From positions 5,983 through 69,982 of the forward strand of contig CAZBTH010000003.1 in the NCBI GenBank assembly GCA_964494885.1: 64,000 nucleotides of DNA. The letters run 5' to 3'. The stretch comes from an uncultured Gammaproteobacteria bacterium. GTDB taxonomy: Bacteria; Patescibacteriota; Microgenomatia; UBA8517. Positions 1 to 64,000 of this stretch are shown in pieces. The notes beneath the pieces are model-generated. The model made no database searches, was not told the DNA's origin, and worked only from the letters and a program-made list of their open reading frames with translations. The translations under genes were made by a program, and so were the position numbers. Every line of letters starts with the position of its first letter. The first letter of the stretch is position 1.

Positions 1-1
1 C

Positions 2-196
2 GAAAACCCTCGGCGCAAGGTGCTTGAAATGCTTGTCGCGTTGAAGGCACTCCAGAAGATTCTGGACGAAATCAAGGCTTCCGAAAGCACCAACAAGCCC
101 ACCGAACCGAAACAACCGCCTGCGGCGACCGGTGTGCCCAAAGTGGAATTGCCCGAAGAGTTCCAAAAGTTTTTTGACGAACGCAACTTTAAATAA
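2..196 (+). CDS. 3' end of an unknown protein (partial, runs off the window start); GC-richer than the rest of the window
   Basis: Frame-2 translation ENPRRKVLEMLVALKALQKILDEIKASES...FFDERNFK* ends in TAA at 194-196. About 53% GC. Confidence 0.5.
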   Translation, partial: ENPRRKVLEMLVALKALQKILDEIKASESTNKPTEPKQPPAATGVPKVELPEEFQKFFDERNFK

Positions 197-216
197 TTTA
201 GCAGTACTTGGGATCA

Positions 217-254
217 CACCCGTATAAGAACTTTTTATACGGGTGTTTTTTTGC
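217..254 (+). terminator. Rho-independent terminator
   Basis: ACACCCGTATAA-gaacttt-TTATACGGGTGT, a 12-bp perfect stem, followed by TTTTTTT. Confidence 0.85.
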
Positions 255-328
255 TTGCCCGTCAAAAACGCCCTTGCGATGCAAACACGGAGTATTTGAG
301 AGTAAGTAGGTTTTGGCGGGGAAAAAAG

Positions 329-724
329 CTAAAACTCAGCCACGGGCATATGAAGATGTTTTTGGATATCACGGACTTCTCCTTGAACCTTTAAATAGTT
401 TTTGTCATGAAAGTTGAATAGTTTATCGAATTTTCGATCAAGTTTGTCAATTTTTGTATTTAATTTCTTGTCAATTTTTTGAAGCTCTTTCTTAGTAGCC
501 AATGGTTCTAGATCTTTTTTTGTAGCAAGTGATTTAAGATCTTCCTTCGAGGCTAATAGTTCTAGATCTTTTTTTGCAGCAAATTGTTCTAATTCTTTCT
601 TGGTGGCAAGTAATTCAATTTCCTTTTTTGTAGCAAGCAATTTAGTTTCTGACTGTACAATCCTTTTAGTTTCTGACTGTACAATCCCTTTAATCGCCTG
701 AAGGTCCTGCTTTGTTAGTGTCAT
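329..724 (-). CDS. Coiled-coil repeat protein, hypothetical (LATKKELE-type repeats)
   Basis: ORF with repeated (L/A)ATKK(E/D)LE heptad-like units. The DNA has a perfect 23-nt tandem duplication at 649-694. Confidence 0.5.
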   Translation of the reverse strand: MTLTKQDLQAIKGIVQSETKRIVQSETKLLATKKEIELLATKKELEQFAAKKDLELLASKEDLKSLATKKDLEPLATKKELQKIDKKLNTKIDKLDRKFDKLFNFHDKNYLKVQGEVRDIQKHLHMPVAEF

Positions 725-751
725 AACTCATTAAATATCCCCCCACCCACC

Positions 752-780
752 TTGTCAATTATATCTATCCGTATTACAAT
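752..780 (+). promoter_or_regulatory. Sigma70-like promoter for the ABC exporter
   Basis: TTGTCA-N17-TACAAT, about 70 nt upstream of the ATG at 854. Confidence 0.45.
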
Positions 781-853
781 GAAATCTAGCCACAAGATCT
801 CCCCTCGGGAAGCACTTTGAACTTGGTTGAAAAGTTTTTGTGGCGTTCAAAAA

Positions 854-2632
854 ATGTTTAAAATCTTTAAACGATTCTACTGGTTCATTTGGAAGCACAA
901 GTGGTGGTTCATCCTAGCGCAGCTGGCCACGACTATTGCTATCGTGCTTGAACTCATTACCCCCTATTTCTTTAAACTTTTTGTGGAAACTCTTCAAAGG
1001 AATGACTTGAATCATCTCTATACATTAATTCTGATCTTCATTGGAGTTTTGTTCGGCAGTCTTGTTTTTGACAATCTAAAGTTTTTTCTTGGCGACATTG
1101 TCTCGGTAGACACTGCCATAGACATAAGAACAACTATATTTAAATATATTCAGGAATTGGACTTCTCGTTTCATGCCGGAAAAAGCACTGGTTCTTTGAT
1201 TAGCGCTTTCAAGCGCGGTGACAACGCCTTTTGGGGACTTTACGAGCGCCTAAACCAAAGGATGTGGCAAATTTTTATCGGTTTTTTTGTAATGGGTTAC
1301 TTTTTTCTAAAAATCGATCCACGATTCATACTTATTTTCTTTATTTCTTTCCTCCTAACACTTGTGGCAACAAAATATCTGGCCGGTATGAACATCCGTA
1401 CGCGTGAAGAGTTTAACGAATACGAAGATAAAATATCCGGCATTATCACTGATAATTTGATCAATTACGAAACGGTAAAACTTTTTGCCAAGGAAAACTG
1501 GGAAATTGAACGGCTAAGGTCTACATTTCGTGATTGGAAAAAATTTCTTTGGAGGCATTTTTATACTTATAGGTATATTGACATGAGTGTTGGAAGTTTA
1601 ATCAACCTCTCCATATTCATTGTTTTGGCCTTTTCCCTGAACTTAATTAAGGCCGGTCAAATAGGCATCGGAGATTTTATCCTTGTTGTATCTTACGTAA
1701 ATTTGTTCTTTCCCAAGCTTTTTGATCTGATTTATGGTTTGCGCGAAATCTCAACAAGTTATGCTGACATCAAAAAATACTTTGATTTGCTGGATTACGA
1801 AATAGATGTAAAAGACCCAATAAGCCCTGTAAGCAAAGATCACGTCAACGGCATAATTGAATTTAAAGATGTCTCTTTTACCTACGGCGGGCGAAGCAAA
1901 AATGCGATTAATGGTGTTGATTTGGAGATTAAAAAAGGACAATCTGTGGCTTTGGTTGGTAGAAGCGGCAGTGGTAAAACTACGTTGGCAAAACTTTTAA
2001 TGAGATTCTACGATATCGATTCCGGAGAAATAACAATCGATGGAGTAAATATTAAAGATTTTACAAAAAGTACTCTAAGGGGATTTGTCGGAGTTGTTCC
2101 CCAAGAGCCCATTCTTTTCAATAATACTATCGCCTACAACATTGGCTACGGCTTCGGACAGGGTCGTCGGACAGGGTCGGACCCTGTCAAACAACCCGCC
2201 CGGAAAGGGTCCGACCTTTCAGAAATTAGAGCAGCTTCAAAACTTGCCAATATTGATGACTTTATTGAAAGCCTAAAGAAAAAATACGATACAGAGGTCG
2301 GCGAACGCGGGGTTAAACTTTCCGGAGGCCAAAAGCAGCGCTTGGCCATAGCGCGGATGATATTAAGCGACCCCGATATTGTTGTATTTGATGAGGCTAC
2401 AAGCCATCTTGATAGCGAGAGCGAAAAACTTATTCAGGATGCGTTTTGGAAAGCCAGAAAGGGAAAAACTACCATCATCATCGCCCACCGTTTGTCTACT
2501 ATCATGAGGGCGGACAAAATTGTGGTTATGGAACATGGGCATATTAAAGAAACAGGAACTCACGAGGGATTGGTGAAGAAAAAAGACAGTTTGTATTCCC
2601 ACTTCTGGAATTTACAAATTAAATTGGACTGA
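854..2632 (+). CDS. ABC transporter permease/ATP-binding protein (MsbA-like exporter) with an in-frame palindromic insertion
   Basis: N-terminal TM domain. Walker A GRSGSGKTT, signature LSGGQKQR, Walker B IVVFDEAT, H-loop IIIAHRL. The track start at 827 is TTG; the ATG at 854 (MFKIFKRF) is more likely. Confidence 0.9.
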   Translation: MFKIFKRFYWFIWKHKWWFILAQLATTIAIVLELITPYFFKLFVETLQRNDLNHLYTLILIFIGVLFGSLVFDNLKFFLGDIVSVDTAIDIRTTIFKYIQELDFSFHAGKSTGSLISAFKRGDNAFWGLYERLNQRMWQIFIGFFVMGYFFLKIDPRFILIFFISFLLTLVATKYLAGMNIRTREEFNEYEDKISGIITDNLINYETVKLFAKENWEIERLRSTFRDWKKFLWRHFYTYRYIDMSVGSLINLSIFIVLAFSLNLIKAGQIGIGDFILVVSYVNLFFPKLFDLIYGLREISTSYADIKKYFDLLDYEIDVKDPISPVSKDHVNGIIEFKDVSFTYGGRSKNAINGVDLEIKKGQSVALVGRSGSGKTTLAKLLMRFYDIDSGEITIDGVNIKDFTKSTLRGFVGVVPQEPILFNNTIAYNIGYGFGQGRRTGSDPVKQPARKGSDLSEIRAASKLANIDDFIESLKKKYDTEVGERGVKLSGGQKQRLAIARMILSDPDIVVFDEATSHLDSESEKLIQDAFWKARKGKTTIIIAHRLSTIMRADKIVVMEHGHIKETGTHEGLVKKKDSLYSHFWNLQIKLD

Positions 2633-2684
2633 AAAAATAAACAAATCTACAAATAATCAAATAAACAAATAAATTTCAAATGAT

Positions 2685-3050
2685 TTAATGTTTTGAATTT
2701 AATATAATTTTGCTAACTATCAATAATATTTCTTGTGCCTCTTTTATATAAGGCTCAGTAAGCCTTGGATCCAACATTGATGTATCTGAAACGAGAGTAA
2801 GCCAATATTTCGTTTCTTTGGTTTCTTTTTTAACAATCGTATATTTTAAAATAAAGTCTTTGTTTGAGTTGGCTGCGTCTGCTTCCTGATCATTGGCTCC
2901 CATAGATGTAAGCGAAGCTGAAATTTGTTGGATTATTGGTATATTTTCAATATTTTTTGGGATTTTACGAACAATATTTATGAAACACTCAACCACAAAC
3001 TTATGAATCCTTACATGAATATCCTTATCTGTCCCAACATATTCATTCAT
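2685..3050 (-). CDS. Hypothetical protein
   Basis: ORF only; no recognisable motifs. Confidence 0.4.
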   Translation of the reverse strand: MNEYVGTDKDIHVRIHKFVVECFINIVRKIPKNIENIPIIQQISASLTSMGANDQEADAANSNKDFILKYTIVKKETKETKYWLTLVSDTSMLDPRLTEPYIKEAQEILLIVSKIILNSKH

Positions 3051-3109
3051 TAAATAATTCTATCATTTATTTGTAATTTGCAGATTTGACTATTTGTTTA
3101 TTGAAGTAC

Positions 3110-3325
3110 TTACTCTTCTTTACTTTGCATACCCAATAACCAGAGGACAGCTTCTTTCTTATAACGGCGATCCCCTCTTGAATTTATTCTGATTGCAGGG
3201 AGTTTGCCCCGTTTACCCCATCTTTTTATAGTTAAAGGGGAGACGCGGAGAACATCTGCAACTTCACGAACTGTTAGTAAATCCGGTAGATTCTCAAGTT
3301 TTACTTTCTTTTTTCCTTCTTCCAT
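3110..3325 (-). CDS. Helix-turn-helix DNA-binding protein, excisionase/MerR-like family
   Basis: LTVREVADVLRVSPLTIKRWGKRGKLPAIRI is a typical excisionase-family HTH. Confidence 0.65.
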   Translation of the reverse strand: MEEGKKKVKLENLPDLLTVREVADVLRVSPLTIKRWGKRGKLPAIRINSRGDRRYKKEAVLWLLGMQSKEE

Positions 3326-3398
3326 ATTTTTTGTGTTGCTTACCGAAAAGGTAGTTAGTATGTTGTATATGGTATATAGATTCTGAAATTTGCTTTCT

Positions 3399-3445
3399 CT
3401 ATATACTATATACTATATACGATATACGATATACTTTGTACCCAT
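3399..3445. repeat. ATATAC(T/G) heptamer tandem array (intergenic repeat family)
   Basis: ctATATACtATATACtATATACgATATACgATATACt. The same motif family recurs at 13205-13250, 13528-13551, 19011-19090 and 19485-19611. Confidence 0.8.
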
Positions 3446-3529
3446 CCCCTGCCTATCAACGATCTATCTTAGTCAGACAATATCAAAGCGAAACAGCTCC
3501 GTCAAGGACCAATTTACAATAATTACATA

Positions 3530-3558
3530 TTGCAAATTAAATTTCGTGTTGTTATATT
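3530..3558 (+). promoter_or_regulatory. Sigma70-like promoter for the dCMP deaminase gene
   Basis: TTGCAA-N17-TATATT, 15 nt upstream of the ATG at 3573. Confidence 0.4.
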
Positions 3559-3572
3559 GGCTGACAAATTAA

Positions 3573-4067
3573 ATGGAAAGAACTGGAGAATATATAAAAG
3601 AAGCATATAAGTTTGCGGCAGCTAATTCAACTGATCTTAGTACTCAAATCGGCGCAATTCTTGTTGATGGGTCCGGTATACCTGTAGCCTGGGGAGCAAA
3701 CCATTTCCCAAGGGGTGTTGCCGAAACTTCCGAAAGACTCCAAAGACCAGCCAAATATCTGTACGTTGCTCACGCAGAACTTGAATCAATCCTTAATGCG
3801 GCAAGAAACGGTGTAAAAACGGAAGGGCTTAGTATGTACGGCACATGGGTCGCATGCAACGAATGCGCAAAATCAATAATTGACTCAGGAATCGTTAAGG
3901 TTGTAGGGCACAAAAAAGCGATGGACGCGGCACCCGAGAGATGGCTTGAACCGATAAGAATCGCAGCAGGAATGTTTGAAGAAGCCGGAGTTGTATTTGA
4001 AAACTGGGAAGGCGATATTGGCGGAGATATTGTAATCCGCTTTAACGAACAACCATTCAAACCTTAA
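3573..4067 (+). CDS. dCMP/cytidine deaminase family protein (ComEB-like)
   Basis: Zinc motifs HAELESI and CNECAKSI (H-A-E ... C-x-x-C). Confidence 0.8.
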   Translation: MERTGEYIKEAYKFAAANSTDLSTQIGAILVDGSGIPVAWGANHFPRGVAETSERLQRPAKYLYVAHAELESILNAARNGVKTEGLSMYGTWVACNECAKSIIDSGIVKVVGHKKAMDAAPERWLEPIRIAAGMFEEAGVVFENWEGDIGGDIVIRFNEQPFKP

Positions 4068-5599
4068 AAATCGTATATTTTAGAATATTTTTCTTCCAGA
4101 TATTGAAGGTTAACGTTTGGGTCAACCCCGTACATAATTCTTTCAGAATTTTTACGGGGCGAGACTTCCATTTTATTTTTCTTCAAAAGCTCCTCCAGTG
4201 TGTACGTACTCCCATACTTATGTATCTGTTCCTTGAGCCAATGTTCTATATTTTTTATTTTTAAACTGTAATTTTGATCTTTGATTTTTGATTTTTGAAT
4301 TTGATGTTCCCATTGCGCTCCTAAAAACGTTCCAAGACTGTAAGTCGGAAAATATCCCACCGTTCCCCCACTCCAGTGGATATCCTGGAGTACCCCTTCA
4401 GAATCGTTTTTGGGAGTAATTCCCAAGTATTCCTTCATTTTTGCATTCCAAATCTCCGGTAAATCTTTGACTTTCATTTTTCCTTCGATTAGTCCTTCCT
4501 CGATTTCAAATCTAAGCATAATATGGAAGTGGTAAGTAACTTCGTCGGCCTCTACCCGAAGAAGGCTTGGGCGGACTTTGTTAAAGTAAGAAAAATAGCT
4601 GGTTACTGGTAGCTGTTTGCTGATTACTGAATCAAAATCTTTTTTAAAATAATTGATAAACTCAGAGCTTCGGCCGACAAAGTTTTCCCAAAAACGGGAT
4701 TGAGATTCATGAATTGCCAAACTTGACCCCCCACCGATCGGGGTCATTTCCAGCTCCGGTGAAGACTGTAGGTCATAAAGTGCGTGGCCAAACTCGTGAA
4801 CTACCGCCAAAAGACTTCTTCCAAAATCGCGCTCATGATACCAAGTAGTGATCCTTGTGTCCTGATTTGAAAAGGACGTGGTAAATGGATGCGCGGAGGT
4901 ATCAAGCCGGAAATTTTGGCCAAAATCTTTCCACAGGTACCTTAATATTTTGTCATTTAATCCTGACATCTTATGCCTGTCATATTTTGCATTCTCGAGC
5001 GGGTGGGTTTTAAAATAATTTGGAGATGTTACGATACTCTTTAATATATTTTGAAGTGGTTGTTTGATTTTAACGAAAAAATATTCGACCGACTTAGAAG
5101 TTAACCCTTCTTCAAATTGATCCAGAAGCGCGTCATAGGGAGAATCTTTATAGCCCAAATATTCAGCCGCTTTTTTGTTCATGTCAAAAATTTTTGACAG
5201 AGATTTTTCAAATATTTTGAAATCGTTCTTTTCCTTGGCTTCTCTCCAAATAACAGTAGCCGTATTGGTTAGCCTTTCAAAATCTTCAATAAAGTCGCTT
5301 GGTAATTTCTCGTAATATTTTAGAGATCTCAAAAGAATCCGGACCACCCCCCTTTCCTGATCGGTCATTTGCTTAATGTCCTCTGCTTTATGCAACAAAC
5401 TTACAAAGTCTTGATCAAGAAACATCTTTTGCCTGATAACCGAGAGTCTGCCAAGTGCCTCACCGCGCGCAGAAGCTCCCTTTGGAGGCATGTAAGTTTC
5501 TAGATCCCAGTGGGCGATTGCCGAGGTGTAGCTTAGTGCCCACAAATCTTTGTATTTATCCAAAATTGAGAGGATCGTTTTGTTTTTGAAAGGTTTCAT
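4064..5599 (-). CDS. Carboxypeptidase Taq-like metallopeptidase, family M32
   Basis: HEFGHALY zinc motif, HESQSRFWEN, DIHWSGG, GYFPTYSLG. Confidence 0.85.
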   Translation of the reverse strand: MKPFKNKTILSILDKYKDLWALSYTSAIAHWDLETYMPPKGASARGEALGRLSVIRQKMFLDQDFVSLLHKAEDIKQMTDQERGVVRILLRSLKYYEKLPSDFIEDFERLTNTATVIWREAKEKNDFKIFEKSLSKIFDMNKKAAEYLGYKDSPYDALLDQFEEGLTSKSVEYFFVKIKQPLQNILKSIVTSPNYFKTHPLENAKYDRHKMSGLNDKILRYLWKDFGQNFRLDTSAHPFTTSFSNQDTRITTWYHERDFGRSLLAVVHEFGHALYDLQSSPELEMTPIGGGSSLAIHESQSRFWENFVGRSSEFINYFKKDFDSVISKQLPVTSYFSYFNKVRPSLLRVEADEVTYHFHIMLRFEIEEGLIEGKMKVKDLPEIWNAKMKEYLGITPKNDSEGVLQDIHWSGGTVGYFPTYSLGTFLGAQWEHQIQKSKIKDQNYSLKIKNIEHWLKEQIHKYGSTYTLEELLKKNKMEVSPRKNSERIMYGVDPNVNLQYLEEKYSKIYDF

Positions 5600-5650
5600 C
5601 AGGAGATTTTATCACATGACATACTCTCCGCAACAAGTTGCAACTTACCT

Positions 5651-6448
5651 TTAGCATGTCTTCCTTGAATCTGCTTCATCCTTCGCTACAAGCAGCGAGG
5701 TATTTGCAGGTTCTCGAATAAAATATTTATCGATGAATTCACCCATTACTTTATTTACTTCCGCAACCACTGCCTTGTGACGGCGGTAGCCATGATCTGA
5801 ATTTAACTCGTGGAGCATTTTTGGCCCAGGAACAGATTCATATATTTCTTCAATTTCGCGGGGGGTGTAATACCTGTCGTCAGTCCCCGAGAATAATAAT
5901 TTTGGTTTCTTGCATTCTTTCAGAATAGCCAGAGTATCAAATTTTTCTCCGTCCTTAAAATATTCAATAGGTAGAGCAAATTCTTTCTGTTCCTTGGTCC
6001 TTTCACTTCCAGGTGGAATATCCCTATGCTCAATCTGAACTCCATCTTTGACAGACTTGGGAGGTGTAGGCGGTTCATACGAAGACATTACCAAAATAAT
6101 ACCGATTACATTTGGATTAACACTTGCCAATATAGCCACATTTCCACCTCGAGAGTGGCCAAGTAACAAAGTTGGCTTATTTCCATAATATTCAATTAAT
6201 TCATTAACGGCTTTAAGATAGTTGGTAGTTGTAAAAAGTTCGGTTCCTCCCGGACTTTCCCAGGTGCCGGGCGGGTCAATCGCCACAGTATAAAACCCTT
6301 TGCCGTCTAAATATTCCTGGTGGCTAACAAAATTGGCGTAATCTTTGGTATCAATCTTACCGGGAAGCATAAGAACGACTTTTGAAGCGTTTTTGTTCCC
6401 TTTTTCGTTTACCGCCAGTGTAAATGATTTAGTATTAACCAAATTCAT
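5651..6448 (-). CDS. Alpha/beta-hydrolase fold protein (dienelactone hydrolase/esterase-like)
   Basis: Nucleophile elbow LLLGHSRGG. Size and pattern fit an alpha/beta hydrolase. Confidence 0.6.
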   Translation of the reverse strand: MNLVNTKSFTLAVNEKGNKNASKVVLMLPGKIDTKDYANFVSHQEYLDGKGFYTVAIDPPGTWESPGGTELFTTTNYLKAVNELIEYYGNKPTLLLGHSRGGNVAILASVNPNVIGIILVMSSYEPPTPPKSVKDGVQIEHRDIPPGSERTKEQKEFALPIEYFKDGEKFDTLAILKECKKPKLLFSGTDDRYYTPREIEEIYESVPGPKMLHELNSDHGYRRHKAVVAEVNKVMGEFIDKYFIREPANTSLLVAKDEADSRKTC

Positions 6449-6493
6449 ACTTGAAGTATACCAAAGTCTGAAAGATGTGTTACAGCGCCTTGC

Positions 6494-6511
6494 AAGGTCG
6501 GACCTTTAAAG
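6494..6511. repeat. REP-like palindrome (upstream flank of the RAYT gene)
   Basis: AAGGTCGGACCTTTAAAG, a half-site-plus-core copy of the TTTAAAGGTCGGACCTTTAAAG palindrome. Confidence 0.8.
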
Positions 6512-6527
6512 ATAATATTTAATTAAC

Positions 6528-7217
6528 ATGCCCACAAAAAACTCCATTAAAATTTACGCAGAAAACACTATCTATCATGTTTACAATCGCGGCGTGGAAA
6601 AAAGAGATATCTTTCTAGACGAACAGGATTATAAAGTTTTTCTTGGATACCTAAAAGAATACTTGTCCCCACCCCCAAGTCTTGAAGATAGAATAAAAAA
6701 ATCTTTTACCTTAAAAGGTCGGACCTTTAAAGGTGTATCAAGACAGCCCAATAATTACTGCGAAAAAATTGATCTTTTGGCGTATTGTCTAATGCCCAAT
6801 CATTTTCACTTCATATTAAAACAAAATGATGACAAGAACACTTTGAAGGAATTTATGCGATCCCTACTTACAAGGTATTCAGTATATTTCAATAAAAAAT
6901 ATGAGCGTGTCGGATCGTTATTCCAAGGTAAATATAAAGCGATTATCGTAATGGACGAAGTCTATCTACTCCATCTGTCGAGATATATTCACATAAATCC
7001 TTATGAGATAACCAAAGATCTTGTAAACGCATATTCTTCTTATGCCGAATATTTAGGCATTAGGCACACAGATTGGATAAAACCAAAGCTTATACTTTCC
7101 TATTTTACCAATCAAAAAACGACCCCCGAATTTACAGCAATCAATACTTATAAAAGTTTCGTAGAAAATTATTTAAAAGATAATTCGAACATATTGGAAG
7201 GTCTAAGATTAGAGTAG
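6528..7217 (+). CDS. IS200/IS605-family Y1 (HuH) transposase, REP-associated tyrosine transposase (RAYT)-like
   Basis: YHVYNRGVEKRDIF, HuH motif LMPNHFHFIL, catalytic-Tyr motif RYIHINPY (compare YIYINP in E. coli RAYT). Flanked by REP palindromes and carries one internal copy. Confidence 0.85.
   Translation: MPTKNSIKIYAENTIYHVYNRGVEKRDIFLDEQDYKVFLGYLKEYLSPPPSLEDRIKKSFTLKGRTFKGVSRQPNNYCEKIDLLAYCLMPNHFHFILKQNDDKNTLKEFMRSLLTRYSVYFNKKYERVGSLFQGKYKAIIVMDEVYLLHLSRYIHINPYEITKDLVNAYSSYAEYLGIRHTDWIKPKLILSYFTNQKTTPEFTAINTYKSFVENYLKDNSNILEGLRLE
6711..6735. repeat. REP-like palindrome inserted in frame inside the RAYT gene
   Basis: TTAAAAGGTCGGACCTTTAAAGGTG, translated as LKGRTFKGV. Confidence 0.8.
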
Positions 7218-7241
7218 CTTTAAAGGTCCGACCTTTAAAGC
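7217..7241. repeat. REP-like palindrome (downstream flank of the RAYT gene)
   Basis: GCTTTAAAGGTCCGACCTTTAAAGC, a 25-nt near-perfect palindrome that overlaps the RAYT stop codon. Confidence 0.85.
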
Positions 7242-7799
7242 TTAATCGGTTTCGTATTCAATCACGACCCAAGGAGTTGGTTTATTAAAGCCGCACATTC
7301 TTAAGACATCAATTGAAGCCTCCCTATGTTTACCGTTTTCCACTCTTGAACCCCGAATTGCGATTTCGTCATTCTTAAAAAGGTTTTCATATACCACCCT
7401 ATCATGTATCACCTGCCCTAATCCATATAAATATTGCGGAAGGTTGTCGGTATGTCTTTTCAATTCACTGACATCGTGGGTTTCTGAATATTCTTTGAAT
7501 TTATGTTCAAATTCTCCGTATTCAGGATAGCCTTTAGGCTTAATTGGGTTTTGCTCTCTTAGAAACTTTGCCGACATTAATTCACCCCACGCTTGAGTAT
7601 CAATAACTCCTTGGCTATTTACAACACCCAGCTGATTAAGATACTGATTTAATAGCTGTCTAACACCGGCAGCTGCAGCCGGATCTTCGTGGCTTTTCTC
7701 TACAAGCCATGCCCAAAGCTTATCAATTTCTTCTGCACGCGTTTCCGAAGAACGCCTCTCGAATTGCTCTCCTCCTCTACCGAATCCACCCATATCCAT
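7242..7799 (-). CDS. Hypothetical protein, probably translationally coupled to the upstream UppS gene
   Basis: Its start lies 3 nt after the UppS stop. No recognisable motif. Confidence 0.45.
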   Translation of the reverse strand: MDMGGFGRGGEQFERRSSETRAEEIDKLWAWLVEKSHEDPAAAAGVRQLLNQYLNQLGVVNSQGVIDTQAWGELMSAKFLREQNPIKPKGYPEYGEFEHKFKEYSETHDVSELKRHTDNLPQYLYGLGQVIHDRVVYENLFKNDEIAIRGSRVENGKHREASIDVLRMCGFNKPTPWVVIEYETD

Positions 7800-7801
7800 T
7801 T

Positions 7802-9076
7802 TTATGCAACCCTCTCCTTCAGGGCTCTGTAATATTTTTGAAGATAATCTTCTGCTTTAGCCCAATGAGCTTCCCCCGCCCCAGCTATGGCCAAATTGCG
7901 CTCCACTGCGGCCAAGATTCGGAGGTGAGCCGCTTTTGCGGCCTGAAAAAGCGATATGCGATAGACCTCGGCATAAAGTTCTTTGGCAGTTTGCTCCGCC
8001 TCAAAAGAAGATTCCACAGAGTCCTTGCCGGCAAGCTCCCTATTCATTTTGACCTCAAGTGAGGCAACAAGTTCCGGCTCAAATGCCAGTTTGAGTTCGT
8101 CTTTCACTAATTTGTAAAATTTCTTCATTTTTCCTTTCGCCTCTATGAACTTACTTGCTTTTTCATAAACAAAGGCCTCTATTAATAGTTTTGCTGCTTG
8201 AATCGCCAGAGTCTTACTTAACCCATACTGCTCTTTGATGTGTTTCATAACATAGTCGCGGATGCGGACGCCTTCGGGAATGTTTTTGAGGCGCCACCAA
8301 GAAAGCTCCAAGCGGGCGGCGATTTCCGGATTGAATTTTAAGTGCTCCTCGGCGTCATTTCCACCAAACCTGCGCCTGCGGCGGCTAAAATCCAAAACTG
8401 CATCCTTCAATTTTTCGGGTCCAAAGTCAGGAAAATGATCGTTTTCGAAATAGTATTCGGTATAGGGTGACTGCCAAAGCAACATTCCGCTGGTTCTTTG
8501 TTCCCCGCTGGTTCTTATCATCAAATCCACATATGGATAAGGCTGGCCTTTTGTATCGAGATATTTTTCAAACAACTTTTTGTCAATACTCCCGGCAGGG
8601 ACTTTGTCTATCACCATTTTTTGAACCGCGCGGATGATTTCATCGTGTCCGCCGTAATCTATGGCAATATTCATAATGTATTTTTTATTGTCTTTTGTTT
8701 CTATTTCCGCTTTGGCAATTTTTGATAGAAGGAATTTGGGCAGACGGTCTTTTCGCCCCAGGTGAACTATTTTTACGTTGTCCTTTTTGGCATCTGACAA
8801 GTATTGATTTATCATTCTTGAATACAGCTTCATCAGATAGCCTATTTCCTCTGTGGTTCTGTCCCAGTTCTCGGTAGAGAATCCCCACAGGGTAACCGTA
8901 TGAATTCCCCAACTTCTCGACGACTTGCAAATTTCAACAGCAGTGTCAAACCCTTTTTTGTGCCCCTGAAGGGTGTTTAGCCCCCTGGCCCTTGCCCATC
9001 TGCGGTTGCCGTCGGGAATGATGGCAATATGATTTGGAACAACGGTGTCTTTGGGGAGAATTAGATTATTTGACAT
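7802..9076 (-). CDS. uppS: Undecaprenyl-diphosphate synthase (cis-prenyltransferase) with a C-terminal extension of about 190 aa
   Basis: HIAIIPDGNRRWA, plus GH..G and ENW motifs in the first 230 aa. An extra alpha-helical C-terminal domain follows. Confidence 0.85.
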   Translation of the reverse strand: MSNNLILPKDTVVPNHIAIIPDGNRRWARARGLNTLQGHKKGFDTAVEICKSSRSWGIHTVTLWGFSTENWDRTTEEIGYLMKLYSRMINQYLSDAKKDNVKIVHLGRKDRLPKFLLSKIAKAEIETKDNKKYIMNIAIDYGGHDEIIRAVQKMVIDKVPAGSIDKKLFEKYLDTKGQPYPYVDLMIRTSGEQRTSGMLLWQSPYTEYYFENDHFPDFGPEKLKDAVLDFSRRRRRFGGNDAEEHLKFNPEIAARLELSWWRLKNIPEGVRIRDYVMKHIKEQYGLSKTLAIQAAKLLIEAFVYEKASKFIEAKGKMKKFYKLVKDELKLAFEPELVASLEVKMNRELAGKDSVESSFEAEQTAKELYAEVYRISLFQAAKAAHLRILAAVERNLAIAGAGEAHWAKAEDYLQKYYRALKERVA

Positions 9077-9743
9077 GTGATGTGATTATATCAAGAATAT
9101 TGTCGCGATTCACAATTTGCCAGCCGTTTTCCATTGCAATTGCCTGGAGCTTCTCATTAGGCTCCATTACGAATGCGTGCTCAACGAGTTCCAACATATC
9201 AGCGTCATTTTCTGAATCCCCAACTGCAAAAGATCCGCCTTTGCCGTATTTTGAAACCAAATCTGCGACAATTCCTTTATTTCCCGCCAGACTTCGTTCA
9301 ACTCTTCCTGTAAATTTACCATCTTCTATCTCCGCAACCGAGGAAACATGATTTGGAACCCCAAAAATTTTCCCTAAAGCTTCGCACATAAACTGAAAGT
9401 TCGTGGTAACCAAAAAAATGTCATATGTATCTTTAATCTTAGAAGTAAGTTTTTCGAAATACGGAAAAAATTTGGCTTTGTTTTTTGATAGGTATTTAAA
9501 AGTGTCATCAAGCATTATTTTATAATCCACTTCTTTCAAGGCATTTGCTGAAACCTTGAGCATTGAATTTGCGGCGTCGGTATAGTTTTGATTGCCATTT
9601 TTGTATTCGTTAAGTTCCCAGAGTATTTTGTCCCAAGTCCCTTTGGCAATAAATCCTCTTTTTTCTTGGTCTTGAACCTGATCAAAAATGGAGTGACCTT
9701 CGTATATAACGCCGTCAATATCAAAAAGCGCTAGTTTTTTCAT
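9066..9743 (-). CDS. HAD-superfamily hydrolase (phosphoserine-phosphatase-like, subfamily IB)
   Basis: Motif I LFDIDGVI and motif IV GDSENDADML. Confidence 0.75.
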   Translation of the reverse strand: MKKLALFDIDGVIYEGHSIFDQVQDQEKRGFIAKGTWDKILWELNEYKNGNQNYTDAANSMLKVSANALKEVDYKIMLDDTFKYLSKNKAKFFPYFEKLTSKIKDTYDIFLVTTNFQFMCEALGKIFGVPNHVSSVAEIEDGKFTGRVERSLAGNKGIVADLVSKYGKGGSFAVGDSENDADMLELVEHAFVMEPNEKLQAIAMENGWQIVNRDNILDIITSHVK

Positions 9744-9839
9744 ATCTTTATTTTATATCATTTTGAAAAAATTAATTAAATAGCCTTCACACTGATATAT
9801 CTATATATAACGATGTATCAGAAAAATGTTAAAAAAACC

Positions 9840-9869
9840 TTGTTCTATTGTTCTAGAACAGTAGAACAA
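9840..9869. promoter_or_regulatory. Operator-like 17-bp inverted repeat between divergent genes
   Basis: TTGTTCTATTGTTCTAG / CTAGAACAGTAGAACAA, one mismatch, centred on CTAG. Confidence 0.5.
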
Positions 9870-10090
9870 ACAAATAGGATTTGGGGATTTTAGAGAGTTT
9901 CGAGATCATTTTCCTCTCTTTCGGTCGGTTCGTGTATTACAGGTGCCCCTCTCCCCTCGTGCCCGCTTCCAATTGTGCCCAACTCGTCATCAAGCTGGTC
10001 TTCTGAGTTTTGTTCTTGTCTTTCTGTCATATTGAATCACCCCCAATCGTATCGTGCACTAGGTTAGTCTTCTTTGGTATAATTCACCCC

Positions 10091-10318
10091 ATGGCACTTG
10101 CAGAATTTAATAAGTATGAGGATCCGGAAGTCCGTGCCTGGGCTATGATTTGGAAAGTAGCGCCTCAAATGGAAAGAGTCCGTCCTTTGACTGAAGGAGA
10201 CCAAGAAACTATCGATGAAATATCAAAACTCAGAACCGAAGGAAAATTGACAGATGCTCAAAAAAAGGTATTAGATACGATTGGGATGAATGTCTCAATC
10301 GACTACGACGGCTTTTAA
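10091..10318 (+). CDS. Small hypothetical protein (75 aa)
   Basis: MALAEFNKYEDPEV... The upstream part of the 10010 ORF is probably not coding. Confidence 0.35.
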   Translation: MALAEFNKYEDPEVRAWAMIWKVAPQMERVRPLTEGDQETIDEISKLRTEGKLTDAQKKVLDTIGMNVSIDYDGF

Positions 10319-11106
10319 CATATGCGCGTACCCGTTGTCTTTTTGCCCATTACTGCATTTTTGAGACTATTTTTTTCGTTTCCATTTACAATTGAGGTCG
10401 AAATATCATATTTTTTGGCTAAAGAAAGCGCCTGTTCAACTTTATGGAGCATTCCCCCTGTCACATCTACACTTTTTGCCCCAATAATTGAAGACTTTAA
10501 TTGATTAAAATTTTTATTCGTTATTACCGGAATAATGTTTCCTTTTTCGTCGTGAACTCCATTAACATCAGTGACGTAAATCATGCGAATTTTATAGTCT
10601 CTGACTAATTTCTTAGCAACGATAGAAAGTACTTTTTCTGTGGAAAAAATCGTGCAACCTTGCCCCCTGTCCATTATTACGTCTCCATATATGACAGGGT
10701 GCGACCCTGTCAGCAAAGCTTGTTTGATCGGGTCTAAATATGATTTATTAGATACTTGTGTATCAGAAATAATGAAACTTGCGGGAGAAAACGGAAAAAC
10801 CGGGAGATTTCCTTTGATGAAAATCTTTACTAAAATGTCATTTAGAGTTCTCGCCGCGTCTTCTACTATCGTCATTCCCATCAAACTCTTAGAATTGATA
10901 AGTCCTTTTTTTGTTTGATATTTTTTGGCGGGAGTATGTGCAAAAGACCCGGCGCCATGACCGATAACAATCGCGCAGGGAAACACTTTTAGTGCCGCTT
11001 TTATTTCCCCGCCTAATCTTTTTATATTTGCCGGTCGCGCAGTAAACTCCTTGGACTTATCCGTAATTACGCTCCCTCCAAGTTTTATAAATATTAGTTC
11101 TTTCAT
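10315..11106 (-). CDS. Amino-acid-kinase-family protein, probably isopentenyl phosphate kinase
   Basis: IKLGGSVITDK, HGAGSFAH, YGDV, DVTGG and NGN motifs match IPK/FomA-type kinases. Carries the palindrome GACAGGGTGCGACCCTGTC in frame at 10694-10712. Confidence 0.7.
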   Translation of the reverse strand: MKELIFIKLGGSVITDKSKEFTARPANIKRLGGEIKAALKVFPCAIVIGHGAGSFAHTPAKKYQTKKGLINSKSLMGMTIVEDAARTLNDILVKIFIKGNLPVFPFSPASFIISDTQVSNKSYLDPIKQALLTGSHPVIYGDVIMDRGQGCTIFSTEKVLSIVAKKLVRDYKIRMIYVTDVNGVHDEKGNIIPVITNKNFNQLKSSIIGAKSVDVTGGMLHKVEQALSLAKKYDISTSIVNGNEKNSLKNAVMGKKTTGTRIC

Positions 11107-11163
11107 CCCGCTATTCTAGCAGATTGGCAACAAGTGTTATACTTTCTATTGGTCTCAAAAAAA

Positions 11164-11721
11164 ATGGCAAGAACCTCACACTTCGACTCGCAAGGCTCGC
11201 TCGGTGCAAGCACTTTTGAGGCAGTTTTTGAAAAACTGGCTGTACCTCTAACCAAATTTGTAATCAAAAGAGTTTCAGGGGACTCTGAAGCGGTAGAAGA
11301 AGTACTCTCTTCCACTATGGTTGCCGCCTGGCGTGGGTGGAATTCGTTCCGTCATAAGTCGAGCTACTTCACCTGGATGTGCAGAATCGCTTTAAATAAA
11401 ATCGCCGATTATTACCACGATCAGGTGAATCGCAACTCAAAAATTGTGGTACCTCTTATAGACGCTTTTAATAATATTGATGATAAATCCCTTTCCCCGG
11501 AAGAATCGATTGCACTAGATGAACTAAGAAGGTCTGTAAACGATTGTTTAAATCTTATCTCCCCCGAAAAAAGACGCTTGTTGCAGTTTAGGTACTGGTA
11601 CGATCTTTCCTACTCCGAGATAAGTAAAATTTTTGGAATTAGCGAACGGGCAGTTGAGGGACAACTTTACCGCGCCCGTCATGAATTTGCGGAGATTTGG
11701 TCACGCGAAGGCAAAGTGTGA
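11164..11721 (+). CDS. ECF-type RNA polymerase sigma-70 factor
   Basis: Region 2 (IADYYHDQ) and region 4 HTH (LSYSEISKIFGISERAVEGQLYRARHEF). Start codon uncertain: 11134 or 11164. Confidence 0.75.
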   Translation: MARTSHFDSQGSLGASTFEAVFEKLAVPLTKFVIKRVSGDSEAVEEVLSSTMVAAWRGWNSFRHKSSYFTWMCRIALNKIADYYHDQVNRNSKIVVPLIDAFNNIDDKSLSPEESIALDELRRSVNDCLNLISPEKRRLLQFRYWYDLSYSEISKIFGISERAVEGQLYRARHEFAEIWSREGKV

Positions 11722-12281
11722 CCGTTCGGATACCAATCCCTTGTTTGTTTATAAATTGATAGCTCCTGGTGGGTCATTATTTGGACCTCTCCTATGTCCA
11801 GCAGGTTTGAACCCTTCCTTTGAAAAACAAAGTTTATATGCAAAGCGGAATAGATTGGACTCATGTGAGGGTTTGATTTTTCAATATGACCTGCGCGCAC
11901 TTCCGGATTTCTGTAATCTCTAGTGCTGGGTTTTCCCCACGGGAATACATTTGGCGTTAACGGGTATGCAGATTGAATCAAACGGGAAAGAGCCACCCTA
12001 TTTTCCTCTTCGGTAATAAACCTTACCCCATAAATATCTCCTTCCGGCACCACGGAATCTCTCCTTTTGATCTTGTTTTCAATTCTTGACAGCCCTTTTG
12101 CTCTATACCCACTTTCCTCCCAATCAATTTTTACATTATTTAAAACCAGAAAGTAAGAAAAACCAACAAACAATGATTTTGCCATTCTTTCCCGCGTTTC
12201 AACATCCGGAAGACTATTTATTTGCTCATAAACATTCTCAGGCATTCTGACAGCAATATTAAAATCTCTTTCTGTGTTCAT
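11679..12281 (-). CDS. Hypothetical protein
   Basis: ORF only. Overlaps the 3' end of the sigma factor gene by 43 nt. Confidence 0.4.
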   Translation of the reverse strand: MNTERDFNIAVRMPENVYEQINSLPDVETRERMAKSLFVGFSYFLVLNNVKIDWEESGYRAKGLSRIENKIKRRDSVVPEGDIYGVRFITEEENRVALSRLIQSAYPLTPNVFPWGKPSTRDYRNPEVRAGHIEKSNPHMSPIYSALHINFVFQRKGSNLLDIGEVQIMTHQELSIYKQTRDWYPNGHTLPSRDQISANS

Positions 12282-12328
12282 AAGGAAGAAAATTTTAACA
12301 CGGACAAACGGACATACAAGACCGTAAT

Positions 12329-13129
12329 TTAAAGGTGCGTCAGTTTATACCAGAAAATTTTGACGGGGAAAATTGGGAAGGCATTAAAGACACGTTTGAA
12401 TCGATCCGGTTCTGTAATAAGTCGATAGAACCACTCCAGACCTGCTTTTTCCATCCATATCGGAGGTAATTTGGAAACACCCGCAATATAGCGAAAAGTT
12501 CCACCTACTGCCATTGCTCCCTTGATTTTAAGTTTTGAAAGATTATTGTGAATCCAAATTTCCTGTTTAGGATTGCCAAATGCCACAAACAAAAGATCTG
12601 GAGCAAATTTGTTTATCTTGTCAATTGCATCTTTCTGTAATCTTTCGTCTACTTCCGTCTCAGGTTGTCCTTTTTGGTTCAATTTTGGTCCCGCTGCAGT
12701 TTCAATTTTTAATTTTGAATTTTTAATTTTTAACTTTGAAGCTGCTTTAGCAGCTTCATCCCCCAATCCACCGAGAAGAAACACTTTCCAATGTCTTTTT
12801 GCCGCCAGTTTGATCAAACCCTCAAAAAGTTTTCTGCCAGGAATGACATTTAAGCTCTTTCCAAAGAGGAATCTTGAAGCATAGGCAAGTCCCACACCAT
12901 CCGGTACTGCATAGTCTGCCGAATTGAGAGCAATCTTAAGCTCTTTGTTCTTCTGAGCCATTAAAACAAGCTCCGGGTTGGGTGTCACAATACTGAATTT
13001 TGTATTACAGGATATATTTTCTTCCACTCCTGTTAGCAATAAGTTAACCGAACTGCTAAGTATATTAATTCCAAGGATTTGTCCGTATTTCCGACCTTTT
13101 TTGTCTTTTTTTACTCTGATTTTGTTCAT
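12329..13129 (-). CDS. WecB/TagA/CpsF-family glycosyltransferase with an in-frame low-complexity insertion
   Basis: VTPNPELV, ADYAVPDGVG, LLGG, GNPKQEIW and AMAVGGTFRY are TagA-family motifs. The KLKIKNSKLKIE insert is encoded by a tandem DNA repeat at 12700-12745. Confidence 0.75.
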   Translation of the reverse strand: MNKIRVKKDKKGRKYGQILGINILSSSVNLLLTGVEENISCNTKFSIVTPNPELVLMAQKNKELKIALNSADYAVPDGVGLAYASRFLFGKSLNVIPGRKLFEGLIKLAAKRHWKVFLLGGLGDEAAKAASKLKIKNSKLKIETAAGPKLNQKGQPETEVDERLQKDAIDKINKFAPDLLFVAFGNPKQEIWIHNNLSKLKIKGAMAVGGTFRYIAGVSKLPPIWMEKAGLEWFYRLITEPDRFKRVFNAFPIFPVKIFWYKLTHL

Positions 13130-13551
13130 TAACTTTTAACTTTTAGCTCATAGCCTTTAACTTTTTATCCATTAGCCTCATATTTTCCGCAGGTAACTAC
13201 AACCTATATTGTCATTTGTATATTGTATATAGTATGTAGTATATAGGAAACGATAGAACTATACTAAGGGATAGTAGTACAAATTACGCATCAACTACAA
13301 ACACACAATATTGAACAAGTTTTTACTTCTTTTTTCAAATACGTATTCTAAAACTTATCCTCAATCGATCCTCAACTCGATTGACATTTTTTGGCTTATA
13401 CTATGAGTATTTATTTTAGAAAGATATTACTTACCAACCCTACTATTTTATTTAAATCAATAAGTGCAAGTCTTAAAGAAATACTAACCCTATAAGTTTA
13501 TCTTGTTCTAGTTTTTCCCCATACCCCATATTCTATATACGATATACTAGT

Positions 13552-14559
13552 TTATCCCCTCGTGCTGACACTTCTTTTCCAAAGCTCAATATTTTCAAGA
13601 ACTAGACCTGTTCCCCTAACAACGCACAAAAGTGATTCGTCGGCCACATGAGCAGGAACTCCGGTTTCTTGTGTCATCAGCTTGTCAAAATTCCTGAGGA
13701 GTGACGTTCCCCCACTCATTACAATCCCTTTATCTATTATATCTGCCGCAAGTTCAGGCGGCGTATCTTCCAGAACCGCTTTTACCCCACCTACGATTTG
13801 CATCAAAACAAGATTTATCGCCTCACCAACCTCAGTTGAAGTTATAATTACACTCCTGGGAAGTCCAAATACCAGATCGCGCCCGGATATTTCAAGTTTT
13901 TCCTCCTTGGCTAAAGGTGTGGCCGAACCAATTTTCAATTTGATTTCCTCGGAAGTCTGATCTCCGATAATCAAGTTATGTTTCTTTTTCAAATAATTCT
14001 GTATGGCCTCATCAATCTTATTTCCGGCAACCCTGACAGATTTGTGAGTAACAACTCCTCCAAGAGAAATTACGGCCGCCTCGGTTGAGCCTCCGCCAAT
14101 ATCTACTATCATATGCCCGGACGGTGCAGATACAGGAATTCCCGCTCCAATTGCGGCTGCCAGCGGCTCATCAATTAAATAGGCATGGGAAGCACCTGCG
14201 GAGAGGGTTGCATCCAAAGCTGCACGGCGTTCCACCTGTGTACAGCCGGCAGGTACACAAACCATCACATTTGGCTTGAAAAACTGGAATTTGCCGACTA
14301 CTTTACCTATAAAATACTTTAGCATTGCCTCGGTTATCTGATAATCCGCTATTACCCCGTCTCTCATAGGACGACTAGCAATAAGCGCCTCCGGAGTTCT
14401 ACCCAACATTTTTTTTGCCTCTTCCCCCACAGCCACTACTTTATTGTCATCGGCAGAAATCGCTACAACTGTGGGCTCATTCACTATCAACCCCTCTCCA
14501 GCCAACCAAACCAGAGTGTTGGCAGTACCTAAATCGATTGCGATGTTTTTACGAGGCAT
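13552..14559 (-). CDS. mreB: Rod-shape-determining protein MreB
   Basis: Actin-fold motifs AIDLGTANT and IVDIGGGSTE, conserved along the full length. Confidence 0.9.
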   Translation of the reverse strand: MPRKNIAIDLGTANTLVWLAGEGLIVNEPTVVAISADDNKVVAVGEEAKKMLGRTPEALIASRPMRDGVIADYQITEAMLKYFIGKVVGKFQFFKPNVMVCVPAGCTQVERRAALDATLSAGASHAYLIDEPLAAAIGAGIPVSAPSGHMIVDIGGGSTEAAVISLGGVVTHKSVRVAGNKIDEAIQNYLKKKHNLIIGDQTSEEIKLKIGSATPLAKEEKLEISGRDLVFGLPRSVIITSTEVGEAINLVLMQIVGGVKAVLEDTPPELAADIIDKGIVMSGGTSLLRNFDKLMTQETGVPAHVADESLLCVVRGTGLVLENIELWKRSVSTRG

Positions 14560-14679
14560 AATATTAATTCAAAAATCAAAATTAAAAAATCAAAATTTTG
14601 ACTTCTTACTTTTGAATTGTATCAAGGGCATTATATCAGAATTCAGAGATATCATTGGGAGTCTGATATAATATGAGCC

Positions 14680-15873
14680 ATGACTAAAGTCCGTATTTAT
14701 GTATTTTTGTCTACACTTTTAATAGTCGGTGTTTTTGGTGTTTTTGTTTCATTCTATGCAAGAGGATATCGTCTAAATCTCAAAACGTTTAAATTTGAAC
14801 CCAACGGGATTCTGGTGATAAAATCTGAACCTGATGGTGCCTCGGTTTATGTAAACAAAGAGCTGAAGGGTGCAACAAACACCTCCCTTTCCCTAGCACC
14901 AGGCAATTATGACGTTGAGGTCAAAAAAGACGGTTTTTTCCCCTGGTCCAAAAGACTCTCAATAGATAAGGAGATTGTGACAAACGTGTCTATTTCACTT
15001 TTTAAAAATGTCCCGTCGCTCTCCCCAATCACTTTTTCGGGAGCGATTAACCCGGCAGTGTCTCAAGACGGCACAAAAATGGCATTTTTGGTTCCAACTT
15101 CAAAAGATCCGGGAAACGACAAGGAAGGCTTGTGGAGTTTAGATACCTTTAATTTCCCGTTGGGGTTTTCCGGCGACCCTAAAATGATAACCGACGGCGA
15201 TCTTACGGGCTCAACGTATGTATTTTCACCCGACGCAAGACAAATCTTGCTAACTACATCTAACGGTATCTTTCTACTCGATTCCGGATCTTTTATTTCC
15301 CAGTCCCAAAGAATAAATATTGCCTCACGGGTGCCATCAATACTTGCTCAATGGGAAAACGAAAAGAAAATCAAAAATGAGAGTTTGGTTAGAAATTTAC
15401 CTCCGGACGTTGCTGACATTTTAACCAGAAAAAGTAAGACTTTTACTTTCTCCCCTGACGAAACGATGATCCTCTATACCGCAAGTTCTTCCGGAACATT
15501 GCCTGAAGACCTTATCAGCCAACTTCCCGGCTCATCTACTCAAAAACAAGAAAGAAATGTTAATGCGGGCTCAAGTTACGTTTATGATATCAAAGAAGAC
15601 AGAAATTTCCTGATTACCAATAACGAGGTTGTCGTAGGAGACACACCAAATTATTCTTTGCGTTGGATGCCTTCAAGCAAACATATTCTGCTTGCCCAAC
15701 CAGATCAAGTGATTATTATGGATTACGATGGTACAAATAGACAGGTTGTCTATTCCGGAAGTTACTTTGCGCCCTTTGCCTTTCCGTACAGGAATTCGAC
15801 AAAGCTTTTGATTCTAACAAACCTCGGGGCAATATCCCTAGTCCCCAACCTTTACACCCTAACGATTAAGTAA
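14680..15873 (+). CDS. PEGA-domain membrane protein with a beta-propeller-like C-terminal region
   Basis: N-terminal TM helix. PEGA signature GASVYVNKELKGAT...LAPGNYDVEVKKDGF. Confidence 0.65.
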   Translation: MTKVRIYVFLSTLLIVGVFGVFVSFYARGYRLNLKTFKFEPNGILVIKSEPDGASVYVNKELKGATNTSLSLAPGNYDVEVKKDGFFPWSKRLSIDKEIVTNVSISLFKNVPSLSPITFSGAINPAVSQDGTKMAFLVPTSKDPGNDKEGLWSLDTFNFPLGFSGDPKMITDGDLTGSTYVFSPDARQILLTTSNGIFLLDSGSFISQSQRINIASRVPSILAQWENEKKIKNESLVRNLPPDVADILTRKSKTFTFSPDETMILYTASSSGTLPEDLISQLPGSSTQKQERNVNAGSSYVYDIKEDRNFLITNNEVVVGDTPNYSLRWMPSSKHILLAQPDQVIIMDYDGTNRQVVYSGSYFAPFAFPYRNSTKLLILTNLGAISLVPNLYTLTIK

Positions 15874-15880
15874 ACTTTTG

Positions 15881-15952
15881 TGCCCTCAGAGGGAATTGAA
15901 CCTCCATCTTACCCTTAGGACGGGTCTGCTCTATCCGTTGAGCTATGAGGGC
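15881..15952 (-). tRNA. tRNA-Arg (anticodon CCT)
   Basis: The reverse complement folds as a cloverleaf. Acceptor GCCCTCA/TGAGGGC, anticodon loop GTCCTAA, T-loop TTCAATT. CCA not encoded. Confidence 0.8.
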
Positions 15953-15961
15953 ATATTTACC

Positions 15962-16036
15962 TGGTCGGGGTGCTGGGAATTGAACCCAGTGTCTTTACGT
16001 CCCGAACGTAACGTGATACCGATTCACTACACCCCG
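15962..16036 (-). tRNA. tRNA-Pro (anticodon CGG)
   Basis: Acceptor CGGGGTG/CACCCCG, D-stem GTGA/TCAC, anticodon stem TTACG/CGTAA, loop TTCGGGA, T-arm CTGGG-TTCAATT-CCCAG. CCA encoded. Confidence 0.85.
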
Positions 16037-16113
16037 AGTCATACGAGGGGTGCCAAGCTCTGCTTACACCCACATTAGGCTGATTATAACAGGAAAGTGG
16101 GTGTTCATACTAT

Positions 16114-16671
16114 GTGATAATATTATTTTATATGCCTTCTTCCCGCCCGGGATATGAATATCTTTCTGCTTATACACTTGGAAAAGTTATTCAGGATTTA
16201 ACCGTAGAATTTTGCAACCGCTACATAGATTGCAAGAGCAGAACCCACGACCAAATGGTGCAAGCGGCACGTTCCAATTGTCAAAATGTGGCAGAAGGCT
16301 TCAGTAACCCGTCACTAAAAGGTTATATTAAACTCGTAGGTATTGCTTACGGTTCAAATGAAGAACTAACTAAAGACTACCAGGATTTTTTAAGGCAACA
16401 CAATTTACCAATTTGGGAGAAAAATGACGAAAAAGTTAGGGTTTTTAGGGAATTTAGGGCAGTTTGGACTTCCCCAACCTCTCTAAATACCCCAACACCC
16501 CCAAACACCCCAACTGAGTTTGCCAATATGTTGCTTACTTTTTGCAACATGGAAGGCTTTTTACTTAAAAAGTTGGTTGCTTCACTTTTGGAAAAACACG
16601 AAAAAGAGGGTGGCTTAACAGAGGAACTATACAGAAAAAGAGTTGAATATCGCAAAAGCCACTCCATTTAG
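16114..16671 (+). CDS. Four-helix-bundle protein (TIGR02436 / 23S rRNA IVS-protein family, Avd-like), long form
   Basis: QNVAEGFSNPSL family core. Paralogous to 28060-28611. Confidence 0.6.
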   Translation: MIILFYMPSSRPGYEYLSAYTLGKVIQDLTVEFCNRYIDCKSRTHDQMVQAARSNCQNVAEGFSNPSLKGYIKLVGIAYGSNEELTKDYQDFLRQHNLPIWEKNDEKVRVFREFRAVWTSPTSLNTPTPPNTPTEFANMLLTFCNMEGFLLKKLVASLLEKHEKEGGLTEELYRKRVEYRKSHSI

Positions 16672-16686
16672 TGTAAAATCCATAAA

Positions 16687-17685
16687 ATGCTAGCCAAACT
16701 TAAACAAAAAATTATCGATAAGACTTCCGGTAAACGCAAAAACGAGACTTCTCCCGAGATCTTCGACGAGTTTAAGTTAAAAACCGGCAAAAAGAATCAG
16801 CTTTTTACTTTTTTTAAACCCGAAGTGTTTTTGAAAAAGACTCCGGATCAGATCGAAAAAATATTAGACTTGGTATTTAAAAAACTTGAGGAATATGAAG
16901 TCAGCGTTGACGGAGCCGCCCTTTTCCCGGGAGCAGCTATCGGCAAATACACAATAATGGATAAGCACTACGGCGTAATTAATACCCTATCTAAAAATGC
17001 CTCCAAAATTCTTAGCAAAGACGAACGTAATTTGGTCTTAAAGACTCTCGGTATAACAAACCCAAATACAAAGATATTGGGCGGGCACGAAGCATATGAA
17101 ATTTCTGGCTTCGGCAGAACTTACGATTTCGATACTTATTGGTTGGAGGCCCCCTCAACAAAAATTAAAAGTGGGTTCTATGTTAGAAAAATGAAAATTG
17201 GAGACAGCGAAACTGTTGTTGTAAACGGATTCCATCCCCATCAACTCGCCCACTACACCGAACCGGACAGATTTGTGGGAACGATGTTAGTCTCTTCTGA
17301 CCGTGACTGGTCGGTACTCAGAACCGAGATGCTGGGCGAAACCTTTCCGGATAAGGCGGTACCGGGTTCGATTCGCGGAATGCTATACAAAGATGCAAAA
17401 ACATACGGGTTTGAAACAGTAACCATCGCCAATAATGCCCTACATCTCTCAGCAGGCCCAACTGAAGCGTTATTCGAAATCGACAACTTTCTGAACAAGC
17501 CGTTTGGAATTGACTTCATAAAAGAAGAGGCAAACTTAAGTAAAAAATTAATGGATAAAGGTATAAAAGAAGAAGATATAAGGAGTATTATCAATGACAA
17601 AGAGGTTCATTCTCTTTTGGAACACAAGAATACCAGTGAAGCAATCGAATTGATTGAGTCAAAACTGATGCAGAAAGATATATAA
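16687..17685 (+). CDS. Nucleoside-diphosphate-kinase-like protein (divergent, extended to 332 aa)
   Basis: QLFTFFKPEVF resembles the NDK N-terminal strand. GSIRGMLY...NALHLSAG resembles the NDK active site (G-T-I-R-G-D ... N-x-x-H-G-S). Confidence 0.45.
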   Translation: MLAKLKQKIIDKTSGKRKNETSPEIFDEFKLKTGKKNQLFTFFKPEVFLKKTPDQIEKILDLVFKKLEEYEVSVDGAALFPGAAIGKYTIMDKHYGVINTLSKNASKILSKDERNLVLKTLGITNPNTKILGGHEAYEISGFGRTYDFDTYWLEAPSTKIKSGFYVRKMKIGDSETVVVNGFHPHQLAHYTEPDRFVGTMLVSSDRDWSVLRTEMLGETFPDKAVPGSIRGMLYKDAKTYGFETVTIANNALHLSAGPTEALFEIDNFLNKPFGIDFIKEEANLSKKLMDKGIKEEDIRSIINDKEVHSLLEHKNTSEAIELIESKLMQKDI

Positions 17686-17722
17686 ATACTTATTCTGTTT
17701 GTTAACGAATAACCTCTTCAAA

Positions 17723-19009
17723 CTATATCAAGAGCTTTTTATACTTCTCCCCGTCCTTGTATGGCCCTATTATGGCCAAATTCAAGTGATCTTTAACAAA
17801 TATCTTTTTAGCTTCGTTTACGACTTCTTCTTTTGTCACTTTACCGATTCTCTTGTAAAGTTCGTCCGGAGTTAAAACCTCTTTCAAAAACATCACCTGT
17901 TCTGCAAAAAAGTCGCCTGCTGCTTGAGTATCTTCCAAGGAAAGCGCAATATGGCCCTTAAGATATTCTTTTGTTTTTTCCAACTCCTTGGGGGAAATCG
18001 GAAACTTGCCGTCCGCCAGACCGTAGAGTTGATCCAGAATAACTTTAATTGCTTCTTCGCTCTTGCCCGTATCCACACCTGCATAAAACCCTGTATATCC
18101 TACTTCGTTAAATTTATCTCCTGCCGGTTTAACAGCGTATGCCAATCCACGACGTTCCCTGACTTCTATAAACAACCTTGAACTCATAGGCCCTGCCAGT
18201 ATTGTGGAAAGTACACTTTGGGCAAATCGTCCCGAATACCCCCTGCCCTCGCTTAAAAAACCAAGGATTATATGAGCCTGTTCAACCTTTTTGATTTTAA
18301 GTTTAAATTTAGGACTTTTTTGTTCCGCTTTAAAGGTCTGACCTTTAAAGTCACTTATAGTTTTTCCACCTAGTGGGTGGAGAGAAGTAAAATATTTATT
18401 TACTAATTCAAGGGCTTCTTTTTCTGTAATACCGCCAGAAACTGAAACAAACATATTTTCGGGATAGTAATGTCGTCCTCTGTAAAGTTCGAAGTCGCTT
18501 TTAGTTATTCGTTTTACGCTCTTTGCTTCCCCACCTATATCCCACCCCAATGAACTACCTTTAAAAATTAGCCCCTCAAAAACATCGTGAATTTTTACCA
18601 TTGGAGTATCCTCGTACATCGCAAGTTCCTGAATAATCGTCCCTTTTTCGCGTTCTATCTCCTCGGGTTTTAGAAGCGGAGAAAGAACCATGTCACTTAA
18701 TACATCCATTGCGGTTTCGACACTACCTGAACGGGATTTTATATAAAAATTTGTCCAATCCTTACTTGTTGCCGCATTAAACTCTCCTCCTATCGAGTCC
18801 ACCGCCTCACTAATTGCCTTAGCGGAAGGTCTTTTTGCACTACCCTTAAAAACCATGTGTTCTAAGAAGTGGCTGATACCGTTGATTCGTTTGTCCTCAA
18901 ATCTTGACCCGGTTTTGACCCACACAGTTACGGTTACCGACTCCAACCCCGGCATGGGGACAGTTACAACAGTCAAACCGCTTTTTAGTTTATGAAGTTT
19001 GTATTCCAT
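17723..19009 (-). CDS. M16-family zinc peptidase (pitrilysin/insulinase-like) with an in-frame REP insertion
   Basis: Inverted zinc motif HFLEHMVFKGS (HxxEH). The likely start is MEYKLHKL at 19009. Confidence 0.8.
   Translation of the reverse strand: MEYKLHKLKSGLTVVTVPMPGLESVTVTVWVKTGSRFEDKRINGISHFLEHMVFKGSAKRPSAKAISEAVDSIGGEFNAATSKDWTNFYIKSRSGSVETAMDVLSDMVLSPLLKPEEIEREKGTIIQELAMYEDTPMVKIHDVFEGLIFKGSSLGWDIGGEAKSVKRITKSDFELYRGRHYYPENMFVSVSGGITEKEALELVNKYFTSLHPLGGKTISDFKGQTFKAEQKSPKFKLKIKKVEQAHIILGFLSEGRGYSGRFAQSVLSTILAGPMSSRLFIEVRERRGLAYAVKPAGDKFNEVGYTGFYAGVDTGKSEEAIKVILDQLYGLADGKFPISPKELEKTKEYLKGHIALSLEDTQAAGDFFAEQVMFLKEVLTPDELYKRIGKVTKEEVVNEAKKIFVKDHLNLAIIGPYKDGEKYKKLLI
18328..18350. repeat. 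REP-like palindrome inside the M16 peptidase coding sequence
   Basis: CTTTAAAGGTCTGACCTTTAAAG, translated in frame as FKGQTFKA. Confidence 0.85.
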
Positions 19010-19117
19010 GAAGCTAGTATATAGTATATTGTATGTAGTATGTAGGGGGAGCGAAAACCATGAAACTAGGATATAGTACATTGTATATGGGGAAACATAG
19101 GCACAAGGACAAAAGAC

Positions 19118-19471
19118 ATGATATTAAAATTTACTGATTTAATAGCCTGGAAAGAGGCTCACAAATTAGTCCTTCTTACATACAAAGTATTGGAAACTTT
19201 TCCCAAAAAGGAAATTTTTGCCTTATGTGACCAAATTAGAAGATGTGTAGTCTCGATTGGTGCAAATATTGCAGAAGGATTTTCAAGACGAGGCAAAAAA
19301 GAGAAAACTCAGTTTTATTACATTTCCAAAGGTTCACTAACCGAATTAGAAAATCATTTCATAGTTGCCAGAGATGTTGGCTATATTGACAAAAAGGAAT
19401 TCGAAAAGGTACTTGGGCAAATGGATTTAGTCGGCCGCTTACTTACCGGTCTTATCCGCTCAGTCTCCTAA
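19118..19471 (+). CDS. Four-helix-bundle protein (TIGR02436 / 23S rRNA IVS-protein family)
   Basis: WKEAHKLVLLTYKV...QIRRCVVSIGANIAEGFSR...KGSLTELENHF is the canonical family signature. Confidence 0.8.
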   Translation: MILKFTDLIAWKEAHKLVLLTYKVLETFPKKEIFALCDQIRRCVVSIGANIAEGFSRRGKKEKTQFYYISKGSLTELENHFIVARDVGYIDKKEFEKVLGQMDLVGRLLTGLIRSVS

Positions 19472-19484
19472 TCCCGCGCCCTAT

Positions 19485-19611
19485 CTCTTCCCCATATACT
19501 ATATACCACATACTAGTTCCTCTAGTTCCAGGCCCCCCTCTTCCCTATATACGATATACTATATACAACATACTACTTTGCCCCAACATACAATATACGA
19601 TATACTAGTTT
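19485..19611. repeat. ATATAC heptamer arrays flanked by C-runs
   Basis: ccccATATACtATATACcacATACtag...ccctATATACgATATACtATATACaacATACtac...ATACaATATACgATATACtagtttATG. Confidence 0.8.
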
Positions 19612-20124
19612 ATGTCCCAAAATCCTCATGGTAAATCCAGTCAGATCATAAAGAGTTTTGAGGCTAAATTACTTAGTAAAAGGTCTTTTGTGGCCAAAGT
19701 TGTAGATTTCCTTACCTCGTACTTCGGAACAATAGGATTTCTTTTCGCAAACGCGGCTATTTACGGAATTTGGGTTTTGGGAAATTCAGGAAAAATTCCC
19801 GGATTCCCCCAGGTTGACCCCTACCCCTACTCTTTCATGAATTCTTTCGTTTCAATAGAGGCGATCATTTTGTCCGTAATAGTTCTGATGAGTCAAAACC
19901 GGGAAAACCAGCGTGATATTTTACGAAACGAACTAGGACTACAGGTTGAGCTAATTTCAGAAAAAGAAATCACCAAAATACTTAAAATCCTCAAAGAAAT
20001 CCGCTCGGGAAAGAAGAATTCGGAACCCGACCAGGAGCTTGAGGAAATGACAAAAGAAATCGACGCAGGGTATATTGAAAGAAAACTGGAAAAAGAACTT
20101 ACGGAATCAGAAAAAATTACTTGA
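19612..20124 (+). CDS. DUF1003-family membrane protein
   Basis: Two TM helices plus DPYPY...SQNRQ-type conserved core. Paralog of 25477-26001. Confidence 0.65.
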   Translation: MSQNPHGKSSQIIKSFEAKLLSKRSFVAKVVDFLTSYFGTIGFLFANAAIYGIWVLGNSGKIPGFPQVDPYPYSFMNSFVSIEAIILSVIVLMSQNRENQRDILRNELGLQVELISEKEITKILKILKEIRSGKKNSEPDQELEEMTKEIDAGYIERKLEKELTESEKIT

Positions 20125-20275
20125 CATTGAACTTCTATAGGCTTAAACTTCCCTCAAAGTTTGCTGAAAACTTTAATAGATTCCCGCCTACGCGGGAATG
20201 ACAGTTGGGAATGTGCACTTTTACATCATAATTCAAATTCAATTTTCATTTCTTGACCCACGAAAGGAGGTTAAG

Positions 20276-21514
20276 ATGGATAACTATTTGAAAGCGTTTC
20301 CTGATACAAGTCCTGCAACAAAGCACCAACTGCGTCACCTTCTTTCACAAGTTGGTAATGTAGACGAAGTTTTGAGGAAGGCAACCGAAAACGGTGTACC
20401 ACCGAAGAGTTTGGTCCAATGGCTTGATAAAAGCATTCAGAGACAACAAAAATCCCCAAGCAATCAACCGGTTGTTGCAGCGACAGCACCGAGACGAGCC
20501 GGGGATCAATCTTCTGAACGAAAAGTGGAAGAGCCCGCAGAAGAAGCCGAGGATCCAGCAGAGGAAAAACCGGAATGGCGTGAACGATTGACGGGATGGC
20601 TCGGCCGTGGCAAGTCAGGTAAGAAAGCCAAAGCTGATCAAGTTCAAGCTGGCAATCGAGACAGCCAAAAAAATTCCGGCTTGGTTAAATGGATCGGAAT
20701 CGGAATTGTAATTGTAGCAGTTGGTCTGGCCGGCTGGCAGTTTATGAGGAACGGCATAGCCCTTCCCAGTTTCAGCGGTGACAGAACAGATTTCAATCTC
20801 TCTGGCGCGCCAAGTTTTATCATAACTCTACTGTTTGCCCCAACTATTCTTGTAGCCATAAACATTATCTCATTCGCCGAATCATTTTCCAGAAAAGAAA
20901 GATGGCTCCTTGACTGGTGGATCGCAATACTAACAGTTGTTGCTCTGGTTGAACGGGTCGCTATCGGCGAAAAGCTCTGGTTGTTCCTTTTGGGCGCATG
21001 CACCTTTGGAATGGCTGTAGCCATCTTTTTAAACGAATCTCAAGAACAAGGTGGTTGGTTCGATACAATCGACTTAACCCCGTTGGGGAACGCTGCCGGA
21101 ATGCTTTTGATCATACACGCCGCCAATTGGGCCGCCATTCCATATCCTACATATGTTCCAATCTGGATCGTGTGGATTGTTTTTGGCATTTCTATGATCA
21201 AGGAACTCGCACGAACATTTTGGCTTGGGATATTTGCAGTCGTAACTGGTGTAGCGGCAGCAATTACACTTAATATCTCGGTGATTTCTATCTGCCTCGC
21301 AGCATCGGTAATCGCGGTAACCTGGGGTTCACGTAAAGGATGGGTTCCAACGTCTCGGCACCGTAGCGATACCTCTGTTTTCTCGGGAAGTGGTCGAGAA
21401 CTTTCGATCATCATTCCCTATGACGTAGTCCTTGGGCAAGTTTATGCGTTCGCGTTAACAGCGTTTGCCCTGTACGGCAACTTTTTGGTTGCGACATTTA
21501 CAGGCGGGCAATAA
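20276..21514 (+). CDS. Polytopic membrane protein with a charged N-terminal cytoplasmic domain (island gene 1)
   Basis: AAAGGAGG SD 6 nt upstream of the ATG. Roughly 7 predicted TM helices. About 48% GC. Confidence 0.6.
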   Translation: MDNYLKAFPDTSPATKHQLRHLLSQVGNVDEVLRKATENGVPPKSLVQWLDKSIQRQQKSPSNQPVVAATAPRRAGDQSSERKVEEPAEEAEDPAEEKPEWRERLTGWLGRGKSGKKAKADQVQAGNRDSQKNSGLVKWIGIGIVIVAVGLAGWQFMRNGIALPSFSGDRTDFNLSGAPSFIITLLFAPTILVAINIISFAESFSRKERWLLDWWIAILTVVALVERVAIGEKLWLFLLGACTFGMAVAIFLNESQEQGGWFDTIDLTPLGNAAGMLLIIHAANWAAIPYPTYVPIWIVWIVFGISMIKELARTFWLGIFAVVTGVAAAITLNISVISICLAASVIAVTWGSRKGWVPTSRHRSDTSVFSGSGRELSIIIPYDVVLGQVYAFALTAFALYGNFLVATFTGGQ

Positions 21515-21608
21515 CAAATTTCGCATCAACCAAACCCCCCCGTGGGACGGATATTTCTTCAATTCAGAAGAAAAAATCATCTCACGGGGTACAAATCGGA
21601 GGTCCGAA

Positions 21609-21839
21609 ATGAAAAAATTGTTTGCGAAATTCAGTTCGTCAATGTCAACATCAAAATGGCGACCGACTATCCCAACCCAAACCAAAACAATTGGAAAGGT
21701 GTTTTTCGACTTTCTGATCCTGGCTATTGTGATGACATCAATTGTCGTTGGGATCTTTTCCAAGAATCTTATGATTCCGGCGATCGTACTCCTTGCTTTG
21801 TTTGTATTAAGTTTTTTTATCCAGCGAAAGCCCGGATAA
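21609..21839 (+). CDS. Small membrane protein, 76 aa (island gene 2)
   Basis: GGAGG SD upstream. Two hydrophobic helices. Confidence 0.5.
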   Translation: MKKLFAKFSSSMSTSKWRPTIPTQTKTIGKVFFDFLILAIVMTSIVVGIFSKNLMIPAIVLLALFVLSFFIQRKPG

Positions 21840-21849
21840 GGAGGAAGAA

Positions 21850-22743
21850 ATGTTAAAGAAGATCAAAATCAGTGAACGAGGAGATGGTCGGATAATATTC
21901 GTCCTCCTCCTCGCGATCGTGGTAATCGTTATTCTCCTGCTGTTCGGAGGGGGAGCCCAATTAGTGGCTATCAACTCTGTGTCGCGGCTCCTGGAGTGCC
22001 AAGACATGGGAATTCTGGGAGTAAGACTGCAAAATTCATACTCGCCCAAACAGGAGTATGCAATGGAGCACCAATTCCCTGATGACGTCGCTTCTGGGCA
22101 GGTTAGATACATAAGCATTCTGGGTGATGACATCACCATCCCCAAAGAAGGCTGGGGAGACATCTACGCAAGACGGGAAGACTTTTCCTATTGCGTCGAC
22201 GACCTAACCGACGACAAAAAGAAAAGGACTTGCATTGACAACTACTACGGCAATCCCGATGCCGGATTTGCCACAGTTGGCATTGGTGGAACCATTTGGA
22301 AACCCACAGATTATGGCCAACTGAGCGGGCAAAAAATGTACGTCAGCGTGGCATTCATCACCGGCCTGACGGATTTTGGGTTCCCTATCGGAGCAATCGT
22401 CATTAATGACGATTACAATCCGGACTTTTCACCCCAGGCGTATACCCCTGACTTTCAGGCCTCCCTCGCATGCAAGATGCTTGTTTGGGAAGGTACTGAT
22501 AAATCAGAGATCAATTGCAGGGACTTTGGATACTTGCCTTACACGAATAAAGTAATTCAAGGGCCCTCGATAATCAACGGAGCTGGATACTATATCGTCG
22601 AAGGGTGCTCTAATGGGATTTGGGTAAAACCGTATTCAGAAATGCAGCCGGGGGCTTTAGACGGCCTTTCCCAAAAAACGTTGGAATCGATTGTCGAGAT
22701 GTTCGGACAAATCACCGCTCCGGCTCCGGCTTCGACACCCTAA
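21850..22743 (+). CDS. Signal-anchored extracytoplasmic Cys-containing protein (island gene 3)
   Basis: AAGGAGG SD. N-terminal TM anchor followed by a soluble domain with several Cys. Confidence 0.6.
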   Translation: MLKKIKISERGDGRIIFVLLLAIVVIVILLLFGGGAQLVAINSVSRLLECQDMGILGVRLQNSYSPKQEYAMEHQFPDDVASGQVRYISILGDDITIPKEGWGDIYARREDFSYCVDDLTDDKKKRTCIDNYYGNPDAGFATVGIGGTIWKPTDYGQLSGQKMYVSVAFITGLTDFGFPIGAIVINDDYNPDFSPQAYTPDFQASLACKMLVWEGTDKSEINCRDFGYLPYTNKVIQGPSIINGAGYYIVEGCSNGIWVKPYSEMQPGALDGLSQKTLESIVEMFGQITAPAPASTP

Positions 22744-22765
22744 CCATTTCCTGGAGGACAATAAC

Positions 22766-23236
22766 ATGTCACAAAATTCGAGTCCAAAACCGGCCAACAA
22801 AAAGCCGATGTTTTTCGTCCTTGGTATCCTGGGAGCAATCGTCGGGATAGCCATTTTTGGAAGCGCAGCCGGAAGGTTTGTTGCATATTTGATCTGCGCC
22901 TTGTTCATTGGCGCGGTCGGCTATGTGACTTACAATTCTACCAAAGACGCCAAGTACTGGCTCGGCATACCTTTTGCCCTGACTTTCTTCGGCTTTGTCT
23001 TCGGAGCCTTTGAGGATGCTGCCAGATACGGAGCAAAAATCGGTGGCAGTTTTCAAGGCATCGCCTGGCTGCTACTCTGCCCTATTATCGCCATTGCCGT
23101 TGCCATAGGCAGCCGCTTGTATTCAAAGAAAAAGCCTGACATCGACGCAGGAATCAATGATACATTAAGGAATGTTGACACTGCGCTTGATAATGCAGCC
23201 GATGAATTGGGCAAACTGCTCAAATTGAAGAAGTGA
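22766..23236 (+). CDS. Membrane protein, 156 aa (island gene 4)
   Basis: GGAGG SD. About 4 TM helices. Confidence 0.55.
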   Translation: MSQNSSPKPANKKPMFFVLGILGAIVGIAIFGSAAGRFVAYLICALFIGAVGYVTYNSTKDAKYWLGIPFALTFFGFVFGAFEDAARYGAKIGGSFQGIAWLLLCPIIAIAVAIGSRLYSKKKPDIDAGINDTLRNVDTALDNAADELGKLLKLKK

Positions 23237-23250
23237 TACTTAAATCTTGA

Positions 23251-23295
23251 CCGCTCGTTGCGCTTTAATACAAAAAGCAACGGGCGGTTTTTTTT
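23251..23295 (+). terminator. Rho-independent terminator
   Basis: CCGCTCGTTGC ... GCAACGGGCGG stem followed by a run of 9 T. Confidence 0.8.
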
Positions 23296-23345
23296 GCCCA
23301 TCGAAGCTCGAAGAGCGAAGTTGGGTTTGGAGAAACCCGCCCCAC

Positions 23346-23374
23346 TTGACATACCATGTCTATAGGATTATACT
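23346..23374 (+). promoter_or_regulatory. Sigma70 promoter
   Basis: TTGACA-N17-TATACT, about 18 nt upstream of the ATG at 23392. Confidence 0.6.
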
Positions 23375-23391
23375 GCCGGCAAGTCAAAAAT

Positions 23392-24405
23392 ATGGCAAAA
23401 CCCGAGGAATCAGACAATAGCCAACAAGGTGAACTAGAAGGTGAACTAGTGATAGATGTCACCCCACTTAATCAAGCCGAAGAGGATTCGATTGAGGTGG
23501 CCAATCCTTCAAGAATGCGCAAATTGACTGGTGAGGAAATTAAATCACTAGGTCTTCCCGAAACAGTAGCCCCATTAATAACAAGCGCTGTCAGAAAATC
23601 AAAAAAAGGCCCAGACAAGCTCATCTATCTCCTTAGAACTGGTGAAGGAAGCGTTTTTGAAATGGATGAAAGGCATCCGATGGTCCAGGAAATGCAGATT
23701 AAGGCCGCCGGTGCTGCAATCGACACTTTTGAGACTGTAACCCCACTTCAAACGGCAAATGCGATCAAAAATGCAATTAGTCAATTTGGATATACTTTCG
23801 ATGGAGGGCCGCTTCAAGCTTGGGATTTTGCAATAAAAGCGATGGATAAGATGATCGAGTTCCAAAATAAACAATTACAAATTCATCAGATAAATGTGAT
23901 GCAAGCAGCAACAGTACAACTTCAATCGGACATAAGTCTTGGCCTCGCCGGATATTTGACTCTTCCACCGCTTAGAAAACGTGCAGCAGACATATTAATT
24001 CAACTAGGTCTTGCGGCCGCTGTTAAAAACTATTCTGGCCAAGACACTCTAGATGCGGCCGATAGACTTGGAAAAATAAACCTTCTTTTCGAACAGATGA
24101 CACAAGAGGCGGCCACTGCAAAAGCGCAGGGGAAGGCTGACCGGGCATATCTCGCTGCCGATAAGGCAAAAACATTTATCGGAGACATACTCGCACAAGG
24201 AAACGAAAGTACTATCGCCTTTTCTAAAACTTTGATTGGTTTTGTATTTGGAGACGACCATCAAGACGAAGGTGTGATAACGGCAACACTGAACAAAGCT
24301 GGGGAGTCGGGTCAAAAACTTCTTGCCCTTATACAAGGGTCGGGTCAGGGTATAAATGGTTTTTTCAAAAATTTGTTTAATAAAGGTGGAGGAGCACGAC
24401 CTTGA
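23392..24405 (+). CDS. Soluble alpha-helical hypothetical protein (island gene 5)
   Basis: ORF starts MAKPEESDN... The track start at 23356 lies inside the promoter. Confidence 0.55.
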   Translation: MAKPEESDNSQQGELEGELVIDVTPLNQAEEDSIEVANPSRMRKLTGEEIKSLGLPETVAPLITSAVRKSKKGPDKLIYLLRTGEGSVFEMDERHPMVQEMQIKAAGAAIDTFETVTPLQTANAIKNAISQFGYTFDGGPLQAWDFAIKAMDKMIEFQNKQLQIHQINVMQAATVQLQSDISLGLAGYLTLPPLRKRAADILIQLGLAAAVKNYSGQDTLDAADRLGKINLLFEQMTQEAATAKAQGKADRAYLAADKAKTFIGDILAQGNESTIAFSKTLIGFVFGDDHQDEGVITATLNKAGESGQKLLALIQGSGQGINGFFKNLFNKGGGARP

Positions 24406-24520
24406 CCGAAAAGGCCGAGATGGAAAATAACAGTCCCACTCTTGCAATCCCCTAATAATAATCCTACAATCCCCCTGCAACTTAACATTACCCTGAAAAG
24501 GGAATAAAAAGGAGAATCTT

Positions 24521-24955
24521 ATGAACGACCTGATTTGGTATTTGGTCTTATCAATTGCCGGTGCTGTAGGCTTTTTCATCGCGATCTTCATGCCTTTTTT
24601 GTGTGAGATCAAGAAAACAAGACTGGAGATGGAAAAGAAACGCGCGTTACGGGCGAAAAATCCGATTTCTTTCGGCCTCAATTATTTCTTTGACGAAAAC
24701 GACAGAATTGAGGCTGTCGTCACTGACATCGACTATGAAGCCGGAGAGTTATCTATCGACGTCACCTTGCATGTAGCAGGTGACGACACCATCCTAAGTG
24801 CCCCGAACGACAGTGATTTGAGCAATGTCAGACTGTCGGTAAGGCACGCAGACGGAATAGTCGAAGCGCTATCGTTTGACATTGCAAATGACAAACCTGT
24901 CGCCTTTGACGGATGGGACATTGTAATAGACGACGTTCTTGCCAAAACTGGCTAG
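24521..24955 (+). CDS. Membrane-anchored hypothetical protein (island gene 6)
   Basis: AAAAGGAG SD. N-terminal TM helix. Confidence 0.55.
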   Translation: MNDLIWYLVLSIAGAVGFFIAIFMPFLCEIKKTRLEMEKKRALRAKNPISFGLNYFFDENDRIEAVVTDIDYEAGELSIDVTLHVAGDDTILSAPNDSDLSNVRLSVRHADGIVEALSFDIANDKPVAFDGWDIVIDDVLAKTG

Positions 24956-24978
24956 GTCGTTTTCTTAAAGGAGACATT

Positions 24979-25362
24979 ATGCCATTCAAAACCTGGTCAG
25001 CTCTGATATTTTTGACGTTCGTGCTTGCAATATTTGTGATAACGCCGTTATGCTACGCTATCGGCGATAAAAAGGCCGAAACCGAACTATTGAACAGAGA
25101 GTTTACTGTTTTCGCCTCGGTTGTCAACAACACTGAAAAAACGCAAATCGGAACAATTCAGGCCAATTCGGTATCTGGAGTTTGGGAATTTGGATATATT
25201 GGGTATGTGTCTGGTCCAATCCAGCTTGACAACGGCTTTAATCTTACATCGGAACAGGGTGGTTACATTCTTACAAAAGAGAACGTTCCAAACAAGGTTT
25301 ATTTGACAGTCGGTACCGTAAAAGGATGGCAGATAGTTTACGCTAATCCAATTCTTCCATAG
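24979..25362 (+). CDS. Signal-anchored or secreted hypothetical protein (island gene 7)
   Basis: AAAGGAG SD. N-terminal hydrophobic signal MPFKTWSALIFLTFVLAIFVITPLCYA. Confidence 0.55.
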   Translation: MPFKTWSALIFLTFVLAIFVITPLCYAIGDKKAETELLNREFTVFASVVNNTEKTQIGTIQANSVSGVWEFGYIGYVSGPIQLDNGFNLTSEQGGYILTKENVPNKVYLTVGTVKGWQIVYANPILP

Positions 25363-25376
25363 GATGAAAGTCAACA

Positions 25377-25437
25377 AGAGCAGCGCTAAATCACCCAAAA
25401 GGTGAATCCTAACAAAGGACGCTGCTCTTTTTTTTGG
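25377..25437 (+). terminator. Rho-independent terminator with a long loop
   Basis: AGAGCAGCG ... CGCTGCTCT stem followed by a run of 9 T. Confidence 0.7.
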
Positions 25438-25476
25438 TTATTGCCAACCCCAAAAGCCCGGGACTACAATCCAAGT

Positions 25477-26001
25477 ATGCCGGGAGATCATGTAAAGTCC
25501 AGCCACCGCCTAATCCAAAGTTTTGAGGCAGACCAGCTCAAGAATCGTCCAAAATTCATACAAATTGCAGACCGATTAACTTTGTTGTTTGGGAGCATTA
25601 GTTTTTTTACTCTTAATGCCTTGCTTTTTATTGTTTGGATAGCAATCAATACAGGGTCCGTCCCACTTATACCGGTCTTTGACCCCTACCCTTTTATTCT
25701 TTTGACTATGTTTGTTTCGCTTGAGGCAATTTTTCTTTCCATAATCGTTCTTATGAGCCAAAACAGACAGGGGCACATTTTTACCCTCCGCGAGGAACTT
25801 GATATGCAGGTTAATCTCCTGGCAGAACGCGAAATAACTATGTCACTTAAAATTTTGAAGCTGATGGCAAACAAAATGGGAGTAAAAATTAAGGATAAAG
25901 AACTGGGCGAGATGGTTAAAGAAACCGATATTTCTTATATCCAAAGAGAAATACAGGAACAAATTCAGGAAAGAAAACGTCTTTCCAAAAATACAAAATA
26001 A
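25477..26001 (+). CDS. DUF1003-family membrane protein (paralog of 19612-20124)
   Basis: Aligns throughout with the 19612 ORF, including DPYPF...LMSQNRQ. The start at MPGDHV aligns with the paralog start. Confidence 0.65.
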   Translation: MPGDHVKSSHRLIQSFEADQLKNRPKFIQIADRLTLLFGSISFFTLNALLFIVWIAINTGSVPLIPVFDPYPFILLTMFVSLEAIFLSIIVLMSQNRQGHIFTLREELDMQVNLLAEREITMSLKILKLMANKMGVKIKDKELGEMVKETDISYIQREIQEQIQERKRLSKNTK

Positions 26002-26195
26002 AAACAATAAGCAAGTGTCCTTGCGAGGAGCAGTAAGCGACGCGGCAATCTATAACGGATGAGATTGCTTCGTATGACTCGCAATGACAAAAAGCATCAC
26101 ATTCGTTCGGGCGCTTTCCCCACGAGATTTTCGCTCTCGCCTTTAGGTATTATTCATACACGGCTCGTGCCAAAATCTGGCGGGGCTACACGCCC
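26002..26195. other. GC-rich structured ORF-free region with a 20-nt direct repeat that duplicates the ArgS C-terminal codons
   Basis: TCACATTCGTTCGGGCGCTT occurs at 26097-26116 and again at 26196-26215, where it forms the argS 3' end. Nested hairpins lie between the copies. Confidence 0.6.
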
Positions 26196-28025
26196 TCACA
26201 TTCGTTCGGGCGCTTGTATCCCAAGAAGTTGAAGGCCATTCTTAAGTATCTGCCCTGTTGCAGCTGTAAGCGTCACTCTGAATGCACTTATACTCTTCCA
26301 CTCTTCTGCTTTTCTACTCTCATCCTCCAAAATTCTAAATTTATTGTAAAAAGTATTATATTTCGAAGCCAAATCATATAAATAGTTACACAAAAGATTG
26401 GGTGAGTAAGTTTTGGCTGCAGTCGCTATTACCTCAGTAAATCGGGATAAAGCTCTTAGTAACGACAATTCTTCTTCAGTTTCCATTTTCCATTTGCCAT
26501 TTATCATTTCATTTGTAGATTTGCTTATTTGCTTATTTGTAGATTTAAGAAGTACGCTGTTGCATCGAGCAACTGTATATTGAAGATATGGGCCCGAGTT
26601 GCCTTCCAAAGACAGGGAACTTTCAAAATCGAACGCAATGTCCCCGCCTATCCCTTGCTTTAAAAATGCATATTTAACGGCTCCAAGGGCAACCTGTTCT
26701 GCAATTTCATCTTCCATATTGTGTGCATCAAGAAGTTTTTTCTTAGCTTCGTCCAAAACCCATTCCCCCCTAATAATTTTTCCGGTTCTTGAACTCATCT
26801 TTCCTTCGGGAAGACGGACCATCCCGTGCCCTATGTGTGTTGTAGCCTCGGCAAGATCCTTTTTGTACATAGATAGGGCTTTAAGGACAACGTCAAAATA
26901 GGCATCAATCTCGTTACCGGTCACGATAATCGATTTGTCATATGGAAAATCTTTGTATTTGGCAACAGCATTGCCGAAATCCTTGGCTTCGTATGTGGGC
27001 AAATTAAGGGCATTTATAAAAACCCTATTATGCAAACCGTATTTTTCTCCAGGAAAAATTACAGCGCCACGCTCACCCTTCTCAAAAATTCCTTTGGCCA
27101 AACCGTCCAAAACCATTCCATAGCCAAATTCTCCGGTTCTGCTTTCCGGATAATAGCCGTCAAACTTCATCCCAACCCTTTTATAAATTGATTCGAAATA
27201 TTCCAAACTCCATGCCCTACCAATTTCATAAATATTTTTGATTTCAGAATAAGAATACTTGCCGTCTTTTTTGATATATTGATCGTAGTTCACCTGTGGA
27301 GATTCGTTGAATTCCGGCAAAACCACTTCCTGTGCAGCCTTGAAAATTAAAAAGTTAAGCTCTTTCATATCTTCTACTGCTTTCGGATCTTCTTCAAAAG
27401 CAGTTGCACCTTTTGCGTATGCTTGTCCAAAATACTCGATTCTTTCTTTTAGAGGCTTTTCGGTAAGGTCTTTAATATCAACTTTGTCCTCTGAAAACTT
27501 AAACATTAAACCCCAAATCGCCTTGGCAGCATGCATGCCAACATCGCCAAAATAATCGGCTCGCCATACGTCTCCGCCAATCGCGCTTTGCAAGCGGCTA
27601 ATCGATTCACCAACCGTATTTGTATATAAGTGGCCTATATGAAACTCTTTGAATGGGTTGGGATCGGTATATTCAACAACTACTTTTTTACCCTTAAGAA
27701 AACCGCTCTTTCCATAACTTTCCCCTTCTTTCTGTATCTTCCCAAGCTCGTTGACAAGGGTCCCCCCTGTCAACCAAAAATTTATAAAACCCGGGCCGGC
27801 GACTTCAATTTTTTCAATAAATTTGGATAATTCGGGAGACTGGGATAGTTTGATTTTGATTTCTTCAGCCAATTCCCTTGGATTTTTGCCCTCGCTTTTT
27901 GCCATGATTAGCGCAATATTGCACGAGTAGTCGCCGAATGTTTCGTTTTCGGGAAATTCCAAGCTGATTTCCTTTGCTTTGGTTACAGCTTCTAAAGCCG
28001 TTAGTATTTTAGTTCTAGTTTCCAT
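26196..28025 (-). CDS. argS: Arginine--tRNA ligase
   Basis: HIGH-class motif region and KMSSRTG (the KMSKS-like motif). C-terminus ...LLGIQAPERM. The likely start is METRTKIL at 28025. Confidence 0.9.
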   Translation of the reverse strand: METRTKILTALEAVTKAKEISLEFPENETFGDYSCNIALIMAKSEGKNPRELAEEIKIKLSQSPELSKFIEKIEVAGPGFINFWLTGGTLVNELGKIQKEGESYGKSGFLKGKKVVVEYTDPNPFKEFHIGHLYTNTVGESISRLQSAIGGDVWRADYFGDVGMHAAKAIWGLMFKFSEDKVDIKDLTEKPLKERIEYFGQAYAKGATAFEEDPKAVEDMKELNFLIFKAAQEVVLPEFNESPQVNYDQYIKKDGKYSYSEIKNIYEIGRAWSLEYFESIYKRVGMKFDGYYPESRTGEFGYGMVLDGLAKGIFEKGERGAVIFPGEKYGLHNRVFINALNLPTYEAKDFGNAVAKYKDFPYDKSIIVTGNEIDAYFDVVLKALSMYKKDLAEATTHIGHGMVRLPEGKMSSRTGKIIRGEWVLDEAKKKLLDAHNMEDEIAEQVALGAVKYAFLKQGIGGDIAFDFESSLSLEGNSGPYLQYTVARCNSVLLKSTNKQISKSTNEMINGKWKMETEEELSLLRALSRFTEVIATAAKTYSPNLLCNYLYDLASKYNTFYNKFRILEDESRKAEEWKSISAFRVTLTAATGQILKNGLQLLGIQAPERM

Positions 28026-28059
28026 ATAAATTTTATAACTTTTATAATAGTTATAATTG

Positions 28060-28611
28060 TTATACACTGCTTTTTTTATACTCCATCCTCTTTTTAAACA
28101 AGTTCTCTCTAAAACCACCCTCTTTAATAAATTTCTCCTCGGTCCAACGAAGTTTTTGATCCAAAAGTTGGTTTGTTTGGTTTATTAAACAAAGCATGGC
28201 GTTGGCTGCAGCCTCGGGGTTCCCAATATAACTTTTATAAAGGTTATAATTTTTATAATTGTTATACGCAAGCCGTCGGACAGCTTGCGCCTCAGAAGAG
28301 CCCACTTCCCAAACCTTTAACCCTTTTTGTCTTAAGTAATCTTGATAGTCATTTAACAGTTCTTCTAAACTTCCTCTGGCAACACCTAAAAGTTTAATTC
28401 TGCCTTCCAGGCTTTTTTGCAAATATCCTTCAGCTATATTCTGTTTGCCGCTTCTTGCCGCCTGCTCCATTTGGTCTTTGGTGCGAGATTTGTAATTGAT
28501 ATAGAGTTTGCAAAATTCAACAGTAAAATCGTAAACAATTTCGCTTTGAATATAGAAAGGTAACGTTTTGTAACCCTTATTTTCCATTTTTACTATTTTA
28601 TTATAACCCAT
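28060..28611 (-). CDS. Four-helix-bundle protein (TIGR02436 family, long form; paralog of 16114)
   Basis: TVEFCKLYINYKSRTKDQMEQAARSGKQNIAEG aligns with the 16114 ORF. Confidence 0.6.
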   Translation of the reverse strand: MGYNKIVKMENKGYKTLPFYIQSEIVYDFTVEFCKLYINYKSRTKDQMEQAARSGKQNIAEGYLQKSLEGRIKLLGVARGSLEELLNDYQDYLRQKGLKVWEVGSSEAQAVRRLAYNNYKNYNLYKSYIGNPEAAANAMLCLINQTNQLLDQKLRWTEEKFIKEGGFRENLFKKRMEYKKSSV

Positions 28612-29708
28612 TAATCAGGCTTGGCATATTCGCTAATTACTTTCTCAAATATTTTTGCACACTTTTCGACCTTATCAGAATAACAATATTCATTCGCCTT
28701 ATGCATCTGTGTTATCTCCCCCGGACCGAATATTACTGTCGGAATTCCAATTTGCGTAAAAAACGGCATGTCAGTAGACCCCGGGAATGCCACCAGTTTT
28801 GCCTTTGAAACGTTTTTGACAATTTTGGCGATATCTTCGCCGCTTTCCGTAAACCCAAAGCTAACCGGCGGATAAAGGTACTCAACTTTACCAATTCTGC
28901 CTACAGATTTTTTTACAGCCTCAAAAGCAGTTTCATGTATTTCCGGAATGGTTCTAATATCGAATGTTGCGGAGCACGCATCCGGAAATTTATTTGGGGC
29001 TATTTCAGTTCCAGCCATGATAGAGGTGGCAAGGCTAATTGTAGGAAATCCTAAAATCTTATTCTTGTATTTCTTTTTCCACTCGGCACCCAAGTTATCT
29101 ATTCTTGATATCAATTTAAACATTCTTAGAACTGCATGATCAGATTTCTTAATTGGCTTGCTCCCATGCCCCGAGTCCCCCGTCGTAATCACTTTTATAA
29201 ACAAATTTCCTTTATGCGCGACACCGATTAACCCTAATCCTGTTGGTTCACAGACAATTGCTGATACTTTTTTATATACTTTTAGATGCTTTGTTGCCAA
29301 CCACTCAACTGTATCATTTGTCCCGTGACCATCCACTTCTTCCCCCACTGTAAACGTGAGAATTACATCACACTCCGGTTTTTTGACAGAAAATTCTTTT
29401 GCCAAAAGCATAAGTACCGCGACCGAAGCTTTATTATCGCTTGATCCAAGACCAAATATCTTGCCGTCTTTTCCGATTCCACCAAAAGGATCGTGTTGCC
29501 ATAGATCAATATCTCCCGGGCTTACCGTATCTACATGAGAATTAAATATCAGGCATTTTTTACTGTTTGACCCTTTTACGGCCGCAACCACATTACCTTT
29601 AATATTTATGGTTTTAAGTCCACAAGAGGTCAAGAAATCATAAATATATCCGATGATCTCCTTTTCCTCACCTGTCACAGAATTTATTTGTATTAACTTT
29701 TTTAACAT
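28611..29708 (-). CDS. M20-family metallopeptidase (ArgE/DapE-like deacylase)
   Basis: NSHVDTVSPG and GSSDNKAS metal-binding motifs. Size fits the family. Confidence 0.7.
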   Translation of the reverse strand: MLKKLIQINSVTGEEKEIIGYIYDFLTSCGLKTINIKGNVVAAVKGSNSKKCLIFNSHVDTVSPGDIDLWQHDPFGGIGKDGKIFGLGSSDNKASVAVLMLLAKEFSVKKPECDVILTFTVGEEVDGHGTNDTVEWLATKHLKVYKKVSAIVCEPTGLGLIGVAHKGNLFIKVITTGDSGHGSKPIKKSDHAVLRMFKLISRIDNLGAEWKKKYKNKILGFPTISLATSIMAGTEIAPNKFPDACSATFDIRTIPEIHETAFEAVKKSVGRIGKVEYLYPPVSFGFTESGEDIAKIVKNVSKAKLVAFPGSTDMPFFTQIGIPTVIFGPGEITQMHKANEYCYSDKVEKCAKIFEKVISEYAKPD

Positions 29709-30181
29709 TATTTGATGATAACCGGTGTGTCACAGCACACCTTTCCGGCTTTTTTAGCCTCTATAAACATCGGGCAGTTGACGCACTCACCCCAAACCTC
29801 CTTTGGCAACAAATCGGGATCTGTTAATATTTCTACTCCATTGTCCAAAAATATCTTTAAACTTTTTTCGTTACATAAAGCAAAAAGTTTAGCTTCTGGA
29901 AAAATCAATTTGGCCGCCGAAATTAGATCTTTGACCACTTTGTGTCCCAATCCGTGTTCTCTTTTGACCGGATCCACAATCACCGCCCCAAGTTCTTTCC
30001 AGCCATCTGGCCAATCAAATGTTATGGCTCCAAATCCGGCCACTTCCCCATCGCCATTTAAGACAACGATACCCCTTCCCTCTTCCAGAAATTTAAAAAT
30101 TTCTTCGGGACTTTTGGGTAGCATTGACCCCGACTCTTTAGTCCAATCTGATATTTTTATTGACACGTTTTCTCTTTCCAT
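29708..30181 (-). CDS. GNAT-family N-acetyltransferase with a C-terminal Cys cluster
   Basis: Acetyl-CoA-binding region GLGHKVVKDL. C-terminal CVNCP...CC. Confidence 0.6.
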   Translation of the reverse strand: MERENVSIKISDWTKESGSMLPKSPEEIFKFLEEGRGIVVLNGDGEVAGFGAITFDWPDGWKELGAVIVDPVKREHGLGHKVVKDLISAAKLIFPEAKLFALCNEKSLKIFLDNGVEILTDPDLLPKEVWGECVNCPMFIEAKKAGKVCCDTPVIIK

Positions 30182-30182
30182 G

Positions 30183-30219
30183 TGCGCCCGGCGGGAATCG
30201 AACCCACAACCACGGGCGC
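30183..30219 (-). ncRNA. tRNA-like minihelix (acceptor stem plus T-arm only) abutting the GNAT start codon
   Basis: On the minus strand: GCGCCCG-TGGTT-GTGGG-TTCGATT-CCCGC-CGGGCGC-A, followed immediately by CATGG, the GNAT start. There is no D-arm or anticodon arm. Confidence 0.5.
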
Positions 30220-30224
30220 AAGCT

Positions 30225-30267
30225 AGACTACGTTCTTTATTCCCCTTGGAACGTAGTCTCTTTTTGG
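30225..30267 (+). terminator. Strong hairpin plus T-run (plus-strand terminator-like) next to the minihelix
   Basis: AGACTACGTTC-13 nt loop-GAACGTAGTCT followed by CTTTTTGG. Confidence 0.45.
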
Positions 30268-30397
30268 ACTTATTTTGTTATGCAAAAGGTATATCTTGCT
30301 CCAGTTACACAAACAACTTTGTTGTCATTTGTGTTTTTATTACAACCTACAAGTAATAGCGACACCAAGGTCAAACAGGTAAGCAACTTCCTGATTT

Positions 30398-30637
30398 TCA
30401 TCGTCCACCTCGACTGTCAAAAGGGCTTGATTTTGGTGCATCCCCGGGCGGCTCCGGCGGATCATCGTCTACGAGAAGCGACCCAACGAACAGCAATATC
30501 GCTCCGATAGAAAATCCGTCCATCATGCCGGTTAATATTGGATGTGGCGGCCAGACACCCTCTTTGAACGCAAAAATTGCAATGAGCAGACTAAACCCAA
30601 GCAATATTGTGCCCAAATAACGAAATAACTTTTTCAT
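30398..30637 (-). CDS. Small two-TM membrane protein (79 aa)
   Basis: AAGGAG SD 6 nt upstream of the ATG at 30637. The track N-terminal extension (MHIKNVNIKN) is encoded by a 16-nt tandem repeat and is probably 5' UTR. Confidence 0.55.
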   Translation of the reverse strand: MKKLFRYLGTILLGFSLLIAIFAFKEGVWPPHPILTGMMDGFSIGAILLFVGSLLVDDDPPEPPGDAPKSSPFDSRGGR

Positions 30638-30689
30638 CGTATACTCCTTTTTTACGTTTTTTATGTTTACGTTTTTTATGTGCAACTTT

Positions 30690-30900
30690 GGGCCACAAAC
30701 CCTCCTTCGCGCAAGGCTTCGGAAGGGTCGCTAACGCAAAAAGCCCCGTTAGCGTCCGAGAAATAAATCTCAGAAACTAAAGGGGCTCTTCACTTACGGC
30801 TAGAGGGCGGCTTGCCACTCCGTAGCCTTGGCGAAGGGTGGTACCACCCTTGTTCAATTATCCTTAAAACCATCCAACTCCGCACGAGGCTTCGTTGGAC
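30690..30900 (-). other. GC-rich ORF-free structured region (candidate leader, riboswitch or ncRNA) upstream of the small membrane gene
   Basis: Several perfect hairpins: CGCTAACG...GTTAGCG, AAGGGTGG-ta-CCACCCTT, CCGCG-ttgta-CGCGG. Local GC about 52% against about 38% background. Confidence 0.4.
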
Positions 30901-30923
30901 AAAGAAAAACCGCGTTGTACGCG
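30901..30923 (-). terminator. Rho-independent terminator on the minus strand
   Basis: Minus strand reads CCGCG-tacaa-CGCGG then TTTTTCTT. Confidence 0.6.
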
Positions 30924-31125
30924 GTTAATTCAAACTTAAAGGACAATCCTTATTATTTGAGTTCTCCGTTTGACGACAAACTCTAGCTTGCTTTTACGGT
31001 AAGCTCCCGTCAGACATTTTGGTCTGCTGCTCGCAAGGCGCGAACTTGCTATGACGCATTTATTAGACTGGAGGTAATTGTATAATATTTGGACAAATTG
31101 TCAACCATCAATTGCCACCTATAGG

Positions 31126-31154
31126 ATTGACTATTAGGCAAAAATGTCCTATAA
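31126..31154 (+). promoter_or_regulatory. Consensus sigma70 promoter for the lipoprotein gene
   Basis: TTGACT-N17-TATAAT. Confidence 0.7.
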
Positions 31155-31224
31155 TTAGAACTTCCCGTTAGTGCACGTTTAAAAAAACCAACCCTATCCC
31201 GCAATTTCAAGTTTTGGAGGATCT

Positions 31225-31638
31225 ATGAAGAAAAATAAGTTGTTTCAGGCGATTGCCTCGATCTTGATATTGATTTTACTGGTCGCCTGCTCCGTGGAGC
31301 AATCCGAGACAGCACGCGCACCAACTGCCATTGCTGTTCCAGAACCCATATATTATGGGGACTTAACTTTAGACATAACCTGGGTACAGGAAAACAATGC
31401 GATCCACATCGTAGCGCACATGTTTCCACCGGCTGGATTCACGGCAAAACCGCAAGCACTCACAGTTTTGAACAGTGAACTTTTGCCGATTTTTTCGGCA
31501 ACTCTCAGCAACATAGGTTTCGACGAAACGAAATACATCACCCCCCAGACTCTGGCAGTCTATTTGGGTGAGAACGGTCCAATTTTTATTGAAGGGTATG
31601 GGGTTTACCATTACAATTTTACGGTAGCATACCCGTAA
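31225..31638 (+). CDS. Lipoprotein, hypothetical
   Basis: Signal peptide with lipobox LLVAC (MKKNKLFQAIASILILILLVACS). Confidence 0.65.
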   Translation: MKKNKLFQAIASILILILLVACSVEQSETARAPTAIAVPEPIYYGDLTLDITWVQENNAIHIVAHMFPPAGFTAKPQALTVLNSELLPIFSATLSNIGFDETKYITPQTLAVYLGENGPIFIEGYGVYHYNFTVAYP

Positions 31639-31745
31639 GCAAAACCGGATCAGTGTTATTTTTATTTCGCTTTTAACACTGATCCGGAAAGTTTCTTCAT
31701 TCCGCAATTTGATTTCACCCCTATTTTCGGATACAATTCCCCCAC

Positions 31746-32765
31746 ATGTCAAATGAAAGATTGGGCAGGCTAATATCAAATATACCTAATCCCACAAATG
31801 CCGAACTAGCCGAATTAGAAGCAAGGTATATTAAAAATTATCATTTTGATTACTCCGCAATCAAAAAAATAGACATCGACGACTTGTTGGACCTCCATAT
31901 CGCAGATATCCCCGAAGTCAAGTTAAACAGCTTGGAAGAAGATATCGCTCTGGCCAAACGCATTGAGAATGGAGGGGATGATGCCCAAGAGGCCCGTGAA
32001 GCCCTTTTTTACTCTGTTGTTTACATGGTAATCTCGGAAGCCTCCAAAAAAACAAAAGACAAACAAGAAATGATGGATCTAGTTCAAGAAGGAAATTTGA
32101 TTCTTTGGGAAAAGGCGATAGAAAAGTATGATTGGAGACACGGCTTCAAGTTTTCCACCTACGCAATGTGGTGGATCAGAAGCGCTCAATCCAGATATTT
32201 GAGTAGGAACTCTCGACCGTATAGGGTGCCAGAAAAGGTGATTCTTGATTCCAAAATAGTGGTGAGAACCTTCGACCGTCTTTCTGATGAGAACCAACAC
32301 AAACCCACCCTTAAAGACATCTCTGAAGTTACAGGAATAAAACCAGACAAGGCTCGAGAACTTTTTGATTTTGCAAAACAAAAATATGTTTCCCTCTCTT
32401 CACCCACGAACAAACGCGACGACATGGAAGTTGAGGAAACAGCAGAGGACCATAAATCATTACACGGCATAGCCCTGGAAGACAGCATTGACGAAAAAAA
32501 CCACATTGAGTTTGTAAAATCAAAGATAGTGGAAGAATTATCACACCTCATTCCAAGACAAAGAGAAGTTCTAAAGTTCAGGCTTGGAATTGGCAATCAA
32601 AACATATGGAATGGGGATTATATGCCATTCGAAAAAATCGGAAAAATCATGGGGGGTATTACAAGGGAAAGGGTTAGACAAATACAAAGAGATGGACTGA
32701 GAAATATTAAAGACAGAAAGATTCACAACCTCTTGATAACAATTTTATCTTCCAGCAAAATTTGA
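31746..32765 (+). CDS. RNA polymerase sigma factor, sigma-70 family (RpoD-like)
   Basis: Region 2.4 FSTYAMWWIRSAQSRYL. Region 4.2 MPFEKIGKIMGGITRERVRQIQRDGLRNI. Confidence 0.8.
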   Translation: MSNERLGRLISNIPNPTNAELAELEARYIKNYHFDYSAIKKIDIDDLLDLHIADIPEVKLNSLEEDIALAKRIENGGDDAQEAREALFYSVVYMVISEASKKTKDKQEMMDLVQEGNLILWEKAIEKYDWRHGFKFSTYAMWWIRSAQSRYLSRNSRPYRVPEKVILDSKIVVRTFDRLSDENQHKPTLKDISEVTGIKPDKARELFDFAKQKYVSLSSPTNKRDDMEVEETAEDHKSLHGIALEDSIDEKNHIEFVKSKIVEELSHLIPRQREVLKFRLGIGNQNIWNGDYMPFEKIGKIMGGITRERVRQIQRDGLRNIKDRKIHNLLITILSSSKI

Positions 32766-33608
32766 TTTTGAACGCAGGGTCGGCAACCAATATTTATTTC
32801 CATCCGTAACAAACTCCACATCTCCAATTTCATCGGTTCTCAAAACTTTTACATTGTATTTACCTAATAAGTCCAATATCTCTTTATGTGGGTGGCCATA
32901 AACATTGTTCTTCCCGTTACTAATTACCGCAACTTGTGGATTTAGAGCTTTTACAAGCATTTCAGACAAACCATTCTTGCTTCCATGGTGATTCACTTTG
33001 AGATAGTTAACCCCTTCGACTTCGCTCAGGGCTGATAGTCCATCACTAATTTTGTTTTCAACATCTGCTGTAAAAATAGCTTTAAATTGATCGTATTTAA
33101 GAAGTGTAACGATCCCCATGTCATTTGTGTTACCTGTTTCGGAGTTGCCCGAAAGGTTAAGTATATCTAACTGTATCGGACCCACCCTGATGATTTGCCC
33201 CATGTATGGTCTTATAACGTTCACCCCACTACCCCCCACCGCTTTCTCTAGCACTTGGTAATCCAGATTGCCAGAATCAATGTCATTATATAAATAATTG
33301 TCCAACTTATACCTTTTGAAAACTTCTATTAGTCCATAATAGTGATCCTTCTGCGGATGAGTTGAAATTACGAGTTCTATGCCCCGATCCCAAAAGGGAA
33401 CATGTTTACTCAAACATTCCAAAACCTTATTATTCGGCCCACCATCGGTTAAAATTTGAATATTTTTATAAACCACAAGAATTGCGTCTCCCTGACCAAC
33501 ATCGCAAGCAATGATATGAAGGTTTTCATCCGGTACTTGAAAAATGGCGATAAACAACAAAGAAAGTACAAGTGATAATAAAATAAATGTGTATTTCCAG
33601 ACCTTCAC
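32745..33608 (-). CDS. comEC: ComEC C-terminal part: one TM helix plus a metallo-beta-lactamase domain
   Basis: HIIACDVGQGDAILV, STHPQKDHYYG and VNHHGSKNG are ComEC MBL-domain motifs. Confidence 0.75.
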   Translation of the reverse strand: MKVWKYTFILLSLVLSLLFIAIFQVPDENLHIIACDVGQGDAILVVYKNIQILTDGGPNNKVLECLSKHVPFWDRGIELVISTHPQKDHYYGLIEVFKRYKLDNYLYNDIDSGNLDYQVLEKAVGGSGVNVIRPYMGQIIRVGPIQLDILNLSGNSETGNTNDMGIVTLLKYDQFKAIFTADVENKISDGLSALSEVEGVNYLKVNHHGSKNGLSEMLVKALNPQVAVISNGKNNVYGHPHKEILDLLGKYNVKVLRTDEIGDVEFVTDGNKYWLPTLRSKSNFAGR

Positions 33609-33625
33609 AATATTAAAAATTAAAT

Positions 33626-33707
33626 ATAAAAATGTAAAAATACAAATAAAAATTTAAAATCTTTGATGTTTTATATGTCATTTTGATTTTTAATATTTGA
33701 TTTTTTA
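33626..33707. repeat. AT-rich 80-nt element splitting comEC (copy A)
   Basis: ATAAAAATGTAAAA...AAAATTTAAAAT...TATGTCATTTTGATTTTTAATATTTGATTTTTTATTT closely matches copy B at 34789-34866. Confidence 0.75.
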
Positions 33708-34772
33708 TTTTGCAAACAGTTTCACTGTTTGCGCAAACCACCACAGCATAGGATAACCCAAATAAAGTATAAGCTTTCCCAAGCTAGGCATAATTAATCC
33801 GATAATCCCCCCAACGCTCCCCAAAATCATAATATAGGGAATTGTCCAAAGAACTAGGGCGTTGATCAAGGGAGACCATATATTAAACTGTCCAAATGTA
33901 ACAAACAGTATCGGTGCTACCCCAATTTGAGCCGCTAAAGACGTGGAAAGTCCTTCTCTAAGAAACTTGGGTATCTTAAGCAATTTAGAATGAATTCTTT
34001 TTTCAAAAAGTACAAGCGAGGCCGTAGAAACAAAAGACAGTATAAAACCGATATCGATAATCCAATTGGGATTATAAATAAGCATTACTCCTGCGGTAAG
34101 GAACAAAACACGCATGGTTGACACGATCCGACCTATTCCCTGCCCCAGAAAAATGACTGACGACATAATGGCCGCCCGCACGAGTGGTGCATCAAAACCC
34201 GACACAAAGAGATACAAAATAATACCTAACATAGCAAACACTATCGCTTTTTTTCTGGTTAAATACAATGTAAGAATTCCCATCAAAAAAGATACAACGA
34301 AAGTTACGTTGGTTCCTGATGCAACCACAACATGGGCCACTCCCGCAAGTTTTGTCTGATTATAAAAATCCGGTGAAAGCGCCCCTTTGGCCCCGATTAC
34401 GATTCCCGACAAAAGTCCCCCTTCCGGTTCGGGTAAAACTTTCTGATAAAAAGAAATTATGTTGTTTCGAAATAATGACGTATAACTTTTTGACGGATTA
34501 ATTTTCATTAATTTTGGGTCCTCTAATTTTCCACTGCCAACGGTTCCCTCAACAACAATTTTGTCGCCGTATGAAATTTCCGGGAAAAGCGGAAGATAGG
34601 TTCTAAGTTCCGCAACTTTTAAATATTGAGAGGTGGAATAACGGATGGGGTCGGAAAAAACTGTTGTAGTTATACGGACACGGTCACCATTGTGGTAATT
34701 TGGTAAAGTAAAATAATATCTTACCCCAATCAGCACTATCAGAAAAATAAAAATTGTCAAATTCCGTTTCAT
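33705..34772 (-). CDS. comEC: ComEC N-terminal part: polytopic membrane Competence domain
   Basis: LAGVAHVVVASGTNVTFVVSF is the ComEC Competence-domain motif. Many TM helices. Confidence 0.75.
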   Translation of the reverse strand: MKRNLTIFIFLIVLIGVRYYFTLPNYHNGDRVRITTTVFSDPIRYSTSQYLKVAELRTYLPLFPEISYGDKIVVEGTVGSGKLEDPKLMKINPSKSYTSLFRNNIISFYQKVLPEPEGGLLSGIVIGAKGALSPDFYNQTKLAGVAHVVVASGTNVTFVVSFLMGILTLYLTRKKAIVFAMLGIILYLFVSGFDAPLVRAAIMSSVIFLGQGIGRIVSTMRVLFLTAGVMLIYNPNWIIDIGFILSFVSTASLVLFEKRIHSKLLKIPKFLREGLSTSLAAQIGVAPILFVTFGQFNIWSPLINALVLWTIPYIMILGSVGGIIGLIMPSLGKLILYLGYPMLWWFAQTVKLFAK

Positions 34773-34788
34773 AATTCAAAAATAAAAA

Positions 34789-34866
34789 ATAAAAATGTAA
34801 AATGGCAATGGAAAATTTAAAATTTCGATATGTCATTTTGATATTTAATATTTGATATTTTATTTA
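34789..34866. repeat. AT-rich 80-nt element (copy B) in the comEA-comEC intergenic region
   Basis: See copy A; about 85% identical over roughly 80 nt. Confidence 0.75.
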
Positions 34867-35493
34867 ATATACACTTACCAAATCTTTTATCTTGTTATAC
34901 GCAGAACTCTTCAAAACACCTTTTGACAGCAATTCTTCAACGTTTGAGTACGGTCTGTGTTCAATTATGTTTTGGCCATAAACTTGGCCAATTCCAGGCA
35001 ATGAGTCGAGCTCCTGAAGGGTCGCTGTATTGATATTGACAAGGGGGCCCCTTGTCACCCCTAAAACGGGTTGATCTACTTTGATATCATCATAAGTTTT
35101 AGCAGTCAAGTTGTCTGACTGCTGATTGGCGTTGGGTATATACACCTTTTGTCCGTCTGTTAATTTTGCCGCGCGGTTTAGATATTTATCCGTCCAAACT
35201 CTGTCCGCGTTAACCGAAAACCCGCCGGAAACAACCAAAAGATCCTCAACGCGACTACCACCGGAAAGTTTATAAACACCCGGTTTAACTACTTCTCCAG
35301 CAATTTCCACTGTTAAGTCCTGACGAATGTCGAAACCTTCGTTATTATCAAGAATTTCAACCTTTGTTGATGGAGACGCCAGTCCACTTTTAAAAAAGAA
35401 AATCCCCGCGCCGGTAGCGATCAACCCCCCGAGAAGTATTAAAAGAGGATAACGAAAACGGTTTAACATTTCATCTATATTGAAGCTGTGCAT
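34864..35493 (-). CDS. comEA: Competence protein ComEA (SLBB plus helix-hairpin-helix DNA-binding)
   Basis: HhH motif INTATLQELDSLPGIGQVYGQNIIEHR. N-terminal TM anchor. Confidence 0.8.
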   Translation of the reverse strand: MHSFNIDEMLNRFRYPLLILLGGLIATGAGIFFFKSGLASPSTKVEILDNNEGFDIRQDLTVEIAGEVVKPGVYKLSGGSRVEDLLVVSGGFSVNADRVWTDKYLNRAAKLTDGQKVYIPNANQQSDNLTAKTYDDIKVDQPVLGVTRGPLVNINTATLQELDSLPGIGQVYGQNIIEHRPYSNVEELLSKGVLKSSAYNKIKDLVSVY

Positions 35494-35567
35494 TACTAAA
35501 CTATACTACGAAATTAATTACTTTTCCCGGAACCACACTTCGTCAAAACTTCGCGGGGCAAGTAATA

Positions 35568-38126
35568 TCAACCTATTACAAAATTAATTACCTTGCCGGA
35601 TATAAAAATTGTCTTTTTAATGGTTTGCCCTTCCAACCACTTGGCCACATTAGCGTCAGATTTGGCCAATTTGGTTACCTCAGATTCTTGCTTCGAGATT
35701 CCAGATTCCAGCTTCAAAGTAGCCCTTAACTTGCCATTGACTTGAACCACAACCGTGACCTTATTCTGAACAATAAGTTTAGGGTCGTAGGAAGGCCAAG
35801 GAGCCTTGTGAATGCTAAAAGGCATACCTAAGACCTCTACCCATATTTCCTCCATCATATGAGGCGCAAAAGGGGCCAGGAGGAGGGCCAAAGCACTTAA
35901 GACCTCAGAAGTCTGATGACTGATATTTGATGTCTGAATCGAAGTTTGATTTTCGATCTTCGTTTTTCCGACTTCGTTTCTGATTTCAGACTTCTGACTT
36001 CCGGCTTCTGTTAGTGTATTCACCAGTTCCATAAGAGATGAAATTGCCGTATTGAATTTATAGTTTTCAATATCCTCCCCCACTTTTTTGATAGTTTGGT
36101 GGAGCTTTGATAAAACTTCACTGTTGACTGCTGATTGTTGACTGCTGATTGTTGACTGTTGGAACAGACGCCAAACACGTCCCAAAAATCTGGCTATTCC
36201 TTCAACTCCTGTTATACTCCACGGTTTCATTACGTCAAACGGTCCCATAAACATTTCATAAACACGAAGCGTATCAGCTCCAAATTTGGGAATAATATCG
36301 TCAGGTGTAATCACATTTCCCCATCTTTTGCTCATTTTGCGGGAATCAGGTCCAAGTATCCAACCAGGAGCACGGAGCTTTAAAAATGGCTCGTCTCCCA
36401 CAGATTTATCGATTAGACCTTGGTCAAATAAGAACTTCCAGAAAAATCTGGCAAAAAGTAAATGTTGGACAACATGTCCCCCGCCAACGTAGTCGTCAAC
36501 AGGAATAATATTTTCTTTTGAAGCAAACTCTTTAATATTCTTTGGATCGCAAAATCTCATAAAATACCAAGAGGAGTCAACATATGTATCCATTGTATCA
36601 ACCTCTCGTTTGGCCGGCTTTCCACAAATAGGACAGACTACATCTTTCTGGAAAGTTTTAGATCTGGCAATCGGACTTTCACCATGTGGTTGGAAATCGA
36701 CATCGGTAGGAAGAACAACTGGTAGATTTTTTTCTTCTACGGGAAACCAGCCAGCCATACCTTTAAAGGATGATCCTTTAAAGGTGTCGGATGCACAATG
36801 CTCGCAATAGATCATGGGGATAGGACAACCCCAATATCTTTGGCGGGAAATTAACCAATCACGGATATGGTAAGAGACCGTTCTCTTGCCAATTCCTTTA
36901 TCCTCAAACCAGTCCATAGTCTTTTGCAATCCCTCTTCGAAACTCAAGCCGTTTAGAAATTCAGAATTGATAAATTTTCCTTCCATCCCATGTTCAATAA
37001 CCTGTTCTTTTGTTTCTATTTCTGAAGTATCGCCGTCTTTTCCTACAATGACCCTAACAATAGGAAGGTCGTATTTTTTGGCAAACTCAAAATCATTCAA
37101 GTCATGTCCCGGACAACCCTGAACAGCTCCTGTCCCCACACCGGCAACTACAAAATCAGAAACCCAAACCGGAACTTCTTTGTTGTTTATAGGATTAATT
37201 GCATACAAACCGGTAAACACCCCTGTTTTTGTCTTATTGGCCACATTTGTCACATTAGATGAATTAGAAAGATGCTCTTTGATGTATTTATCTACACTTT
37301 CTTGATTCTCTTTAGGGATCTTAAGTTGTTTTAATAGTTTGTGTTCTGGAGCTAAAACCAGAAAAGTCATGCCGAAATTTACAGGAGCAGTTGTAAAAAC
37401 TTCTATTTCCTCGTCGGAATCAACAACCTTATATCGAATATTTATCCCTTCTTTCCTCCCAATCCAATTAACCTGCTGTCTTTTAACTTCGTCTTCCCAA
37501 TCAATTTTTTCAAGACCCGAGATTAAACGGTCAGCATAGGCAGTGATTTTAAAGAACCACTGATCCATATCTTTTTGTATTACTTCTGTATCACACCGTT
37601 CACATTTACCCTCAACCACTTGTTCATTGGCCAAAACTGTTTCATCTTTAGGACACCAATTGACAGGAGACTTCTTTTTGTAAGCCAAACCAGCTTTGAA
37701 AAGCTGAATAAATATCCACTGAGTCCATTTATAAAATTCGGGAGAACTTGTGTCAATTTCCTTATCCCAATCATAAGACATGCCGCTTATTTCCAATTGG
37801 CGTTTGAATGTTTTTATATTCTCGTGAGTGGATTTATCAGGGTGAATCCCGGTTTTAATAGCATAATTTTCCGCGGGAAGGCCAAATGCATCCCACCCCA
37901 TCGGATGAAGAACGGAATGACCCCTCATCCTAAAATATCGGGACAGGATATCTGTGCCAACATAGCCCTCAAGATGACCAACATGCATCGAGGCGCCGGA
38001 AGGATAAGGGAACATGTCCAAGATATACTTTTTCTTTTTTCCGGCTTCCGGAGTTTTGTAAACACCCTCCTTCTCCCATTTTTTTTGCCATTTTGGTTCG
38101 ACAACTGAATGGTCGTATTTATCCAT
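35568..38126 (-). CDS. leuS: Leucine--tRNA ligase with several in-frame repeat insertions
   Basis: HMGHLEGY (HIGH) and KMSKRWGN (KMSKS). Conserved editing and anticodon-binding regions. Confidence 0.95.
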   Translation of the reverse strand: MDKYDHSVVEPKWQKKWEKEGVYKTPEAGKKKKYILDMFPYPSGASMHVGHLEGYVGTDILSRYFRMRGHSVLHPMGWDAFGLPAENYAIKTGIHPDKSTHENIKTFKRQLEISGMSYDWDKEIDTSSPEFYKWTQWIFIQLFKAGLAYKKKSPVNWCPKDETVLANEQVVEGKCERCDTEVIQKDMDQWFFKITAYADRLISGLEKIDWEDEVKRQQVNWIGRKEGINIRYKVVDSDEEIEVFTTAPVNFGMTFLVLAPEHKLLKQLKIPKENQESVDKYIKEHLSNSSNVTNVANKTKTGVFTGLYAINPINNKEVPVWVSDFVVAGVGTGAVQGCPGHDLNDFEFAKKYDLPIVRVIVGKDGDTSEIETKEQVIEHGMEGKFINSEFLNGLSFEEGLQKTMDWFEDKGIGKRTVSYHIRDWLISRQRYWGCPIPMIYCEHCASDTFKGSSFKGMAGWFPVEEKNLPVVLPTDVDFQPHGESPIARSKTFQKDVVCPICGKPAKREVDTMDTYVDSSWYFMRFCDPKNIKEFASKENIIPVDDYVGGGHVVQHLLFARFFWKFLFDQGLIDKSVGDEPFLKLRAPGWILGPDSRKMSKRWGNVITPDDIIPKFGADTLRVYEMFMGPFDVMKPWSITGVEGIARFLGRVWRLFQQSTISSQQSAVNSEVLSKLHQTIKKVGEDIENYKFNTAISSLMELVNTLTEAGSQKSEIRNEVGKTKIENQTSIQTSNISHQTSEVLSALALLLAPFAPHMMEEIWVEVLGMPFSIHKAPWPSYDPKLIVQNKVTVVVQVNGKLRATLKLESGISKQESEVTKLAKSDANVAKWLEGQTIKKTIFISGKVINFVIG
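36760..36784. repeat. REP-like palindrome inside the LeuS coding sequence
   Basis: CCTTTAAAGGAT-G-ATCCTTTAAAGG is a perfect 12+1+12 palindrome, translated TFKGSSFKG. It lies in an insertion relative to canonical LeuS. Confidence 0.85.
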
Positions 38127-38127
38127 A

Positions 38128-38577
38128 TTATTTCCAAAGTGAAAACCTCTTAGTTAAAGGGTCTATATCACTTTTTGCTCCAAACGCGCAAACACCATAA
38201 TATTCCAAATTTTCCTCAAGCGTGTTTTTGGTACGTTCTTTTTGTTCCTCAAACGTTCCCACGGTCATTGTATCTGTAAAATCTACAAAATGAACGCCAG
38301 AGTCCATTAAATTTTTCCTAAAAGTGCGGATTTGATTCGAGTTGTCTGCCGAAAGGATTATAAATCCATGATCAGAAATACTGCTGTGACGCCCATCATT
38401 TTTATCAATATGTGTATCAAACCTCATCTCTGAGATATTTGGATAACTAGCAGATAGGCCCGCTGACATATGCGCCAAGGCATTCATTAGTTTCCCGACA
38501 GAAATTTTTTTATTCAAAACGGCTACAAATTTGTTTTTTAGTTCTCCTGTTTCCATATTTTTATTTCTATATTGCAA
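38128..38577 (-). CDS. DUF2000-family protein (PTH2-like fold)
   Basis: KFVAVLNKKISVGKLMNALAHMSAGL...HGFIILSADNSNQIRTF...YYGVCAFG matches the DUF2000 pattern. Confidence 0.55.
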   Translation of the reverse strand: MQYRNKNMETGELKNKFVAVLNKKISVGKLMNALAHMSAGLSASYPNISEMRFDTHIDKNDGRHSSISDHGFIILSADNSNQIRTFRKNLMDSGVHFVDFTDTMTVGTFEEQKERTKNTLEENLEYYGVCAFGAKSDIDPLTKRFSLWK

Positions 38578-38631
38578 TATTTAACCATATTCTACCGCTG
38601 CAGTCGATAGTTTATGGATACAAAAAAGGGT

Positions 38632-38835
38632 CTAACAACCAAATCCTACCTCAAAGGTTGTGGGCGTTCGCTCCTTTGAACAACCTTGGTTTACAGATAG
38701 CGACTTATCAACACAGGCCTCCGGCGATCCGTTTCCCTGAGCCTCAGTTGCTATTTTTGCTTCTCCGGCCTCACGAATTGCCGATGTTGATTGCTCTTTC
38801 TGACCCTCTCCAGTCATAACTGCAATAATAGGCAT
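38632..38835 (-). CDS. Small hypothetical protein (67 aa)
   Basis: Strong SD (AAGGGGGTG, 7 nt upstream). A hairpin plus U-run lies just upstream at 38866-38898. Confidence 0.4.
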   Translation of the reverse strand: MPIIAVMTGEGQKEQSTSAIREAGEAKIATEAQGNGSPEACVDKSLSVNQGCSKERTPTTFEVGFGC

Positions 38836-38973
38836 ATATTTTCACCCCCTTTCTACAAACAAAAAACCTCCCGTGTTAGAGAGGTTTTAAAAAAATATTT
38901 ATCACTCTCTAACCACAAGAAAGCTCTCCGAGAAGGAGGGCTTTAATGCTTAAGAGAACTGTAAATATTTTCA

Positions 38974-39726
38974 TTGAGTTTTGAGTATATACCCAAACAA
39001 TCTAGGTTTGCAAATTTCAGTACTTGTCATATACTTTTAGAAGATATGCAATTTGTTTCACCTGTTTTGGCCGTCATCACTGTTGTCCTTGCTTTTGTAA
39101 TCTCGGTCAGTCCGCTTTCGAGCTACGGCCTGCAAATTACGGCTTTAATGATTGTCATTTACATCGGAACTTCATTTCTGATAAGAAAAGGTGCTCTCCC
39201 CGGAAGTATTAAGGTCACAATGGATGTTATTATCTTTTCCCTTTCTGTTTCTCTTTTACTTTTTACCACAGGAGGATTTAATTCGCCGGTTTTCTTTTTA
39301 AGTTATTTTTTGCTTTTTGGGGTTTCGCTTTTTTCCTCCCCAATTACCGCAACGGCAATTACAATAACCTTCGCCCTGCTTTTTGTTGTCTCACCCAAAC
39401 AGGATTTCTGGATCGATCTACTCCAAATCGGATCATTATTGGCCATTGCGCCCTTGTCCGTCCTCTTTGGAAAACAGTATCTAAAAGTGCTGGAGGATAA
39501 AAAGATGATTACAGGGCTTTCCCAGAAAATTCAAAAGAATAAAGTTGATGTAGAGGCTTGGACCGAGGGAGATTTTAGAAGACGGGTACTCCGAATTCAG
39601 GATTATCTGCAAAAGCTTCTTAACGACCCCGGAGTCGAAACCGACAAAAAGGAAAGAATCAAGTCTTTGTACAGACAGATTTATGACTTATTTTTGAGCG
39701 GAAGAACGATGGAGAAAAATGTTTAA
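38974..39726 (+). CDS. Polytopic membrane protein with a cytoplasmic C-terminal tail
   Basis: About 5 TM helices. The start may be 39046 (MQFVSP). Confidence 0.5.
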   Translation: MSFEYIPKQSRFANFSTCHILLEDMQFVSPVLAVITVVLAFVISVSPLSSYGLQITALMIVIYIGTSFLIRKGALPGSIKVTMDVIIFSLSVSLLLFTTGGFNSPVFFLSYFLLFGVSLFSSPITATAITITFALLFVVSPKQDFWIDLLQIGSLLAIAPLSVLFGKQYLKVLEDKKMITGLSQKIQKNKVDVEAWTEGDFRRRVLRIQDYLQKLLNDPGVETDKKERIKSLYRQIYDLFLSGRTMEKNV

Positions 39727-40465
39727 TGATATGTTGAAGTTTGTCCTCATTTTTTTTGTGTTCTCTCTATTCTCTATTCTCTATTCGCTCTTCGCTGTAC
39801 CCGTGCTCGGCCAAGCTGAAATTACATCCCCGAATTATATTATTCAGATGCCAAATTTAAATTCCGGTGCCGGACTCCCCACATCCAGTAATTACAAGGT
39901 CAGTTCAACAATAGGTCAAACTGCCCCAGGGCTATTTTCTTCCGCAGGCTATCGCGTTAAATCGGGATTCCAATACATCTATTCAATAATTCCATTCTCT
40001 TTTACGGTTTCCTCGACTTCGATTAATTTCGGAAGCTTGATTGCCCAAACCCCGTCTACAGCCACAAACACATTAACTGTGAGTAGTGGTGGCGCTGGTG
40101 GATATCAAGTTAAAGCTTCAGAAAATAATCCCCTAAAAATTGGCAGTACTGGAACCACAATCCCTGACACAAACTGTGACATCTCCTGCAGTGAGACCAC
40201 GGCCGGAGTCTGGACTTCGTCTTCCAGGTACGGTTTTGGGTTTAACATGTCCGGAGACGATATTCCGGCTGATTTTACCAACTCAACTTACTACCGTCAG
40301 TTTGCTAATAGAGATGGAGCCGAAAGCCCCCAAATTGTGATGTCGTCGATTTATGTAGGAACAGGCAGACAGTCAACGGTAGCGTACAAAGTAAATATTT
40401 CCGGTATTCAACCGGCGGGTGTTTACAATAATATGATTACATATACAGCTATACCAAGCTACTAA
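39719..40465 (+). CDS. Secreted protein, paralog family A (shared Cys-containing C-terminal domain)
   Basis: N-terminal signal. The C-terminal region (C..C.ETTAG.WT...YGFG...SSIYV...QPAGVY...YTA) matches 41499-42998. Confidence 0.6.
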   Translation: MFNDMLKFVLIFFVFSLFSILYSLFAVPVLGQAEITSPNYIIQMPNLNSGAGLPTSSNYKVSSTIGQTAPGLFSSAGYRVKSGFQYIYSIIPFSFTVSSTSINFGSLIAQTPSTATNTLTVSSGGAGGYQVKASENNPLKIGSTGTTIPDTNCDISCSETTAGVWTSSSRYGFGFNMSGDDIPADFTNSTYYRQFANRDGAESPQIVMSSIYVGTGRQSTVAYKVNISGIQPAGVYNNMITYTAIPSY

Positions 40466-40466
40466 T

Positions 40467-41435
40467 ATGCAAATCTACAAATCTACAAATCTACAAATTA
40501 CAAATAAATTAATTAATTCCAAATTTCAAATATTTATTTGCTTATTTGCTTATTTGCTTATTTGCTTATTTATTGTGCCTAGCCTGGCCTACGGCCAGGA
40601 GGTTTCCCTTTCCATTTCCCCTCCTTTAACGGAAATTGCGATTCAGCCCGGTAAGGATATTAGTCAAACGATTACTGTTAAAAATGATGGTGTTCCGGTA
40701 GTTGTTGTCGCCAAAATGATGCCGTTTGTACCCCTTGATACAAACGGACATGTAGAATTAATCGAGGATCAAACTTCTATTGACGCTTTCTCTTCCTGGT
40801 TTTACTTTGACGAACGCCCCACTCCGCTCGGAGTAAACGGGATTCACCAATACATTATAAAAATTTCTCCCCCGAAATCGGCAGAACTTAGAGACTATTA
40901 CTTTACTTTTGTAGTAGAAGTGCAAAACAATAATAATTTGGAAGTCGGAGTAAATAATACTCAATCCCAAGCAAGAATTGGGGCAAACATATTATTAACC
41001 GCAACCAATGACGGCAACCCGCAAAAAAATGTCTCGATCGTTAAATTTACGGCGCCACGCGTTATCGATTCATTCTCCGGTTTTACCTACCAGGTACTTC
41101 TGGGTAATTCCGGATCAGGGTTCTTTAAACCGGTCGGCAGGATTACAGTCGACCAGATTTTTGGCACGACCACAACATTCAACCTAGCTCCTCTTAACGT
41201 CCTTGTGGGAAGCGAGCGGGAAATTGGTTGCCTTGATGGGCAAGAAATAATTCCTTGTAAACTCCCCGGAAAGTTTTTAATCGGTATTTATAGGGCCAAC
41301 TTAAGTTTTACTGTTGACGGGGTAGGAGAAAGTCACGAAAAACAAATTTACACAGTGGCATTTCCGTTTACTATCCTTTTGGGGCTTGCAACTATAGTGA
41401 TCACTTACGGCATAATAAGAAGACTAAATCCTTAA
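40467..41435 (+). CDS. Cell-surface protein, paralog family B (signal peptide, C-terminal TM anchor)
   Basis: N-terminal MQIYKSTNLQI encoded by 9-nt tandem repeats. The C-terminus has a hydrophobic anchor then RRLNP. Confidence 0.6.
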   Translation: MQIYKSTNLQITNKLINSKFQIFICLFAYLLICLFIVPSLAYGQEVSLSISPPLTEIAIQPGKDISQTITVKNDGVPVVVVAKMMPFVPLDTNGHVELIEDQTSIDAFSSWFYFDERPTPLGVNGIHQYIIKISPPKSAELRDYYFTFVVEVQNNNNLEVGVNNTQSQARIGANILLTATNDGNPQKNVSIVKFTAPRVIDSFSGFTYQVLLGNSGSGFFKPVGRITVDQIFGTTTTFNLAPLNVLVGSEREIGCLDGQEIIPCKLPGKFLIGIYRANLSFTVDGVGESHEKQIYTVAFPFTILLGLATIVITYGIIRRLNP

Positions 41436-41498
41436 TAAATTCAATTTTTTTAATCATATTGTTGACAATAACATGCAGCAGTATGAGAATAATAATAT

Positions 41499-42998
41499 AT
41501 GAACATTAATAGACGGGTATTTGTTTTTTTACCTTTTATTTTTATTGCAACTTTTTTTGCTTCATCGGCCATATCAATTAATAGTGCATACGCCTCAACG
41601 ATGACTTCCGCTTCTGCTACAATGAGCAACTCCAGAATGTCATTTAAGGCGCCTATTAGTTCCGGTTCGGCCGGGAGTTCGCTAGTTACAATAAGTGGCG
41701 CAGTTCCCGATACAACAACAAATCATTTATTCCCCGGAGATGCTGTTTGTTTTACAGATGCAGGCAACAACGTTTGTAGAGATAACACAACATATACAAT
41801 AGCCAATGTACCATCAACAACCACTTTCAATGTAACTACACCGCTTACAACAGCGCTGACAGCAACAGACTATGCAGTTGCTTCGCAATCGGGAACTCTA
41901 ACAATTACAGCAACAACAGTTAACCAGGTTCCCATAGGTGGAAAACTTATCATCACCATTCCGGCTAACGATGGAAATTCTACAGCTAAAAATAATGATG
42001 GAATGCCTGATAGCGCGGCAAGTATTGCCTTAAACGGTTTTGATTTAAGTAGTTTTGCAGTTGCAAGAGCAACTGTAACGGGTGATTCCTGTACTGCCGC
42101 AAATTGGGGCACATCGGGGACCGCAACAGAGTTCACAACCGGCGGCGGCGGAACAACAGATACCACAATTTCCTGGACAAGAGCAACCTCCATATGTGCC
42201 GCAGGTAGTGTTCTTACAATTTCTATTACGGGAATTATCAACCCCGCTCCAATCACAGGACACACTCAAGGAACAGCTGATGTGTATGGCATAACGGTAA
42301 CAACCACAGACAGCTCATCAAATACAATCGATTCGGTTGTTCCAAGAGTTGCACCGGTTGAAGCAGTTCTTATTTCGGCTACAGTTGATGAAAGTTTGAC
42401 TCTTACCATCGCGGGGCTTACAGGAGGCGCTCAAACATATTGTGGTAGTCAGACTTATGTAACAAGTACCGCGACTTCAATTCCGTGGAGTACACAAACC
42501 GGTGGTGCCGGATTTAAATATTCAGCTCAGCAATTGACGGTCAGTACAAACGCCGCATCGGGTTACACTGTGACTCTTCAGGAAAATGATCAAATGGGTA
42601 AAAATGGAAACACTTGCACGGGCACAGCACCTTCTTCCGGAGAATTTACTTTTAGTGCAGGAACTTGCATCAGAGATACCGTTTGTACGGTTTCGGCTTG
42701 CAGTGAATCAACCGCCGGAGATTGGACAACTGCAACAAATTACGGTCTCGGTTATTCACTGGCTTCCCAAAGCGGATCCGATGCCCCCTTCTATTACAAT
42801 GAAAAGAACAGAACATACAGCGCTAAACAATTGGCGGATGTCACACAAGGCGGCGAAACGGCACAATCAATTATGAGCAACTCTGCTGCAGTGTCTGCAA
42901 GCAGTATTTATGTTTGCTATACTTTAAGCATTCCCGGTACACAGCCATCCGGTTATTATTACAATATAGCAAAGTACACAGCAACAGCAACCTTTTAA
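41499..42998 (+). CDS. Secreted Thr/Ser/Ala-rich protein, paralog family A
   Basis: Signal peptide. C-terminal domain shared with 39719-40465. Confidence 0.6.
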   Translation: MNINRRVFVFLPFIFIATFFASSAISINSAYASTMTSASATMSNSRMSFKAPISSGSAGSSLVTISGAVPDTTTNHLFPGDAVCFTDAGNNVCRDNTTYTIANVPSTTTFNVTTPLTTALTATDYAVASQSGTLTITATTVNQVPIGGKLIITIPANDGNSTAKNNDGMPDSAASIALNGFDLSSFAVARATVTGDSCTAANWGTSGTATEFTTGGGGTTDTTISWTRATSICAAGSVLTISITGIINPAPITGHTQGTADVYGITVTTTDSSSNTIDSVVPRVAPVEAVLISATVDESLTLTIAGLTGGAQTYCGSQTYVTSTATSIPWSTQTGGAGFKYSAQQLTVSTNAASGYTVTLQENDQMGKNGNTCTGTAPSSGEFTFSAGTCIRDTVCTVSACSESTAGDWTTATNYGLGYSLASQSGSDAPFYYNEKNRTYSAKQLADVTQGGETAQSIMSNSAAVSASSIYVCYTLSIPGTQPSGYYYNIAKYTATATF

Positions 42999-43021
42999 TT
43001 TAAATAAATAAATCTGCCCAA

Positions 43022-44107
43022 ATGAAAATCTACAAATCTACAAATCTACAAATAAGCAAATTCACACAAGTGATGGTTCTAGCATTTGTTTATTTGCTTA
43101 CTAGTTTATTTGCTTATTCCGTAGTCAAGGCTCAGGACATTCTTCCCCTTACCGTTGTTCCCCCTAAACAAGAAATATTGGTCAATCCGGGTGAAAAGTT
43201 TACCACTACTGTCAAATACCTTAATCAAAGTAGCTCCCCCGTAAACGGAACTGTTAGCGTTCTCGATTTTGTTGTGGAAGATAGTGTTGGGACTCCCGTA
43301 TTCTTAGATAACCCGACGGTGGTTGGCACAACGACAATATCAGCAAAATATTCAGCTGCAAAGTGGATCAGTTTCCCGACAGAAAACGTGACGATTGCAG
43401 GAGGTGCCAATATCGCCGTGCCGGTTACGATCAATGTTCCAAAAAATGCAGCCGCCGGGGGACGTTACGCAGCAATTTTGTTCCAACCCACTGTCAATCA
43501 AGCCGAAAATGGCCAGGAAGGAACGGCCATAACTCCTACTGCAATCAGATTAGCCTCTCTAATTTATATTAGGATTGCAGGACCAATCACGGAAAAAGCC
43601 CGCATCATCGATTTCCAGGCACCAAAGTTTTTGGAATATGGGCCGATCGGTATCTCAACAACAATTCTAAATGAAGGAAGTTACCACATTACTCCCAAGG
43701 GTAATGTCACATTGAGAGATATGTTTGGTCGAGTGATAAGCAATTCCCCATTGGATATAAAGAACATTTTTCCAGGCACCACCAGAGTTTATGACAACAA
43801 TATCGGATCAAGATTAATGCTTGGTAAATTTACAGCCACCCTAAACGCCACCTATGGTGAAAGGGAACAGCTTATTACATCTACCCTCGTTATCTGGTTA
43901 TTTCCATGGAAGGCTGCACTCGCGATCACTCTTGCAATCATCATCGTTATTCTCTTAATCAAAATGTGGTACAAGAGAGTTACCAAAAAGGAAGAAAGAT
44001 TGGCCGAAGAGCTCAAGGAGGAAACAAGCGAACTTGAGGCATTGAAAGCAAAGTTTAAAGATCAAATTAGCAATGACAAGCCGGAAGTCCAAAACCCCCA
44101 ACAGTGA
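43022..44107 (+). CDS. Cell-surface protein, paralog family B
   Basis: N-terminal MKIYKSTNLQI shared with 40467. C-terminal TM helix then a charged tail. Confidence 0.6.
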   Translation: MKIYKSTNLQISKFTQVMVLAFVYLLTSLFAYSVVKAQDILPLTVVPPKQEILVNPGEKFTTTVKYLNQSSSPVNGTVSVLDFVVEDSVGTPVFLDNPTVVGTTTISAKYSAAKWISFPTENVTIAGGANIAVPVTINVPKNAAAGGRYAAILFQPTVNQAENGQEGTAITPTAIRLASLIYIRIAGPITEKARIIDFQAPKFLEYGPIGISTTILNEGSYHITPKGNVTLRDMFGRVISNSPLDIKNIFPGTTRVYDNNIGSRLMLGKFTATLNATYGEREQLITSTLVIWLFPWKAALAITLAIIIVILLIKMWYKRVTKKEERLAEELKEETSELEALKAKFKDQISNDKPEVQNPQQ

Positions 44108-44125
44108 TAGCCTCGTGGGTTCCGA

Positions 44126-45043
44126 ATGAAAATTAAAAATTTTAAATTAAAAATTCGTCAGTCGATTATTATATTCCCCGCAATCATAGTCATTTTAACG
44201 CAGTTTGTTTTATTAAATGACGGTTTGTTCGTCTATGGGCAAACGTTACCGAATTATTCGATTACAGGGCCTTTGGTATCAATCTCCGCAAGTATCGGAT
44301 CTCCAATATTAAAACTTTGGGGATATGGCGCTCCCAATTCAAGAGTTGAACTTAGCGGTGATAAAGTCAGTGACTTTACATATACCAAAGTCGACGGTTA
44401 CTTTGAATTTTCAAAAACATATCTGCCACAAGCGACAGATATTTTCTACCCAGAGCTCTGCTTAACAGAGATTGACCAAACCGGGCGCGCTACCACTCCG
44501 ACCTGTATCCCCAGACTTCTCGCAACGAAAGATAGTTATAATATTGGTCCCGTGATTTTACCACCCACACTAAGTCTTACAGAAGGTGTTATTGACACCA
44601 CTGCGCAATCCGGAGCCAGCGGAATAACTATTCCAAACTCAGAAGTCAGGGTCGTTCTTGCCGAGGACAACAAAAACCTACGTCTCACAAATTTCAACCT
44701 CGTTAAGCCTGTGCTGGCCTATTACATTCCAAATTATACCATCAAATCGGATAGCCAGGGCCATTTCAGTTTTAATATGCCGGGAGTAAACCCTAATGGC
44801 TGGCGTGTCTTTGTTTTTACACACTATTCAGAAGAAGCCAGATCTCCAAAAAGTAATACTCTAAAGTTTGTGATAATTTCCCCTACCGTAAGCGCAATAG
44901 GAAATATCTGGACATTTATCCTTTCTTTGTTTACCCTACCATCACTTATCATTCTTGAAATTGTAGTAATTCTTTTGATCTTTGTGGGAGCCTTTCTGAA
45001 CCGAAGAGACAGAAAGAAAGTATCTCCGAATACTATTAAGTAG
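44126..45043 (+). CDS. Cell-surface protein with signal peptide and C-terminal TM anchor plus basic tail
   Basis: The C-terminus reads ...SLIILEIVVILLIFVGAFLNRRDRKK, a sortase- or exosortase-like tripartite anchor shape without a recognisable sorting motif. Confidence 0.5.
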   Translation: MKIKNFKLKIRQSIIIFPAIIVILTQFVLLNDGLFVYGQTLPNYSITGPLVSISASIGSPILKLWGYGAPNSRVELSGDKVSDFTYTKVDGYFEFSKTYLPQATDIFYPELCLTEIDQTGRATTPTCIPRLLATKDSYNIGPVILPPTLSLTEGVIDTTAQSGASGITIPNSEVRVVLAEDNKNLRLTNFNLVKPVLAYYIPNYTIKSDSQGHFSFNMPGVNPNGWRVFVFTHYSEEARSPKSNTLKFVIISPTVSAIGNIWTFILSLFTLPSLIILEIVVILLIFVGAFLNRRDRKKVSPNTIK

Positions 45044-45076
45044 ATCTAAGAATATCGAACCAGTGGATTATCATTG

Positions 45077-45547
45077 CTAGTCAAATGTGACCGTGGTCTG
45101 CTGGATCAGGTTTATTCCGTCGACTGCGGCTTGAATTATATAAAGGCCGGTTGAAGATTCAGAGGAGATATCAAAAGTGGCCCTCCCCTGAGGGTCTGTA
45201 ACCGGCTGAATTGCCATAACCTGTAACAAATTGCCGCTACCGACAACAACTGTTTTTCCGGAAATTCCCAGGCCACGGTTATCTAAAATAAAAACTGTTA
45301 TTCTAATCTTTTCTCCCCCTGTTTTAGCTCTTAACGGCGAGGCAAAGACATATGAATTTTCCAGAGATAAGTCTTGAGAACCTCCGGATTGGGTTACAGA
45401 AGAAGTCAGAGAATATGCGGAACTTCTAAATAACTGCGGGCCGCGTATAAAATATAATATTAAGATAAGCACAAGCAGCAAAACAACAATAACAATAAGA
45501 GTATAGATCGCATACTTTGGCCACCTAGGCAAATTATTTTCATTCAT
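45077..45547 (-). CDS. Membrane-anchored protein with a bacterial Ig-like (Big/invasin-like) domain
   Basis: TM helix, then KIRITVFILDNRGLGISGKTVVV...ATFDISSESSTGLYIIQAAVDG. Confidence 0.5.
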   Translation of the reverse strand: MNENNLPRWPKYAIYTLIVIVVLLLVLILILYFIRGPQLFRSSAYSLTSSVTQSGGSQDLSLENSYVFASPLRAKTGGEKIRITVFILDNRGLGISGKTVVVGSGNLLQVMAIQPVTDPQGRATFDISSESSTGLYIIQAAVDGINLIQQTTVTFD

Positions 45548-46087
45548 GATATAATTAATACTAAGCTTAATACATACGCATTTGCAAGCATCTAAAAAGT
45601 TAAACCTCACTCCCCTGCCTCCGGTAAATATAATAGCCAAAAGTTCGGTCTAAAAGGAGGGTAATTTTTCCTAGCACTCATTTTCTCCATCTGCTAATCA
45701 CAGCCGTATCGCCGAAGTATAAAAATATAATATAAAATTATTTAAGCAGAGGCTGCAATCGAACATTTTTATAGAGACGTTCTTCTAAAACGATTACATT
45801 CTCCGCAAAAAAATTTGGCAGTAAGTAATAAACGCAGTTTTCCGCAAACTAAACTCCATGCCTGTTTTTTTGGAAGAAAACAGGCATTTATAAACATTAT
45901 AAACGTTATAAAATTTATAAATATTATATTTTCGTGCGGAAAAGACGTGCGTTAATTATACTACAAGTACTGTGAAAGTAAATTCTAATATTTAAAAGGG
46001 ATGATATGGTAAATACCCTTGACAGGCTTGAATAATATTTTAATAATAGTCTAATTAGTATAATTTGTATAATCTAGCCTTAATAAC

Positions 46088-46603
46088 ATGCTCACCAACT
46101 CAATCGATTCGACTCAAAAAAACTTCTTAAAATACCTAGACACTCTTGGTTTATCCCCCAAAACGCATAAAAACTACAGAAGTGATCTCAACCATTTTAT
46201 TGACTGGCTAATATTACACATCAAATCAATGGGATCATACGTTGATACCCTGACTGAGACCGTCCCTTTTTTGAACAAAGACATACCTTTGAAATATAAA
46301 TCGTTCTTAACAGAAAACAATACTCCAATCAAAACAATTAACCGACGCCTCTCCACACTAAGACATTTAACCAGATATTTTGTGATTTCGAATCTAATTA
46401 CCACGGATATTATGGAGGATATTGAAAATATAAGCTCAGGGAATAAGGTAATAAAAAATATATCAGCTCCCATAGTTGATGCATTCCGAATGCATCTTGA
46501 AACCGAAAAAGTTTCTAAAAACACCGTCAAAAATTATGTAAGCGATATTAGACAATTTTTGTCATGGCTAGAAAAAACAAATTCGTCAAATCTGACCAGT
46601 TAG
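46088..46603 (+). CDS. Integrase-type SAM-like (core-binding) domain repeats; probably the frameshifted N-terminus of the following giant ORF
   Basis: FLKYLDTLGLSPKTHKNYRSDLNHFIDWL...TINRRLSTLRHLTRYFV matches the phage-integrase N-terminal SAM-like domain. A second copy starts at IVDAFRMHLETEKVSKNTVKNYVSDIRQFLSWLEK and is completed in the next ORF. Confidence 0.6.
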   Translation: MLTNSIDSTQKNFLKYLDTLGLSPKTHKNYRSDLNHFIDWLILHIKSMGSYVDTLTETVPFLNKDIPLKYKSFLTENNTPIKTINRRLSTLRHLTRYFVISNLITTDIMEDIENISSGNKVIKNISAPIVDAFRMHLETEKVSKNTVKNYVSDIRQFLSWLEKTNSSNLTS

Positions 46604-46613
46604 TCTAATTTAC

Positions 46614-49600
46614 ATGGACAAACTACCAAAACTAACATCGAAAATAATCAAATCCTATCAAAATGAGATTGCCAGAAGTGATTCGGCCGCAACCGCAAAG
46701 AGAAAAATAGTTTCTTTGAAAAAATTTCTTGATTGGGCAAAAACCAAAGGCCTTATAGATATAAATTTGGAAGAGACAATCATTACTCAGGCTAAAAACG
46801 AAACAAAATTCCCCGCAAAAAAAGCGTTAAATATCAGATTCCAGAACTTATACAAAAGATATCGCAATATACCAGGAACTTCTTATTTGAATATTGCAAT
46901 ACTTGTAATCCTATCCTCCACCTTAGGACTCGGTATATACAATCAATTCTTTAAAAACGCCACAAACCCATTTGCTGCAACGTCTTTAGTTCGACCTAAC
47001 CGCTATCTTTCTTTTCAGGGCAGATTAACTAATCAATTTTTGAATCCGGTTACAGCTGTAACAAGTGTAGTTTTTACTCTATATGACGCGGCAAGCTCCG
47101 GTACCACGCTTTGGACCGGCACCTGTAATGTAACTCCGGATACGGATGGGGTTTTTTCAACCCTTCTTGGAAGCGACTGCGGTTCGGAGATTTCCAGTAG
47201 TGTTTTTTCTGACAATGCCAGTGTTTGGCTGGGAGTTAAAGTCGCAGCAGACGCTGAGGCCACCCCCAGAATCCAGATTGCAACTGTTGCCTATGCCCTA
47301 AATTCGGAAACTCTTCAGGGATACCCGGCCTCTTCAAGTGCAACAATTAACACAGTGCCCGTGGTCAACAACTCAGGACAAATTGTCTTGGCGGTGAGCT
47401 CCCCTAAAATTCAATCCACGACAGGTACCTTTGCAATCGAAGGGCAGGCCATAACAATACAAACTCCAAGTGCATCAAATGGTAATGTTACTATAGCACC
47501 GGATGGCACGGGACAGCTTAACTTGACATTTACAGGCGCCTCCCCGGGGTCTGGAACCGGAATGGTGAACGCAACCGACGCCAACTTAACCTCCGGTTCC
47601 TTGTATTACGGTTCGGTTGCTTCTGACGCATCAGGTTACAACCTTTTGCAGTTACAATCCGGATCCACTCTTTCCAATAAATTCGTAGTCGATTCAGCCG
47701 GAAACGCATCTGCATCGGGTGATTTAACTTTGGCGGGAGTTAGTTCGATCCAAACAACAACATTTAGTCCCCTTACCATTGGCGGAAGTACAACAGGAAA
47801 TATAGTACTATCACCATCAAACAATATCGCGGGGGGCAATGTTTCGCCTGGAGTTACAAATGTGACCGATCTAGGAACCGCTTCCCTCTTGTTTAGGAAT
47901 ATTTATGCAACAACTTTGTACCAAGGCGTCAACCAAGTCTGTGATGCCGGGGGTGGGGTTGCAGGATGCGCAGGCGCAAACTACTGGAGACTTGCCAATA
48001 ATGTCCTTTCCCCTATCCAAGTTGCATATGATTTGACAATCGGCGGAAGCGCAACAGGTAGCGCCTTCCAGGTTTATGCCGCAACGGGAAATGTGGCTTC
48101 AGCCGGAGTAGGACAATTTGGTAGTACCTCGGTGTCAACCTATTCGAGGTTTGGGTCAGCAACTACAGAGCATTCTCTTTCTTCAGCCAGCGATCTCTTG
48201 GTAAACGGAAAGTTGGAACTTAACGATACTCTCTTTCTCGACGGAGGAACAATTGCAAACTCTGCAGGCACGGGAACTATTACTTTTTCCCCTACACCAA
48301 CAACAGCCTCCAACGCCCTTTCCGCAAGCAACTGGCTTATAGAAAATACCGCCAATGTTGGTCAAGCGGCCCTTATGGTTAATCAGGTAAAAGGTGGGGA
48401 TATTTTTACAGCCTCTCAATCAGGAATTCCCGTATTTACGGTGGCCCACCTGGCAGGTACAGTGGCTAACGGCATAACTTTAACTGGTGCGGCTACAGGC
48501 AGCGGCCCAACCATAACAGCAACCGGTTCCGACACAAACATAGCACTTTCCATAGATTCAAAGGGTACCGGAGCATTAAATTTGAATAATACTGCAACAG
48601 GGGATATTCTCTTGGCAGGAGGAGTTGGAGCAACGGGATGCACACTAACCAACTCCACCGGCGCGCTTTCTTGCGCTGGAAACATATCAACAACTGCCAC
48701 AAGTGGAACTCAAGGCTGGTGGCAGCGTGTTGCCGGTAACCTATCTCCGATTAATCTTAATGATACTATTTCTGCCACCACCTCGGCCGCTACAGCCATG
48801 ACCATCACCCAAACCGGCGCTTTCGACGCTTTCTTGGTACAAGACGCGGCTGGTGACACCACTCCATTTGTCATCGACCAATCGGGCAACGTCGGCATTG
48901 GTGACACCACTCCAAGTTATTTACTTGATGTTGCAGGTACTCTTAATTCAACGGGAAGCACCACGCTTGGAACCGGAGCTTCTTCAGTTAATGTTATTGG
49001 TTCTACCACCACTCCAGGAACATTAACTTTACATGGAGCTACAACTCTAGACGACACTTTCACAGTATCTGGAAATAACTTAACATCTCTAGGAGGCAAT
49101 CTCACTCTTAGCGGTACCACAATTACCGCTTCCTCGCTTGCTACACTAACAACTTCATCTGCAGTTGCTTGGGGTGGGGCTACCGAGCTTACCTTTACTG
49201 CTGATAACGCAACTATCTATGGATCGAATGCTGCTAGTGGAAACCTTATTCTTGATGGGACTAGTAATGCTACAAAAACTTCCAGTTATGTGATTATCCA
49301 ACCAAATGGTGGCAACGTCGGAATCGGTACTTCTGCACCTACGGCTACATTAGAAATATTAGCTGATGTTGATACTCCTTCAGGTAACGCCATAGAGGTT
49401 CAAGCGGTCGAATCAGCTAATCTTAACGACCAAGATGCTGATGATATTACTTTCACAAATGCTACAACATGCTGGACATACGGTGCCGGCTGGGCTCGTT
49501 CTGGTGGGACGGCCCTTCATTCCGCGTTAGTAGGTACTGAAAATTTATCTTGCAATTTAACAGACGGCTATATTGATAATAATCAAATATATAGAATGAC

Positions 49601-51497
49601 TTTTGATATGGGAGGAAGAACAGCTGGCACTGTCACTCCAAAAGTTGGAACGGCAGCTCACGATGCAATTAGTGCTAATGGTTCATACGATCTTACCTTC
49701 GACGCTACAGCTAATAATACAGATATAATTTTTACTCCTGACATTAATTTTAACGGTTATATTGATAATGTTTATATCTATCGAAGAGCCGTCAATACTG
49801 TTATTTCTGATACTGGAAGAGTGGGTATTGGACGAGCAACACCTGCATACTTTCTTGATGTTTTGGCTCCGGAAAATGGAGTCATTGCCAGATTCTTAAG
49901 TGACAACACCACTGGTTGTACTTTGGCAACTGGAGGTACTATTTCTTGTACTTCAGATGTCCGGCTAAAACAGGATATTGAAGACACTTCTTTTGGCCTA
50001 GATACTATTATGAACTTAAGACCAGTAGATTTTAACTGGAAAAGCGGAGCTTCAATTTATAAAAACCTTGGTTTTATTGCCCAAGAAGTTGAAACGCTTA
50101 TCCCTAATCTGGTTAACGTTGATCAAGATAATGGTTACAAACAACTCAATACAACAGGGCTTATTCCTGTCCTCACAAAAGCTATACAAGAACAGCAAAT
50201 ACAAATTTCTACCCTCTCCACCCAACTCGCGGATTTAAAGATCAATTCTACAGGCGATATCACTTTATCCGGTAATCCAGTTTCCGGTTATACTGTCTCT
50301 ACTCCTATCGGCATTACTCAAAAAATTGGTGCTTTTGCCAATTTAGTTGCTGCAAATATACACGCAGGGGCGCTGATTACTGATGAACTGCTTACTGATA
50401 AACTGAATGCGGTTGTAGCAACAGTTCAAAAGCTGACAACTAATAGTTTAGCGGTTAAACTGATATCCCCTCTTCCTGATCAAACTGACGTTACAGTAAA
50501 ACTCGGAGGTGAGGCAACACCATCAGGAAAACTGGCGATTCAAAACTCACAAGGTGATGAAGTGGCTGCTATCGATTCGTCTGGCAACGCAACATTCTCC
50601 GGTACAGTAAACAGTAACCAGTTAACAGTAAACAGTGAAGCAACTATTTCCGGAACTCTTTTTGCAGACAACATAAAATCAAAAAGTCTGGATGAAATTC
50701 AAGCACTTTTGACAAAAGTCCAGACTGACCAGGGTCTTCTAAAGGACGCTCAAAGCTGGAACACCAACACCGCAACAAACTCAGCAACTCTCTCAGGTCT
50801 TTCCGCCAGTGATCTATATATAACAAACCAGGCCGCAATTAATTCACTGTCTATTTCTAAAACTTTAGCTGTCGGTTCTGATCTTGTATTTAGTTCCTCA
50901 GTCAACAGTGAACAGTCAACAGTGAACAGCATTGACACTTTGTCTGCTCCACTTCGGATTCAGAGTTTGACAATGGCACCAGTTGAGCTTATGGCCGGAC
51001 TTGTAACAATAGATACACACGGAAATGTTACGATCGGCGGAGACTTGAATGTAGCAGGCAGAATACACTCCTCCGGTCTAACCTTGCAAGGAACAAACTT
51101 ACAAGATGACAAAATTCTTAATCTCCAAAGTCAAACCGGAATCCTGGTCGCCTCGGTGGACGCAAGTGGATCGGCCGAATTCGAATCAGTTTATACTCCC
51201 CAACTTATTATTGCGGGGGCTGACGCAACAACCCCAGGTGCTGTGGTAAACGGAGCAACAACAACAAACTCAACAATCGGACATACGATAATACCGGCAG
51301 GAACAAATGAGATAACAATTATCAATCCCAAGGTTACCGACTATACCCTAATCTATGTGACACCAACCTCGTCAACCCAAAATAATGTATTATATGTAAA
51401 GAGCAAACAAAAAGGACAATTCACAGTTGGATTTGCAATCCCGATTGATACAGACGTCTCATTCAATTGGTGGATAGTCCAGGTACAAAAATGGTAA
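46614..51497 (+). CDS. Giant (1627 aa) membrane-anchored surface fibre protein with an internal S74 endosialidase-chaperone-like domain
   Basis: N-terminal SAM-like half-domain (SKIIKSYQNEIA...SLKKFLDWAKTKGLI), TM helix, Thr/Gly/Ser/Ala-rich beta-rich repeats. SDVRLKQDIEDTSFGLDTIMNLRPVDFNWKSGASIYKNLGFIAQEVETLIPNLV...GYKQLNTTGLIPVLTKAIQEQ matches the S74 intramolecular chaperone domain. Confidence 0.7.
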   Translation: MDKLPKLTSKIIKSYQNEIARSDSAATAKRKIVSLKKFLDWAKTKGLIDINLEETIITQAKNETKFPAKKALNIRFQNLYKRYRNIPGTSYLNIAILVILSSTLGLGIYNQFFKNATNPFAATSLVRPNRYLSFQGRLTNQFLNPVTAVTSVVFTLYDAASSGTTLWTGTCNVTPDTDGVFSTLLGSDCGSEISSSVFSDNASVWLGVKVAADAEATPRIQIATVAYALNSETLQGYPASSSATINTVPVVNNSGQIVLAVSSPKIQSTTGTFAIEGQAITIQTPSASNGNVTIAPDGTGQLNLTFTGASPGSGTGMVNATDANLTSGSLYYGSVASDASGYNLLQLQSGSTLSNKFVVDSAGNASASGDLTLAGVSSIQTTTFSPLTIGGSTTGNIVLSPSNNIAGGNVSPGVTNVTDLGTASLLFRNIYATTLYQGVNQVCDAGGGVAGCAGANYWRLANNVLSPIQVAYDLTIGGSATGSAFQVYAATGNVASAGVGQFGSTSVSTYSRFGSATTEHSLSSASDLLVNGKLELNDTLFLDGGTIANSAGTGTITFSPTPTTASNALSASNWLIENTANVGQAALMVNQVKGGDIFTASQSGIPVFTVAHLAGTVANGITLTGAATGSGPTITATGSDTNIALSIDSKGTGALNLNNTATGDILLAGGVGATGCTLTNSTGALSCAGNISTTATSGTQGWWQRVAGNLSPINLNDTISATTSAATAMTITQTGAFDAFLVQDAAGDTTPFVIDQSGNVGIGDTTPSYLLDVAGTLNSTGSTTLGTGASSVNVIGSTTTPGTLTLHGATTLDDTFTVSGNNLTSLGGNLTLSGTTITASSLATLTTSSAVAWGGATELTFTADNATIYGSNAASGNLILDGTSNATKTSSYVIIQPNGGNVGIGTSAPTATLEILADVDTPSGNAIEVQAVESANLNDQDADDITFTNATTCWTYGAGWARSGGTALHSALVGTENLSCNLTDGYIDNNQIYRMTFDMGGRTAGTVTPKVGTAAHDAISANGSYDLTFDATANNTDIIFTPDINFNGYIDNVYIYRRAVNTVISDTGRVGIGRATPAYFLDVLAPENGVIARFLSDNTTGCTLATGGTISCTSDVRLKQDIEDTSFGLDTIMNLRPVDFNWKSGASIYKNLGFIAQEVETLIPNLVNVDQDNGYKQLNTTGLIPVLTKAIQEQQIQISTLSTQLADLKINSTGDITLSGNPVSGYTVSTPIGITQKIGAFANLVAANIHAGALITDELLTDKLNAVVATVQKLTTNSLAVKLISPLPDQTDVTVKLGGEATPSGKLAIQNSQGDEVAAIDSSGNATFSGTVNSNQLTVNSEATISGTLFADNIKSKSLDEIQALLTKVQTDQGLLKDAQSWNTNTATNSATLSGLSASDLYITNQAAINSLSISKTLAVGSDLVFSSSVNSEQSTVNSIDTLSAPLRIQSLTMAPVELMAGLVTIDTHGNVTIGGDLNVAGRIHSSGLTLQGTNLQDDKILNLQSQTGILVASVDASGSAEFESVYTPQLIIAGADATTPGAVVNGATTTNSTIGHTIIPAGTNEITIINPKVTDYTLIYVTPTSSTQNNVLYVKSKQKGQFTVGFAIPIDTDVSFNWWIVQVQKW

Positions 51498-53416
51498 AAA
51501 CATTAGAAGAAATCCAAAAATACATCCTTTACATAATAATAGCGATATTCCCTATTTTTATATTCATTAGCTCGACCTCACCCGAAGTTCTTTCTAAATT
51601 GATATTGCTCGCAATCGGCATAACTATCGTCATGGCAACTTGGATCATTAGAATGATCATAACCGGCAACATATCTTTCCATACAGGCAAATTTGATCTA
51701 GGAGTTCTTCTTATAACCCTCGCTTATGTTCTTTCGGGGATATTTAGGACCAATAACAAACCTGAGGCTTTCTTTATGCCCGGTACAGCCTCTTTTGTGG
51801 TTGCTCTGGCGATAATTTATTTCTTAATAAATCAACTGGATAAAAAAGCTAAAACAGAGTCTTTAGTTTCATTTTTTACTTCCGGTATATTCCTTTCTTT
51901 ATCCGTAATCTTTAGCGAACTTGAAATATTTACAAAAATTCCTCAACTTCCCGCATTTATAAAAAGTGTGTCATTTAACCCACTCGGAGGAATTTTACCG
52001 TCAATAATCTATCTGGTTCCGACGGCGCTTATCGGGATTTCGTTAATTATAAAGGACAGTGATATCGTCAAAAGGGTTTTTTGGATTGTGGCAAACGCCT
52101 TAGTTGTTATGGCTATGATAATTCTGATCGGAAAGTCATTCCCCGGAAATGTCCAATCACCGAAATTTCCAAGCCTACAGACTTCTTGGGAGGTTGCAGT
52201 TGGAACTGTTGCAAAAAACCCGATTTTTGGAATAGGTGCGGGAAATTACTTAACCGCGTTCAATCTTTATCGCCCTGTTACTTATAATCAAACAGATCTC
52301 TGGTCAGTTAAGTTTTCAACAGCAAGCAATTTTTATCTGACTACGATCACTGAAACCGGTTTATTAGGATTGGCCACCTTGGCCTTTTTACTGTTAAGTA
52401 TTCTCAGATTCTTTGCGCACTCCCTGACTGCAAAAAACATGAATGAGGCATTAAGTGAAGGTCTGGAAAAGCTGGCTATTGCCGCCATTGTTATAATCCT
52501 GGCATTTTACCCCGCCTCCCCCATATTTGTGATCTTTCCGCTTTTTGTTCTTTTGGGTGTATTTTCGAAATCGGAAACCAAAACTTTTACTGCCTCAAAT
52601 ACAAAATTTGCAACAATTACGATTGGAATTATTTTGGGAATAGGAGTCGCTCTTGCCAATTTCTTTGGAGCCAAGGCGGTCATTGCCGAAGCCACATTTA
52701 AAAAATCCCTTGACTCTCTCAGTAAAAATGACGCAAAACAAACTTTTGATTTAATGCAAAAGTCAATACAAGGAAACTCCGGAATTGACAGATATCACGC
52801 CTCCCTCGCCCAGGTTGACATGGCTCTTGCACAATCAATCGCAAACAAGAAAGACATTACAGATTTCGACAAAAATACAATTACCCAACTGGTACAGCAG
52901 GCAATCACAGAAGGTAAAGCAACTGTTGCCCTCAACCCCGAAAGATCGGGCAACTGGGAGGTGTTGGCACAGGTATATCGAAGTGTAATGCCATTTGCTA
53001 CCGGTGCCGATCAATTCACGATTCAATCTTATTCTCAGGCAATAGCATTAGATCCAATAAATCCAAATCTACGAATAGCATTGGGTGGTGTTTATTACGC
53101 CCAGGGGCGCTACGACGATGCTGTCGATGTCTTTAAGCTTGCCATTCTCGCAAAACCGGACCTTGCTAACGCCCATTACAATTTGGCAATGACCTATAAG
53201 GCAAAGAGGGAATATGCCAAAGCAATAACCGAGATGAATTTGGTCCTATCTCTGGTTGCCAAAGATTCAGACGACTACAAATTGGCAAAAAGTGAACTCG
53301 ATAATTTGATGAAAGATAAACCGGTTTCTGTCAATACTGTCGACGGGCAGGGTCAGTTGACTGCCCCACAATCTGTAAATCCCAGCAATATCAAGCCACC
53401 AATTCCCCTTCCCTGA
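51491..53416 (+). CDS. O-antigen ligase/polymerase-family (Wzy_C-like) membrane protein with C-terminal TPR repeats
   Basis: Many TM helices. NPIFGIGAGNYL is a Wzy_C-like loop. C-terminal TPR repeats (AHYNLAMTYKAKREYAKAI). The ATG overlaps the stop of the giant ORF. Confidence 0.65.
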   Translation: MVKTLEEIQKYILYIIIAIFPIFIFISSTSPEVLSKLILLAIGITIVMATWIIRMIITGNISFHTGKFDLGVLLITLAYVLSGIFRTNNKPEAFFMPGTASFVVALAIIYFLINQLDKKAKTESLVSFFTSGIFLSLSVIFSELEIFTKIPQLPAFIKSVSFNPLGGILPSIIYLVPTALIGISLIIKDSDIVKRVFWIVANALVVMAMIILIGKSFPGNVQSPKFPSLQTSWEVAVGTVAKNPIFGIGAGNYLTAFNLYRPVTYNQTDLWSVKFSTASNFYLTTITETGLLGLATLAFLLLSILRFFAHSLTAKNMNEALSEGLEKLAIAAIVIILAFYPASPIFVIFPLFVLLGVFSKSETKTFTASNTKFATITIGIILGIGVALANFFGAKAVIAEATFKKSLDSLSKNDAKQTFDLMQKSIQGNSGIDRYHASLAQVDMALAQSIANKKDITDFDKNTITQLVQQAITEGKATVALNPERSGNWEVLAQVYRSVMPFATGADQFTIQSYSQAIALDPINPNLRIALGGVYYAQGRYDDAVDVFKLAILAKPDLANAHYNLAMTYKAKREYAKAITEMNLVLSLVAKDSDDYKLAKSELDNLMKDKPVSVNTVDGQGQLTAPQSVNPSNIKPPIPLP

Positions 53417-53441
53417 AAAACGAAATTTAATTTATTTTCTA

Positions 53442-53945
53442 TTATGGAGTTGCTGTCGGACTTACCTCGGGTGTTATCGTCGGCGCCGGTGTTGCCTTGG
53501 CCTTGGTTGAAGCAGACGGCGACAGATCTGGACTTGGTACCTGATTATTTATGTTAACCGCTCCAACCTCAACAATCATATTTGTAGAAGGCCTGTATAA
53601 AATAGCCTTTGCCGCCTTCTGGTAAATTAAAACCTTGTCGTCGTTTTGAGCCTTGGCAAAAAACGGTTGATCTTTAACTTTTGAAGCATCGGTCACTGTT
53701 GCCACTGTAGGCTTTTCGTCGTCCGGAAGTGAAATAAGCTTGCCAACCTGGGCTACTAAAGCATCTACCTCTGCTTGAACTGCCGCAGCTCCTTTAGAAA
53801 GTCCGAACCATTCAGGTTTTTGTTGAGCCGTAAATATTCCTCCAGCAGCTCCAAGAGCAATAATTAAGATATAAGGAATAAGTCTGAAAATTAAAAACCC
53901 CAACCCCCTACTTTTCTTCTGTCCTTCGTCCGTTTGGGCTTCCAT
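53442..53945 (-). CDS. Membrane-anchored hypothetical protein with a Pro/Thr-rich C-terminus
   Basis: ORF with a TM helix. Confidence 0.45.
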   Translation of the reverse strand: MEAQTDEGQKKSRGLGFLIFRLIPYILIIALGAAGGIFTAQQKPEWFGLSKGAAAVQAEVDALVAQVGKLISLPDDEKPTVATVTDASKVKDQPFFAKAQNDDKVLIYQKAAKAILYRPSTNMIVEVGAVNINNQVPSPDLSPSASTKAKATPAPTITPEVSPTATP

Positions 53946-54000
53946 GTTAATAATTTATACCACCGGCAACATCCATATGCAAGACCTTATGCATTTAATG

Positions 54001-55077
54001 TCACGGCAATGTTTCTGGGGGGGTTGAACCGGAATGGATTTGGTGCTCTTTGGTGGCGCCCTCTTTATATCCACCAATCTTGGAGATACGGACGGCGATT
54101 ATCAGAAATCCCAGAAACGCAAGCCCCGCCAAACCCAGGTTTGTGAAATAAAATGGAGTAAGAAATTCTAAAGCGTCGATTGCCGGAGTCGTAACAACCA
54201 ACATCCAATGATGATTTCCAACTACAATCGGTGAAGCGGCAATCAAAAACCGCGTCAATACTCCGTTTTTGTTTTCGTCTGGTAATGCAATGTCCAATTT
54301 GAACTCATCGTCGGACAAAAACGCATTTTTCAGTTTTTGTACCAACAAGTCGCTCCCCACAATCCCGGATTTAGTCAGATAATCAAAGTAATTTATTCCA
54401 ACAAGTTCTTTAGCAGGACCTGAAAAAATTACTCCGTTCTGATCAAATAAATATACTCTTGTGTTGTTGGTAATTTTTAACGAATCCAAATAATAAGATG
54501 TTATTTCATCCAACAGGAACGAGGATACAAAAACACCACTGAATTTACCGCCTCTTATGATTGGAGATGCCACAGGAACTACATATCTTCCACTCGCAAA
54601 GCCAATTTTAGATTGGACCGGACTTCCGATAAGGACATCTCCACCCTTGGCGGTCTTTGCCCACATAAAGTACTGTCTATCGGATAAGTCTATCCCTTTT
54701 CCGGTCGGTCCTTGACGATCAAAACCATATTTAACGACACCAGAACCGTCCACGACAACAGCACCCGACACGGATGTATTTTTCCAGCTCTTGACAAACA
54801 TTTCCAAATCTTTTTGTTCGATCTGAGATAAAATGTCGATTCGATTTGAAAACGATGACACTTGATTGCCAAAACTACTCACGAACACTTTTAAGGCGAT
54901 TGATCCGGACCTTGCCGCAACCTGTTCACGGTGAAGCATTTGTTCAACCAAGTTGTCTGCAGCAGCCTTATTCAAAAAAAGGTAGATGACGCCGGCAAAG
55001 AGAATCATTAAAACCCCGAATAGAACAAAAATGTTGTTGTAAGTTTTGAAGAGTATATTTAGAACACCTTTTATCAC
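54001..55077 (-). CDS. Cache-like extracellular sensor domain protein flanked by two TM helices, no output domain
   Basis: Periplasmic region YFMWAKTAKGGDVLIGSPVQSKIGFASGRYVVPVASPI is typical of a Cache ligand-binding fold. Confidence 0.5.
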   Translation of the reverse strand: MIKGVLNILFKTYNNIFVLFGVLMILFAGVIYLFLNKAAADNLVEQMLHREQVAARSGSIALKVFVSSFGNQVSSFSNRIDILSQIEQKDLEMFVKSWKNTSVSGAVVVDGSGVVKYGFDRQGPTGKGIDLSDRQYFMWAKTAKGGDVLIGSPVQSKIGFASGRYVVPVASPIIRGGKFSGVFVSSFLLDEITSYYLDSLKITNNTRVYLFDQNGVIFSGPAKELVGINYFDYLTKSGIVGSDLLVQKLKNAFLSDDEFKLDIALPDENKNGVLTRFLIAASPIVVGNHHWMLVVTTPAIDALEFLTPFYFTNLGLAGLAFLGFLIIAVRISKIGGYKEGATKEHQIHSGSTPPETLP

Positions 55078-55151
55078 GGCATAAATAGTATGCCACGAAA
55101 GTTATTAATTATGTCAAGTAGATTTTAAGCATGGTAATGTTAAACTAAACT

Positions 55152-55835
55152 ATGTATAAATTTGAAAAGGCTCTGTTTTTTTACAGTATTTTGGCCATAA
55201 CCGTATTTTTTATTTCATTTGGTGTTTTCTCGCCGTCTCCACTAAACTTCATAAGTGGCGTTTTGATGCTCCCTAGCACTTTTTACTTCTGGATAAGGAT
55301 GACTTATCCTGAGCACACAGCCCCGGACAGATGGACCGTAAGGTTCCTTTCGGTTTTGACGCTTCTATCACTTTTTGGCATTTTCGGATTTTACCTACTA
55401 TCAAAAGGCTTACCACAAATCCAAATCCTTACAGTTGAAAATAAGCGTCTCACGACCCAAAACGCAGATCTACTAAACAAACTGGAAAGAACAGACTCTG
55501 AAATGACTAAACTTAAGCAAAATATCGCTACTCCTTCGGCAACCATAAAAGGAGTTGACACGAATGACATAACCGTTGCAGACCTGGTCGCTGGGTCCCC
55601 GACCACAGGCTTAGGACAAAGAATAACAGGCATTACAGGCCAATCTTCAATTGACGTCTACCAATCCACATCTCTTTCCTCCACAAAAATCGGCGCGGTC
55701 GACGCCAACATCACATATCCATATGTAACAAAACAAGACGGTTGGTATAAAATAGTTATAGAAAGTCCAAAAGACCGCCTGCCTGCCGGCAGGCAGGGTT
55801 GGGTAAACGAAAGTCAGGTAATCGAGGTGCAATAA
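55152..55835 (+). CDS. Membrane protein with a C-terminal bacterial SH3-like domain
   Basis: TM helices, then ...DGWYKIVIESP...GWVNESQVIEV, an SH3b-like domain. Confidence 0.45.
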   Translation: MYKFEKALFFYSILAITVFFISFGVFSPSPLNFISGVLMLPSTFYFWIRMTYPEHTAPDRWTVRFLSVLTLLSLFGIFGFYLLSKGLPQIQILTVENKRLTTQNADLLNKLERTDSEMTKLKQNIATPSATIKGVDTNDITVADLVAGSPTTGLGQRITGITGQSSIDVYQSTSLSSTKIGAVDANITYPYVTKQDGWYKIVIESPKDRLPAGRQGWVNESQVIEVQ

Positions 55836-55845
55836 TTAAATAAAT

Positions 55846-56649
55846 ATGAAGTCACTGCTACCCAAATTATTATTTTTTTACTCAACAGTTGTTGCACTAC
55901 TGATAACGGTTAGCAGTGGAAGGTTCGTTTTTCTCTTTTTACCAGTTCTTACCTATTTTCTTTTAGAAACCACACGACGGTTCTTTTTCTCGCAAGACCA
56001 GATTCTCTCGGTAGGCATCGAAAAAATATTGATATATTACAGCTTTGTAATAAGCAGCCTTGTAGTTGTAATGGGGTTTGTATCTGCGGGGAGTTTGACC
56101 CAAATGATCTCCGGAGTGATATTTGTTCCATTACTCATTTATTTTGCATCACAGGTTTTTCCCAGAAGAACCCGCGCTGTCCGCCTTCCGAAGACTCCAG
56201 AAATAATAATTCAAACAAACGAGGATAAAGTTGACGAAAAAACCATAAAGCTTAAGAAGGAGGGGGTAGACATTGACCGCAGAACATTTTTAAAGCTAAT
56301 CGGTTCGGCGGGACTTAGCCTTTTCTTATTCTCGATTTTTACCAAGCGGGCAGAGGCTGCATTTTTCGGAAGCGTTCCCGGACCGGGCACTGTTTCTGTT
56401 AAAGATATTGCAGGAAATAAAATTAACCCTGCCGAAAAACAGCCGACAGACGGCTATAGAATCAGCCGGCTCGACGACGCATCCCCCGCCTACTACGGAT
56501 TTACCAACAAGGACGGCGCCTGGTTTGTGATGAAAGAATTGGAAGACGGGTCCTACCTTTACCGAAAAGGAAACTCCGGTTTTGCCGCCGCCTGGGCAGA
56601 ACGAGGAAATATCGGTATTACATACGACGAGTTTGAAAATGTGTTTTAA
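55846..56649 (+). CDS. Hypothetical protein: N-terminal 4-TM region followed by an internal twin-arginine-like signal and a soluble domain
   Basis: DRRTFLKLIGSAGLSLFLFSIFTKRAEAAF resembles a Tat signal with an AxA cleavage site, but sits about 130 aa into the ORF. Confidence 0.4.
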   Translation: MKSLLPKLLFFYSTVVALLITVSSGRFVFLFLPVLTYFLLETTRRFFFSQDQILSVGIEKILIYYSFVISSLVVVMGFVSAGSLTQMISGVIFVPLLIYFASQVFPRRTRAVRLPKTPEIIIQTNEDKVDEKTIKLKKEGVDIDRRTFLKLIGSAGLSLFLFSIFTKRAEAAFFGSVPGPGTVSVKDIAGNKINPAEKQPTDGYRISRLDDASPAYYGFTNKDGAWFVMKELEDGSYLYRKGNSGFAAAWAERGNIGITYDEFENVF

Positions 56650-56699
56650 AAAGATCAACTTTAACGCCCCTTGACCTTTAACCTAAAATCAGCTATTTA

Positions 56700-57203
56700 T
56701 TGAGTATGAAACTTACAAAAGAGATTTGGCTCGTAGTTGCGTTTGTTGCTTTTCTTATGGCTTGGCTTATCGATAGGCTAGCCGGACCTGTATCGATCGC
56801 TGTCGGAAACCCGATTGCATTTCTTTCCTCCTCAAGACTCCTTAACACCTATCCGTTTACGGCGACGGCAATAATCATAAGAACTCTAGCAATTTTTATT
56901 TCAGCAATGTTGATTTTTTCTCTCTTTAACAGGAAATACTTTACCAAAGCCGTAGTACTTACCTTCCTTTGCATTCTGGCCGAATTCTTTTCAATTCAAC
57001 AGCTTGCAACCGGGTTTAGAGTCACCACAATTCAATGGACGCTTTCTATTGCCTACGCAAGCCTCATCTTGGTGGTCGGAATCGTCTGGCTGATTTTAAT
57101 GGGAATCTGGGCAAGCTTTAACAAAGAAGCAACCCCCACCGAAAGCCCCGGCGGGCCAAGAGAAGATTCAGTGCTCGAACCGCCCTCGGAAAATAGAGGA
57201 TAG
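56700..57203 (+). CDS. Polytopic membrane protein, hypothetical
   Basis: About 5 TM helices. Confidence 0.45.
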   Translation: MSMKLTKEIWLVVAFVAFLMAWLIDRLAGPVSIAVGNPIAFLSSSRLLNTYPFTATAIIIRTLAIFISAMLIFSLFNRKYFTKAVVLTFLCILAEFFSIQQLATGFRVTTIQWTLSIAYASLILVVGIVWLILMGIWASFNKEATPTESPGGPREDSVLEPPSENRG

Positions 57204-57204
57204 A

Positions 57205-58032
57205 TCACAAATTTTTAAGATATTCCTTTGCCAATTCTTGAAAATTCCCGGCGAACGACATTACCGACTCCCTTTCTTCTATAAACGGAGTTAAATCGTC
57301 TTCAATCATCTCTTTTGTAACTTTTTTAATCTTTTGGTTAATCAGTTTAATAGCCTTAACTTTAGACAAGCCTGTTTGGTTTTCAACCTGAACCCAATTG
57401 GGTTTTATTCCCTTCTCCAGATACCAAATCAGATCATAATAATCCCTGCCTTTAAACCTGACAACATTTTCCACTCCTTCGATTTTCTCTCTGGTTAATA
57501 TTGCGCTGATTTTGCCCGCAAACAAATCTTCAATAGAGTATCTCCTCATCACAAAGGAAAGATTCTCATAACTTTTGGCTGTGACCTCCACCCTTGCATA
57601 GGGCTTGTCGTTTTGAGAAAAATCAATCCGGATATGCAATATATTAGTCTCACTTTGATCTACCGGTAACCCAATTTCTTTGAGTATCGGAAACTTCAAG
57701 TAAATTGTTCTTCTATTGTTTGCAAGTTTAACTGACAAATCGTCAAATTTTAGCCTTTCGGAAAAATAATTTTTTAAAGCATCGGAAAAATCTTCTATGT
57801 TAAAATTTGACCCGACCTCAACGTCAAAATCTAAATCTTCCGAAAGTCTTGGCAGCTTAAAACAAAACCTCAAGGCGGTCCCGCCCTTAAATAAAAGGAT
57901 CTTGCCCCAATTGCCCGTAAAGACGAAGTTGAGTACGTAATACTGAATGGCCTCTTTTAACAGGCTTCTAACATAGAGCTTATTTTTATCTTTATTCTCC
58001 AGATATACTTGTTTTAATTTAGAAAGAAACAT
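57205..58032 (-). CDS. AbiEii-like nucleotidyltransferase toxin (type IV TA), copy 1
   Basis: LLFKGGTALRFCFKLPRLSEDLDFD shows the GGTAL and SEDLDF hallmarks of the AbiEii family. Confidence 0.75.
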   Translation of the reverse strand: MFLSKLKQVYLENKDKNKLYVRSLLKEAIQYYVLNFVFTGNWGKILLFKGGTALRFCFKLPRLSEDLDFDVEVGSNFNIEDFSDALKNYFSERLKFDDLSVKLANNRRTIYLKFPILKEIGLPVDQSETNILHIRIDFSQNDKPYARVEVTAKSYENLSFVMRRYSIEDLFAGKISAILTREKIEGVENVVRFKGRDYYDLIWYLEKGIKPNWVQVENQTGLSKVKAIKLINQKIKKVTKEMIEDDLTPFIEERESVMSFAGNFQELAKEYLKNL

Positions 58033-58660
58033 AATTTTTTTCTATACTTTTCAATACCGTTGACATTTTTTTACTCTTGGCTGATTTTACATACAATTTA
58101 AACTCACCCAGATCTTCTTTTGTAAAACTATCCCAATTTATTCTAGCATCCAAAACGGATACACCGATATTCTCCATTCTTTTAAGATAAAAATAATCAA
58201 ACAATGCTTTAGCTTTGGAAGCGATATAAATTGTCTTATCTTGCCATTTCTTTTGCCTAAAACCCAAAAATAAGGTTGACTTAATACTTTTATATATAAA
58301 GTTTCCCAAAAAATTATTATATTTTCTGGTCGTTTTCGTGGTAATTGAAGTTATGGAAAAAACAGATTCGGGGATCAGACCTTCGTTAGAAAGCACGTAT
58401 TCACCGGATATATATGAAGGTTCTCTTAAAACGTTGGTAATATACTCAAAGTAAGGTTCCTTTTCTACTCTTTCGAAAAAAGGGTCGGTTACATACAAAC
58501 CTTTTTTTAAAACTTTCAAATAACCGATTTTAACGAGACGTTCTAATTTTTTGTCAAGATTCCTGCCTTCCTTATCGACAAGGATAGATGCCGTACTTTT
58601 GTTGAAAAAAGGCAATTTCTCGAGCTCCTCCTGATACTTTATTCCAGAAATACTAATCAT
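58019..58660 (-). CDS. AbiEi-like antitoxin/transcriptional regulator, copy 1
   Basis: Lies upstream of copy-1 AbiEii and overlaps it by 14 nt. N-terminal wHTH-like region ...LERLVKIGYLKVLKKGLYV. Confidence 0.6.
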   Translation of the reverse strand: MISISGIKYQEELEKLPFFNKSTASILVDKEGRNLDKKLERLVKIGYLKVLKKGLYVTDPFFERVEKEPYFEYITNVLREPSYISGEYVLSNEGLIPESVFSITSITTKTTRKYNNFLGNFIYKSIKSTLFLGFRQKKWQDKTIYIASKAKALFDYFYLKRMENIGVSVLDARINWDSFTKEDLGEFKLYVKSAKSKKMSTVLKSIEKNYVSF

Positions 58661-58708
58661 TTAGTAGTAATTCTAAAACAAATGGGGGTATTTGTCAAGT
58701 CTTCCCAA

Positions 58709-59431
58709 TCAGAAAAATTTATCCAACTCCATCAAAAGCGGTTTTGGGAATGCGTCAATCGCGGGCTTCATGCTTTTAGGAAGAAAGTGTAAAAGTTCAT
58801 CGCCAAATTTAATTTGTTTTTTCTCCAATATTTCTCGAATTTTCTTCAATTCGTCTTTTTCTGAAACAGTTAGCTCACCATTTTTCAATAAGAAATATAC
58901 ATCATAAAAATCTCTGGGTTTACTTCTTGTAAGTGCTGCTTGAATTTTCTCCCCTATCATTTCTCTTTTAGGCAACAAATATGCCTGATAGGTTGGAATA
59001 TATTCATTCAAAATATCAACTATGTCATAGTCAATACCTATTTTTTTTCTTAATGAAATTTGAATATTAATTGGAATTTTCAAAGTCAAAATATTAACAT
59101 ATAATTTGGCCAAATACCCACCCGTTGTTCCTTTAGACTCTTCAATATCACAATTTAAACCATTGTTTGATAATTCTTCCAAGACAGAAAGAATTATCTT
59201 TTCAATCTCTCTATTGTCAACCTCACAAGCTGAGAAATCTAGATCTTCTGAAAAACGAGGACTTTTATATGCTAGCCTGTATGCAGTCCCGCCTTTAAAA
59301 AGAATTTTATTGGAATTTTCAATTTGATATAACGAAGACAAAAACAGATGCTGGGCATATTCCCTATGAACATTATCAGTTGTAGTTTGAAATTTGTTTT
59401 GTATTATTAACAGTCTTTCGTAAGTTAGCAT
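58709..59431 (-). CDS. AbiEii-like nucleotidyltransferase toxin, copy 2
   Basis: ILFKGGTAYRLAYKSPRFSEDLDFS. Confidence 0.75.
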   Translation of the reverse strand: MLTYERLLIIQNKFQTTTDNVHREYAQHLFLSSLYQIENSNKILFKGGTAYRLAYKSPRFSEDLDFSACEVDNREIEKIILSVLEELSNNGLNCDIEESKGTTGGYLAKLYVNILTLKIPINIQISLRKKIGIDYDIVDILNEYIPTYQAYLLPKREMIGEKIQAALTRSKPRDFYDVYFLLKNGELTVSEKDELKKIREILEKKQIKFGDELLHFLPKSMKPAIDAFPKPLLMELDKFF

Positions 59432-59432
59432 A

Positions 59433-60008
59433 TTATTTAAAAACTTTTTTTAATAAATTGTCCAATCGTTTATCGTTAAAATAATTTGCGTAATTAAAAA
59501 TCTTTTGCTTGTCTAGTTTGACAATATTCATTCGATCATTTAAAACTCGCTTGCCTAGAGCTACAAAATATAAATAATCTACAAGCGCTTTCTCGGGATC
59601 AGCTATAAGTATGTCATTAATTAAATCATAACCTGTATAGGCTTGTTTTTTAATTTTATAATATCGATACATAGTCTGTTCGTCGCCAAATTCTCTTGTG
59701 GCCTTTGTGGTTACAGACGTAATTGTATATACAGTCTCCGGGATAATGTTGTGTCTGGAGAGTGCTGTATCTAAAGATATATATGACGGTGAATAAACTT
59801 TGTTCGCAATTCTAAATTTGTCGTTGACTTCATTTCGCAAATAATAAACACCCCTTCGCGGACTAATTAGATACCCTTTAGCCTTATACCTTGAAAGTTT
59901 AACGGCGACAACTTTTCTATCCACATTAAAAATGTTCACAAAATCCTGATTTGTAAATACTTCCAAATTATGCTCTTTTAATGTCTGCCTGATTTGTTGG
60001 AAATTCAT
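59433..60008 (-). CDS. AbiEi-like antitoxin, copy 2
   Basis: Lies 1 nt upstream of copy-2 AbiEii. ...LSRYKAKGYLISPRRGVYYL. Confidence 0.6.
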   Translation of the reverse strand: MNFQQIRQTLKEHNLEVFTNQDFVNIFNVDRKVVAVKLSRYKAKGYLISPRRGVYYLRNEVNDKFRIANKVYSPSYISLDTALSRHNIIPETVYTITSVTTKATREFGDEQTMYRYYKIKKQAYTGYDLINDILIADPEKALVDYLYFVALGKRVLNDRMNIVKLDKQKIFNYANYFNDKRLDNLLKKVFK

Positions 60009-60111
60009 TTTCTTAACAATTATGTTAACTATGTGAATTCATATTAAAACTGATTTGGGGCTTTATCAAGAAATCGTTTGCTTACCAAATTCTGATTTGG
60101 CCAAGCTTTGC

Positions 60112-60516
60112 TTACACACTCTTCTTCCCCACCACAAGCTTCCAGGCAATTCTCTGAACTATATAAGCCCCAAGGCCAATTGCAAAAGTCCAGAAATAAT
60201 TGGTGATTCCAAATCCTGCCACTTGAGAAAATCTGGAAACTATCCAAAAAGCGAAAACGTTTGCGCTAAAAAAATAGCCGAATGTAACCGCGGAGCTATC
60301 GAACTTGATTCCTTTGCTCATAGCAAAATCCCAAAGTACCCAGATGAAAAAAGTTACCCAAAAACCGGTATAAATAGCCGACTCGATGGGATTAAAGCGC
60401 CAGTTGCCCAAAACTATATTTTGAGAAAACATACTTCCGAAAAAATACAAAACAATAGAGTTGACTAACCAATAAGCAAAATATAATAAATGGTTATACA
60501 TAAATCTCACCCCCAT
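60112..60516 (-). CDS. Four-TM membrane protein, hypothetical
   Basis: ORF with 4 hydrophobic helices. Confidence 0.45.
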   Translation of the reverse strand: MGVRFMYNHLLYFAYWLVNSIVLYFFGSMFSQNIVLGNWRFNPIESAIYTGFWVTFFIWVLWDFAMSKGIKFDSSAVTFGYFFSANVFAFWIVSRFSQVAGFGITNYFWTFAIGLGAYIVQRIAWKLVVGKKSV

Positions 60517-60657
60517 TCGAAACAGTGATTAGTGACTAGCGATTAGAGATTAGTTTAGTTCCAGACTATACCCTAAAACCTATACGCTAAACCCTTTCTG
60601 CAATTTGAATATATCACAAAAACATTCCAACCGAAATGGAAATTTAGTATACTGATT

Positions 60658-62244
60658 TTGAATAACATGGCGGCACCAATTTACACTTCAGACCTAACAG
60701 ATCTTCTAACCGATATGGCCTCAACAACGGGCTGGACGGCTCTTGGGGGTGGAGCCGGTGGTTTGGTTGCACCTGAGACCGACTTTTTTATCCAAGGAAA
60801 CAATTGTATTTCCAAAGCAGGCTGGTCGTCTGCCGTAAAGGGAATGGTCTACAATGTAGGCAGCGGCCAGACAGTTGCTAGTGGCAAAGCAGTTTTTATG
60901 TGGATTTATTACTGGGCGCCAAACTCTTTGGACGTTGAAGCTGGCACTCCAGGAGGACTCCAGCTACTTATTGGTAGCTCTACTACAGCCTACAAAGCCT
61001 GGGACATCCGCGGAAAGGACACCCTTACTTACGGAGGTTGGGTTTGCGGAGTAGTCGACCCAACCACCGGCGCTGATGACGTCACCGGCTCTCCATCCGC
61101 CACACTTCAATATTTTGGCGCAACAGCTAATGTTCCGGGGGCGGGTCCATCAAAAGGACAGCCTTTGGGAATTGATGCTTTTCGCCACGGACGTGATTTT
61201 ACCTGCACAAACGGCGACGCCTCAAATGGTTATGCAACTTTTTTAGGAGCCGCCTCTTATAATGACAATGTCACGAGGCGCTACGGCCAAATCCAAGCAA
61301 CTGACGGTGGTTATTTGCAGCAAGGAAGGTTTTTAATGGGATCCTCTTCTATAGCCGTTGACTTTCGCGACAGCAATAAATCAATACTTATAGCCAGGAC
61401 TCCAAAAGTTTCATCTAGCTTCAACACTTTTGAAGTACAAAATGCTGCAAGCCGTGTTGACTGGACAAATATTACCATCACGGCTTTAGGTACAACTTCG
61501 AGGGGAGATTTTGTCACAACCGACAACGCCAACATAAACATTGATAGTTGTACATTTACGGATATGGGAACGTTTGATTTCCAATCGAATAGCACTATTC
61601 TTACATCTACATTTCGAAGGTGTAATTTGGTAACACAAAGTTCTGCCGTCTTCACCGATTGCACTTTTGACTCAACCAATGACTCAACAAAGGCCATTCT
61701 GTCGAACAATCCCGCCAATATTTCAAACTGCACTTTTATTTCTAGCGGCACCAAGCATGCAATAGAGATCAACACGGCCGGAACATATTCTTTTACCGGA
61801 AATGCTTTTGTCGGTTATGCCACCGGCAACGGCTCAACCGGCAATGAAGTTATTTACAATAATTCAGGCGGTTCTGTAACACTTAATCACTCGGGAACTA
61901 CCGGCACTATTTCTGTCAGGAACGGCTCCGGGGCCACGACCACGGTCGCAGTCTCGGCTACATTAACCATTGAAATCCGCAACTCGGATGACGGAACACT
62001 AATCACCCAAAATTGTGAAGTAACCGTTGTCAAGGTGTCAGATGAATCGATTCTTTTTCATGAGGATGATATAACGGACGGCATAACTGAATATTCATAC
62101 TCCACCGGTTCGGGAACATCAATCTATATAAATGTTATTAATACAGCGGGTTATCAAAACAAAGTTGTGTTTCAAACATTGTCTGCAAACAGTGAAACTG
62201 CGAAAGTATTTTTGGATACAGACAGAATTTACACCAACCCCTAA
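60658..62244 (+). CDS. Ser/Thr/Gly/Asn-rich parallel-beta-helix-like protein, no signal peptide (possibly phage-derived fibre or tailspike)
   Basis: Repeated motifs such as NCTFISSGTKHAIEIN, DSCTFTDMG and TDCTFDS. About 49% GC against about 36% in the flanks. Confidence 0.5.
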   Translation: MNNMAAPIYTSDLTDLLTDMASTTGWTALGGGAGGLVAPETDFFIQGNNCISKAGWSSAVKGMVYNVGSGQTVASGKAVFMWIYYWAPNSLDVEAGTPGGLQLLIGSSTTAYKAWDIRGKDTLTYGGWVCGVVDPTTGADDVTGSPSATLQYFGATANVPGAGPSKGQPLGIDAFRHGRDFTCTNGDASNGYATFLGAASYNDNVTRRYGQIQATDGGYLQQGRFLMGSSSIAVDFRDSNKSILIARTPKVSSSFNTFEVQNAASRVDWTNITITALGTTSRGDFVTTDNANINIDSCTFTDMGTFDFQSNSTILTSTFRRCNLVTQSSAVFTDCTFDSTNDSTKAILSNNPANISNCTFISSGTKHAIEINTAGTYSFTGNAFVGYATGNGSTGNEVIYNNSGGSVTLNHSGTTGTISVRNGSGATTTVAVSATLTIEIRNSDDGTLITQNCEVTVVKVSDESILFHEDDITDGITEYSYSTGSGTSIYINVINTAGYQNKVVFQTLSANSETAKVFLDTDRIYTNP

Positions 62245-62303
62245 CCCTACAGCATATTGACAAGTCGTGGACTAAACACTATAATAATTATAGTGTTTGG
62301 ACT

Positions 62304-62891
62304 ATGAAATATAATAAAAAGTCGATCGCCAGTATTCTGCGTTCTCCAAAAACAGTTTTTACCTTTAAAGACGTTTCATTAATTTGGGGCGACACCAATA
62401 AAAAAAATGTTATAGCAAGCGCTAATTATTACGTTAGAACCGGTCAACTCATTAGAGTTAGAAAGGGAATCTATAGCAAAAACGAAAATTATGACCGAAT
62501 GGAACTGGCTAATAGAATTTTTGTTCCATCATATATTAGTTTCGAAACAGTGTTGGGCAAGGAAGGTGTTAATTTTCAATATTACGGCCAAATATTTATT
62601 GCCTCTTATCTTACCCGTAACATAATTATCAACAACCAAACTTATTCATTTAGAAAAATTAAGAATGAAATCCTTGTAAACCCATTAGGAATCAACAACG
62701 AAAATGACATATCAACGGCAACCAAAGAGCGGGCTTTTTTGGACACCATTTATATAAACGGGGACTATTATTTTGACCACATTGATTCACTTGATTGGAA
62801 AAAGATATTTGAAATCCTTCCAATATATAACAAAAAACAAATGGCCAAAAAAGTTAAATATTGGTACAATTATTTTAAAGAAAACAGATAA
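62304..62891 (+). CDS. AbiEi-like antitoxin, copy 3
   Basis: Immediately upstream of copy-3 AbiEii. ...YYVRTGQLIRVRKGIYSK. Confidence 0.6.
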   Translation: MKYNKKSIASILRSPKTVFTFKDVSLIWGDTNKKNVIASANYYVRTGQLIRVRKGIYSKNENYDRMELANRIFVPSYISFETVLGKEGVNFQYYGQIFIASYLTRNIIINNQTYSFRKIKNEILVNPLGINNENDISTATKERAFLDTIYINGDYYFDHIDSLDWKKIFEILPIYNKKQMAKKVKYWYNYFKENR

Positions 62892-63584
62892 ATGTCGCTT
62901 AATATACCAAAACACAGAGATATCCTTTTACAAATTCTAAAGGATGTATATTCTGATACAACAATTTCTTCATTTTTAGGATTTAAAGGAGGGACCGCCG
63001 CTCTGCTTTTTTATGATTTAAGCCGTTTTTCAGTAGACCTGGATTTCGATTTGATTGATGAAACTAAAGAAGATGAAGTTTTTGAAAAAATAAAAGTGAT
63101 TTCTCAAAAATATGGTGTGCTGGAGGCTAAAAAGAAACGTTTCAATTTGATATTTATTATTTCCTATGCAAAAAATGAGCAAAAGATCAAAATTGAAATT
63201 AACCGCAGACATTTTGGTTCAAAATACCAACTAAGGACTTATTTAGGTATCTCCGTACTTGTTATGAATGAGGAGGATATGTTTGCCCATAAATTGATGG
63301 CTATGAACGAAAGATTTGAGAAAACCAGCCGTGATATATATGACGTTTGGTTCTTTTTGAAAAAAGGTTGGCCAATTAATAAAAAAATTATTGAAGAAAG
63401 ATCGGGTAAATCTTTTATTAGTTTATTAAAAGACAATTTGAATAAATTAGAAAATATGAATAATGGCAATATTCTAAAAGGAGTTGGCGAACTTTTAACG
63501 CAAAGTCAAAAGGACTGGGCAAAGGCAAAACTAAGAGATGATACAATATTTCTTTTGAAATTAAGATTGGAAAACGAAAATTAG
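62892..63584 (+). CDS. AbiEii-like nucleotidyltransferase toxin, copy 3
   Basis: LGFKGGTAALLFYDLSRFSVDLDFD. Confidence 0.75.
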   Translation: MSLNIPKHRDILLQILKDVYSDTTISSFLGFKGGTAALLFYDLSRFSVDLDFDLIDETKEDEVFEKIKVISQKYGVLEAKKKRFNLIFIISYAKNEQKIKIEINRRHFGSKYQLRTYLGISVLVMNEEDMFAHKLMAMNERFEKTSRDIYDVWFFLKKGWPINKKIIEERSGKSFISLLKDNLNKLENMNNGNILKGVGELLTQSQKDWAKAKLRDDTIFLLKLRLENEN

Positions 63585-63688
63585 TATATCAATTCCGTCT
63601 TAAATATATCAATTCCGACGTAAATATAAATCCCCCTTGACAGACCTTGCCACGGTCGCTGTAAACTGTTTCTAATCGATTTCAAAGA

Positions 63689-63730
63689 TTAGAAATATAG
63701 AAGATTAGAAATATAGAAGATTAGAAATAA
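63689..63730. repeat. 18-nt tandem repeat (AGATTAGAAATATAGAAG, about 2.5 copies) just upstream of a start codon
   Basis: agattagaaatatagaagattagaaatatagaagattagaaataaATG. Confidence 0.8.
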
Positions 63731-64000
63731 ATGGCGAAAATTGTTGATCCAGATTCATTAAACCAAGCAACCGAAGTCGTAATTGATACGACTTTAAAGA
63801 CAATCCAGCTTCTCGCAACCGGAAACTTAAGTAATGCCTCCCCCGGTTCAACGTCCGGCGTTACCCTCCAAGCCGTTTATTCGTTCTTAAAAGAGGAATG
63901 GAAAACCGATACGGCACTAAACAAATTTAAATTTCCCATCAAAATGTTTACGAAGACTGACGGAATCATGATTAACGCTTGGGATTGGAAAGATGCAACC
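63731..64000 (+). CDS. 5' part of an unknown protein (partial, runs off the window end)
   Basis: MAKIVDPDSLNQATEVVIDTTLKTIQLLATG... Open to the end of the window. Confidence 0.45.
   Translation, partial: MAKIVDPDSLNQATEVVIDTTLKTIQLLATGNLSNASPGSTSGVTLQAVYSFLKEEWKTDTALNKFKFPIKMFTKTDGIMINAWDWKDAT

Follow-up and report, generated by a model that had tools for sequence, protein, structure and literature searches.

Domains of the S74 family act as intramolecular chaperones and can cleave the proteins that carry them. In phage endosialidases and tail fibres, such as K1F endoNF and S16 gp37 (6f45), the domain corresponds to PF13884, has the motifs SDxxxK, which supplies the catalytic Ser-Lys dyad, and GFIAQE, is followed by a long helix, and is released by trimer-dependent autoproteolysis as a C-terminal chaperone of ~150 amino acids. 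The mosaic adhesive trimer (MAT) fibres of Bdellovibrio (PMC10769870) are secreted, surface-bound proteins that start with a signal peptide, beside which lies a conserved beta-rich module of ~130 amino acids; a fibre that varies among paralogues and orthologues follows, and an S74 domain with SDxxxK is terminal in some members and absent from others. Myelin regulatory factor, or MYRF (PMC3742443, PMC8326128), is a single-pass membrane protein with an internal S74/ICA domain and a DNA-binding domain on the same side of the membrane, and its cleavage frees a transcription factor. Regulators of the ToxR/CadC type combine an N-terminal cytoplasmic DNA-binding-type domain, a single transmembrane helix and an extracytoplasmic domain, and tyrosine recombinases (XerC/D, phage integrases) have an N-terminal core-binding domain of four helices and a C-terminal catalytic domain (PF00589) with the active site R-K-H-R-H/W-Y.

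The two genes described here, ORF1 and ORF2 (Table 1), lie in a stretch of 64,000 nucleotides that we call the window. They are a conserved gene pair of tiny groundwater bacteria (Woesebacteria), and each encodes half of one integrase-type domain. Their core-binding domain resembles that of tyrosine recombinases in Pfam profile and in fold, but it is duplicated, split and tethered to the membrane, and no catalytic domain accompanies it. The S74 domain of ORF2 shares the profile, motifs and following helix of the phage chaperones, but it is not C-terminal: it belongs to a cellular, membrane-anchored protein in which cleavage is putative, and 412 amino acids follow where phages release a terminal chaperone. 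As in MATs, a beta-rich module comes after the export signal and a variable shaft comes next. However, in place of a cleavable signal peptide ORF2 has half a SAM domain within ~90 cytoplasmic residues and then a transmembrane anchor, its S74 domain precedes a family-specific module instead of being terminal, and the N-terminal module is spread over two genes.

The first-pass annotation of this DNA regarded an internal S74 domain as an undescribed architecture, a claim that MYRF contradicts. Unlike in MYRF, the transmembrane helix of ORF2 (aa 91-113) lies between the cytoplasmic SAM module and the extracellular S74 domain (aa 1114), so the SAM-like module cannot be set free by cleavage at S74, and this topology rules out a MYRF-like liberation of a DNA-binding module. 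The likeness to ToxR/CadC-type regulators is one of analogy only; the DNA-binding fold is different and a giant fibre replaces the sensor domain. The family itself appears to be undescribed: none of the papers that our literature searches listed describes proteins with SAM-like domains, a transmembrane helix and a fibre in CPR bacteria, and the family goes unmentioned in the Omnitrophota 'giant genes' preprint.

Table 1. Features of the ORF1-ORF2 locus; positions are counted from the first nucleotide of the window.
Feature	Position	Strand	Description
Small Big_1/Invasin_D3-like membrane protein	45077..45640	-	divergent, conserved upstream neighbour
Promoter-like site TTGACA-17-AATAAT	46019..46047	+	best in search, 11/12 match, ~40 nt 5' of ORF1 ATG
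TGTATAAT motif	~46061-46068		upstream of ORF1 ATG
ORF1	46088..46603	+	171 aa, small cytoplasmic protein without TM segment; SAM-like domain 1 and helices 1-2 of SAM-like domain 2
SAM-like domain 1, tyrosine-recombinase core-binding type, complete	46121..46378	+	PF02899 (Phage_int_SAM_1), ORF1 aa 12-97, profile 3-78/83
SAM-like domain 2, first half (helices 1-2)	46475..46597	+	up to ORF1 stop; PF13495, ORF1 aa 130-170 = profile 2-42/85
Intercistronic spacer, 10 nt	46604..46613	+	corresponds to low-confidence loop of SAM-like domain 2 (AF2)
ORF2	46614..51497	+	1627 aa, giant N-in single-pass membrane protein
SAM-like domain 2, second half (helices 3-4)	46629..46748	+	PF02899, ORF2 aa 6-45 = profile 42-82/83
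Transmembrane helix	46884..46952	+	ORF2 aa 91-113, mean Kyte-Doolittle hydropathy 1.8
Membrane-proximal beta-sandwich 'stem' module	46995..47327	+	PNRYLSFQGRLT ... LNSETLQGYP
Variable Thr/Gly/Ala/Ser-rich shaft	47394..49913	+	ORF2 aa 261-1100
S74 intramolecular-chaperone/self-cleavage domain and helical extension	49953..50258	+	PF13884
Family-conserved C-terminal module	50259..51494	+	412 aa; coiled-coil helices, beta segments, terminal beta-sandwich
Downstream multi-pass membrane protein	51491..53416	+	Wzy_C-like region, C-terminal TPRs

An integrase-type domain divided between two genes

Pfam searches and a conceptual merge of the two products confirm that ORF1 encodes one and a half SAM-like domains and that the missing half opens ORF2. 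SAM-like domain 1 is modelled by AF2 as helices spanning residues 8-100 (pLDDT >90), and Foldseek matches its fold to 3nrw and 2kd1 with probability 1.0. The first half of SAM-like domain 2 corresponds to AF2 helices 128-139 and 144-164, and the second half to helices 184-197 and 200-219 in merged numbering (pLDDT 82-91). By itself the half-domain in ORF2 gives a weak Pfam match (E 0.016); in the merged sequence SAM-like domain 2 is complete (profile 2-82/83, E 5e-17). The AF2 model of this domain was built on an artificial ORF1-ORF2 fusion, and in it both halves pack as a four-helix domain with the split located within a low-confidence loop. In the half-domain of ORF2, R30 is invariant and Y15 nearly so across 29 relatives of the split, fused and single-SAM types.

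The presence of two core-binding-type domains without a recombinase catalytic domain, as first predicted, is also upheld by Pfam. The core-binding-domain profiles PF02899, PF13495 and PF13102 score above cut-off, and ORF1, ORF2 and the merged protein have no match to the catalytic domain (PF00589) at E<=0.1. Integrase N-terminal-domain folds (3nrw, 2kd1, 4a8e, 1ma7) were recovered by Foldseek, although the local similarities found in fold searches, whether to integrase N-domains, MG/Ig folds or fibre tips, are used here as support only. Since no catalytic domain is present and a fibre follows the transmembrane helix, the NCBI name 'site-specific integrase' is a mis-annotation.

Fused and split forms among relatives

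The family occurs at no fewer than 362 locations in species-representative genomes, almost all of them Microgenomates. Our census covers 81 species-level loci and the window, or 82 copies. Fused forms account for 35 of these, 23 others carry one SAM domain, and in a further 23 the split falls in the same loop. The merged N-terminus aligns with fused homologues over 95-100% of its length. The merged protein of ~1800 amino acids that the first-pass annotation reconstructed therefore has real counterparts among relatives, but the clade of the window keeps two genes.

The same pair of genes is present in each of the five closest relatives at species level (L011-L015), with the ORF1 stop just past a conserved 'W-L-E' helix and the ORF2 ATG just ahead of 'LPxIT'. 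Their spacers are 0, 15, 3, 10 and 8 nt long and their frames are the same or different; in L011, L012 and L013 both ORFs share a frame, with one stop between them. In split copies generally, ORF1 ends 2-12 residues past the conserved W and the start codon of ORF2 is always ATG. Where the halves are adjacent, the spacer ranges from -11 to about +125 nt and every frame relation occurs: among 14 such relatives and the window, in which ORF2 is in the +1 frame relative to ORF1, five pairs share a frame and ten do not (chance expectation 1:2). An AAAGGAG Shine-Dalgarno sequence inside ORF1 lies 7-8 nt before the ORF2 ATG in L016, L017 and L019. The halves are 250-820 nt apart in eight far-split relatives, and six of these loci contain an identifiable inserted gene, which is NYN-domain or 23S-rRNA-IVS-protein-like. 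Linkage and orientation of the halves are kept in 23/23 split copies.

A stable hairpin lies just 3' of the ORF1 stop in clade 3. Around the inserted genes we found no convincing terminal inverted repeats, and a mobile element between the halves was therefore not delimited; in L021 and L043 the search yielded a hairpin just after the ORF1 stop. An Rfam scan of four relatives with long spacers found nothing at the junction.

Split copies fall into at least four clades of a neighbour-joining tree, in which the six members of the window's clade are all split and their sister, L001, is fused. This tree, built from 258 columns, is rooted at the midpoint and carries no support values; how many fissions were independent, and whether some copies are re-fusions, is therefore uncertain.

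ORF1 is under purifying selection in the window's clade. It is intact in 6/6 genomes, and dN/dS is 0.065-0.15 in five of 15 pairs, dS being saturated in the other ten. An exhaustive search of 1.84 billion cluster representatives returned 946 ORF1 matches; ~113 of the best 150 of these 946 are stand-alone proteins of 145-215 amino acids, and most stand-alone proteins among those 150 align essentially end to end.

The junction itself is reproducible. Seven independently fetched loci, which come from five samples (JGI, Logan) and several assemblers, share its exact sequence, an ENA contig and another JGI sample also contain its 60-nt core, and the 1627-aa ORF2 product is called identically in independent assemblies. 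Sequencing error is rejected because exact-protein look-ups return the same two ORFs in many assemblies, with identical DNA.

Origin of the split

The varied frames and spacers, the inserted genes, the purifying selection and the stand-alone ORF1 relatives indicate a two-cistron operon, not an error, a pseudogene or a recoding site. The two-gene state is real, old and recurrent, and it is under purifying selection with no frame relation conserved. Very probably, ORF1 and ORF2 are genuine co-transcribed genes that arose by fission of a gene kept whole in other Microgenomates.

The wide separation of the halves in eight relatives, usually with another gene between them, also fits two independent genes whose products do not complement each other, in which case ORF1 would work alone as a small factor that binds DNA or protein, and the two helices left in ORF2 would be a vestigial cytoplasmic tail. 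The clade 3 hairpin could uncouple expression of the two genes, and for 23 relatives one SAM domain suffices. Nonetheless, we consider such independence unlikely: the signature residues of the ORF2 half-domain are kept in split and fused forms alike, no split copy has lost linkage or orientation, and AF2 packs the four helices of the merged sequence confidently. Moreover, a two-helix fragment and a protein of one and a half domains would probably each be unstable alone.

Programmed recoding, by a +1 frameshift at AGU-UAG-U or by stop read-through, would yield the fused ~1800-aa protein as at least a minor product. A +1 shift would work only within 8 nt (46596-46603, CCAGTTAG), and this segment contains the 0-frame stop, as in RF2-type sites; a single stop separates the in-frame ORFs of L011, L012 and L013, and the fused form is clearly functional elsewhere. 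However, there is no homopolymer in CCAGTTAG and the segment is not conserved in relatives, and recoding is therefore rejected as the main mechanism, although it may still occur at a low level. A programmed frameshift gene is likewise rejected across the relatives, which have neither a conserved shift site nor a conserved frame relation, the 5:10 ratio of frames being that of chance. The spread of spacer lengths, the insertion of whole genes, and the ATG that every split ORF2 has for itself, in three relatives with its own Shine-Dalgarno sequence, further make recoding a very improbable account of the locus.

That a single gene was cut by a frameshift, whether a sequencing or assembly error or a recent pseudogenising indel, was the first-pass interpretation, and it draws on the +1 change that cuts the domain in two within the same 8 nt, on the fused homologues, and on the L001 giant gene, which is broken at another place in an assembly that appears from its contig names to be based on long reads, but it is now extremely improbable, as relatives have two conserved genes in varied frames (the same split in all five closest species and 22 relatives overall), hundreds of ORF1-sized relatives stand alone, the junction is identical across samples and assemblers and has no homopolymer, and ORF1, intact in six species, has low dN/dS in every estimable pair, which also rejects a pseudogene.

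Anchor, stem and shaft of ORF2

The domain identities along ORF2 and the conserved gene neighbourhood are firmly established. The predicted transmembrane helix holds up as the single such segment of ORF2; AF2 places a helix at 264-289 (merged numbering), and the 30 amino acids before the segment include 8 K/R and 1 D/E, a positive-inside flank.

Conservation within the family is highest in the stem module, which contains invariant motifs. AF2 predicts strands with pLDDT 82-91 in an MG/Ig-like fold. ORF2 aa 117-264 are 40% identical to residues 44-193 of P0039, and aa 132-240 are 38% identical to residues 31-138 of P0053, both of which are S74-terminated 'tail fiber domain-containing' proteins. 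The MAT-type likeness of the stem comes from these alignments (38-40%).

The shaft is composed of T15/G13/A12/S10 % and holds four of the five closely spaced Cys pairs of ORF2. Its earlier description as Thr/Gly/Ser-rich repeats is right as to composition but not as to repeats: self-BLASTP finds no internal protein repeats at E<1e-3, and TRF detects only four short arrays inside the gene (31-34 nt, period 7-15), which give no repeat architecture. Shaft content varies strongly among relatives. Even copies with 91%-related N-termini differ in the middle region and in whether they carry S74, which L012 lacks.

S74 domain and C-terminal module

The internal S74 domain proposed at the outset is well supported. 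Peptidase_S74 (PF13884) matches ORF2 aa 1114-1167 over profile positions 1-57/58, scoring 49.4 bits where 22 is the cut-off, the chaperone domain of phage S16 gp37 (PDB 6f45) matches with E 4e-6, and the motif SDVRLK (SDxxxK) is intact at 49953-49970 (ORF2 aa 1114-1119). The helical extension corresponds to AF2 helix 90-116 of the C-terminal model. SD(x)3K is present in most family members with S74, and in every S74-bearing member the S74 region is trailed by 280-540 amino acids. The domain is internal because the 412-aa tail is the family's conserved C-terminal module, which most complete relatives have at their very C-terminal end whether or not they carry S74 (in L012, E 2e-130).

The last ~80 amino acids of this module are modelled with pLDDT >90. 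Neither of two multi-domain AF2 models has a PDB match at E<1e-3; among the weak fold matches of the module, the best-ranked are, with few exceptions, fibres of phages, pyocins or Bdellovibrio (Bd2439). By analogy and from such weak fold matches, none at E<1e-3, the fibre and C-terminal module may make contact with a host or surface. The high conservation of the module is unexpected for a variable receptor-binding tip.

Expression signals and neighbouring genes

The promoter-like site upstream of ORF1 is suggestive only, because the total number of such sites is not above shuffle expectation. No terminator-like site was found between ORF1 and ORF2, and in the window neither a promoter nor a Shine-Dalgarno site is evident for ORF2. 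The missing Shine-Dalgarno site is uninformative, since such sites are rare in the window (3/29 genes). An Rfam scan of the window found two tRNAs and nothing else.

The likely ATG of the downstream gene, 51491, overlaps the ORF2 stop. Of its first-pass assignment as an O-antigen-ligase/TPR protein, the overlap and the TPRs, whose matches are strong, are retained, but Wzy_C scores 25.9 bits, under the cut-off of 31.7. A homologue lies 3' of the giant gene in 12 relatives' loci, at most ~160 nt from its end in 8 of the 12, and the Big_1/Invasin_D3-like gene lies just upstream on the opposite strand in 35. The giant fibre gene adjoins a conserved cluster that encodes secreted and membrane-anchored proteins. 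This cluster may be the Pam pilus operon that was lately reported from CPR bacteria together with an adjacent 'tail fibre-like protein' (bioRxiv 10.64898/2026.03.03.709456).

Proposed mechanism

Under the fission explanation, gene 1 produces a 171-aa cytoplasmic protein with one full core-binding four-helix domain and helices 1-2 of a second. Gene 2 produces an N-in membrane protein whose cytoplasmic tail opens with helices 3-4 of that second domain, and whose exterior consists, in order, of the Ig/MG-like stem, the shaft, S74 with its Ser-Lys motif, and the 412-aa C-terminal module. In a genome largely without Shine-Dalgarno sequences, ORF2 is presumably translated by independent or termination-coupled initiation. 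The half-domains may come together again without a covalent link, which would dock ORF1 onto the fibre's cytoplasmic tail. The cytoplasmic module would probably bind DNA or a partner protein rather than recombine DNA. By analogy with known fibres, the exterior may form a trimeric fibre for contact with host cells or surfaces, and S74 may cleave off the C-terminal 514 amino acids after folding.

A bolder idea, which we regard as a long shot, is that docking at the split core-binding domain is reversible. By supplying the missing part of the half-domain on the fibre tail, ORF1, a small protein of DNA-binding type, would be kept at the membrane, and it would be released or recruited when the fibre engages a host cell.

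Implications for CPR bacteria

Public records label this family 'site-specific integrase', when in fact its members are membrane-anchored, giant, phage-fibre-like surface proteins, and they therefore inflate the numbers of integrases and mobile elements that are counted in CPR genomes. The ORF1/ORF2 pair is also a warning for automated 'frameshift/pseudogene' calls. It provides a natural example of a domain split in mid-fold into two genes, repeatedly at the same loop, and with fused, split and insertion-bearing states all extant the family offers good material for work on gene fission and fragment complementation.

Ultra-small CPR bacteria are believed to spend their lives attached to other cells. 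Given this lifestyle, a conserved giant fibre beside a conserved cluster of membrane and secreted proteins is a prime candidate for host contact. If the docking switch were real, an episymbiotic CPR bacterium would have built a contact-sensing device from the DNA-binding domain of a recombinase and a phage-type fibre, and selection for such a switch would account for repeated fission at that one loop, in some cases accompanied by inserted selfish genes or a hairpin.

Two genes divide one SAM-like domain

ORF1, which encodes a small cytoplasmic protein, and ORF2, which encodes a giant membrane-anchored fibre protein, lie exactly where the first-pass annotation placed them, and ORF2 begins 10 nt past the ORF1 stop in the +1 frame relative to ORF1. 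According to Pfam, ORF1 contains a complete Phage_int_SAM_1 domain (aa 12-97) together with a second SAM-like domain of which just the first half is present (aa 130-170, profile positions 2-42 of 85). The other half opens ORF2 (aa 6-45, profile positions 42-82 of 83); it is a weak match alone (E = 0.016), and conceptual merging of ORF1 and ORF2 yields a full second domain (E = 5e-17), bearing out the proposal of one and a half domains in ORF1 with the remainder in ORF2.

Profile searches matched both Phage_int_SAM and Peptidase_S74, and Pfam and sequence analysis agree with the same annotation that ORF2 has a TM helix and an S74 domain and that a recombinase catalytic domain is not found in ORF1 or ORF2. 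The single TM helix (aa 91-113) has a Lys/Arg-rich flank on its N-terminal side, and the positive-inside rule predicts an N-in topology. The S74 domain (aa 1114-1167; 49.4 bits against a cut-off of 22) carries the Ser-Lys motif SDVRLK, of the form SDxxxK, and is similar to the chaperone domain of phage S16 gp37 (PDB 6f45, E = 4e-6). Between the TM helix and S74, the proposed Thr/Gly/Ser-rich composition holds, with enrichment of Thr, Gly, Ala and Ser, although the proposed repeats were not detectable in a repeat search. All 10 cysteines of ORF2 fall in five close pairs (aa 171/189, 443/452, 676/687, 953/980 and 1102/1112), a pattern that fits local disulfide bonds in a fibre outside the cytoplasm.

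Coordinates of features in the window and in relatives' loci (L numbers are handles for loci in species-level genomes)
Feature	Location	Strand	Remarks
ORF1	46088-46603		171 aa
ORF2	46614-51497		1627 aa
Run of secreted or membrane-anchored protein genes upstream	38974-45043; 45077-45640	+; -	no Pfam match; kept in up to 62 relatives' loci
dCache_1 membrane sensor-domain protein	54001-55077	-	
Leucyl-tRNA synthetase	35568-38126	-	also adjoins the locus in L001
tRNA-Arg(CCT) and tRNA-Pro(CGG)	15880-16036	-	
NYN-domain insert	L021:2038-2877; L035:4020-4598; L045:9371-9958		Pfam E 1e-16 to 1e-25
23S_rRNA_IVP-like four-helix-bundle insert	L043:9324-9983; L053:1183-1725; L057:9418-10017		weak, all below Pfam cut-off
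Hairpin spacer directly after ORF1-like stop	L039:9870-9982; L056:9893-9982; L028:3734-3857		one clade
Similar hairpins	L021:2055-2144; L043:9360-9407		
Giant gene broken further downstream into overlapping ORFs	L001:10001-19850		636, 1346 and 1317 aa
Giant gene broken further downstream into overlapping ORFs	L015:9980-19776		two ORFs

The split is conserved among relatives

With the merged N-terminus as query, many Patescibacteria proteins span it as one polypeptide, and many diverged proteins have their initial Met precisely at the ORF2 start position. We fetched 80 species-representative loci from 362 GTDB-genome matches, nearly all Microgenomates, and used local HMMs, one part ORF1-like and the other the ORF2 N-terminus, to score them. 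Together with L001 and the window these make 82 copies: 35 are fused, 23 have a single SAM domain ahead of the TM helix, 23 are split at this same loop, and one is unclear. All six members of the window's clade (the window and L011 to L015) are split, with ORF1 intact in each, and their sister L001 is fused.

Many MAGs with the Microgenomates-type locus (among them L017-L019, L023, L024 and L031) are titled "uncultured Gammaproteobacteria/Pseudomonadales bacterium", and single MAGs with the locus are titled "Bathyarchaeia", "Nevskiaceae", "Vitreimonas" or "Limisphaerales"; such titles are probably taxonomic mislabels or reflect contaminated bins. The downstream breaks in the giant genes of L001, whose record contig_28718 suggests long-read assembly, and L015 may represent either true frameshift errors or additional fissions.

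Within split copies, the ORF1 stop always falls 2 to 12 residues beyond the conserved Trp that closes helix 2, and every ORF2 is provided with a separate ATG, a few residues ahead of helix 3. L011 has a spacer of 0 nt (TAAATG); L012-L015, like the window, have one of 3-15 nt; and in L016, L017 and L019, where an AAAGGAG Shine-Dalgarno site lies within ORF1, the value is -11 nt. A longer spacer of 90-125 nt, folding into a stable hairpin, occurs in L028, L039 and L056. Same and different frames occur in a ratio of 5:10, the chance expectation.

The first-pass annotation read the sequence largely correctly, but its headline, that one gene is interrupted by a frameshift through sequencing error, pseudogenization or recoding, is wrong. 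A single indel could join the two frames at only one site, 46596-46603. Gene calls identical to the 171-aa and 1627-aa products appear on 9-10 contigs of different samples (JGI, Logan, ENA); this genome is carried by Rifle-type groundwater samples, and the ENA contig belongs to PRJNA292723. Seven fetched loci share the same junction DNA, and two further ones share its 60-nt core. Over their full length three fetched loci equal the window, and another shows 2 differences in 7944 bases. The recurrence of the split at the same loop in 23 of 82 copies also speaks against a single broken gene. In the window's clade, ORF1 has dN of 0.15-0.45; dS is saturated in 10 of 15 pairs, and the remaining five give dN/dS of 0.065-0.15. 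Stand-alone relatives of ORF1 size are abundant: when 1.84 billion cluster representatives were searched exhaustively with phmmer, 946 relatives emerged, and among the best 150 about 113 are 145-215 aa long, mostly matched near end to end. Junction identity, the survey, the varied frames and other junction anatomy, selection and the ORF1 family thus exclude sequencing error and recent pseudogenization. Programmed frameshifting to join ORF1 and ORF2 is left with no conserved feature to act on and is very unlikely. ORF1 and ORF2 are very probably a conserved two-gene arrangement under selection.

Insertions and expression signals at the junction

At eight split loci the halves are 250-820 nt apart, and in six of these a gene is inserted. 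The inserted small genes sit exactly between the halves of the split domain, which suggests that insertions repeatedly target the site encoding the loop. The clade's spacer hairpins have folding energies of -39 to -46 kcal/mol (z of -4 to -5), and 0 of 200 shuffles were as stable. L039 and L056 have hairpin sequence in common (GGTGGACC...GGTGGTCCACC), and the hairpin spacer has no match in Rfam. The hairpin could serve as an attenuator or for processing, or could be what is left of a MITE/IVS-like element where the fission occurred. Recurrent splitting at this one loop, occasionally accompanied by an NYN gene, an IVS-protein gene or a hairpin, gives a hint that the splits were driven by insertions there; a mobile element sought at the split site could not be delimited.

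Only 3 of 29 window genes have a Shine-Dalgarno-like motif, and many have a TATAAT-like box 5-20 nt ahead of the ATG (for example, genes at 7802-9076, 14680-15873 and 16687-17685, and ORF1), which suggests leaderless or very-short-leader mRNAs in this organism. Because the genome rarely uses such sites, the missing Shine-Dalgarno site at ORF2 carries no weight. The best promoter-like site is directly upstream of ORF1, and no terminator-like site was found between ORF1 and ORF2. The most economical reading is that the two would be co-transcribed, with coupled or independent initiation.

Predicted structure and modular organization

An AlphaFold2 (AF2) model of the merged N-terminus, built with an alignment of fused homologues, contains two four-helix domains, with pLDDT above 90 for domain 1 and about 82-91 for both halves of domain 2. 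The split falls in a low-confidence loop (residues 165-183), and domain 2 is followed by amphipathic helices, the TM helix and a beta-sandwich. Foldseek matches the model to integrase N-terminal domains (3nrw, TM 0.75; 2kd1; archaeal Xer; Cre) and the sandwich to MG/Ig-like domains; these similarities are local, with none at E<1e-3 for the whole model. The stem module that forms the sandwich (PNRYLSFQGRLT ... LNSETLQGYP) is the most conserved part of the family, and is 38-40% identical to the extreme N-terminal module of S74-bearing "tail fiber domain-containing" proteins of other bacteria.

The 412 aa after S74 correspond to a C-terminal module that is conserved throughout the family, common in metagenomes, and positioned at the very C-terminal end in most complete relatives with or without S74. 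Only some relatives have S74 itself; in these it is never terminal, being followed by 280-540 aa, and SDxxxK is mostly kept. L012 is 91% identical to ORF2 over the first 300 residues, yet is without S74, so the shaft is a mosaic between conserved ends. For the C-terminal 537 aa, AF2 predicts the S74 fold with a long helix, two more long helices that suggest coiled-coil structure, and, with confidence, a beta-sandwich at the end. Fold matches to this model are weak, and the best-ranked are nearly all phage, pyocin or Bdellovibrio fibres.

Genomic neighbourhood

Homologues of the upstream 499-aa, 361-aa and 305-aa proteins occur in 61, 62 and 34 relatives' loci, respectively, and a divergent Big_1-like gene is found in 35. 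Both the 361-aa and the 305-aa protein combine a hydrophobic N-terminal segment with a C-terminal TM helix, and weak Ig-like hits were obtained for the former. A Wzy_C-like/TPR membrane protein is encoded downstream of the giant gene in 12 loci, at most ~160 nt from its end in eight. A CPR-specific "Pam" pilus, described in a 2026 preprint and found in Saccharimonadia and Microgenomatia, has chaperones with C-terminal TM helices, and a protein resembling a tail fibre consistently co-localises with its operon (10.64898/2026.03.03.709456). The cluster upstream in the window may be a Pam pilus operon and ORF2 its tail-fibre-like protein.

Possible function and relation to known proteins

From these features we infer that the ORF1 product would dock onto the ORF2 tail, completing the four-helix domain. 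With help from S74 and the C-terminal module, the ORF2 ectodomain would form a trimeric fibre for contact with a host or a surface. S74 may cleave the chain ahead of Ser1114, with the resulting 514-aa fragment freed or staying associated. More speculatively, the neighbouring Wzy_C-like protein, whose Pfam match is below the cut-off, might glycosylate the Ser/Thr-rich shaft. The cytoplasmic core-binding module is incapable of DNA recombination; it could tether DNA, act in regulation or bind a partner.

Several identities were rejected: an integrase, since the catalytic domain is absent, and a canonical S74 tail-spike, since S74 does not lie at the end and the protein belongs to a cell. MYRF provides a precedent for an internal S74 domain (PMC3742443, PMC8326128), and a MYRF-like mechanism was rejected because the TM helix parts the SAM module from S74. 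The likest known proteins are bacterial S74/MAT-type fibre adhesins. Where these have a signal peptide, the giant protein has a TM anchor and one or two cytoplasmic recombinase core-binding domains; it also has a family-specific C-terminal module, and its gene shows repeated mid-domain fission. A family combining SAM-like domains, a TM helix and a fibre is not described in the literature searched. ORF1 and ORF2 apparently represent an undescribed and mis-annotated family of CPR surface proteins with an unusual split-domain organization.

Follow-up and report, generated by a model that had tools for sequence, protein, structure and literature searches.

The closest described relatives of the system treated here are the AbiE pairs (Lactococcus; S. 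agalactiae AbiEi/AbiEii; Dy et al. 2014, PMC3985639), as well as the MenAT systems of M. tuberculosis (MenT1/3/4; TglT/Rv1045) and the H. pylori protein JHP933. For AbiE, mutagenesis has defined the nucleotidyltransferase motifs I-II (hG[G/S]...DhD; motif II includes an Arg), III (K-h-x-A...R), and IV (+DxxD), and autoregulation acts via inverted repeats in the promoter (PMC3985639). In MenT3, the Ser of the R76/S78 region is the phospho-acceptor for neutralisation. The locus analysed here lies in a 64-kb stretch of DNA (the window) and contains three AbiEi-AbiEii pairs, two on the minus strand (57205-60008) and one on the plus strand (62304-63584), whereby the genes for a small membrane protein (TM134) and a large beta protein (P528) are enclosed between them (Table 1). 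We conclude, with a probability of about 85%, that three unrelated, self-contained AbiE cassettes have inserted into two gaps of a conserved, native, phage-related gene cluster, which constitutes a recurrent landing site.

Table 1. Positions of the AbiE genes, of the regulatory sites predicted for them, and of the neighbouring genes (numbering of the window; L001 and L020 are loci from related genomes).
Feature	Position	Strand	Evidence or remark
TM167, conserved protein with several membrane passes; anchors insertion A on the left	56700..57203	+	61% identity to L001, 69% to L020
AbiEii-1 toxin, 275 aa, DUF1814 nucleotidyltransferase	57205..58032	-	PF08843 E 3.4e-26; PADLOC AbiEii E 6.9e-35; motifs I-IV
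AbiEi-1 antitoxin, 213 aa	58019..58660	-	PADLOC AbiEi E 9.4e-43; NCBIfam NF047376 E 2.3e-11, below cut-off
Promoter-like site, pair 1 (TTGACA-17-TAGAAT)	58670..58698	-	11/12 consensus match
AbiEii-2 toxin, 240 aa	58709..59431	-	PF08843 E 1.2e-24; PADLOC E 7.8e-28; motifs I-IV
AbiEi-2 antitoxin, 191 aa	59433..60008	-	PADLOC AbiEi E 3.6e-42; Pfam AbiEi_4 18.7 bits vs cut-off 25
Upstream region of pair 2 with promoter-like sites and short palindromes	60019..60069	-	9/12 matches; 6-bp inverted repeats; weak
TM134, small native membrane protein; anchors insertion A on the right	60112..60516	-	divergent from P528
P528, native phage-related three-domain beta protein, 525 aa (domains predicted)	60667..62244	+	synteny, AlphaFold model, fold matches, phage homologues
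Promoter of pair 3 (predicted), perfect TTGACA-17-TATAAT	62257..62285	+	12/12 consensus match
Operator-like perfect inverted repeat AAACACTATAAT-a-ATTATAGTGTTT	62274..62298	.	overlaps -10 box of pair 3
AbiEi-3 antitoxin, 195 aa	62304..62891	+	PADLOC AbiEi PDLC02255 E 8.1e-61
AbiEii-3 toxin, 230 aa	62892..63584	+	PF08843 E 9.2e-18; PADLOC E 2.3e-72
Native regulatory element of p523	63585..63640	+	tandem 20-nt repeat (TATATCAATTCCG...), then TTGACA
p523 N-terminus, conserved partner of P528	63731..64000	+	94-96% identity to L001/L020

The positions and strands of the open reading frames given in the initial annotation were confirmed on the sequence, and so was the presence of three genuine AbiE pairs, since all six proteins match PADLOC AbiEi or AbiEii models (best E 8e-28 to 2e-72). 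With PF08843 the three toxins score 93.1, 88.0, and 65.5 bits, far over the cut-off of 22.5 bits. The antitoxins match the PADLOC AbiEi models over their full length (E 1e-42 to 1e-61); their assignment is based on these models together with the gene order, and they stay under the curated cut-offs of NCBIfam NF047376 (25-44 bits, cut-off 150) and of Pfam AbiEi_4, which matches the antitoxin of pair 2 only. FKGGTA is present in the toxins. Among the hallmarks named before, S(E/V)DLDF is present, too, but GGTA(L/Y) does not extend to toxin 3, which reads GGTAA. Each of the three toxins contains the motifs FKGGTA, R-x-S-x-DLDF, K(I/L)xA...R, and RDxYD, which are invariant over 35 sequences; they fit the mutagenesis-defined motifs I-IV and thus support the AbiE identity. 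A profile search with AbiEii-3 matched the solved structures 4ok0 (E 5.8e-13), 4o8s, and 6y56, and the best PDB matches of its structure model (pLDDT 93.8) are the DUF1814 nucleotidyltransferases 4ok0/4o8s (E 4e-8) and TglT 6j7n. AbiEii-3 is accordingly predicted to have a Pol-beta-type nucleotidyltransferase fold, so that the toxin assignment holds by profile in all three proteins and by modelled fold in AbiEii-3. A local HMM scan revealed no further AbiE gene in the other 57.6 kb of the window, and the clustering is therefore real. The arrangement recurs in the independent assemblies L008, L021, L022, and L023 (10 contigs read overall).

Each pair is organized as a bicistronic cassette with the antitoxin gene upstream, whereby the two genes overlap by 14 nt in pair 1, are separated by 1 nt in pair 2, and follow each other with a gap of 0 nt in pair 3. 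In front of each cassette a sigma-70-like promoter of its own is predicted. The arms of the pair 3 repeat are 12 bp long, a length that was reached in 0 of 5,000 shuffles, and a homologous cassette in another contig (L024) shows a matching promoter/repeat layout with another repeat sequence. The spacer of the pair 1 promoter contains a 6-bp inverted repeat, which is weak and might occur by chance. As judged from these sites, a strong candidate operator is present for pair 3 only, and the short repeats of pairs 1 and 2 could be chance occurrences. The promoters and the inverted repeat of pair 3 fit an AbiE-type autoregulation.

The genes surrounding the cassettes are conserved chromosomal genes of a Patescibacteria (CPR, Microgenomates-type) bacterium. 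They are arranged in the order SH3-membrane protein, p267, TM167, TM134, P528, p523, p164-like protein, and p170, followed by TatA/TatC; the complete p523 gene (523 aa) was read in L021. The gap that separates TM167 from TM134 (insertion A, about 57204-60111) contains pairs 1 and 2 as a tandem, and pair 3 is located between the P528 stop codon and the p523 promoter element (about 62245-63584). In L001, both gaps are free of these AbiE genes: TM167 and the TM134 homologue meet stop to stop, and p523 follows 160 nt after P528. Homology of the window to relatives stops at 57125/60111 and restarts exactly at 63585, and the junctions are clean. L001 has the p523 regulatory element 14 nt past its P528 stop, and L020 contains the element, too. 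These AbiE pairs are also missing from L020, L002, and L010, so the island varies between relatives; conservation across relatives, which would have refuted the initial proposal, is not seen. The insertion junctions show no integrase, transposase, target-site duplication, or attachment repeats. TM134 has a copy with 73% identity at the equivalent position in L001 and L020. It did not match any family in searches including Pfam, PADLOC, and NCBIfam, and it is missing from the phage contigs that carry homologues of the module. The four transmembrane segments ascribed to it are plausible in view of four aromatic-rich hydrophobic segments, but the Kyte-Doolittle peak of 1.48 lies below the classical 1.6 and leaves them unproven.

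In other lineages, the matching gaps are occupied by PDC-S01 ATPases (E 1e-46 to 1e-108) or, in their place, by a further AbiE pair or a Y1 transposase. The defence content thus differs between conserved flanks across related genomes, which agrees with the earlier description of a defence island. In a comparison of about seven non-redundant bacterial contexts, every one centred on P528, the gene content points to a recurrent defence/TA hotspot of an ordinary and variable kind. Alternatively, the cassettes might be addiction modules of a purely selfish kind, without a defence role, and might pile up here only since the region would be non-essential and insertion-tolerant. TA cassettes are highly mobile, the Y1 transposase also settles in these gaps, and the AbiE relatives of M. 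tuberculosis (MenAT) have been studied as TA and not as Abi systems. We regard this explanation as possible but rather unlikely, because the co-occupants elsewhere are predominantly defence-associated (PDC-S01, AbiE), and because AbiE is documented for abortive infection and is among the most abundant defence systems. Besides, the selfish and the defence reading are compatible with each other.

The P528 gene, initially reported as 528 aa from 60658, likely starts at the ATG at 60667, since the alignments of almost every homologue begin at query residue 4 and a length of 525 aa is found in other gene calls; its end at 62244 stands. The P528 family comprises 1,403 cluster representatives, and searches of Pfam, PHROG, and NCBIfam yielded no match. 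The AlphaFold model (pLDDT 93.7) predicts a jelly-roll N domain, a beta-helix-like middle domain, and an Ig-like C domain. The middle part (residues 212-432), with 24 short strands and zero helix, is consistent with the beta-helix proposed before, but no significant match was obtained among solved beta-helix structures; the suggested comparison with tailspike and pectate-lyase folds gave none for P528 either. The N-terminal domain is lectin-like and matches the HFTV1 turret 8qpg (E 2.4e-5) and CBM11/CBM61. A signal peptide is absent, as had been noted, the N-terminus not being hydrophobic. The four-gene module P528-p523-p164-p170 also occurs in large phage or phage-like contigs with 31-61% identity, which bears out the suggestion of a possible phage origin as far as P528 and its downstream partners are concerned. 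Genes 178-180 of Rctr197k are adjacent module homologues near a PHROG virion structural protein, the homologues in L009 adjoin Phage_T4_gp13 (T4 gp13-like) and Phage_sheath_1 (tail sheath), and adjacent homologues are present in L011, too. P528, p523, and p170 homologues are hence encoded together within virion structural regions of phage genomes. One phage copy groups within the bacterial ones, and the domains show a mosaic pattern. From this we infer that the four genes represent a phage-related structural module that is fibre- or decoration-like.

A functional link between module and cassettes would mean that the chromosomal P528-p523-p170 module recombines with infecting phages bearing homologous genes and thereby imports moron-like cassettes, or that it takes part in sensing or excluding phages and defence genes are co-selected beside it. 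In every AbiE-bearing bacterial locus fetched, AbiE genes were found only in or at the edge of the module (~20-kb loci, 64-kb window), phage copies with up to 60% identity nest in the bacterial clade, and the cassettes are moron-like in that each has a predicted promoter of its own and in that their GC content deviates. Such a link nevertheless appears improbable: The phage versions of the module are devoid of such inserts, a search of 50,697 phage records with the AbiE toxins led to a single Salmonella record and no other homologue, close AbiE-3 homologues are located in unrelated contexts, and the sample is small and P528-centred. It is a speculative thought that the module arose by domestication of a phage fibre or decoration module, still swaps domains with Patescibacteria phages, and is functionally tied to immunity, either by receptor-masking or as a decoy, or as an entry point for moron-like cassettes. 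If true, this would account for the repeated settling of AbiE, PDC-S01, and other cassettes in the module gaps.

The insertion of AbiE cassettes into a native gene cluster reverses the polarity of the initial annotation, in which P528 and TM134 were the foreign genes: The AbiE pairs are the newcomers and the enclosed genes are native. Relatives without these AbiE pairs hold syntenic copies of both genes with 73-84% identity. The GC content of five out of six AbiE genes has a z of about -3 compared to the window genes, and the GC3 z is -1.6 to -2.8 in four AbiE genes, whereas it is +0.7 for P528 and +1.0 for TM134. AbiEii-1 has a native-like GC3 (0.40) and may be an older acquisition. It is very unlikely that TM134 and P528 were instead horizontally acquired as a cargo and are stabilised or guarded by selected AbiE pairs, even though AbiE systems can stabilise mobile elements (PMC3985639) and P528 belongs to a gene pool that it shares with phages, with mosaic domain exchange. 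The overall GC content of P528 does exceed that of its immediate flanks (45.6-45.8% compared to 30-36% in the AbiE flanks and a window mean of 40.3%), but it does not reach the 49% reported before (a single 500-nt window has 51%), and the excess sits in codon position 2 and comes from a Thr/Gly/Ser/Ala-rich composition. The GC3 of P528 is typical and the compositional outliers are the AbiE genes; TM134, P528, and p523 are syntenic where these AbiE pairs are absent; and at the right-hand junction the AbiE-3 cassette is placed inside a pre-existing P528-p523 spacer. Nothing points to a stabilisation of the enclosed genes by the AbiE pairs.

The three newcomers also do not descend from one another, although they had been described as a triplication. 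The identity between the pairs is 25-33% (toxins 25-30%, antitoxins 30-33%). The best PADLOC sub-model is a different one for each toxin (PDLC02293, PDLC02323, and PDLC02324), and antitoxins 1 and 2 match PDLC02241 best, antitoxin 3 PDLC02255. Homologues of AbiE-3 with 64-74% identity are scattered over Gracili-, Magasanik-, and Peregrinibacteria (phyla-level CPR groups) in unrelated contexts, including a position beside a serine recombinase and TraC/TraG-like genes. The low identity and the scattered relatives of pair 3 identify the pairs as three independent acquisitions. A local duplication (true triplication) followed by divergence can practically be dismissed despite the shared orientation of the two adjoining pairs, given the low identity, the separate sub-models, and an AbiEii-3 that is far closer to proteins of other CPR groups than to its neighbours, and a recent duplication is refuted on the same grounds.

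By analogy with AbiE/MenAT, AbiEi (winged helix plus C-terminal neutralising domain) would repress its own promoter and hold AbiEii inactive. Phage infection or loss of the antitoxin would set free AbiEii, a DUF1814 Pol-beta-type nucleotidyltransferase, which then would cause growth arrest, probably by nucleotidylating tRNA acceptor ends, and the outcome would be abortive infection or addiction. Toxicity, neutralisation, and phage defence by the three pairs are expected from the same analogy, and the tRNA acceptor stem might be the substrate of these toxins, with neutralisation by auto-phosphorylation. With the AbiE part of the locus, a very abundant family gains three members that are divergent yet canonical, and the accumulation of defence cassettes in tiny CPR genomes is illustrated, which is useful but expected. 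The greater value lies in the corrected polarity, i.e., in knowing which genes are foreign. The four-gene module is widespread, unannotated, common to Patescibacteria chromosomes and large phages, and a recurrent landing pad for defence genes; of the two parts, it is this module, phage-related and chromosomal, that offers the more interesting lead. If it is a surface structure of an episymbiont or a phage-interaction device, it bears on host attachment or phage resistance of CPR bacteria.

Compared to the described AbiE systems (PMC3985639), the cassettes share the bicistronic organization with the antitoxin gene first, the DUF1814/PF08843 toxin with motifs I-IV, an antitoxin assigned to the AbiEi family by PADLOC models and gene order, an operator-like inverted repeat at the predicted promoter (pair 3), and a variable, defence-island-like setting. 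They differ in antitoxins that stay below the NCBIfam equivalog cut-off and in sequences that are very divergent from the characterised proteins. The candidate operator differs as well, in sequence and in layout: Pair 3 has one palindrome with 12-bp arms that covers the -10 box, whereas S. agalactiae has two 11-bp half-sites 27 nt apart. With MenAT and JHP933 the toxin AbiEii-3 has the DUF1814 nucleotidyltransferase fold in common (predicted; 4ok0/4o8s TMq 0.60-0.64; 6j7n), at a sequence identity of just 12-18%. The Arg and Ser of R-x-S-x-DLD correspond to the R76/S78 region of MenT3 by motif position, and as in MenAT several paralogous systems are present in a single genome. P528 resembles phage receptor-binding/fibre or capsid-decoration proteins (HFTV1 turret 8qpg; tailspike-like beta-helix) in its predicted three-domain build with mosaic domain exchange and in homologues that sit in phage structural regions beside neck and sheath genes; unlike these, it lies on the chromosome, keeps its synteny in several Patescibacteria lineages, and is accompanied by bacterium-only membrane genes and Tat genes. 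As in defence islands and integration hotspots, conserved flanks border gaps with lineage-specific AbiE, PDC-S01, HigB/HigA-like pairs, or IS200-type transposases. In contrast to those, the junctions are without integrase or attachment repeats, and the anchor is a phage-related structural module instead of a tRNA or housekeeping operon.

Three independently acquired, self-regulated AbiE cassettes (type IV toxin-antitoxin/abortive-infection systems), which occupy two gaps in a hotspot for such cassettes, namely a phage-related cluster of native structural genes, represent the best-supported reading of the region. The gene layout of the initial annotation was reproduced by the ORF listing with all coordinates and strands. 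For P528, the 528-aa ORF within the cluster, nearly all homologues (among 150 listed) align from ORF residue 4 and independent gene calls give a protein of 525 aa; the ATG at 60667 is therefore the probable true start.

Gene layout of the AbiE-containing region (AbiEi, antitoxin; AbiEii, toxin)
Feature	Position	Strand	Basis
AbiEii-1	57205-58032	-	ORF listing
AbiEi-1	58019-58660	-	ORF listing
AbiEii-2	58709-59431	-	ORF listing
AbiEi-2	59433-60008	-	ORF listing
TM134 (134 aa, hydrophobic)	60112-60516	-	ORF listing
P528 (528-aa ORF)	60658-62244	+	ORF listing
AbiEi-3	62304-62891	+	ORF listing
AbiEii-3	62892-63584	+	ORF listing
p523 (start only, continues past window end)	from 63731	+	ORF analysis

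The three AbiE pairs proposed in the initial annotation proved to be genuine. The Pfam profile for AbiEii (PF08843) matched the three toxins with 93, 88, and 65 bits at a cut-off of 22.5, and PADLOC AbiEi and AbiEii models matched six of the six proteins over nearly their full length (best E-values of 8e-28 to 2e-72). Alignment of the three toxins revealed the shared motifs FKGGTA, R-x-S-(E/V)-DLDF, K-(I/L)-x-A...R, and RDxYD, which correspond to nucleotidyltransferase (NTase) motifs I-IV and whose residues are invariant across a 35-sequence alignment. In AbiEii from S. agalactiae, mutation of NTase motifs I-IV abolishes GTP binding and toxicity (PMC3985639). The AlphaFold model of AbiEii-3 (pLDDT 93.8) resembles the DUF1814 nucleotidyltransferase JHP933 (4ok0/4o8s; E 4e-8, TMq 0.60-0.64), as well as the M. 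tuberculosis toxin TglT/Rv1045 (6j7n), followed by other Pol-beta-type NTases. A toxin sequence profile found 4ok0/4o8s (E ~6e-13) and 6y56 (E 1e-3) among the solved structures, and a single-sequence search with AbiEii-1 against solved structures gave no match. The antitoxins obtained strong PADLOC scores, yet scored under the curated cut-offs of Pfam AbiEi_4 and the NCBIfam AbiEi equivalog; their assignment as AbiEi is based on the PADLOC models and gene order, and is less secure than that of the toxins. In each pair the antitoxin gene precedes the toxin gene, with junctions consisting of a 14-nt overlap, a 1-nt gap, or abutting genes, which matches the published bicistronic arrangement of AbiE. 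A local HMM scan of the other 57.6 kb of the window detected no further AbiE genes.

The pairs had been described as a triplication. Pairwise identities amount to only 25-30% among the toxins and 30-33% among the antitoxins, which rules out a local triplication, and the nearest non-identical relatives of AbiEii-3 (64-74% identity) occur in other CPR groups, namely Gracili-, Magasanik-, and Peregrinibacteria. Two of these relatives are found as AbiEi+AbiEii pairs in unrelated contexts, whereby one pair adjoins a serine recombinase and TraC/TraG-like genes. The three pairs thus appear to be independent acquisitions. Comparison of the AbiE toxins with phage records yielded no phage match, only a Salmonella record within the phage collection, and therefore the idea of phage-borne AbiE gains no support.

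A promoter-like site is present for each of the three pairs. For pair 3, the TTGACA-17-TATAAT promoter is perfect, and an inverted repeat at 62274-62298, also perfect, overlaps it; the arm length of this repeat (12 bp) was reached in 0 of 5,000 shuffles. A 68% identical cassette in another genome (L024) combines promoter and repeat in the same layout, but its repeat sequence differs. This arrangement would be compatible with autorepression via inverted repeats, through which AbiE autoregulation acts (PMC3985639). Pairs 1 and 2 are preceded by short inverted repeats only, which may be due to chance.

The initial annotation regarded the enclosed P528 gene as foreign and pointed to its raised GC content. 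The window has a mean GC of 40.3%, and the 45 other window genes, taken as the baseline, show a GC of 0.409 +/- 0.031 and a GC3 of 0.388 +/- 0.043. P528 has a GC of 0.458, a GC2 of 0.510 (z +2.4), and a normal GC3 of 0.418 (z +0.7); the GC excess results from a Thr/Gly/Ser/Ala-rich composition and not from a foreign codon bias. TM134 is typical as well (GC3 z +1.0). Among the six AbiE genes, five fall ~3 SD short of the mean gene GC, and four have GC3 z-values of -1.6 to -2.8; the composition of AbiEii-1 is nearer to native. GC3 and synteny together rule out P528 as a recent foreign gene.

The bacterial relative L001, in which P528 is 84% identical, carries, in this order, genes for a dCache protein, an SH3 protein, p247, TM171, a TM134 homologue (73% identical, uncalled), P524, p523, p164, and p170. 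Here, TM171 abuts TM134 and the spacer between P524 and p523 comprises only 160 nt. DNA alignment revealed that homology of the window is lost between 57125 and 60111 and returns at precisely base 63585, immediately behind the AbiEii-3 stop codon. The segment 63585-63640 upstream of p523 contains a tandem 20-nt repeat (TATATCAATTNCG..., twice; unit TATATCAATTCCGNCNTAAA) followed by TTGACA. In L001, this element follows the P528 stop codon at a distance of 14 nt; it is also kept in L020 and has the appearance of a regulator-binding site belonging to the native cluster. Three further tandem 16-nt units (AAGATTAGAAATATAG) at 63685-63732 reach the p523 start codon and are absent from the matching place in L001 and L020. 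The cluster without the window's AbiE pairs was also found in L002/L013, L010/L015 (Daviesbacteria), L016, L018, and L020, so that the island is not conserved among relatives and TM134 and P528 are therefore native. The two tandem AbiE pairs then represent one or possibly two insertions (~2.9 kb), and a third insertion of ~1.3 kb accounts for pair 3. The full arrangement of the window was recovered in the independent assemblies L008, L021, L022, and L023 (10 contigs read). In L021, p523 is followed by a 141-aa protein, p170, and TatA/TatA/TatC, and no additional AbiE genes are present downstream. TatA/TatC genes come after the module in every relative, and the membrane-type protein p267 (55846-56649) contains a twin-arginine-like motif (DIDRRTFLKLIGSAGLSLFLFSIFTKRAEA) around residue 145, past several N-terminal hydrophobic segments. 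The contig of L001 (L012; CAZTGB010000007.1) is labelled 'uncultured Gammaproteobacteria bacterium', yet its gene content and the 84%-identical P528 cluster are those of Patescibacteria; it is therefore probably mislabelled or mis-binned.

The P528 family, hypothetical proteins of Patescibacteria (Beckwith-, Davies-, Collier-, Shapiro-, and Kaiserbacteria), comprises at least 654 matches and, after clustering at 50% identity, 1,403 representatives. Neither P528 nor TM134 has a match in Pfam, PHROGs, PADLOC, or NCBIfam. The P528 model is confident (pLDDT 93.7, pTM 0.86). Residues 1-205 adopt a jelly-roll fold similar to the Haloferax tailed virus 1 capsid turret (8qpg, E 2.4e-5) and to the carbohydrate-binding modules CBM11 and CBM61, and residues 433-520 form an Ig/CnaB/transthyretin-like sandwich. 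The middle part (residues 212-432, 24 short strands, zero helix) is beta-helix-like in the model, in keeping with the suggested beta-helix, but neither pectate-lyase nor tailspike structures were matched significantly in structure and profile searches. The P528 profile hit only a pentapeptide-repeat protein among the solved structures (E 0.94), and hydrophobic autocorrelation of the middle region showed no sharp repeat period. As already noted from the sequence, P528 has no signal peptide, its N-terminus being devoid of a hydrophobic segment. Sequence searches with p523 and p170 against solved structures gave nothing meaningful, and a homologue search with the 90 N-terminal residues of p523 returned only fragments.

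The four families P528, p523, p164, and p170 are unannotated and form a module that Patescibacteria chromosomes have conserved and that recurs, at 31-61% identity, in three large contigs of phage or phage-like character (window 60667-64000, L021:7776-13364, L009:1780-5641, L011:6265-10097, L007:9488-13836). The best viral structure match to P528 was the full-length predicted structure A0A1P8DIV1 (TMq 0.84, 28% identity). The only record retrieved by tblastn with P528 was Virus Rctr197k (197 kb), a PaBG-related jumbo myovirus (PMC7412058). In this phage, the adjacent genes 178, 179, and 180 are homologues of p523, P528, and p170 and lie near a PHROG virion structural protein. On the 142-kb phage-like contig L009, homologues of P528, p523, p164, and p170 (60%, 61%, 30%, and 37% identical) occur in the bacterial order, followed by a T4 gp13-like neck protein and a tail sheath protein. 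The 327-kb contig L011 carries homologues of p523, P528, and p170 together with RNA ligases, PNKP, and a TnsA/NUMOD3 endonuclease. On comparison with the phage contigs, homologues of the upstream membrane genes (SH3 protein, p267, TM167, and TM134) were found only in bacterial contexts. The window itself, with genes for ArgRS, LeuRS, UppS, an ABC transporter, peptidases, and two tRNAs, is bacterial chromosome; ArgRS, LeuRS, UppS, the peptidases, and the tRNAs rule out a phage or prophage, and no terminase, portal, or capsid genes were seen near the cluster. Elsewhere in the window, 46088-51497 encodes a 171-aa ORF in which phage integrase is represented by its N-terminal SAM-like domains alone and then a 1,627-aa protein with a Peptidase_S74 (endosialidase chaperone) domain, typical of tail fibres/spikes, directly followed by a Wzy_C/TPR protein (51467-53416).

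In a rough neighbour-joining tree, the L009 copy is nested among bacterial P528 copies. Across bacterial and phage copies, the identity of P528 forms a mosaic of domains: the N domain is 72% identical to the L009 copy and 46% to Daviesbacteria, and the C domain 32% and 58%, respectively. In L020, whose flanking genes make it the closest relative, the slot of P528 (L020:7990-9714) is taken by a 574-aa protein with homology limited to the N-terminal domain (34% over residues 10-249), a domain replacement. Such modular exchange is typical of phage receptor-binding/decoration proteins. The remark in the initial annotation that the enclosed genes could be phage-derived was thus right in a deep sense, although the P528 gene is resident, ameliorated, and syntenic despite this relatedness. 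L020 also has p523 split into 145-aa and 363-aa ORFs (L020:10001-11571; frameshift or assembly error) and two bAvd/23S_rRNA_IVP-type four-helix-bundle genes past the module (L020:12697-13026, 14869-15234). A contig binned as 'Candidatus Altiarchaeales archaeon' (L019; QMZJ01000091.1) encodes a P528 homologue (51% over residues 215-505) and then a protein related to the 596-aa product encoded after the P528 cluster of the Beckwithbacteria locus L004; it may be a mis-binned CPR/phage contig or a real cross-domain occurrence.

The gaps of the cluster have variable contents. L002/L013 carry an AAA_14/DUF4143 ATPase (PADLOC candidate PDC-S01), L003/L014 (Beckwithbacteria) three PDC-S01 ATPases and another AbiE pair, and L010/L015 an IS200-type Y1 transposase. 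A PDC-S01 ATPase and a Y1 transposase lie upstream of the cluster in L020, and an AbiEii-like gene and a Gp49/HTH pair just past p170 in L001. The PDC-S01 matches have E-values of 1e-46 to 1e-108, and the ATPases of L003 flank the Beckwithbacteria P528 homologue (e.g., L003:8758-9867, 11597-12748, 14239-15351). AbiE-family genes of all bacterial loci analysed are located only inside or at the edge of the cluster. In this small, P528-centred sample, the variable gap contents represent defence-island behaviour, as previously noted for Patescibacteria (bioRxiv 10.1101/2024.03.08.584096).

The apparent preference of the cassettes for the module could reflect either mere tolerance or a functional link. 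This preference and the cellular role of the module are of greater interest than the AbiE pairs themselves. By analogy with AbiE from S. agalactiae and MenAT from M. tuberculosis, AbiEi would repress the operon and hold the NTase toxin inactive, possibly by causing the conserved Ser in front of the DLD motif to become phosphorylated, and free AbiEii would stop growth, probably by tRNA nucleotidylation. The AbiE part is ordinary, since genomes with several AbiE/MenAT paralogues are known, including M. tuberculosis with four, and AbiE ranks among the most abundant defence systems.
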